DNA from: an uncultured virus (IMG/VR IMGVR_UViG_3300029448_000020)
Taxonomy: Duplodnaviria; Heunggongvirae; Uroviricota; Caudoviricetes; Crassvirales
Virus record (IMG/VR): IMGVR_UViG_3300029448_000020
Span: 47,198 to 67,197 of that record
DNA: 20,000 nucleotides
Strand: one strand, 5' to 3'
In this document: positions 1-20,000 of the stretch, piece by piece
How the letters are laid out: each line of letters begins with the position of its first letter
How positions within the stretch are numbered: position 1 is the first letter of the stretch
Program-made: the position numbers and the translations under genes
The notes under the pieces: model-generated
Database searches by the model: none
What the model was told of the DNA's origin: nothing
Seen by the model: only the letters and a program-made list of their open reading frames with translations

Positions 1-1
1 T

Positions 2-682
2 AATAGGTACAACCTTGTCAGTAAACATCTTTTTAGCATCGGCACCTGTTTTAGATAATATACCAAATCTACTATCACTTGATATTGTAGCTTGATTAAC
101 TGTTTCAGATGAACTCATAAAAGAAAAACCAGAACGTCTATTCTTTAAATAACACATTCCATAACTTCTATTATCTGCTTTGCAAGCCTCCCAAAATATA
201 AAGAACAATCTGTTTGCCTCTCTAAAATCTGGAGCTCCAACATCAATCTTACTCCACTGTAGATACATATAATGTGTACCTGTTAAATATGTTGATTTAC
301 CATTATTCATAAACCAAAAACCCTCTTCTCTTCTTTTAAACTCTTCGTCTATATATCCATAATGTTTTTCTTTAAAATCATCTGGATAATCTTGCCAATC
401 AAATACCGTTTTAATTCTTTTAAAATCAGGGTTAGGTGGAAATTGTTTCCACTTTTGCTCTGATTGTGTATCACTACAAGAATAAACTTTATTTGGTTGT
501 TTTGGTAAAGCTATTTGAAAACCTTGTATTTCAATAATATCACCAATCATTCCTGTTTTAGATATTACAACAATATCGTTTTCTTTGTTATAACCATACT
601 CCCACTTTTTAGACTTGTTAAGTCTTTTTATAGTGTTTTCTTTTATAGGATTTACAATCTTATATAGTGTTTGTTTATACAT
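2..682 (-). CDS. terL: Terminase large subunit, N-terminal part (runs off the window start)
   Basis: Not in the ORF track. ATG at 682-680 overlaps the upstream TAA (TAATG). Translation MYKQTLYKIVNPIK...YLTGTHYMYLQW...MCYLKNRRSGFSFM...GILSKTGADAKKMFTDKVVPI contains a terminase-type Walker A (KNRRSGFS). Confidence 0.85.
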   Translation of the reverse strand, partial: MYKQTLYKIVNPIKENTIKRLNKSKKWEYGYNKENDIVVISKTGMIGDIIEIQGFQIALPKQPNKVYSCSDTQSEQKWKQFPPNPDFKRIKTVFDWQDYPDDFKEKHYGYIDEEFKRREEGFWFMNNGKSTYLTGTHYMYLQWSKIDVGAPDFREANRLFFIFWEACKADNRSYGMCYLKNRRSGFSFMSSSETVNQATISSDSRFGILSKTGADAKKMFTDKVVPI

Positions 683-957
683 TATTTAGATCTTCCTTCT
701 GCGAATCCTTTAAAAGCTGTTTTCTTTTCTTCTTCTATAGGTTTTCCTTCTAACATTGCTTCTTCTTCGTGGATTCTGTTTAATATTTCAAAAGCATCGA
801 ATATAGCTAGTTTCTTTGTAGCTGCAGCATTCTTTAATCTATCTGCTGATATATCTTCGTCTGAATCAACTATTTCTTCTCTAGCAACTTTAATTAGCTC
901 TTCAACTGCTTTGTGCCCAGCTTGGATTATATTCTTCTTCGTTTCCTTGATATTCAT
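682..957 (-). CDS. Probable terminase small subunit
   Basis: 91-aa helical protein (ADRLKNAAATKKLAIFDAFEIL...GFAEGRSK) directly upstream of, and translationally coupled to, terL. Confidence 0.55.
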   Translation of the reverse strand: MNIKETKKNIIQAGHKAVEELIKVAREEIVDSDEDISADRLKNAAATKKLAIFDAFEILNRIHEEEAMLEGKPIEEEKKTAFKGFAEGRSK

Positions 958-1489
958 ATTTAATTGTAATAAATTTATTTAAAACCCTATATAATCTTTC
1001 TCCATTAATAACGAACTCATATTCACTACTTGGATTAAAACCGATTAATTCTTCTTTTTTAAAAGTTCCATCAGAATATTTAATTACTCCAACTAATGGT
1101 CTTTCTTCATCTGCATTAAATTTACTTACAGACTTAATGGGTTTTACAAAACTATAACCAGGTGTAGCAATCCAATTGTTTCTTTTGTATAAATATATTT
1201 GATCTGATGATATTATATACTTATCTTCTTTCCAATAAGATCTACTATTTTTTTCAACACCTTTCATATTTAGCCATCTTCTAAATATGTTGTGGTGTAC
1301 TATTACCTCATCACCCACGTTAATAGGTGATTGAAATAATAGTGGAGTAGCGATTACTTTTGCTTTTCTATTTACGTATTGATGATTAAATATTTCTGTA
1401 TTAAGCACTAGTTCTTTATCACCAACTTTTTTAGAATTATTATAACGTTTACCAATAGGCGACACTATAAACTCTTTGTAAGCTTTCAT
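902..1489 (-). CDS. Tandem GroES-like (double Cpn10-domain) protein
   Basis: Both halves resemble the GroES beta-barrel: KAKVIATP...INVGDEVIVHHN and PGYSFVKP...VGVIKYSDG...EELIGF...YEFVINGERLYRV. Confidence 0.55.
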   Translation of the reverse strand: MKAYKEFIVSPIGKRYNNSKKVGDKELVLNTEIFNHQYVNRKAKVIATPLLFQSPINVGDEVIVHHNIFRRWLNMKGVEKNSRSYWKEDKYIISSDQIYLYKRNNWIATPGYSFVKPIKSVSKFNADEERPLVGVIKYSDGTFKKEELIGFNPSSEYEFVINGERLYRVLNKFITIKYEYQGNEEEYNPSWAQSS

Positions 1490-1719
1490 TAGTATTCTAA
1501 ATTATACTCAATAGATATAGCCATATTTTTATTAAAATCTTTCCAAGGTATAACTATATCACCTTTTCTAATATAAATACAGTATTTGTCTTCTTCTTCT
1601 ACTATATCACAGATTTTATGACCTCCATACACTTCCTGTCCAACAGAGTAGTGCATGGAATCATTTTTGTAATCTTTACCTATAGTAATTTTTCTGATGA
1701 TATTATTTTTCATCTTCAT
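1489..1719 (-). CDS. Hypothetical phage protein
   Basis: 76-aa ORF coupled to its neighbours (IRKITIGKDYKNDSMHYSVGQEVYGGH...ISIEYNLEY). Confidence 0.75.
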   Translation of the reverse strand: MKMKNNIIRKITIGKDYKNDSMHYSVGQEVYGGHKICDIVEEEDKYCIYIRKGDIVIPWKDFNKNMAISIEYNLEY

Positions 1720-1987
1720 TTTCTTTAGGCCAATTTATAGTTCCGTCAGTTAAGTTTATATCATAACTACCATACTCCTTTACCATCTTATCTTGAACCA
1801 TTGATATAGTATCGTTGCCTAAAGCCAGTTCGTGTAGAAGTTTATGTTTTTGAGATTCTAATCTACCAATATTAAATTGCAAAGCGTTAATTTTGTTTGC
1901 TATTGCTAACATTTCATCTAAGTGTTCTTTTGAAACCTTTTCTTTTCTTTCTACTACGTCTAATATTTTTTCTTTTGTTTTTGCCAT
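1703..1987 (-). CDS. Hypothetical coiled-coil protein
   Basis: 94-aa ORF with heptad pattern and C-terminal KEYGSYDINLTDGTI; A-rich leader. Confidence 0.7.
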   Translation of the reverse strand: MAKTKEKILDVVERKEKVSKEHLDEMLAIANKINALQFNIGRLESQKHKLLHELALGNDTISMVQDKMVKEYGSYDINLTDGTINWPKENEDEK

Positions 1988-2016
1988 TGTATTTAATTTT
2001 ATTTAATTATATTTAT

Positions 2017-2367
2017 TTATCTACATAGTGTTCTAGCTGTAATAACGCCAGCACTATTTACTTGTATGTTAAAGTATGTTACTACGCCATCGAATATTCT
2101 ATAATGGCCAGCAGTAAATGTATTTGGGTTTCTAGCTCGCTTTGATTTATACATTATATCATTAACAGCTGGTACCGAGGCACCTCCGTTATAATAATAA
2201 GTTATATTAGTTGCAGGCGCACTTCTACAAGTATCACTTGCAGCTTGAACTGATCCTGCTATAGAACGGTAGTCTTTTGCAGCTACAACTTCTTTACGTC
2301 TTTTTACTAATACAGGTTTATTCTTACCTCTAGATTGAACAGATGAGTTTGCGTTACCTAGTGCCAT
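2017..2367 (-). CDS. Hypothetical protein, possibly virion-associated
   Basis: Likely start is MALGNANSS at 2367 (TAATG overlap with the upstream stop) rather than the ORF-track start at 2430. Confidence 0.65.
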   Translation of the reverse strand: MALGNANSSVQSRGKNKPVLVKRRKEVVAAKDYRSIAGSVQAASDTCRSAPATNITYYYNGGASVPAVNDIMYKSKRARNPNTFTAGHYRIFDGVVTYFNIQVNSAGVITARTLCR

Positions 2368-2702
2368 TAGTACCCGAAATAAAATATTACACCTCCTGCA
2401 GTTGAAGCTGGTGGAGTAAAACTGTCCCATCTACCATATATTGTTAAACCCGCTGGAAACGATGTAGCTGAATCTGTTTCAGCCGCTCCACCACCATTAC
2501 CAGCTACAGCAGTAGTATGACTAAAATAAGAACTATTAGGATCATCTGTTGATGCTACTAATGTACTTAATACTGTGGCTTCTAAAAAGGTTATAGCTAC
2601 TATTTTTTTCCCAGTTGGAGGTGTTACCTCTACAGCTTCGTCACTAAAACCACTACCTAATTGCCCAAAGTTCCAGGCGGTTGCCGTTGAATTTATTCCC
2701 AT
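2367..2702 (-). CDS. Small Ala/Thr/Gly-rich putative structural protein
   Basis: 111 aa with beta-rich composition (FPAGLTIYGRW), located in the late arm. Confidence 0.55.
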   Translation of the reverse strand: MGINSTATAWNFGQLGSGFSDEAVEVTPPTGKKIVAITFLEATVLSTLVASTDDPNSSYFSHTTAVAGNGGGAAETDSATSFPAGLTIYGRWDSFTPPASTAGGVIFYFGY

Positions 2703-2714
2703 TTTATTATTTTT

Positions 2715-3131
2715 TTATTTTTGTTCTTGATTCTTTTTAGCCGATCCACCGAAAAAGAAATCGACGACCGTATTGACTTTTGCGCTCATTGCGCCAAATA
2801 TTGTAGAGATAAAACTTATCTCAAATTCTCCTAAACTTATATCTCCCATCACAAATACTCTAAACATCATAAAGCTTAAACCGAAGTACGCTGCTGTAAA
2901 TAACGTTGCAAGTATTTTTTGAATAAATGCATCGTCTTTGTACATATCCCTAGCGCTCTTTCTGTCTTCGACTTCTTTTGCAAAGGCTTGTTTTTCAGCG
3001 TCGAGTAGTAACCGTTTGAGAGCATGCTTCGCTTCATCTCTTTCTTGGTCTGTCGTAATAATTTGGTCAAGTATTCCTTCTGCATTTTCTACTACTTTGC
3101 CGAATAAGCCACCTATAAATTTTCCAATCAT
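2715..3131 (-). CDS. Holin-like membrane protein (3TM holin type)
   Basis: Amphipathic N-terminus, DRKSARDM motif, two hydrophobic helices and a VVDFFFGGS C-terminal motif typical of 3TM phage holins. Confidence 0.6.
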   Translation of the reverse strand: MIGKFIGGLFGKVVENAEGILDQIITTDQERDEAKHALKRLLLDAEKQAFAKEVEDRKSARDMYKDDAFIQKILATLFTAAYFGLSFMMFRVFVMGDISLGEFEISFISTIFGAMSAKVNTVVDFFFGGSAKKNQEQK

Positions 3132-3568
3132 CTGTTATTGTCTTTTATCATATCATCGATAGACTTATTCATTACCTTATCGGTGTATGACTTGTTATTA
3201 AAAAACACACTCTTTTCTGAAGTAGGTATATCTTCTTCACCTAAGAGTATTCTATAAATTCTACTAATTAAGTGCGAACACTTAAAAGAGGTTTTGAATA
3301 CAGAGTATTTGATGGTTGTTCTATTTCTGTGTCTCCACGTTTCTATCCAACCATTCCTCTTTAATTTTTCCCAACGGTTCTTATCCCAACTCATAGTATA
3401 TGTTCCATTGATAAAATCATTTCTTGTAAAACGCCCCTTGCAATCTAGATATATTAAGAGTTCAAGGTCTGCGTCTGTTAACCCATAAGTCTTACAGGCC
3501 CATTTTCTAACGAGCCTGTAATACTTAAGGATTTGTAAATCACGTAAATCGTGACTAGTTAATCTCAA
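3128..3568 (-). CDS. Hypothetical protein, possible winged-helix DNA-binding protein
   Basis: YGLTDADLELLIYL...LKRNGWIETW resembles a MarR/wHTH pattern; ATGA overlap with the holin gene. Confidence 0.45.
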   Translation of the reverse strand: MRLTSHDLRDLQILKYYRLVRKWACKTYGLTDADLELLIYLDCKGRFTRNDFINGTYTMSWDKNRWEKLKRNGWIETWRHRNRTTIKYSVFKTSFKCSHLISRIYRILLGEEDIPTSEKSVFFNNKSYTDKVMNKSIDDMIKDNNR

Positions 3569-3571
3569 CTA

Positions 3572-3910
3572 CTATGAGTCAAGAGTTATTGCACACGACA
3601 GTATATCTTTGTGTAAAAATATACTATTGATATCATCGCAGACAGTAATTAAACCATCTTTCATGCTACCAGTTGCTGTACATGCTCTAGCTATAGCTTC
3701 AAAAATTGCTTTTTCAACAGCAGTTCCAGCTGTAGTTGTAAGTGTAACTAAATCGTTTTCAGTTCCACCAGCACCAGTACCACCAGCAACACCAGATGAG
3801 AATCTAAGTAGAACAGCTTCGTCTGCGGCACAAGTTACAGCCGCTAATTTTGAAAGCGGGAACATTGCGATGTCATTTTCGGCGTCTACAAATAATAAAA
3901 ATTTTTCCAT
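3572..3910 (-). CDS. Hypothetical protein, putative virion protein
   Basis: 112-aa Ala/Gly/Thr-rich ORF with a long A-rich leader. Confidence 0.6.
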   Translation of the reverse strand: MEKFLLFVDAENDIAMFPLSKLAAVTCAADEAVLLRFSSGVAGGTGAGGTENDLVTLTTTAGTAVEKAIFEAIARACTATGSMKDGLITVCDDINSIFLHKDILSCAITLDS

Positions 3911-4028
3911 TTGTTTATATTTTTATGATTATTAATTAATTGATTTTGATTTTTTGTTTATTGTTTATGGTTTATAGTTTATGTATAATCTACTTTAATA
4001 GATATTACATACTTTTTATAAATAGTAA

Positions 4029-4286
4029 CTATTCTACTATAACTATATCCCTCATGCGTATAACGCGATACATCTCATCTTTATATGAAATATCATGACC
4101 TGCCATAGTATCGTAATATATTACATCACCTCTCGTTACTATTTCAACCATATTACCAACAGATACTATCTTTGCTTTTTTATACCTGTTAGTTTCGTCT
4201 GTTTCATCTGTTAAGATTAAACCTCCAACCTTTTTTGGTCCTTCTTTTACTTTATCTACTATAACGTAGTCATTAATTGCTTGCAT
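4029..4286 (-). CDS. groES: Co-chaperonin GroES (Cpn10)
   Basis: AINDYVIV...KKVGGLIL (mobile loop)...KIVSVG...GDVIYY...YRVIRMRDIV; adjacent to groEL. Confidence 0.9.
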   Translation of the reverse strand: MQAINDYVIVDKVKEGPKKVGGLILTDETDETNRYKKAKIVSVGNMVEIVTRGDVIYYDTMAGHDISYKDEMYRVIRMRDIVIVE

Positions 4287-5838
4287 TTTCTATTCTTATA
4301 TTTGAAATTACACAATCTGCTGACATCACAGTTAAAGCTACACTTACAGCATTTTTAAGCGCGGACTTAGTTACTAATACTGGATCAATAATACCTTCAT
4401 CAATCATTTTAACAAATGCACCATTTATTACATTACAACCATAACCTTCTTTCATACCAGTGTTAAGTTTTAATCCAGCATTTTCCATTATAGTTGCAAA
4501 CGGTGAAGATAATGATTTTAATAATACGTTTCCAGCTTTATTGGTTTTTATTTTTTGACTAGCGTTAAGAAGAGCAATACCACCACCTGGGACGATACCT
4601 TCTTTCAGGGCCGCTTTCGTAGCGTATATTGCATCTTCTATTCTATCTTTCTTTTCTTTTAGTTCAACCTTAGAATTAGCACCTACTTTAATCATTCCAA
4701 CACTACCTGATAATGTAGCTAATCTTTGTTCTAGTTTCTTTTTAATAAAACCATTCTTCTCTTCAGCTAACTTAGTATTTAACTCATCTATTCTACCTTC
4801 TATCTCGTCTGTCATTCCTTCTAGCGTTAAAATAGTATCTTTATCATTTGTAATAGAAAACTCAGCTTCACCTAAGTGTTCTGGCTTCATAAGATCTAAA
4901 TCATCACCAAGTTCTTCATTTAATACTGTAGCACCGGTTAATATAGCTAAATCCTCTATAGCATCTTTCTTTGTTGGTCCAAAACCTGGAGAATCTATTA
5001 TATTAATCTTTATATTACCTTTAACTTTATTCATTAATAATGCAGATTTAACTGATTGAGCAACTGGTGCTACTATTAGTAATGATCTATTGTTTTTAAT
5101 AACATACTCTAATATTGACTGTATTTTACGAATATTCGGTATTTCAGATGAACATGTTAAAACAAGAGGGTTATCTAGTTCACATGTATGTTTTTCTGTA
5201 TTTGTAACAAAGTGAGGTGATGTTAGTCCACAGTCTATTTGAACACCATCAACTATCTCAACATAAGTATCTTCAGTTGGTGACTCTTCCATAAGTACAA
5301 CTCCATTTTTACCAACCTTGTCATAAGCTTCAGCAATTATCTTGCCTAGCTCTTTATCGTTGTTACATGATATAGAACTAACAGAAGATAGCATATCACC
5401 TTCTACTTCAACTGATATATTGTTTAAGTAGCTAATGACACTATCTAGTGTTTCATTTACTCCATCTTTAATTTCTCTTATTGTAAGACCATCTGCGACT
5501 GCAGCGTCTATTTGTTTGATTAGTGCTTCTGCTAGCACTGTAGCTGTTGTAGTTCCATCACCAGCTTCTTTAACTGTGTTTCTGGCAGCTTCTTTTATGA
5601 GTGTTGCACCCATATTCTCAACCGGATCATACAAGACTACGCTCTCTGCAACGGTTACTCCATCTTTTGTAATGACCGGTTTGCCTCTCCCATCTTCGTA
5701 GATAACACATTTTCCTGATGCACCTAACGTAGATTTAACGGCTTGGGCTAATTTATTAACTCCAGTGATAACCTTATCTTTAGCTTCACCACCAAAGTTT
5801 AGGTTTTTCACCAATTCACTTGGTAAGTTATATTCCAT
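4273..5838 (-). CDS. groEL: Chaperonin GroEL (Cpn60), phage-encoded
   Basis: [46 protein letters not shown] and GIIDP motifs; no C-terminal GGM tail. Confidence 0.97.
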
Positions 5839-5884
5839 GGTATTATATTTTATTTGATTAAATTAAATTGTCTTGTAGGTATTA

Positions 5885-6217
5885 TCACCTATTCTTTTTC
5901 AAATTAAGCATTTTTCTTAATAATTTTGCTTCAGGGTCTTTTGGGTCCATACCTCTTAGCTGTTCTCTTATTTTATTTTTTTGCATCTCATTAAGAGGTT
6001 TAGCTACATTTTTGTTGTATTGATGAACTTTTCTCCTATGTTTTCTTTCTTGCTTCTTAGTCATTTTATCAGTATCATCATCTCTCACTATATCCTCATT
6101 TTGATCTTTTAAAAACTTTATATCTTCTTTAGTATAGTGCTTTGGATATTTCTTCTTAGGTGGATCAGTTCTCTTTAATAATGGAGATTTTCCAAAAAAT
6201 TTACTTTTAAACGTCAT
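5885..6217 (-). CDS. Lys-rich hypothetical protein (SP-motif family)
   Basis: 110-aa ORF starting MTFKSKFFGKSPL. Confidence 0.65.
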   Translation of the reverse strand: MTFKSKFFGKSPLLKRTDPPKKKYPKHYTKEDIKFLKDQNEDIVRDDDTDKMTKKQERKHRRKVHQYNKNVAKPLNEMQKNKIREQLRGMDPKDPEAKLLRKMLNLKKNR

Positions 6218-6584
6218 TGTTGTTATTTTTTTGTTCTTGTTCTTTTTCTAACTCTTTTCTTGCTTTTTTCTGTTTTCTTTTTTGATTTAGGTGTTTTCCT
6301 ATTTTATAAGCTCCATGCGCAAGTGCTATAGTACCTATTGGTCCTTTTGCAAAACGCAACAATGATTTACCAGGTGTTTTTAAAGCTTGAATACCTTTTC
6401 CAACAGCTATAGCACCAGTGGCACCTAAAACTGCTTTTCCAGCAACAGGTGCAGATTTAAATGAATCAACTGCCATGTTAGCTATATGTGGTGCCATTTT
6501 GTAACCAATAGCACCTGTAATCAAATGTTGAGCAATTGATTTAAATGGGGATTTTTTAAGAAATTTTTTACTAAATTTTGACAT
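6207..6584 (-). CDS. Basic hypothetical protein (SP-motif family)
   Basis: 125-aa ORF starting MSKFSKKFLKKSPF, with Gly/Ala-rich amphipathic segments. Confidence 0.65.
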   Translation of the reverse strand: MSKFSKKFLKKSPFKSIAQHLITGAIGYKMAPHIANMAVDSFKSAPVAGKAVLGATGAIAVGKGIQALKTPGKSLLRFAKGPIGTIALAHGAYKIGKHLNQKRKQKKARKELEKEQEQKNNNNDV

Positions 6585-6585
6585 G

Positions 6586-6831
6586 TTATTTATATTGTTC
6601 GTTTTGACTTAATGCAAATTTAGCACCTGCAGATCCTCTTCCGCCTCGAGCTGCTAATGCATGATTTTTAGCTTCAACAGGATCTTGCCCAGCTCTAACT
6701 TCATATGCTGTCATTGGTGATTTTTTTCTACAGCTACCTTTACTATAAGCTTTTTTACCTGGAGTAGGTTCATAACCTTTCCAACATCTAGATTTAGTAA
6801 AAGGACTCCAGCCTGATTGTTCGTATGCCAT
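6586..6831 (-). CDS. Small basic protein with CWKGY motif (SP-motif family)
   Basis: MAYEQSGWSPF...RCWKGYEPTPGKKAYSKGSCRKKSPM. Confidence 0.65.
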   Translation of the reverse strand: MAYEQSGWSPFTKSRCWKGYEPTPGKKAYSKGSCRKKSPMTAYEVRAGQDPVEAKNHALAARGGRGSAGAKFALSQNEQYK

Positions 6832-6836
6832 ACTTT

Positions 6837-7313
6837 TTAATTTTTATCGTATTGCTCGTTACCATAACTACCTGGTCCTGTTTCCATCATTTTTTGTAGC
6901 TCTCTTAGTCTTTTAAGTTCAGCATCTGTAATAGTACCAGCATCTTTTTTAGCCTGTAGCATTTTAACAGTGTCATGAGGTGATTTCTTCTTTATTTTAG
7001 GAACCTTCTTGTCATTCTTCTTCATCATAGGTGAAGTTATTTGTCCCGCGAATCCATGATCTGGATTTGCTTTCATTTCACCTTTAGTTCTCTTCTTCAT
7101 TGGTGAATCTAGGATTTTTTTCTGTAAGTGCTCTGGTAGTTGATCTTGATCACCTACTAAAGGTTTACTCATTGGAGATGCATCATATTGCTGTATTCCA
7201 CCCATAGCTTTAAATGGAAAACCTTCTCCAGTTTTTTTATTAGGACTGTGTTTCATTTTAAAACCACTAGGTTTGCCCATAAAACCGTCAGTATCTTTTT
7301 TAAATGTTGGCAT
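6837..7313 (-). CDS. Lys/Met-rich protein with repeated SP motifs
   Basis: GFKMKHSP, ASPM, DSPM, TSPM and KSPH within 158 aa. Confidence 0.7.
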   Translation of the reverse strand: MPTFKKDTDGFMGKPSGFKMKHSPNKKTGEGFPFKAMGGIQQYDASPMSKPLVGDQDQLPEHLQKKILDSPMKKRTKGEMKANPDHGFAGQITSPMMKKNDKKVPKIKKKSPHDTVKMLQAKKDAGTITDAELKRLRELQKMMETGPGSYGNEQYDKN

Positions 7314-7331
7314 AGTTTTGTTTTTTATTAT

Positions 7332-7733
7332 TTAATATTTATTTTTATGTTTTCCCATTGGAGAAGGGCGTGGTCTGTCTCTATTAACTAAATCACTCAT
7401 TCTTTTTCTATCATCTAATCTATCTAACTCTTGATCTTCCTTCGCCATTTGTCTTCTTTTAGCACTAGCCTCAGGGTTTTCAAGCATTTTCTCAAGATTT
7501 TTTATTTTTCTTTGTTTTCTTGCTATACCTCTAGTTACACCTTTATCTTCTTTTCTTTTTATACCTTTCTTTTTTCTATCAATCTTTTTTTGTAAATATT
7601 CTTTCTCCGCTTCAACATCAACATCTTGCGAAGCATATCTCATTTCTATTTCTCGTTTATCTCGCTGATACTGCATGTCTTTCGCAGAATCAGGTCTACT
7701 AAAAGCTTCAAAACCTCTCATTTTAAATGCCAT
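7332..7733 (-). CDS. Basic coiled-coil protein (MAFKM family)
   Basis: Starts MAFKMRGF and ends PSPMGKHKNKY. Confidence 0.7.
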   Translation of the reverse strand: MAFKMRGFEAFSRPDSAKDMQYQRDKREIEMRYASQDVDVEAEKEYLQKKIDRKKKGIKRKEDKGVTRGIARKQRKIKNLEKMLENPEASAKRRQMAKEDQELDRLDDRKRMSDLVNRDRPRPSPMGKHKNKY

Positions 7734-7751
7734 AATTGTTTTTTTAAATTG

Positions 7752-8123
7752 TTATTCTTTTTCAGCCTGTATTGCTGATTGTTCCCATGGATGATCTGGA
7801 TGTCCCTCAGGTAATCTGCCAGCGGGTCCATCTATAACCTTTTCTCCATCAACTTCTTTTCTAAAGTATATTTTATCTTCCCACATAACCCACTCATCAC
7901 CATACTGTGCTCTTCCAGATTCCATGTCGTTCATGTGTTTGAGTTCGTGTTTTATTGTTTTGTTGTACTTTTCTGTGCCTTCTTTTAATTGAGGATCTAC
8001 AAATATAGTACCATCGTTATTGGCTTCAGCTAAAATACTACCTTCTAAATCTTTTTTTATTATAGGTGTATTTTGTGGGGTACGATATCCTCTTCCTTCA
8101 TTTCCTAGTTTAAATTTAGCCAT
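7752..8123 (-). CDS. Putative zinc metallopeptidase (HExxH)
   Basis: AEANNDGTIFV...IKHELKHMNDM...HPWEQSA: HExxH plus a downstream Glu as possible third ligand. Confidence 0.6.
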   Translation of the reverse strand: MAKFKLGNEGRGYRTPQNTPIIKKDLEGSILAEANNDGTIFVDPQLKEGTEKYNKTIKHELKHMNDMESGRAQYGDEWVMWEDKIYFRKEVDGEKVIDGPAGRLPEGHPDHPWEQSAIQAEKE

Positions 8124-8125
8124 AA

Positions 8126-8989
8126 TTACATATCGTTTTCTTCTCTATAGTTTTCTATAAATTCACTTAATTTTTCAATTTCTTCATCTGTAGGATTACC
8201 TAATGCTTGTCTATCCTCTTCAGTTAAACCACCTTCTTCCTCACTTTTACCAAGAAACTTTTGATATCTTTTGAGTTGCTCCATACCAGTTTCACCCCAC
8301 ACTTTACCAGTTTTTGCTGTATATTGTTCTTTTTCAGCATCTGATTGTTCTCTAAATCCACGTTGAGTTGCTAGTCCTTTTTTCCACTCAGCTAGTGATG
8401 AGTGAACACCGTTGAGATTTAAATCTTTTCCAGAATGTATTTGTCCATCGTTATACATTCTTTCTTTACCCATCCAATCTGTTCCAGATTCTATCCCAAA
8501 TGAATAACCTTTACTTAAATCAAAATTTAATAATGATGCATCACCACCTTTCTGTCTAACTAAATTAGCTTGGTTTCTCATGAACTGTTGGAATTGAGGA
8601 GTATTATATACAGCTTCAAAATGTACACCTTGAGGCCCTGGATGCGATCCTGTTCCACTGGCAGTTGTTCCAGCGGGCGCTTGCATTCTGAATGCTCGCA
8701 TATATAATTCTTCCCCAATACGTTGTTGAGCCATTTGCTCTAATGTTAACTCTGTTGGTTCACCATAACGACCTGGATTATTTATTGAACCAAATCTTTG
8801 CCCGTATTTCCACCACTTAAGTTGTAAGCCGATGCCAGTTTTATTAAGTTTTGGTAACCACTTACCTCTACCAGACTTTTGCATTTGATTCTGGTATTGT
8901 ACATACTCTGCTGCATTTTCTTGTTCAGAAATTTGCATCGGTGAGTCCTTTTTTCGTGGTTTTGGAAAACCTTTTTGCTTATACGCCAT
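8126..8989 (-). CDS. Hypothetical protein (MAFKM family)
   Basis: 287-aa ORF starting MAYKQKGFP...DSPM. Confidence 0.7.
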   Translation of the reverse strand: MAYKQKGFPKPRKKDSPMQISEQENAAEYVQYQNQMQKSGRGKWLPKLNKTGIGLQLKWWKYGQRFGSINNPGRYGEPTELTLEQMAQQRIGEELYMRAFRMQAPAGTTASGTGSHPGPQGVHFEAVYNTPQFQQFMRNQANLVRQKGGDASLLNFDLSKGYSFGIESGTDWMGKERMYNDGQIHSGKDLNLNGVHSSLAEWKKGLATQRGFREQSDAEKEQYTAKTGKVWGETGMEQLKRYQKFLGKSEEEGGLTEEDRQALGNPTDEEIEKLSEFIENYREENDM

Positions 8990-9000
8990 ATTGCTATTGT

Positions 9001-10011
9001 TTATTGTCCAAAAAACTCTCTAATTGGTCTGTCCCAGTCACTAAAGTTTATTTGACTTAAATCTAGGTTTAAACCTTTGCTTTTTTTCTTTTTCTTAACA
9101 TTACCTTCATCTCTTCTTACTGGTTGTGGTCTTGATGGTGATCCATCTCTATCAAAACCTTCAATAGTGTCATCATATCTTAAATTATACTTATCGTAGA
9201 ATTTTTTTCTAGCGTCAGTATTAATCTTTGGAGCATCATCCCATGGTATTTTACCAGTTTTTTCAGGAATTACCTCTCCTCCAGTTATTTTACCTACACT
9301 AACTTTACCTTCTTTTTCACCTGTAAGTTTAGCTTCAGGTAATCTTGTTGGTATTGCGCCTTCACCGCTAGGAATATTTAATAAAAAGTTAGTTAAATCA
9401 GCATTTTTATATTTTCCAAATTCACTTAAGTCTGAAAAACCTTCTTTACCTTCTTTTCCTAAGTAAGCAGCGCCACTAGTCCATCTATTACTATATCCTT
9501 TTCCACTACTTTTAGCTCTAACTCCTTGAAACTCGTTCGGTCTAAGTTCTATTTGAAAATCTCCTTTGTCTTTTGAGCCTTGAGTAGCTTTTAATAAACG
9601 CTCTCTTATTGCTTTATCTTTAGTAGATAAGTTTTTAGGGTTCATGCGTTTTATTTGCTCTATGTCTTCTTGTTTTAAATTGAAAGTTCCACCACCTCTT
9701 GATGAAGCAGTATCTTGGCTTGGAGTAAATTGATCACCTTGAGAGTAATTACCTTGCCAATCATCGCCTGCAAATTCTTTATTATCAAAATAATCACGCT
9801 GTCCTCCTCTAGGAAAAGTATCACCTGATTCATGAGAGTATTCACCACCAGACATAGGAAGTCTTTCACCTGTAATTTTACCGTAATCGTCAATCTCTGT
9901 ACCAGCATAGTCAGATGTACCACTAGCCATCTGCTCTAATTCTATACTCTTATATAAAGTGGGTTTCTTTTTACCATGAAACCCACCATATCCTTTCATT
10001 TTAAAGGCCAT
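9001..10011 (-). CDS. Hypothetical low-complexity protein (MAFKM family)
   Basis: 336-aa Gly/Lys/Asp-rich ORF starting MAFKMKGY. Confidence 0.7.
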   Translation of the reverse strand: MAFKMKGYGGFHGKKKPTLYKSIELEQMASGTSDYAGTEIDDYGKITGERLPMSGGEYSHESGDTFPRGGQRDYFDNKEFAGDDWQGNYSQGDQFTPSQDTASSRGGGTFNLKQEDIEQIKRMNPKNLSTKDKAIRERLLKATQGSKDKGDFQIELRPNEFQGVRAKSSGKGYSNRWTSGAAYLGKEGKEGFSDLSEFGKYKNADLTNFLLNIPSGEGAIPTRLPEAKLTGEKEGKVSVGKITGGEVIPEKTGKIPWDDAPKINTDARKKFYDKYNLRYDDTIEGFDRDGSPSRPQPVRRDEGNVKKKKKSKGLNLDLSQINFSDWDRPIREFFGQ

Positions 10012-10017
10012 ATTGTA

Positions 10018-10311
10018 TTATTTAAACGTTTTGACCACTTTCGGCCCTTTTACATACTCTAGCTTTTTAGAAAAATGTTCAACACTAAGTTCTACAGCTT
10101 GTTCTGCACCTTCCATCGTCTCCCTTCTTGTAATATCAACCCAAGAATCTTCATTTTCAGGTTTATTTACTTCTGTTTGATAATATCCGTTAGCTAATTG
10201 TGTTATTCTCCAGTTTTTCTTCTCAGCCAAGTGTTTCCACTCTTCTATTTGTTTCTCTGAAATTTTTGGTTCTGTAGTATATGTACTACTTTTATAGTAT
10301 ATGTATGTCAT
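10018..10311 (-). CDS. Hypothetical phage protein
   Basis: 97-aa globular-looking ORF (NWRITQLANGYYQTE...WVDITRRET). Confidence 0.75.
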   Translation of the reverse strand: MTYIYYKSSTYTTEPKISEKQIEEWKHLAEKKNWRITQLANGYYQTEVNKPENEDSWVDITRRETMEGAEQAVELSVEHFSKKLEYVKGPKVVKTFK

Positions 10312-10363
10312 GTTATTTGGTTTTATTGTTAATTAATTGGTATAAGGACTTTCCTTATTCTAT

Positions 10364-10807
10364 TTATCCTCTGTCAAATAAAAAGTACTCTAGTGTTCCT
10401 GCTCCGTCAGCGTCAACTGTTAGATCCATTGTGTAATCAAACGGAAAGAAAGCAAATTCACCATCTAATAATGTGAATAATCTTGCTGTATCACCAGAAG
10501 CTGTTAAATCAGCTGCTGAACCACCGTCCGCTACGATACCTACGTGAATACTTCTTGTTGATCCTGTTGTGTTCTTCATGTATACAAAGCAACCTACTGT
10601 ACCTCCAGCACCATCACCACCTGATATTGCGTCACCATCAAGTAATGTTGCTTCTGTTGTACTTACTGTTACTGTTTCAGCTTGTACTTTATCTACAGTC
10701 AGAGTATCTGTTGCAGATAACGACAAAGCTATACTCAACGGTCCTGCATCTGTAGTAGCGGTAGACGCATTAGATGTGAGTGAAAATGTTGGTTTTATTA
10801 CTGCCAT
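10364..10807 (-). CDS. Putative virion structural protein, first gene of the late arm
   Basis: 147-aa Thr/Ala/Gly/Asp-rich beta-type protein (FVYMKN...LLDGEFAFFP). Confidence 0.6.
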   Translation of the reverse strand: MAVIKPTFSLTSNASTATTDAGPLSIALSLSATDTLTVDKVQAETVTVSTTEATLLDGDAISGGDGAGGTVGCFVYMKNTTGSTRSIHVGIVADGGSAADLTASGDTARLFTLLDGEFAFFPFDYTMDLTVDADGAGTLEYFLFDRG

Positions 10808-10829
10808 TTTAATTTATTTTTATTTTTTA

Positions 10830-10857
10830 ATAATTACACGGCTTTTTGCCGTTTTTC
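10830..10857 (-). promoter_or_regulatory. Degenerate class II promoter-like motif GAAAAA-N12-GTGTAATTAT; the spacer is a hairpin
   Basis: Same 12-nt spacing as the copies at 10868-10895 and 19616-19643. On the plus strand, ACGGC-TTTTT-GCCGT followed by Ts could instead be a terminator. Confidence 0.35.
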
Positions 10858-10867
10858 TATATTGTAG

Positions 10868-10895
10868 ATAATCACATGGTAGTATAGATATTTAC
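10868..10895 (-). promoter_or_regulatory. Class II promoter-like motif GTAAAT-N12-ATGTGATTAT
   Basis: Both boxes and the spacer length match the element upstream of the ERF gene; it points into the late arm. Confidence 0.55.
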
Positions 10896-10911
10896 TAATG
10901 TACCGGTACTT

Positions 10912-11004
10912 CCCCCGTATTGTAAATATAGGTATTTTGTCTTACACCCCACTAAAAATACCACCCCATCCCCTGGAAAGTCAATCCTTTTACCCCACTC
11001 CCCC
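10912..11004. other. C-run cluster (G-runs on the minus strand) at the transcription divergence point
   Basis: C4-5 runs at 10912-16, 10947-50, 10964-67, 10970-73, 10993-96 and 11000-04 in an otherwise very AT-rich intergenic region. Confidence 0.7.
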
Positions 11005-11035
11005 AATATATATACAATTTCATTATAATCTTTTC

Positions 11036-11066
11036 ACAAACTAACTACGACTATCATTAGATAATA
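11036..11066 (+). promoter_or_regulatory. Class I bipartite repeat, copy 1
   Basis: ACAAACTAACTACGA-ctatcatt-AGATAATA. Confidence 0.75.
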
Positions 11067-11106
11067 ATAATGTAAGTAAAATATAAATAATATAAATATA
11101 ATACTA

Positions 11107-11137
11107 ACAAACTAAATACGAGAATATATAGATAATA
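11107..11137 (+). promoter_or_regulatory. Class I bipartite repeat, copy 2
   Basis: ACAAACTAAATACGA-gaatatat-AGATAATA. Confidence 0.8.
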
Positions 11138-11160
11138 ATAATAACTAAAATATAATAACT

Positions 11161-11379
11161 ATGACAACTAAAAGATTTGTAATAAGAAAGTCCTTAATAG
11201 GTAAAGACGTAACAATAACATTTGTTAACAAGAAAGGTGAAACAGTAAAGTATAGTCACGACGATGTGTATAACAAGTTCAAAGAAAGATTCGACTCAAT
11301 GAATTGCTTTGCTAAATATAAATCATATACTAATAGTAATGCTATGCCAGCTTTCTGCCGAGATATGAAGATTCAGTAA
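11161..11379 (+). CDS. Hypothetical early protein, paralog A
   Basis: 72 aa, clearly similar to 11861..12094 (KRFV.R.SL.GKD.TI...Y.HD.V...CF.KYKSYT.SN..P). Confidence 0.8.
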   Translation: MTTKRFVIRKSLIGKDVTITFVNKKGETVKYSHDDVYNKFKERFDSMNCFAKYKSYTNSNAMPAFCRDMKIQ

Positions 11380-11386
11380 TATCTCG
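11359..11386 (+). other. Hairpin spanning the paralog A stop codon
   Basis: CGAGATAT ... ATATCTCG 8-bp inverted repeat with no U-tract. Confidence 0.45.
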
Positions 11387-11397
11387 CTACATAATAG

Positions 11398-11446
11398 TGT
11401 GACAATTGCTAGTTACTATATCTTTAGTTATAACGCTAATGTCACA
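11398..11446. repeat. Interrupted palindrome TGTGACA...GCTAATGTCACA, copy 1
   Basis: TGTGACAATTGC-N25-GCTAATGTCACA; second copy at 17725-17771. Confidence 0.7.
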
Positions 11447-11530
11447 GTATAAATAATTAATTTGCGAGTAGAGAAGTGACGAGCAATACGTGTACAAGTA
11501 ATTTATTCATTAAACAATTAATATACTTTT

Positions 11531-11561
11531 ACAAACTAAATACGAAACAGTAAAGATAATA
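11531..11561 (+). promoter_or_regulatory. Class I bipartite repeat, copy 3
   Basis: ACAAACTAAATACGA-aacagtaa-AGATAATA. Confidence 0.8.
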
Positions 11562-11580
11562 ATAATGTAAAACAAATGTA

Positions 11581-11658
11581 ATGGAATTTATAATACTAAC
11601 AACAATTTGGATAATAGTAAAAACTGCTGAGAAATTAGCTAAAATAGAAGAAAGATGA
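11581..11658 (+). CDS. 25-aa putative membrane peptide
   Basis: MEFIILTTIWIIVKTAEKLAKIEER; follows repeat copy 3 and has an ATGA overlap with the next ORF. Confidence 0.5.
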   Translation: MEFIILTTIWIIVKTAEKLAKIEER

Positions 11659-11789
11659 TGAAGTACCTAAGTAAAGATAAAGAACAAAGAATACAACAAA
11701 TTGCGCTAATAATACACAATGCAAGAGTGTATGGCGTTGAAGTAAATCAAGAGTTACTTGATGAATACAACAAGTTAACTAAAGAATAA
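11655..11789 (+). CDS. 44-aa hypothetical protein
   Basis: MMKYLSKDKEQRIQQIALIIHNARVYGVEVNQELLDEYNKLTKE; fills the gap up to repeat copy 4. Confidence 0.55.
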   Translation: MMKYLSKDKEQRIQQIALIIHNARVYGVEVNQELLDEYNKLTKE

Positions 11790-11801
11790 TTGTGAGTCGT
11801 C

Positions 11802-11832
11802 ACAATATAAATACGAACAAGTGTAGATAATA
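11802..11832 (+). promoter_or_regulatory. Class I bipartite repeat, copy 4
   Basis: ACAATATAAATACGA-acaagtgt-AGATAATA. Confidence 0.75.
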
Positions 11833-11860
11833 TAAATGTAAATAAATAAAATTAATAATT

Positions 11861-12094
11861 ATGACTAATAATGTAATTCAAAGCAAGAGATTTGTGGTAA
11901 GACAATCACTTGTTGGCAAAGATGCCACTATAAATGTAACATTCAAAAATGGCAAAACTGCGACTTATAATCACGACAAAGTGTTTGCTATCATGAAAGA
12001 TAAGTTACAAGAAATGCCATGCTTTATCAAGTACAAGTCGTACACGGCGAGTAATAACCTACCAATGATGGTAAGAGATAAAGATATCGCCTAA
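11861..12094 (+). CDS. Hypothetical early protein, paralog B
   Basis: 77 aa, similar to 11161..11379. Confidence 0.8.
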   Translation: MTNNVIQSKRFVVRQSLVGKDATINVTFKNGKTATYNHDKVFAIMKDKLQEMPCFIKYKSYTASNNLPMMVRDKDIA

Positions 12095-12285
12095 TGCGTA
12101 GTAAGAAGTTTAGCCACTTCGAAGTATTTAAAGCAGTAATAACAACTCTTTACATCACAAGTGGCATTCTTATGTTTAGTACACTGATAAGTAATGCGTC
12201 ACAAATGTACAAACAAGTAGAAGTAATAGATTCTTATTCAGGAGCAACAATGTATAGTTGCGAGAACTGTGACGAAATAGATTAA
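12094..12285 (+). CDS. Small membrane protein with C-terminal CxxC
   Basis: One hydrophobic helix (AVITTLYITSGILMFSTLI) and a terminal SCENCDEID; TAATG coupling. Confidence 0.65.
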   Translation: MRSKKFSHFEVFKAVITTLYITSGILMFSTLISNASQMYKQVEVIDSYSGATMYSCENCDEID

Positions 12286-12295
12286 GTTATACAAA

Positions 12296-12452
12296 ACCAC
12301 TAATGAAGTGCTGAGTAACTAGTGGTAACTTGAGACGTAGTTGACTACATTTAGCGTCTTATAAATAATGCGAATGAGTAATACAAGGTAGAAAGGCGGC
12401 TGTAGTCCTCTCCGAGTGATGACAATCAAGTGGTTCGAGTCCACAACTACCA
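12296..12452 (+). ncRNA. Putative structured RNA ending in a degenerate tRNA-like element
   Basis: Stems ACCACTA/TAGTGGT (12296-12326) and AGACG/CGTCT (12333-12359); T-arm GTGG-TTCGAGT-CCAC (12430-12444); GGTAG/CTACC acceptor-like pairing (12387-12451). Confidence 0.45.
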
Positions 12453-12454
12453 CT

Positions 12455-12715
12455 ATGAATATAGATAATATAATGAGAAATACGTTCGCTGTCGTGACTA
12501 ATCGATGCGGAGTAGAAGATATTCTTGAATTGTATACAGGTGAAGATGCTATGTTTTATGGCAATCCACTCGATATGCAAGTAGAAGATATTGATGAAGT
12601 AATAAACTACTTCGAAAATACCGAAGAATACGAGAATTGCCAACAGTTACTTGACGTTAAAAATGACAAAGTAGCAGAAGTTTTAACTAAAAAATTGATA
12701 AGAGATGAACTATAA
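12455..12715 (+). CDS. Hypothetical acidic protein with UVR-like EEYENC motif
   Basis: Start moved to ATG 12455, after the tRNA-like element; contains INYFENTEEYENCQQL. Confidence 0.65.
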   Translation: MNIDNIMRNTFAVVTNRCGVEDILELYTGEDAMFYGNPLDMQVEDIDEVINYFENTEEYENCQQLLDVKNDKVAEVLTKKLIRDEL

Positions 12716-12803
12716 TATAAAAGATGAAGAATATAATCAAGAACAATTTGATTATTACAACAGTTACTTAGAAGATCAAGTGGATATTAATATAAATATG
12801 TAA
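12705..12803 (+). CDS. 32-aa acidic peptide
   Basis: MNYNIKDEEYNQEQFDYYNSYLEDQVDININM; fills the gap between two ORFs exactly. Confidence 0.45.
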   Translation: MNYNIKDEEYNQEQFDYYNSYLEDQVDININM

Positions 12804-12805
12804 GT

Positions 12806-13081
12806 ATGAATAAGAAATTATTATTTATAATAGGTTTTGCGGCAAGTTTAAACGCCGCTTGCCAAACCACCTCAACTAATAAAAAAGCTGATAGTTACCA
12901 TAAATGTATAGTAATGAAGTGTGGTAGTGAGATAGATAAGTGTAAAACAATCGCTGGAATTTTAACACCATTTTGTGATAAGCATATAGAAATGATAAGA
13001 AACAACAAAGTTTTAGATGTGTGTAGTGGATGTTACAAGCGATATGTAGATAAATGTAAAGAATTAACATATGAGAAATAA
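12806..13081 (+). CDS. Cys-rich exported protein or lipoprotein
   Basis: Signal peptide MNKKLLFIIGFAASLNAAC followed by multiple Cys residues. Confidence 0.6.
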   Translation: MNKKLLFIIGFAASLNAACQTTSTNKKADSYHKCIVMKCGSEIDKCKTIAGILTPFCDKHIEMIRNNKVLDVCSGCYKRYVDKCKELTYEK

Positions 13082-13358
13082 ATTAATAATAGCTAGTGTA
13101 GCTCTTGGTGGACTAGTAAATGCACAGTGTAATTACAAGTGTGGTTACAATCAAGACGAGAATGGTAATACTGTTCACCTTGAGCAATGTAATGAGTATA
13201 AAAAAATTAAAAAAGACAAATCTCTTGATTTAATTTATAATAGAAAAATACCTTTATACACAAAACCTAATGGACCTATAACTCCGTTAGTTAAATCAAA
13301 GTGGATGGAAAAACTAGTAATGACTTTGGAATATGGTGACACCAACATGGTCGAGTAG
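13071..13358 (+). CDS. Exported protein with signal peptide
   Basis: MRNKLIIASVALGGLVNA|QC: V-x-A cleavage site with Gln at +1, typical of Bacteroidota. Confidence 0.6.
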   Translation: MRNKLIIASVALGGLVNAQCNYKCGYNQDENGNTVHLEQCNEYKKIKKDKSLDLIYNRKIPLYTKPNGPITPLVKSKWMEKLVMTLEYGDTNMVE

Positions 13359-13422
13359 CTTAACTGGATAAAGCAACAGCCTTCTAAGCTGTAGAGTGTG
13401 AGTTCGACTCTCACCTCGATCA
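13349..13422 (+). tRNA. tRNA-Arg (anticodon UCU), CCA not encoded
   Basis: Acceptor GGTCGAG/CTCGATC; D-arm GCTT-AACTGGATA-AAGC; anticodon arm ACAGC-CTTCTAA-GCTGT; T-arm GTGAG-TTCGACT-CTCAC. Confidence 0.95.
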
Positions 13423-13452
13423 CAAATTAAATACGACAACTCGTAGATAATA
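13422..13452 (+). promoter_or_regulatory. Class I bipartite repeat, copy 5
   Basis: ACAAATTAAATACGA-caactcgt-AGATAATA; begins at the tRNA discriminator base. Confidence 0.8.
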
Positions 13453-13459
13453 TAAATAT

Positions 13460-13672
13460 ATGAAATGTAAATGTAAAAAAAATATAATACCAAAAGGACG
13501 TTTGCGACTCGGTTTTAGAGTATGCGTTGAGTGTTCAACTGTCGAAAGATACGGTTGTGCTCCAGTCATTAACCATAAGACAGGCAACACTATTCAAATT
13601 ATGTCGCAAGAAGACGCTAAACGCATAGCTAAACTGACTCGTAGACGTGGATATGGTACAATGCTTAAATAA
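13460..13672 (+). CDS. DksA/TraR-like C4 zinc-finger protein
   Basis: CKCKKNIIPKGRLRLGFRVCVECS resembles the C..C...IP..RL......C..C pattern of DksA/TraR fingers, with CxC as the first pair. Confidence 0.55.
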   Translation: MKCKCKKNIIPKGRLRLGFRVCVECSTVERYGCAPVINHKTGNTIQIMSQEDAKRIAKLTRRRGYGTMLK

Positions 13673-13679
13673 TAAATAT

Positions 13680-13883
13680 ATGAATAGAATTAAAATACTT
13701 AAAAACGGGAACTTAGTAATGACTAAGTCAGATGTAGAAATAACTTATAGACCATACAAGGTTGGTGATTTACCAAAAGACTTTGGCTGTATAGAATATA
13801 AAAGACCAAGTGGCAAGCTAAGAGATGGTATTGACAACTGGTTCAAGTACAAAGGTTTAACTTACGTAGCTATTACAAAATAA
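13680..13883 (+). CDS. Hypothetical protein
   Basis: Likely start MNRIKILK at 13680; the stop codon lies inside repeat copy 6. Confidence 0.7.
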   Translation: MNRIKILKNGNLVMTKSDVEITYRPYKVGDLPKDFGCIEYKRPSGKLRDGIDNWFKYKGLTYVAITK

Positions 13884-13905
13884 ATACGACAAGTAACAGA
13901 TAATA
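13875..13905 (+). promoter_or_regulatory. Class I bipartite repeat, copy 6
   Basis: ACAAAATAAATACGA-caagtaac-AGATAATA. Confidence 0.8.
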
Positions 13906-13910
13906 ATAAT

Positions 13911-14030
13911 ATGAAAATACAACGAAAAGACATACAAACAAGAGATCCTTACTGGAAAGTAGCGTCATTCAAGCGTATTCATAAGAGTAAAAAGACTTAT
14001 ACTCGTAAAAATAAGCATAAAAATAAATAA
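13911..14030 (+). CDS. 39-aa basic ArfA-like peptide
   Basis: MKIQRKDIQTRDPYWKVASFKRIHKSKKTYTRKNKHKNK; not in the ORF track; ATG lies 5 nt after repeat copy 6. Confidence 0.55.
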   Translation: MKIQRKDIQTRDPYWKVASFKRIHKSKKTYTRKNKHKNK

Positions 14031-14033
14031 TAT

Positions 14034-14618
14034 ATGACAAAAGTAAAAACAATGGAAGAAGCATACCGAGTATTTGAACTACTTGGTATTAAAGATGTCA
14101 CGAAAAAGTGGCAAAAGAAACAAGGTACTGAAGTATTTGAGTTGCCATTTAAAACTATGTGCTACAACGGTCAAGCAGAAACTAATAGATTCTCGATCTA
14201 CAAAAGTGGTTATATACGTAAAATGGTAGTTCATCCAACTAGTAATGCAAGTTATAGTTGCTATCAACTAAATAAAACTCGCAAATCTGATGAGTATTTC
14301 AAAGATTATGACTACGATGGCAAGTGGACAGGTAAATATCGTAAAAGCAACAGAACAGAGCGAATTATGATAGATACTCACAGAGATCGAGTAGTATATT
14401 TATGTAATTACATACTAAAAAATTACTATAATAGTAATAAAATGAACTTAGTTGGCGAATATACTATGAAAAGAGTAGCAGAAGTACATGGCGAATGGTG
14501 GAGAAACGAAAGAAAACACGACGAGTGGCCATTTGAAGATGTAAAAAGAAACGATGTAGACTACGAACCTAAAGAAGTTCAAATAATAATTGACGGACAC
14601 CGTTATAAAGTAATATAA
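14034..14618 (+). CDS. Hypothetical protein
   Basis: 194-aa ORF with no motif I recognise. Confidence 0.8.
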   Translation: MTKVKTMEEAYRVFELLGIKDVTKKWQKKQGTEVFELPFKTMCYNGQAETNRFSIYKSGYIRKMVVHPTSNASYSCYQLNKTRKSDEYFKDYDYDGKWTGKYRKSNRTERIMIDTHRDRVVYLCNYILKNYYNSNKMNLVGEYTMKRVAEVHGEWWRNERKHDEWPFEDVKRNDVDYEPKEVQIIIDGHRYKVI

Positions 14619-14619
14619 A

Positions 14620-14871
14620 ATGATAGAAGAATTAAAAGATTTAGAACAAGAAGCGATGGATGAGTTAACGCCTGAAGACTATATGGCAATCACCTCTAAT
14701 GTAATGGACGACTATGATCGACCAATATACCAAAGTGGCTACATAGATGGCTTACAAACAGCTATAAGAATGCTTAGTAGTGATGATACTACCATGAGTT
14801 ATACAATGGAGATTGATGAGATGTTTGGTGAGGACTATGCTAAAGTAGATGAAGACGAAGACACAAAATAA
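14620..14871 (+). CDS. Highly acidic hypothetical protein
   Basis: 83 aa, Asp/Glu-rich; the stop codon lies inside repeat copy 7. Confidence 0.7.
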   Translation: MIEELKDLEQEAMDELTPEDYMAITSNVMDDYDRPIYQSGYIDGLQTAIRMLSSDDTTMSYTMEIDEMFGEDYAKVDEDEDTK

Positions 14872-14893
14872 ATACGATTGCTTCAAGATAATA
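14863..14893 (+). promoter_or_regulatory. Class I bipartite repeat, copy 7
   Basis: ACAAAATAAATACGA-ttgcttca-AGATAATA. Confidence 0.8.
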
Positions 14894-14914
14894 ATAATAT
14901 AAAAAATAAATAAT

Positions 14915-15115
14915 ATGCCAAATATGAGTTACTGTAGGTTTGAAAACACTACAATAGATATAGATGATTGCTTAGCTGCGATACAAGATTCTCACGAAGA
15001 ATGTGCTGATTTAAGTAGACGTGAGGTGCAAGCTTTACAAAGATTACTAGAACAAGCAGAAGAAATAGTAGATTTATCGCATGATATTGAACAAATAATA
15101 GAAAAATATAACTAA
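14915..15115 (+). CDS. Conserved phage hypothetical protein (MSYCRFENT type)
   Basis: N-terminal NMSYCRFENT motif that I recall from small proteins of many phages. Confidence 0.75.
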   Translation: MPNMSYCRFENTTIDIDDCLAAIQDSHEECADLSRREVQALQRLLEQAEEIVDLSHDIEQIIEKYN

Positions 15116-15129
15116 AAATAACTCAAAAA

Positions 15130-15534
15130 TGCGGGGCGAGGGACGTGTAGAACTTAAAGATGGGGTTAATCCGTTTGGACACCTCGGTTCATCTAACCTT
15201 CTTGCCGCAGTGACCTGACTATATCTATGTATAAAGATGAGGTTGGTCACACGTGAACTAGGTGGTTCAATGTAGGATAAAGCATTCAAGGGAGTGGGAG
15301 CGAAATCTCCAGTTAACTATAAACTACTCGGTCTTGATGGTACCACACCTACAGTTCACAACAGCTTGAAATGGACAAAACAGGGTGATACGCACCGCGT
15401 AATTTGCCTGACGAGGTGGGAGGTTCGATTCCTCCCCAAGCTGCAAGATATGTGCCTAAATGTGAAATTCATAGCAAGGTCGCAAGTACCTGCAGAAGGC
15501 TTGTATGGATAGAGTTAAAGCCTCTATACATATC
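15130..15534 (+). ncRNA. Putative ~405-nt multi-domain structured RNA or ncRNA cluster, including a tRNA-like domain
   Basis: Five back-to-back closed stems: TGCGG/CCGCA, GTGACC/GGTCAC, GTGAACT/AGTTCAC, CAGCTTG/CAAGCTG (with T-arm GGAGG-TTCGATT-CCTCC) and GATATGT/ACATATC. GC content is higher than in the flanks. Confidence 0.65.
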
Positions 15535-15565
15535 ACAAACTAAATACGAATAAAGTAAGATAATA
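15535..15565 (+). promoter_or_regulatory. Class I bipartite repeat, copy 8
   Basis: ACAAACTAAATACGA-ataaagta-AGATAATA. Confidence 0.8.
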
Positions 15566-15570
15566 AATAC

Positions 15571-15804
15571 ATGAAAACAATATACGATAGACTCACACCA
15601 GATATTCTGGCGAGTATAAACAATGACGAACAAAGATATCCTTTTACAACTAAAGCTCTTAAAATAAAGCTTAAGTCTAGTGATGACTGGTCACAGTTAT
15701 CTGTAGGTGATGTTCAATCAATAATAACACATTCTCATATAAGATTAATTGACGTAGATCAAGCAGATTTAATGTGGGGTGATAAATTTTTAATAAGTAA
15801 GTAA
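15571..15804 (+). CDS. Hypothetical protein
   Basis: 77-aa ORF starting 5 nt after repeat copy 8. Confidence 0.7.
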   Translation: MKTIYDRLTPDILASINNDEQRYPFTTKALKIKLKSSDDWSQLSVGDVQSIITHSHIRLIDVDQADLMWGDKFLISK

Positions 15805-15872
15805 TGATAATACCAAAAATACTAATATGCTATATAATTATTTTTATAATAGCTGTAAAATATAAAAAATGA
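15804..15872 (+). CDS. 22-aa putative single-TM peptide
   Basis: MIIPKILICYIIIFIIAVKYKK; TAATG overlap upstream and ATGA overlap downstream. Confidence 0.5.
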   Translation: MIIPKILICYIIIFIIAVKYKK

Positions 15873-16081
15873 GTAAAAAATTAAAAGATGGAGTCTACAA
15901 GGCTCAAAATGGAAGTGATAAAATTATGTACTTTGTACACGATGAGTTAATTGTTATGCAGTGGAAACACGGAACATTCAAAACTAATACTAACTTTATG
16001 TTAGGTGCTAAATGGGTTGAATCATTACCAATGTCAAAAGGTGAATTTATAAAAGGTTATAATCAATTAAAATCGTGGTAA
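15869..16081 (+). CDS. Hypothetical protein
   Basis: 70-aa ORF within the operon. Confidence 0.7.
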   Translation: MSKKLKDGVYKAQNGSDKIMYFVHDELIVMQWKHGTFKTNTNFMLGAKWVESLPMSKGEFIKGYNQLKSW

Positions 16082-16082
16082 A

Positions 16083-16499
16083 ATGGCAACAAGAGCAAAA
16101 ATACATATAGCTAGGCGTGAAGAAGGAGTATCGTTTAGTGACATACCGGAGAAAGTTATGGTAAGTATTTATAATCATTGGGATGGTTACCCTGAAGGAT
16201 TAGGTGTGAAATTAGCCTCTTATCTTGATGATTTTGTAATAACAAATGGCTTAAGTAGAGACAATGAGTATGTCTTCAATGGATTAGGCTGCATGGCGGC
16301 TTCAATTATAGAACATTTAAAAGATGGTCCAGGAAACGTGTATATAGAAGATCCAGAACGTCCTCACACTTGGATAGATTATGATTATTACGTATGGGGT
16401 GATGACCATAAAGATATATGGATTAGTATATTTGATGGATCTGAGTGTATATTTGTAGGAAAACCAAAAGCTTTATTAAGTAAATACTACACAAACTAA
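16083..16499 (+). CDS. Conserved phage protein (MATR...HWDGYP type)
   Basis: MATRAKI...SIYNHWDGYPEGLG...DYDYYV; the stop codon lies inside repeat copy 9. Confidence 0.75.
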   Translation: MATRAKIHIARREEGVSFSDIPEKVMVSIYNHWDGYPEGLGVKLASYLDDFVITNGLSRDNEYVFNGLGCMAASIIEHLKDGPGNVYIEDPERPHTWIDYDYYVWGDDHKDIWISIFDGSECIFVGKPKALLSKYYTN

Positions 16500-16521
16500 A
16501 TACGACGACCTATGGATAATA
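16491..16521 (+). promoter_or_regulatory. Class I bipartite repeat, copy 9
   Basis: ACAAACTAAATACGA-cgacctat-GGATAATA. Confidence 0.8.
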
Positions 16522-16798
16522 TAAAAGATGAAAATTTAAAACGATTAGGCAGATTTATAGCTGAAGGATTAATGGATTTAGCAAAATACACAGACAAAGA
16601 AAACTGGATGGAAGAGAATATGAGAGACCATATGATCGGTGAGTTAGCACGCTGTGTCACATTGCAAAATTTATATCTNNNNNNNNNNAGTTTGAGAAAT
16701 GTGCTATAATGAAAATAAGAATAATGGAATTAACAGATAAATTAGATTTAGAAATTGATTCCGATTTAACAAATTTAGATAAAGATGATGAGGAATAA
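16512..16798 (+). CDS. Hypothetical protein interrupted by an assembly gap (start uncertain)
   Basis: After the N run (16679-16688) another frame reads FEKCAIMKIRIMELTDKLDLEIDSDLTNLDKDDEE-stop (16798), which is probably the true C-terminus. Confidence 0.55.
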
Positions 16799-17630
16799 AC
16801 CAATGTTAGCTTACCCAGTAAGCGCAAAACCAATAGACTATAATAAACCAGTATTTATACAACCAAAGCTTGACGGCGTGCGTTGTCTAATACAGTGTGA
16901 TAATGGCAAGATAACTGCGTATTCACGTAATAATAAAGAGTGGAAAAATATCGACCATATACTTTTTAATCTCAAGCCATTCTTTCACTGGAATCCAAAT
17001 GTTGTGCTTGACGGTGAATTGTATAATCATGACTTTAAAGATGATTTTGAACAAATCATATCTATGGTCAGAAAAACAAAACCAACTGACGAGGCACGTG
17101 CTAAATCAGCTGAAAACGTACAATTTCATTGTTATGATATTGTAAACAAAAAGATGAAGTTTAGCACGCGTAGCAAGTGGATTGAAGGTAATTTACAATC
17201 AAATCATTGTATACGCCTAGTACCAACAAGTAAAGTCACTGCTGAACCAGCTGCTAAAATGACACATAAAATTAATTTAACAAATGGTTACGAAGGTTCT
17301 ATTGTAAGACTAGACACACCTTACCAATGTAAAAGGTCTCATAGTCTTAGAAAATTCAAAGATTTCAGCGATGCTGAAGCTAACATTGTAGGTTACGAAG
17401 AAGGTAAAGGTAAAAGAGTCGGCACGCTGGGTAAGTTTATAATGCAAGATGATGATGGTAACCAGTTCGGTTGTCCACCAGGTAAAGGTCATAATTATAA
17501 AGATCTTGCAAAAATGCTTATCGAGATCCATAAATATATGGGTCAGCGTGCTACCTTTACATATTTCGAACGAACAAAAGCAGGTAGTTACAGACATCCA
17601 CTATATAAATGTATAAGAAATTATGAATAA
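16785..17630 (+). CDS. ATP-dependent DNA ligase (minimal NTase + OB domains)
   Basis: Motif I QPKLDGVR, III LDGELY, IIIa FHCYD, IV EGSIVR, V LRKFK; N-terminal KPMLA; C-terminal YRHP. Confidence 0.95.
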   Translation: MMRNKPMLAYPVSAKPIDYNKPVFIQPKLDGVRCLIQCDNGKITAYSRNNKEWKNIDHILFNLKPFFHWNPNVVLDGELYNHDFKDDFEQIISMVRKTKPTDEARAKSAENVQFHCYDIVNKKMKFSTRSKWIEGNLQSNHCIRLVPTSKVTAEPAAKMTHKINLTNGYEGSIVRLDTPYQCKRSHSLRKFKDFSDAEANIVGYEEGKGKRVGTLGKFIMQDDDGNQFGCPPGKGHNYKDLAKMLIEIHKYMGQRATFTYFERTKAGSYRHPLYKCIRNYE

Positions 17631-17745
17631 AAGATTAATATTAAAAATCCTAAAGCAAAACGAAATTAATAGATATAATAAAAATAATTCTAAAAGAATT
17701 ATTATAGGAACGTTAAAACCAATATGTGACAAAAGCCTCAAATAA
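17623..17745 (+). CDS. 40-aa basic peptide
   Basis: MNKRLILKILKQNEINRYNKNNSKRIIIGTLKPICDKSLK; overlaps the ligase stop. Confidence 0.4.
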   Translation: MNKRLILKILKQNEINRYNKNNSKRIIIGTLKPICDKSLK

Positions 17746-17771
17746 TATATTAATAAGGGGCTAATGTCACA
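17725..17771. repeat. Interrupted palindrome TGTGACA...GCTAATGTCACA, copy 2
   Basis: TGTGACAAAAGC-N23-GCTAATGTCACA, ending 11 nt before the ATG of the HTH gene. Confidence 0.7.
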
Positions 17772-17782
17772 AATAGAACTAT

Positions 17783-18403
17783 ATGGACAGAAGATTTAAG
17801 TATTTATGGAATAAACATGTTGTTTATAGAAGAGATCCTATAACTGATATACCAGACGAAGAAACAGATACATATATGTTTTATAAGAATGGTACATACC
17901 AGTGTTATGACTTGTTTAGAAGTAAAGCAAAAATCACAACATGGAAATCATTTTATTGGCACATGATGGTGCTGTGGCATTTAAACCCAGAGTGGGAAGA
18001 TGCTGATGCAATGGAAATAGCTACATACTTAGCATGGAAACCTAATGGTTTTACTACGTTTACTATGAATAAATGGAATATAGCTAGATTAGTATATGAA
18101 GTTTCTGTGCTAGATCTTGAAGAGCCTCCACGTAATAAACTTAGAAAGATTATATTTAAACCACAATGTGGATTAGATAAATCTGAAAAACTAAGCATTG
18201 TTGGTAAGTTAATAGGTAGGATTAATGGTGTAAATAAAGAAGATATTTATAGTAGCATGTTATTAATGAATGACAGTGACGAAAAGATAACTATAGCTAA
18301 ACTAGCTAAGAGCTTAAAGTGTACACCAAGAACTATACATAGGCGAATGTGTAGAGAGTTAAAACAAGTAAAAGAAGAATTAAATGAAGAGATTAATATA
18401 TGA
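17783..18403 (+). CDS. DNA-binding protein with C-terminal HTH
   Basis: KITIAKLAKSLKCTPRTIHRRM is a clear helix-turn-helix; the N-terminal domain is not recognised. Confidence 0.65.
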   Translation: MDRRFKYLWNKHVVYRRDPITDIPDEETDTYMFYKNGTYQCYDLFRSKAKITTWKSFYWHMMVLWHLNPEWEDADAMEIATYLAWKPNGFTTFTMNKWNIARLVYEVSVLDLEEPPRNKLRKIIFKPQCGLDKSEKLSIVGKLIGRINGVNKEDIYSSMLLMNDSDEKITIAKLAKSLKCTPRTIHRRMCRELKQVKEELNEEINI

Positions 18404-18491
18404 CCTGTACTATGCAGATGAGATAACACAGGATGTAGCTATAAAGCTATTAGATAAATGGACTGAAAACTATAATAAAAGAAAATACTAA
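18384..18491 (+). CDS. 35-aa hypothetical protein
   Basis: MKRLIYDLYYADEITQDVAIKLLDKWTENYNKRKY; its stop abuts the denV ATG. Confidence 0.55.
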   Translation: MKRLIYDLYYADEITQDVAIKLLDKWTENYNKRKY

Positions 18492-18851
18492 ATGACCAGA
18501 ATAAATGTAGGAATACCACCAGCTGAATTAACAGACAAGCACTTACTAGCTGAGCATAGAGAAATAAAACGTATACCAAATTGCATAGCTAAAGGTAAGT
18601 ACAATATGGAAGGTATACCAGACACATTTAAATTAGGTACAGGACATGTTAAGTTCTTTTACGATAAGTTATATTATCTTTTAATGAGATATATGAAGCT
18701 ATACGTTGAGTGTAAAAATAGAGGATTTAATGTACAATGTTACGCTGAAGCATGGAAAGGTTTACCTAAAGAATTAATGAATAATTATCAACCAACATAT
18801 ATGGATAGAAAAATAGTAAAACAAAGAATTAATGAAAAATTAAACAAATGA
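18492..18851 (+). CDS. denV: Pyrimidine dimer DNA glycosylase / endonuclease V
   Basis: MTRIN...L.DKHLLAEHREIKRI...FKLGTGHVKFFYDKL...RGF matches T4 endonuclease V, including the catalytic Thr2 and Glu. Confidence 0.93.
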   Translation: MTRINVGIPPAELTDKHLLAEHREIKRIPNCIAKGKYNMEGIPDTFKLGTGHVKFFYDKLYYLLMRYMKLYVECKNRGFNVQCYAEAWKGLPKELMNNYQPTYMDRKIVKQRINEKLNK

Positions 18852-19606
18852 AAAAATATCACGTACAAAATTATGTAAGATGGAAACACGACATGGCAGA
18901 TTCTTTAAAAAGAATACCAGATAGACCATATCACGAATTAAGTAGAGACGAATTAATAACTAAGTTTTTACCATTAGTAGAAAGTTTAGCTAGAAAGTTT
19001 TCAACATCACAACAAGCTAGCGGTGTTATGAGTATAATGGATATTATACAAGAAGGTAATTTAGGTTTGTGTGCTGGTGTTGATAGAATAGAGTGGGACA
19101 CAATACTAGAAGCTGAAGATCAAAGCAAGAGGTTGAAATCATTTCTATCTAAAAGAATAAAAGGAGCAATACGTAGAGGCATTGACACGAACAGAGGTAG
19201 CATGCGTATACCAGAGCATAAGCTAAATGAAATACGAAAAGACTTTGGTGAAGATCGTAAAATGGTTGAATTGTTTTTTAATTCAGTGTTTACAAGTCTA
19301 GATGCTGGAACACAAGAGCAACAAAACGCAGCGTATAATATACCAGATAATATAAAAGGTTATAATAAAGAGTTATTAGCAGCATATATAAAATCATTAA
19401 TGCTCCAATATTTAAACCCAAAAGAGTTTCAAGTTCTTAGATTATCTTATGGACTTGATTGTGATAAGATGTCTGCTAAAGAAATAGCTGAAGTTTTAGG
19501 TATAAAAGGCACTAGCTCTTACGTACGTATTTCACAGTTAAAAAAGCAAGCAATTGATAAACTTATTGATAACGTTGAGCACTCGCAAGTGGTTGATTAC
19601 CTGTAA
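18848..19606 (+). CDS. RNA polymerase sigma-70 family factor
   Basis: Region 2: LPLVESLARKF...DIIQEGNLGL...RIKGAIRR...MRIPEH. Region 4: VLRLSYGL...MSAKEIAEVLG...RISQLKKQAIDKL. Confidence 0.9.
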   Translation: MKKYHVQNYVRWKHDMADSLKRIPDRPYHELSRDELITKFLPLVESLARKFSTSQQASGVMSIMDIIQEGNLGLCAGVDRIEWDTILEAEDQSKRLKSFLSKRIKGAIRRGIDTNRGSMRIPEHKLNEIRKDFGEDRKMVELFFNSVFTSLDAGTQEQQNAAYNIPDNIKGYNKELLAAYIKSLMLQYLNPKEFQVLRLSYGLDCDKMSAKEIAEVLGIKGTSSYVRISQLKKQAIDKLIDNVEHSQVVDYL

Positions 19607-19615
19607 GTTACTAAT

Positions 19616-19643
19616 GTAAATTATTAATTCTATATGTGATTAT
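19616..19643 (+). promoter_or_regulatory. Class II promoter-like motif GTAAAT-N12-ATGTGATTAT
   Basis: Lies between the sigma and ERF genes; same boxes and spacing as 10868-10895 on the minus strand. Confidence 0.55.
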
Positions 19644-19668
19644 ATATATAGACCAAAACCAATAGACC

Positions 19669-20000
19669 ATGAAGAATTTAAATAAAAAATTAGCCGTCAT
19701 ACAGACAGAGCTAAAAGCAAAAAAGTCTTCGTATAATTCTTTCGGTAAATATTATTTCCGAAAGGCCGAAGACATACTCGAGGCAGTAAAGCCTTTCTTA
19801 TTAAGGGAAAGTGTATCAGTTAGAGTTGACGAAGAGTTGATTCATGATACACCTCCTGTAATTCAATCAACAGCCACAATTTCTGATGGCGAAAATTCAA
19901 TACAAGCAAAAGCAATAGTCGGCGTAGACCTTAATCAAAAAGGTATGCAAACGGCACAACAATTTGGAGCAGCTTCATCTTACGGGAAAAAGTATGCATT
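19669..20000 (+). CDS. ERF-family single-strand annealing protein (partial, runs off the window end)
   Basis: Not in the ORF track. MKNLNKKLAVIQTELKAKKSSYNSFGKYYFRKAEDILEAVKP...KGMQTAQQFGAASSYGKKYA carries the ERF G.A.SY..KY motif. Confidence 0.88.
   Translation, partial: MKNLNKKLAVIQTELKAKKSSYNSFGKYYFRKAEDILEAVKPFLLRESVSVRVDEELIHDTPPVIQSTATISDGENSIQAKAIVGVDLNQKGMQTAQQFGAASSYGKKYA

Follow-up and report, generated by a model that had tools for sequence, protein, structure and literature searches.

Nine copies of a bipartite repeat in the window, the 20,000-nucleotide stretch of DNA analysed here, are very probably the early-gene promoters, termed class E, of a group of phages that is common, uncultured and directed at marine flavobacteria. 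The family is one of uncultured Flavobacteriia-type podophages, and the phage-specific early promoter suggested in an earlier note on this DNA is backed by the geometry, orientation, position and family-wide conservation of the repeat, from which start sites are predicted. All nine starts reported in that note were correct, with 0.00 matches expected from 200 shuffles, and its description of copies exclusively on the plus strand, each with an 8-nt spacer of a different sequence and none elsewhere, held across the whole 67,197-bp contig, late arm included. The repeat core occurs nine times in the contig with an 8-nt spacer and never with spacers of 4–7 or 9–13 nt, and a weight matrix applied to both contig strands at a threshold of at least 10 bits returned the nine copies and nothing else. 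The proposed consensus stood for copies 2–9, but not fully for copy 1, in which motif position 10 is a C in place of an A, a single mismatch.

The +1 positions of the copies were predicted from the family-wide motif geometry. Copy 1 (11036..11066) has its predicted +1 at 11072, and copy 2 (11107..11137, +1 at 11143) lies upstream of a 72-aa lead gene at 11161-11379. Copy 3 (11531..11561) has a predicted +1 at 11567 and is followed by copy 4 (11802..11832, +1 at 11838), which lies upstream of gene 11861-12094, a paralogue of the lead gene. Copy 5 (13422..13452, +1 at 13458, ATG at 13460) starts on the final base of the abutting plus-strand tRNA-Arg(TCT) (13349..13423), in agreement with its earlier assignment to the tRNA discriminator, the tRNA ending at 13422/13423; an Rfam search over 10800-20000 returned this tRNA alone and no other RNA family. 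The TAA inside the motif is, as had been noted, the stop codon of upstream ORFs at copies 6, 7 and 9, closing ORFs 13647-13883, 14620-14871 and 16083-16499, respectively. Copy 6 (13875..13905) has a predicted +1 at 13911, the A of an ATG, and copy 8 (15535..15565) has one at 15571, the start codon of ORF 15571-15804, so that both transcripts would be leaderless. The stem described before copy 8 is present as a weak hairpin (-9.2 kcal/mol). Copy 7 (14863..14893) has its predicted +1 at 14899, and copy 9 (16491..16521, +1 at 16527) is the final class E site ahead of the genes for a ligase, an HTH protein, denV and a sigma factor. Copies are observed at the heads of short units of small genes, and it is highly likely that each copy fires the unit that follows it.

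Across the family, class E sites consist of an upstream box at -36 to -22, a free spacer at -21 to -14, GATAAT at -12 to -7 and a pyrimidine-purine (YR) start. Motif position 37, the predicted +1, is a purine in 98% of 246 family sites and forms a YR step in 80%, compared with maxima of 84% purine and 62% YR in the columns beside it, and the 246 sites were chosen without using those columns. The hallmarks of a sigma70-type -10 element are found, with A at -11, T at -7 and a YR start 6 nt further on. The view that the repeat lacks E. coli -35/-10 spacing was half right, as the -10/+1 geometry of sigma70 is matched exactly by its downstream half. Among 36 genomes, 259 copies lie on the strand of the sigma gene and one on the opposite strand, and an ATG follows within 40 nt of the predicted +1 at 217 of 282 sites. 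Our literature search, which covered main texts in non-subscription journals, listed no account of the class E motif or of a virion-borne sigma.

That the repeat serves chiefly as a junction for recombination (PeSL-like or site-specific) or as an operator, and is no promoter, is very improbable. Genome-specific variants common to all copies within a genome are a possible product of concerted evolution, an Erf annealing protein is encoded by the phage, and 44 of 285 motif TAAs close an upstream ORF. Gene adjacency, however, was kept as often across promoter junctions (0.51, n = 130) as across plain ones (0.54, n = 353; p = 0.73), a test based on mechanical gene calls in genomes of mixed distance that rare events between close strains could escape; breaks in gene order show no enrichment at the copies, and the PeSL-like junction suggested earlier was not borne out. 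Stem-loops are likewise not enriched, hairpins upstream of class E being at background (41/285 versus 318/2400). Moreover, the motif is not palindromic, almost every spacer is distinct (269 kinds in 326 contexts), the ORFs scanned gave no match to an integrase or site-specific recombinase family, and recombination would leave the fixed +1 purine without explanation.

These early promoters pose a puzzle, since host sigma is not expected to read them and no RNA polymerase is detectable in the phage. The primary-sigma promoter box of Bacteroidota is TAnnTTTG in the available text of PMC9723704, and class E differs from it, as previously claimed, the box being absent from the consensus at -12 to -5. 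Near class E sites, TAnnTTTG is found at 24 of 253, compared with a background of 264 of 3336. A host promoter on the reverse strand was dismissed on inspection, since the class E box gives TA-n-TTTG, one base short. The virion or phage RNA polymerase earlier envisaged as the reader was not detected by Pfam, PHROG or motif scans, and structure prediction covered about 350 residues of a 2963-residue polyprotein; D-x-D-x-D polymerase motifs in the large proteins proved to be acidic stretches and nothing else. The evidence points to a reader composed of the host core enzyme and a sigma-type factor.

The best candidate for this factor lies inside the late polyprotein of 2963 aa, encoded outside the window (G000:C1 15544-24435, minus strand) and placed in the virion from its gene position, a putative assignment. 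The module of ~375 aa (residues ~1248-1620) comprises a sigma region-2 domain and a second domain of ~210 aa, and sits behind an HExxH peptidase-like domain (H1085, E1086 and H1089 in 88% of 72 rows), with a conserved serine-containing motif on either side of it; zeta-toxin-like kinase domains form variable cargo in the polyproteins of relatives. It was found in 35 of 36 genomes, G006 having no polyprotein match, and was detectable in all six further genomes, two of them weakly. Apparent absences in G048, G049 and G056 were dismissed when diverged copies were found, and G047, G073 and G077 lay outside this follow-up. In a freshwater relative class E, the stand-alone sigma and the module are all absent together.

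In its structural model, the module carries a sigma region-2 fold. The best eight rows of a VIA structure comparison are all sigma factors, led by a row with Z 9.6, rmsd 3.2 and 80 residues; these Z values (9.6–7.2) are modest for a helical bundle. PDB profile matches are headed by sigma factors (8b3z, E 0.0036-0.009), and NCBIfam sigma70-ECF matches the module in 3 of 26 members (E 2.8e-4). Aromatic residues occupy 99% and 97% of 237 rows at the two positions that we equate with the sigma70 A-11 pocket. Pfam gave no sigma match for the module, hhalign against the stand-alone sigma gave a probability of 0.2%, and Foldseek with the whole module found nothing in the PDB at E ≤ 0.001 and a single family member in BFVD. 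The second domain has a confident fold (pLDDT 87) with no Foldseek match in the PDB and a best VIA Z of 3.4, no region 4 row being listed; a new fold is not implied. By tblastn, GenBank phages yielded no relative of either the polyprotein or its module, and the polyprotein matched neither PHROG nor any of the Pfam polyvalent-protein families. Region 2 of the module is predicted to dock on host beta-prime: with residues 235-350 of F. johnsoniae beta-prime as a stand-in host, the predicted complex scored 0.71 versus 0.00 for the best control, runs agreed in at least 73% of contacts and partner pLDDT was at least 79. Among solved pairs 116 of 157 attained the mark used, as did 2 of 215 mismatched pairs, and because the module and beta-prime resemble a textbook pair, the pass may reflect this likeness.

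As host sigma should not read class E and the gene for the stand-alone sigma lies downstream of it, something must arrive with the DNA. We tentatively propose that class E is read by the injected polyprotein module and that the stand-alone sigma then fires a second promoter class, class L. The polyprotein would be packaged and then ejected, and the module cut free from it; region 2 would dock on host beta-prime and open the -10 element, while the second domain would replace region 4 and bind the upstream box. Having a sigma-2 fold and no detected polymerase, the polyprotein would borrow the host core. Early genes would then be made, the stand-alone sigma among them, and this sigma would fire class L promoters, turning on the genes for replication and the virion. 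That this amounts to a two-sigma cascade from the virion, in which the ejected polyprotein releases region 2 together with an unrelated DNA-binding domain and so reprograms the core at entry, is put forward with rather more reserve. On that reading, an infection-triggered switch built on class E may also exist in some host chromosomes or satellites. Against the module as reader, its mean identity is ~21% and its region 2.3-2.4 is very different among genomes, whereas GATAATA is essentially invariant.

The stand-alone sigma70-family factor (18848..19606, plus strand, 252 aa) has regions 2 and 4, matches PHROG 351 (E 1.9e-23) as well as Pfam Sigma70_r2 and Sigma70_r4, and is encoded downstream of the class E array; among GenBank phages, tblastn gave one weak match. 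Its identity among genomes averages 60%, and its residues in regions 2.4 and 4.2 do not vary. Class L promoters (consensus TAAAT-N13-TGTRAYTAT) head late operons and follow this gene. One lies at 19616..19643 on the plus strand (GTAAAT-N13-TGT-GATTAT, 27.4 bits), directly after the sigma stop and before the Erf gene, and another at 10868..10895 on the minus strand (21.6 bits), at the head of the late arm and divergent from copy 1. Class L matches number 128 versus 11 in shuffled sequence, their spacer lengths peaking at 13 (44, compared with 5–12 for other lengths), and a site is located after the sigma stop in 27 of 35 genomes and ahead of the gene in one of 35.

Classes E and L have a similar -10 core, so a single sigma could read both, and it is conceivable, if rather unlikely, that the stand-alone sigma does so, being either packaged or produced at first through a weak-transcription bootstrap and autoregulating afterwards, with the sigma-2 domain of the polyprotein acting as a decoy, or as an inhibitor that binds core and displaces host sigma. 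Its recognition residues K102, R103, I104, G106, R109, R110, V226, R227 and S229 are family-invariant, like the -10 element, and it is present in 32 of 35 records picked by the motif, the three misses (G062, G065 and G076) being dismissed as contigs that end in that region. In the available part of its description, sigma28 reads C-13 G-12 ATAAN-7 (10.1101/2020.01.02.893370), a specificity that fits the GATAAT of class E, and CGATAATA occurs widely among relatives. Measured from the -10, however, the upstream elements of the two classes are offset by ~3 nt, and their lengths are unequal; in G007 TACGA is replaced by TACAA or similar in all nine copies with the region 4.2 helix unchanged. Furthermore, a host-type promoter between the last class E site and the sigma gene was found in one of 35 genomes; in the other 34 a gene downstream of class E would need bootstrapping.

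Reading of class E by the host holoenzyme, with a primary or alternative sigma, alone or with an injected activator on the box centred near -29, is unlikely. T4 middle promoters are read by a host holoenzyme redirected by an activator that binds an upstream box, and a conserved host reader would account for an invariant -10 beside a fast-evolving polyprotein. Early promoters of phage 7-11 are read by host sigma70 and its phage sigma acts late, according to the available text of PMC8948821, and three marine Flavobacteriales MAGs each contain one class E site in a host-chromosome setting. On the other side, none of the F. psychrophilum motifs in the available text of PMC9723704 (TAnnTTTG variants, sigma54, TAnnTTGY and a CGT box) resembles class E, the real hosts being uncultured. 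Four Flavobacteriales genomes have 1-2 class E matches each (control 0-1), and 185,579 genomes yielded 55 matching stretches, mostly on small phage-like contigs.

Motif variants follow the overall phylogeny (GroEL r 0.69, TerL 0.57, stand-alone sigma 0.44) and do not track region 2 of the module (r 0.09, p 0.12). Besides the TACAA of G007, natural variants include AATAATA in G025 and ACGTA in G028 and G031. For the second domain the partial r was 0.36 (p 0.001), falling to 0.10-0.15 with re-derived alignments (p 0.08-0.16); for the stand-alone sigma it was 0.21 with re-derived alignments (p 0.037) and 0.15 in another analysis (p 0.14). As the three covariation analyses disagree, no reader was assigned from them.

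Abundant as predators of marine flavobacteria, these phages have a polyprotein with no cultured match, and the two promoter classes map transcription across the whole genome and mark the family at the sequence level. If the virion-borne module is the reader, it would represent an undescribed strategy for starting infection, a third route to early transcription beside the host holoenzyme and virion RNA polymerase. It would also give Bacteroidota, for which few expression tools exist, an orthogonal sigma-promoter pair.

Virion RNA polymerase systems, to which gp66 of the crAss-like phage phi14:2 presumably belongs, likewise combine a giant protein ending the virion block with multi-copy phage-specific early promoters, and differ in that the polyprotein here has a sigma-2 fold and no detected polymerase family or catalytic motif. 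The N4 enzyme is ejected to start transcription (PMC13434306, available text). Polyvalent MPTase proteins (Iyer et al. 2017, PMC5512222) are also very large and multidomain, with an HExxH peptidase-like domain and variable cargo, but the available main text of that paper has no occurrence of sigma, and no Pfam polyvalent family was matched here. The PeSL elements of T4-like phages (PMC4122927) resemble class E as early promoters repeated between small variable genes, whereas class E lacks their terminator stem-loop and enrichment at gene-order breaks. We infer that the phage belongs to group 2 of the putative Flavobacteriaceae phages (Nishimura et al. 2017, PMC5332604), whose available passages describe no promoter motif or polyprotein module; as here, that group has GroEL, a sigma-70 gene and a terminase akin to those of Cellulophaga and Flavobacterium podophages. 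Similar in logic are the phage sigma cascades of 7-11 (gp47) and phiEco32 (gp36), in which, as far as the available text goes, a stand-alone phage sigma acts on host core at its own bipartite late promoters, the Salmonella phage 7-11 late consensus GTAAtg-(16)-aCTA (PMC8948821) resembling class L. The early promoters of 7-11 are those of host sigma70, whereas class E does not resemble host promoters and the late polyprotein contains a second sigma-like module.

The nine copies of the repeat reported in the earlier note (class E, an upstream box, 8-nt spacer, and GATAAT) were confirmed at window positions 11036, 11107, 11531, 11802, 13422, 13875, 14863, 15535, and 16491, all on the plus strand and with nine different spacers, against a chance expectation of 0.00; copy 1 carries one mismatch. 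The whole 67,197-bp contig, of which the window is the final 20 kb, contains no tenth copy, and the spacer is 8 nt throughout. The genome is podophage-like with two divergent arms, and the window encodes a terminase, GroES/GroEL, ligase, denV, a sigma70-family factor (18848–19606), and Erf. The terminase matches those of phages of Flavobacterium, Cellulophaga, and Tenacibaculum (37%) and that of a freshwater uncultured phage (58%), and we infer a placement compatible with putative Flavobacteriaceae phage group 2, as outlined in excerpts of PMC5332604. Between the arms lies a tract rich in C-runs (10905–11010), poorly conserved in relatives and possibly near a genome end or origin. A series of small late-arm proteins (5885–10011, with more elsewhere in that arm) have similar MAFKMKG/MAYKQKG-like starts, possibly a packaging tag.

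An exact motif scan of IMG/VR gave at least 200 matches. The family sample comprised 36 genomes, the present one and 35 of 40 records picked from 80 sigma-related loci and rebuilt, some with sequence gaps. Each carries 2–11 class E copies, confined to the early or middle arm, with 259 on the strand of the sigma gene and one opposite. Private variants occur in every copy of certain genomes (for example, TACAA-like in G007, AATAATA in G025, ACGTA in G028 and G031). The sole opposite-strand site (G003:C1:38811, in L204) forms a back-to-back pair with the first copy and points into the late arm; such a pair is also seen in G065. The repeat is very probably a real, family-wide early promoter, predicted to be of non-host type, and it is highly improbable that it is not a promoter at all.

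The start position was examined in 246 class E sites picked without the use of downstream columns; the core columns of the motif logo are set by the search pattern itself and were not counted as evidence. Of these sites, 98% have a purine at motif position 37, and 80% read pyrimidine-purine at positions 36–37. Taking position 37 as +1 places GATAAT at −12 to −7 and the upstream box at −36 to −22. A start-codon artefact was ruled out, because only 48% of sites have A at position 37 and the ATG found at positions 35–37 of copies 1, 3, and 4 is directly followed by a stop codon. In 217 of 282 cases the predicted +1 has an ATG no more than 40 nt away, and in 57 no more than 3 nt away.

The suggestion that the repeats also act as recombination junctions, like PeSLs (composite terminator-promoter repeats bounding indels, as described in part of PMC4122927), was not borne out. 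Upstream hairpins are at background level (41/285 vs 318/2400) and, with mechanical gene calls and singleton genes excluded, adjacency across 40 genomes is kept at 0.51 of promoter junctions (n = 130) vs 0.54 of plain ones (n = 353; p = 0.73). Site-specific recombinase families had no match among ∼80 ORFs scanned. Lead genes sit directly behind the promoter at 26/27, 23/28, and 21/25 scored junctions for families 0, 2, and 3, respectively, with gene turnover located deeper inside each promoter unit. The commonest lead genes of the early array are paralogues of ∼75 aa (11161–11379 and 11861–12094), present in 27 genomes in up to three copies; they have no Pfam or PHROG match and are candidates for a takeover or activator protein. 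An inverted repeat, TGTGACA-N32..35-TGTCACA (11398–11446 and 17725–17771), is found in 17 of 36 genomes, usually immediately 5′ of the HTH gene at 17783, and may be a terminator, attenuator, or operator. ARAGORN and Rfam did not call two tRNA-like elements (15362–15444 and 12387–12452) that have acceptor-like and T-arm stems and are in part kept in a few close relatives. A long GC-rich hairpin (15130–15209, −26.5 kcal/mol) lies 3′ of the ORF at 14915–15115, at the start of a 420-nt gene-poor region.

Reading of class E by the host holoenzyme, with or without an activator, appears rather improbable. None of the flavobacterial promoter motifs in the sections of PMC9723704 consulted is similar to class E, and TAnnTTTG occurs near its copies at background level (24/253 vs 264/3336). 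A scan of 185,579 genomes returned 55 stretches, most of them on contigs that are short or phage-like. With two mismatches allowed, 1–2 matches were counted in each of four Flavobacteriales genomes that have a chromosomal match, vs 0–1 for the control; the fifth genome searched had 18, on phage-like contigs. As far as is known, class E is not a host promoter, a conclusion that is not final, as the true hosts are uncultured. Three marine Flavobacteriales MAGs (L395:1501-1531, L397:1501-1531, and L410:1501-1531) each carry one near-perfect class E promoter in a host-chromosome setting; one precedes a TerB-domain gene, and the other two precede copies of one short ORF remnant at separate loci, with an HTH_17 gene near one of these. 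The three sites are possibly infection-triggered defence or satellite cassettes.

A second promoter class (class L) was recognized from GTAACTA-like words enriched upstream of late genes. Its full motif is (G/T)TAAAT-N13-TGTRAYTATA, with TG at −15/−14 and a purine at +1 in 87%; counts by spacer length peak at 44 for 13 nt vs 5–12 for other lengths. A matrix trained on these 36 genomes gave 128 hits in them vs 11 in shuffled sequence, and 84 of the hits have a gene start no more than 150 nt away. Class L follows the sigma stop codon in 27 of 35 genomes, and in one of 35 it falls between that gene and the last early promoter. It also stands at the head of the late arm, of the RNR region, and of the polyprotein-terminated operon. 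The simplest reading is that the free sigma reads class L, leaving the early class without a reader. That the free sigma itself reads class E is rather unlikely. In its favor, its sequence is 60% identical between genomes, with invariant recognition residues. Its region 2.4 is presumably like that of sigma28. GATAAT fits the C-13 G-12 ATAAN-7 read by sigma28, as stated in part of 10.1101/2020.01.02.893370.

RNA polymerase families had no match among the ∼80 ORFs scanned. Behind an HExxH motif (residues 1085–1089), a 2963-aa polyprotein that closes the virion block has a stretch resembling sigma region 2. Conserved serines flank this module (1247, 86%; 1621, 94%; of 72 rows), which we infer to be cleavage sites. 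Sigma factors ranked first in profile searches of the PDB and fill the top eight VIA rows for the module model (pLDDT 78), several members match NCBIfam sigma models weakly, and a Sigma70_r2 cluster is given at 0.93 in the Atlas. Docking on the beta-prime clamp helices via the region 2.2 helix was predicted at 0.71 vs 0.00 (contact agreement at least 73%, partner pLDDT at least 79), with the benchmark mark reached by 116/157 solved vs 2/215 mismatched pairs; what this modeling shows is resemblance to a known pair, more so than binding. Aromatic residues are conserved at two columns, in 99 and 97% of 237 rows. The module occurs in 35 of 36 genomes and, by filtered search, in 29 of 35 motif-picked records, and is found in 845 clusters at 50% identity; its second domain has a confident fold with no structural match. 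The module is tentatively predicted to read class E, at somewhat less than an even chance. In one tree-based test on 25 genomes the second domain was favored, with a partial r of 0.36 (p 0.001), but the signal did not hold on re-running with new alignments and controls (0.15, p 0.08, and 0.10, p 0.16), where it was matched or exceeded by the tail muzzle (0.29) and free sigma (0.21). The module is mosaic and ∼21% identical between genomes, whereas the class E −10 element never changes, and drift of the motif tracks genome phylogeny.

The freshwater relative MW202828 has the same layout (L436:12845-24269), but its early genes are preceded not by class E but by 15 copies of the palindrome GTGTCGTTAACGACAC. 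Profile searches found no class E site, free sigma, or module in it, and its 3859-aa polyprotein has no family match. These absences tie class E to the sigma pair, without separating the two members of that pair.

No virion-borne sigma was found in the literature searched, though supplements could list such a domain; the main text of PMC5512222 makes no mention of sigma. The phage sigmas described in the portion of PMC7824862 covered are all stand-alone, and the late consensus given for the phage 7-11 sigma in part of PMC8948821 is similar to class L. Because multi-copy early promoters are already known, as are phage sigma cascades, the present finding counts as a variant of them.

What the first reader, a model, noticed from the sequence alone, without database searches (positions are those of the whole stretch)
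15130..15534. ~405-nt non-coding stretch tiled end to end by five closed RNA stem domains
Seen: domains 15130-15209 (TGCGG/CCGCA, inner AGATG/CATCT), 15210-15250 (GTGACC/GGTCAC), 15253-15359 (GTGAACT/AGTTCAC, inner AGGTG/CACCT and GGAG/CTCC), 15362-15443 (CAGCTTG/CAAGCTG) and 15447-15534 (GATATGT/ACATATC, inner AGGT/ACCT and AGGCTT/AAGCCT). They are separated by only 0-3 nt, are GC-richer than their surroundings, and contain no convincing ORF. Inference: an undescribed large phage ncRNA, or a polycistronic array of small RNAs processed like a tRNA operon. Large phage ncRNAs near tRNAs are known (GOLLD, ROOL), but I cannot match this one. A decoy or anti-defence role is speculative.
Basis: partly seen in the sequence, partly recalled or inferred. 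Interest (0 to 1): 0.8.

Follow-up and report, generated by a model that had tools for sequence, protein, structure and literature searches.

The report
Modular phage RNA array, tRNA-like end
This stretch of an uncultured marine phage is a real non-coding array of separately folding RNA modules, one of which is a tRNA look-alike with no anticodon arm, and it belongs to an undescribed RNA family that is common in ocean sequence data and whose job is still untested.

Summary
All five closing stems are at the stated coordinates. Tiling 398 of 405 nt by closed domains was reached by 0 of 300 dinucleotide shuffles. The fold has z -2.54.

Homologues show non-coding structured RNA on the + strand. 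Domains 1 to 4 recur in related phage and marine metagenome contigs. Invariant blocks are separated by length-variable arms.

- **Domain 4 (15362-15443)** is an anticodon-less tRNA-like domain. It has a 7-bp acceptor stem, a UGG elbow partner, a 4-bp mini-hairpin with a GACG loop, and a 6-bp T stem with a TTCGATT loop. Covariation is strong: 95% of cells paired, 8 of 13 pairs with double changes, 0 of 500 shuffles.
- **Domain 3** has an invariant core and a covarying inner helix.
- **Domain 1** has a covarying apical helix.
- **Domain 5** has no diverged homologue.

Modules are present or absent independently among 27 distinct units. No Rfam family matches. The 15294-15512 ORF is not conserved. 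Metatranscriptome contigs hold domains 1 to 3.

The array lies in the 3' part of a phage early transcription unit. I infer that host tRNA-processing enzymes cut it at the tRNA-like module. Function is untested.

The parts
14870..14892 (+). Clade-specific promoter-like motif (AAATACGA..AGATAAT) that starts the transcription unit holding the 66-aa gene and the RNA array
   Evidence: The motif has 7 matches on the + strand of the window against 0.04 expected. None lies between 14892 and 15542.
14915..15115 (+). 66-aa ORF (MPNMSYCRFENT..., phrog_8760, unknown function) directly upstream, probably co-transcribed with the array
   Evidence: Relatives of this protein lie within 3 kb of a tRNA-like module in 10 of the 80 loci fetched with it.
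15130..15209 (+). Module A (domain 1): basal stem GCRG/CYGC, a 2x3 internal loop, GARGG/CCTTC, a conserved internal loop (..GTGTA / ATCTAA) and a variable apical helix
   Evidence: There are 13 distinct copies. Pair 5/129 is GC in 9 and AU in 4. The apical helix has 4 or more consecutive pairs from its base, with different sequences, in 9 of 13 copies.
15210..15250 (+). Module B (domain 2): 41-nt hairpin, nearly invariant in sequence wherever present
   Evidence: z -4.28. It is identical in L101 and L102. Its 19-mer, with up to 2 changes, lies upstream of domain 3 in 9 of 27 units. Three G-U pairs in the fold favour the + strand.
15253..15359 (+). Domain 3: closing stem 15253-15259/15353-15359, second stem AGGTG(G)/(C)CACCT 15260-15265/15344-15350, invariant junction 15267-15285 (..AATGTAGGATAAAGC..), inner helix TCAAG/CTTGA 15286-15290/15333-15337, 3' junction TGGTA 15338-15342
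   Evidence: There are 27 distinct units. The outer stems never vary apart from U-G/U-A at one pair. The inner helix has 6 of 7 pairs with changes on both sides.
15362..15444 (+). tRNA-like domain (domain 4): acceptor 15362-15368/15437-15443, AAATGG 15369-15374 (UGG elbow partner), variable arm about 15375-15405, mini-hairpin GCCT-GACG-AGGT 15406-15417, 6-bp T stem 15418-15423/15431-15436, T loop TTCGATT 15424-15430, C15444 after the stem
   Evidence: covariation; model R1, 76 bits, the only hit in the genome.
15447..15534 (+). Domain 5: predicted closed fold with a 7-bp closing stem and a 6-bp hairpin with loop TTAAAGC. It is specific to this lineage.
   Evidence: z -1.80. It occurs only in two loci identical to the window. 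The relative L082 has an unrelated sequence here.
15542..15564 (+). Next copy of the promoter-like motif, ahead of the 77-aa gene at 15571-15804. It marks the end of the unit.
   Evidence: The same motif follows the phage's own tRNA-Arg directly, at 13429.

Best explanation
Window 15130-15534 is the non-coding 3' part of a phage early transcription unit. It is an array of independently folding RNA cassettes: module A, module B, domain 3, a tRNA-like domain, and a lineage-specific fifth fold.

Shown: the cassettes are conserved, are structured on the + strand, are optional and recombined among relatives, and are present in metatranscriptome assemblies. Domain 3 and the tRNA-like domain always occurred together in the units I recovered, but I only scored a unit as complete if it held both.

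The tRNA-like domain keeps the parts of a tRNA that processing enzymes read. These are the acceptor/T-arm stack, the T loop, and a GG that can form the elbow. It has no anticodon arm and no D stem.

Inferred mechanism: host RNase P cuts at the 5' side of the tRNA-like domain, and RNase Z or exonucleases plus the CCA-adding enzyme act at its 3' side. This punctuates the transcript. It would release a stable domain-3-containing RNA (with modules A and B where present) and a free tRNA-shaped RNA that cannot decode. The released RNAs would then act by binding host or phage factors. Their nearly invariant loops and junctions point to sequence-specific partners.
For: Conservation and covariation:
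- Homologues have invariant blocks separated by length-variable arms.
- In the tRNA-like domain, across 28 distinct sequences, 95.1% of cells pair, 8 of 13 pairs have double changes over 70 cells, 0 of 500 shuffles reach this, and slid controls pair at 34-51%.
- RNAalifold adds a 4-bp mini-hairpin whose two outer pairs covary: UA 18, AU 6, GU 4 and AU 21, CG 6, GU 1.
- The same mini-hairpin with CC/GG inner pairs occurs in L007 and L010, which do not match my search pattern.
- The inner helix of domain 3 covaries. Module A covaries.

Strand: G-U pairs occur throughout. They would be A-C mismatches on the other strand.

Copy number: the tRNA-like domain has one strong hit in the own genome and one in each of 5 of 5 related records.

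Modularity: upstream of domain 3, module A is present in 8, module B in 9, module C in 10 and module D in 5 of 27 units. The combinations differ but the order is fixed.

Place in the transcription unit:
- No promoter motif lies between 14892 and 15542, and no intrinsic terminator was found.
- The phage's real tRNA-Arg sits in the same kind of place, directly before the next promoter motif, and encodes no CCA.
- In 13 of 27 units the promoter motif follows within 140 nt of the tRNA-like domain.

RNA libraries: contigs of 4 metatranscriptome runs from 3 studies hold 15134-15384 at 88-100% likeness. One 301-nt contig has word depth 855. The tool warns that this does not prove transcription.
Against: - No cleavage site, RNA end or partner was observed. 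The laid runs are contigs and cannot show ends.
- RNase P needs far less than what is conserved here, so punctuation alone does not explain the invariant GACG loop, the invariant domain 3 junction or the invariant module B.
- The acceptor/T stack is 13 bp (7+6) if the first pair forms, not the 12 bp of tRNAs. The first pair is unpaired in 13 of 28 sequences.
- The outer stems of domain 3 never vary, so they are supported by conservation only.
- CTGACGAG and the T loop were required by my search pattern, so their invariance within that set is partly by construction.
Confidence: 0.5

Rival explanations
1. The tRNA-like domain is the active part. It is a decoy that titrates a host factor which reads the tRNA top half, such as SmpB/tmRNA rescue, EF-Tu, a modification enzyme or a tRNA-targeting defence nuclease. 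The other modules are scaffolds or further decoys.
For: The domain has no anticodon arm but keeps the UGG, T loop and acceptor stem, like the tRNA-like end of tmRNA. A second clade of relatives (L005, L022, L007, L010, L042, L016, L009) carries, 80-200 nt downstream of the same kind of domain, a second tRNA-like element with a tmRNA-like 5' end and a G3:U70 pair. A message-less tmRNA in phage DS6A and its inhibition of tmRNA are in print (PMC4131195 and PMC11915505, passages read). The invariant loops suggest specific partners.
Against: The window's domain has G3-C70, not G3:U70. It has a 6-bp T stem and an extra mini-hairpin. The Rfam tmRNA model matches only 17 nt of the T arm, at 9.9 bits against a gathering score of 47. 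No partner was identified. The genome has no SmpB, Ro60, synthetase or CCA-enzyme gene among my 82 ORF calls.
Confidence: 0.25
2. The region is decayed tRNA genes: pseudogenes left from a former tRNA cluster, without a function of their own.
For: It lies about 1.7 kb downstream of the phage's only tRNA gene. ARAGORN at a lowered threshold calls a poor tRNA-Asn at 15363-15444.
Against: Purifying selection with compensatory changes is seen in 28 distinct sequences. The non-tRNA architecture is the same in all of them: no D stem, a 6-bp T stem and the GACG mini-hairpin. There is one strong copy per genome in 6 of 6 records. RF00005 finds nothing here at E up to 1. Domains 1 to 3 have no tRNA features.
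Confidence: 0.04
3. It is a cis-acting element of the neighbouring genes: a 3' UTR stabiliser of the upstream mRNA and/or a leader that controls translation of the downstream gene, not a trans-acting RNA.
For: In relatives domain 3 starts directly after the stop codon of the upstream gene (L142, L150). In 14 of 27 units no promoter motif was found within 140 nt after the tRNA-like domain, and in several of them a downstream ATG follows within about 10-25 nt.
Against: The flanking genes differ among relatives while the RNA core is invariant. Modules are swapped independently of the neighbours. No Rfam cis-regulatory family matches.
Confidence: 0.15
4. It is a DNA-level element (origin, packaging or recombination site) or a small protein gene.
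For: Dense inverted repeats are present. A 72-aa ORF lies at 15294-15512.
Against: Many G-U pairs work on one strand only. The element has a T-loop sequence. The ORF frame is broken in most homologues. No protein family matches.
Confidence: 0.03

Closest known systems
Message-less ('TLD only') tmRNA of mycobacteriophage DS6A and similar mini-tmRNAs (PMC4131195, PMC11915505; passages read)
   Same: A phage-encoded RNA with an acceptor stem, a T arm and a GG-containing D-loop substitute, but no anticodon arm and no tag frame. Relatives of this phage carry an alanine-type element of that kind next to the domain described here.
   Different: The window's domain has no G3:U70, a 6-bp rather than 5-bp T stem, and a GACG mini-hairpin before the T arm. 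It is preceded by a large conserved domain. The Rfam tmRNA model matches only the T arm, at 9.9 bits.
Small stable RNAs of phage tRNA gene clusters: T4 species 1 and 2 RNAs (rnaC, rnaD) and T5 tRNA-like RNA1/RNA2
   Same: Non-decoding structured RNAs co-transcribed with or next to phage tRNAs. They are thought to be cut out by tRNA-processing enzymes, and their function is unknown.
   Different: No sequence relation was tested or found. Here the modules are many, optional and shuffled, and the phage is an uncultured marine one with a single tRNA gene.
MALAT1/mascRNA type 3'-end formation (recalled; no call)
   Same: A tRNA-like structure at the end of a longer structured RNA that would recruit RNase P to make the mature end.
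   Different: That system is eukaryotic and there is no homology. Processing is not shown here.
   Same: Large structured non-coding RNAs in phage genomes, often near tRNA genes.
   Different: Neither Rfam model matches at gathering score or at E up to 10. This locus is a chain of optional cassettes, not one fixed large fold.
Class II tRNAs and tRNA-Sec (recalled)
   Same: An extra hairpin between the central arm and the T arm, and a 13-bp acceptor/T stack if the first pair forms.
   Different: There is no anticodon arm and no D stem. The split is 7/6, not 8/5. C follows the stem. RF00005 finds nothing here.

Membership tests
tRNA (Rfam RF00005) | Covariance-model score at or above gathering (29 bits), or an ARAGORN call at default settings | tested here: not met
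   The only tRNA in the window is Arg(TCT) at 13349-13423. RF00005 at E up to 1 over the whole genome finds two places, neither here. ARAGORN calls the domain only at a lowered threshold, with a poor cloverleaf.
tRNA (Rfam RF00005) | Anticodon arm with a 7-nt loop, a D stem, and a 7-bp acceptor with a 5-bp T stem | tested here: not met
   The central arm varies from 18 to more than 90 nt with no common loop. The T stem is 6 bp with covariation at the sixth pair: GC 10, UG 8, UA 4, AU 3.
tRNA-like top half (acceptor/T-arm mimic) | Acceptor stem stacked on a T arm with a TTCRANY-type loop and a GG able to form the elbow | tested here: met
   The loop is TTCGATT and UGG lies 4 nt after the acceptor strand. 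13 pairs are 95.1% paired. The T loop was part of the search pattern, but L019 and L009, found by nhmmer without it, share it.
tmRNA (RF00023 and permuted forms) | Model score; G3:U70 alanine mark; tag reading frame and pseudoknots between the two halves of the tRNA-like domain | tested here: not met
   The match is 9.9 bits over 17 nt against 47 needed. ARAGORN tmRNA mode finds none. Pair 3-70 is G-C or A-U. The interior is only 39 nt in the window.
GOLLD / ROOL / other Rfam large ncRNAs | Match to the family covariance model | tested here: not met
   No match in the window at gathering score, none in 14900-15800 at E up to 10, and none in 20 related loci, 19,448 bases, at E up to 1.
Bacterial Y RNA (YrlA) with Ro60 | Match to the Rfam Y-RNA-like model and a Ro60 (TROVE) gene nearby | tested here: not met
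   No Rfam match. No TROVE domain among 82 ORFs of the 67-kb genome (my own ORF calls, ATG starts, 50 aa or more).
RNase P / RNase Z substrate (works-like claim) | Cleavage at the 5' and 3' ends of the tRNA-like domain | not testable with these tools
   Only contigs of RNA runs could be laid, and they cannot show ends.

The most novel reading that the evidence does not exclude
The locus is an RNA counterpart of a phage accessory-gene island. It is a chain of exchangeable structured-RNA cassettes: at least modules A, B, C, D, domain 3 and the tRNA-like domain, in fixed order but each optional. Each cassette would bind a different host or phage factor. Host tRNA-processing enzymes would cut them apart at a tRNA-like module of a previously unseen build: a 6-bp T stem, a GACG mini-arm and no anticodon arm. 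Domain 3's invariant junction includes a 3' strand of the form U-N-N-N-A in 24 of 27 units, read by eye. That junction could form T-loop-type motifs that dock on a tRNA elbow, its own or a host tRNA's, which would make it an RNA that captures tRNA.
Probability: 0.2. Interest if true: 0.85.

Novelty: new variant of a known kind. Interest (0 to 1): 0.6.

Why it matters
Anticodon-less tRNA-like RNAs in phages have been known for decades without a function. It has a compact, well-defined architecture, natural presence/absence variants of each module, and hints of high RNA abundance in the sea. That makes questions testable. Is the tRNA-like module a processing signal or a decoy? What do the invariant loops bind? 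Do phages trade RNA cassettes as they trade protein accessory genes? It also adds an unusual tRNA-like build (6-bp T stem, GACG mini-arm) to the known forms of tRNA mimicry.

Tried and rejected
**Searches that found nothing**
- Cultured phages: blastn of 15100-15560, megablast of 12000-18000, blastn of the clade-2 RNA region and tblastn of the zinc-ribbon protein against 50,697 phage records all gave no match. GroEL gives only matches under 60% identity. Host and taxon stay open.
- Earlier notes of this scan held nothing for this genome or this sequence.
I used handles instead.

**Ideas tested and dropped**
- Module B as a mimic of a host sequence such as a CRISPR repeat. Its 19-mer has one exact match in 185,579 species genomes, inside a coding region of a Bacillales MAG, which I read as chance.
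- Hammerhead ribozyme, because CTGACGAG resembles CUGANGA. No GAAA or stem III is in register, there is no Rfam hit, and the motif folds as a covarying mini-hairpin instead.
- Standard or permuted tmRNA spanning the region. There is no matching 5' and 3' acceptor pair, and ARAGORN -m finds none.
- Intron-containing tRNA-Leu called by ARAGORN -i -ps. It has a mismatched acceptor and is not conserved.
- A pseudoknot GTAGG/CCTAC as an alternative to the nested AGGTG/CACCT. All partners are invariant, so the two cannot be told apart.
- K-turn or loop-E reading of module A's internal loop. There was no fit by eye.
- The 66-aa protein as an obligate partner. Only 10 of the 80 loci fetched with it have the domain within 3 kb.

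**No conclusion drawn**
- The RNA-run contigs did not cover the flanking ORFs (14900-15115, 15571-15900) or the tRNA-like domain beyond 15384. Flanks of relatives may simply be too diverged, and contigs drop parts.

Full report
**Setting**

The window is the last 20 kb of a 67,197-bp IMG/VR virus record that CheckV rates complete. The phage is AT-rich. It encodes GroEL/GroES, a terminase, a DNA ligase, a sigma factor and two giant ORFs. It has one tRNA gene, Arg(TCT), at 13349-13423. No cultured phage among 50,697 records resembles the region or its neighbours at the DNA level.

The finding lies among small + strand genes. Each of these is preceded by a repeated motif, AAATACGA..AGATAAT, which has 7 matches against 0.04 expected.

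One copy sits at 14870 before the 66-aa gene (14915-15115). The next is at 15542. No intrinsic terminator was found. The 405-nt stretch is therefore most simply the 3' part of that transcription unit.

**The observation**

- A chain of closed domains covers 398 of 405 nt. None of 300 dinucleotide shuffles reached this.
- The whole stretch folds at z -2.54, with 0 of 100 shuffles as good. The minus strand gives z -1.99.
- By energy alone only domains 2 (z -4.28) and 4 (z -2.71) stand out.
- G+C is 0.42-0.47 against about 0.3 around.
- No Rfam family matches at gathering score or at E up to 10.

**Homologues**

The nearest relative is L082, which is the same contig as L101. It was reached through the downstream 77-aa protein. 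It aligns with a blocky pattern. Positions 15209-15267 are identical, as are the T-arm block and several other stretches. Between them the sequence and length change freely, including a whole inserted hairpin.

A pattern taken from domain 4 found 35 viral loci. 80 of these were fetched. 46 of the 80 carry family marks and the other 34 are chance matches. Together they give 31 complete domain 3 plus domain 4 units, 27 of them distinct.

**Domain 4 is a tRNA-like domain**

Of the 36 pattern matches (35 loci plus the window), I aligned 28 distinct sequences. I dropped:
- one cut at a contig end (L114);
- one ordinary tRNA (L085);
- three of a sub-type without the UGG (L095, L106, L112);
- three duplicates (L092, L116, L117).

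The common plan has these parts:
- a 7-bp acceptor stem;
- RNNUGG directly after it;
- an arm of very variable length and sequence;
- a 12-nt mini-hairpin (NNCU-GACG-AGNN);
- a 6-bp T stem with loop TTCGATT;
- the acceptor 3' strand with no spacer;
- then C and A/T-rich sequence, with no encoded CCA.

For the 13 acceptor and T-stem pairs, 95.1% of cells pair. 8 pairs show changes on both sides, over 70 cells. 0 of 500 shuffles reach this, and slid controls pair at 34-51%.

RNAalifold independently finds the mini-hairpin, and its two outer pairs covary. L007 and L010 do not match my pattern, yet they have the same hairpin with different inner pairs.

The first acceptor pair is unpaired in 13 of 28 sequences. 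The stack is therefore either 7+6 or 6+6 with a discriminator base.

There is no D stem and no anticodon arm. RF00005 and ARAGORN at default settings do not call it. The tmRNA model matches 17 nt only. My model R1 finds exactly one strong copy in this genome (76 bits) and one in each of five related records.

**Domains 1 to 3 and 5**

- **Domain 3.** The core is invariant: GTGAACT AGGTGGT .. AATGTAGGATAAAG .. ACCACACCTAC R GTTCAC. Hairpins are inserted at one fixed point in 15 of 27 units. An inner helix covaries at 6 of its 7 pairs. The outer stems never vary, so only conservation supports them. A pseudoknot alternative (GTAGG with CCTAC) cannot be excluded.
- **Domain 1 (module A).** It has 13 distinct copies. 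One basal pair is compensatory (GC 9, AU 4). The internal loops are conserved. The apical helix differs in sequence but stays paired.
- **Domain 2 (module B).** It is nearly invariant wherever present. This argues for a sequence-specific partner rather than mere structure. Its 19-mer has no meaningful match in 185,579 bacterial and archaeal species genomes.
- **Domain 5.** It occurs only in two loci identical to the window. Relatives have other folds, a second tRNA-like element, or nothing at that place.

**Modularity**

Upstream of domain 3 the 27 units carry module A in 8, module B in 9, a module C in 10 and a module D in 5. The combinations differ but the order stays the same. Five units have none of these. 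Loose ends of the metatranscriptome contigs show further combinations.

**It is RNA on the + strand and not coding**

G-U pairs are frequent: 13 cells, U-G in 22 of 27 units at one domain 3 pair, and many in the inner helix. They would be A-C mismatches on the other strand.

The frame of the 15294-15512 ORF is open for fewer than 50 codons around the T block in 17 of 26 other homologues. No PHROG or Pfam family matches any ORF here.

Contigs of four metatranscriptome runs from three studies hold 15134-15384. One has word depth 855. The tool warns that this does not prove transcription, and contigs show no ends.

**A second clade**

Relatives reached through the 66-aa protein are L005, L022, L007, L010, L042, L016 and L009. 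They have a zinc-ribbon gene (window homologue 13460-13672), then a long non-coding stretch, then the 66-aa gene. The non-coding stretch holds the same type of tRNA-like domain followed by a second element with a tmRNA-like 5' end and a G3:U70 pair. The window has no such alanine-type element.

**Mechanism**

Shown: a conserved, structured, modular non-coding array with a tRNA top-half mimic, placed at the end of a transcription unit. The phage's real tRNA occupies the same kind of place, directly before a promoter motif and without encoded CCA.

Inferred: host RNase P and 3' tRNA-processing enzymes cut at the tRNA-like module and release stable RNAs, which act through their invariant loops. 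I give this 0.5.

The main rival, at 0.25, is that the tRNA-like domain is itself a decoy for a factor that reads tRNA top halves. This has a precedent in message-less tmRNA (PMC4131195, PMC11915505). A purely cis-acting role gets 0.15. Pseudogenes, DNA elements or coding together get under 0.1.

**Novelty and literature**

Three full-text searches found no description of this family:
- one search found 0 papers;
- one search found 271 papers, of which 15 were listed;
- one search found 16 papers, of which 15 were listed.

I read passages of PMC4131195, PMC11915505 and PMC10690425. I did not open the supplements of PMC10690425, which lists 10,006 candidate viral RNAs and may include this motif.

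The comparisons with T4 rnaC/rnaD, T5 RNA1/2, mascRNA, YrlA, tRNA-Sec and T-loop docking are recalled, not tested. Anticodon-less tRNA-like phage RNAs are a known kind. This one differs in build and in its cassette organisation.

Noticed in passing
window 11114, 11538, 11809, 13429, 13882, 14870, 15542 (+ strand): A repeated bipartite motif, AAATACGA-N7-AGATAAT, lies just upstream of small + strand genes and directly after the tRNA-Arg. It has 7 matches against 0.04 expected. It also occurs many times in related loci. It is probably the clade's early promoter, and the genome encodes its own sigma factor (18848-19606).
   Followed up: partly
L009:373-452; L022:2751-2832; L005:2708-2815; L007:2901-2981; L010:2702-2805: Relatives carry an element like a message-less tmRNA. 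It starts GGGGGTG or GGGCGTG, has a tmRNA-like D-loop substitute, a T arm and a G3:U70 pair, and ends ..CCA CTAA. It lies just upstream of the 66-aa gene. ARAGORN did not call it in L009.
   Followed up: partly
window 13460-13672 (+): A 70-aa zinc-ribbon-like protein (CxC..CxxC..HKTGNTIQI..) sits directly after the tRNA-Arg. In the second clade its homologue is the gene that precedes the non-coding RNA stretch. No Pfam family matches, and there is no match in cultured phages.
   Followed up: partly
L097, L107, L127, L167, L173, L195, L009 (module D): A 22-nt loop motif, GGTGAGGGATCGTTATGAACTC, recurs in different contexts. It stands as its own hairpin upstream of domain 3. In L107 it sits inside the variable arm of the tRNA-like domain. 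A related form, GGCGAGGGACGTGTAGAACT, occurs in the window's domain 1.
   Followed up: no
L101, L097, L127, L146, L152, L167, L168, L173, L175 (module C): Another conserved cassette, GTCTCCAGAGATAATAACCTTTACGTGGTTGGAGAT..GAAACTAATAATTATCAA, is present in 10 of 27 units but absent from the window.
   Followed up: no
genome 15544-24435 and 31323-37691 (- strand), outside the window: Two giant ORFs of 2,963 and 2,122 aa have no Pfam match.
   Followed up: no
window about 16680-16700, and genome 6255-6264: There are 20 N in the genome. One run starts at genome 6255. The XXX in the translation of ORF 16512-16709 suggests another inside the window.
   Followed up: no
L183: about 20-105 nt downstream of its tRNA-like domain; also L147-L149, L157, L162, L167: A second sub-type of tRNA-like element (..ACGAACAGGAGTAGCTT..GGTGGGTTCGATTCCCAC..) either follows or replaces the usual one in some relatives.
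   Followed up: no
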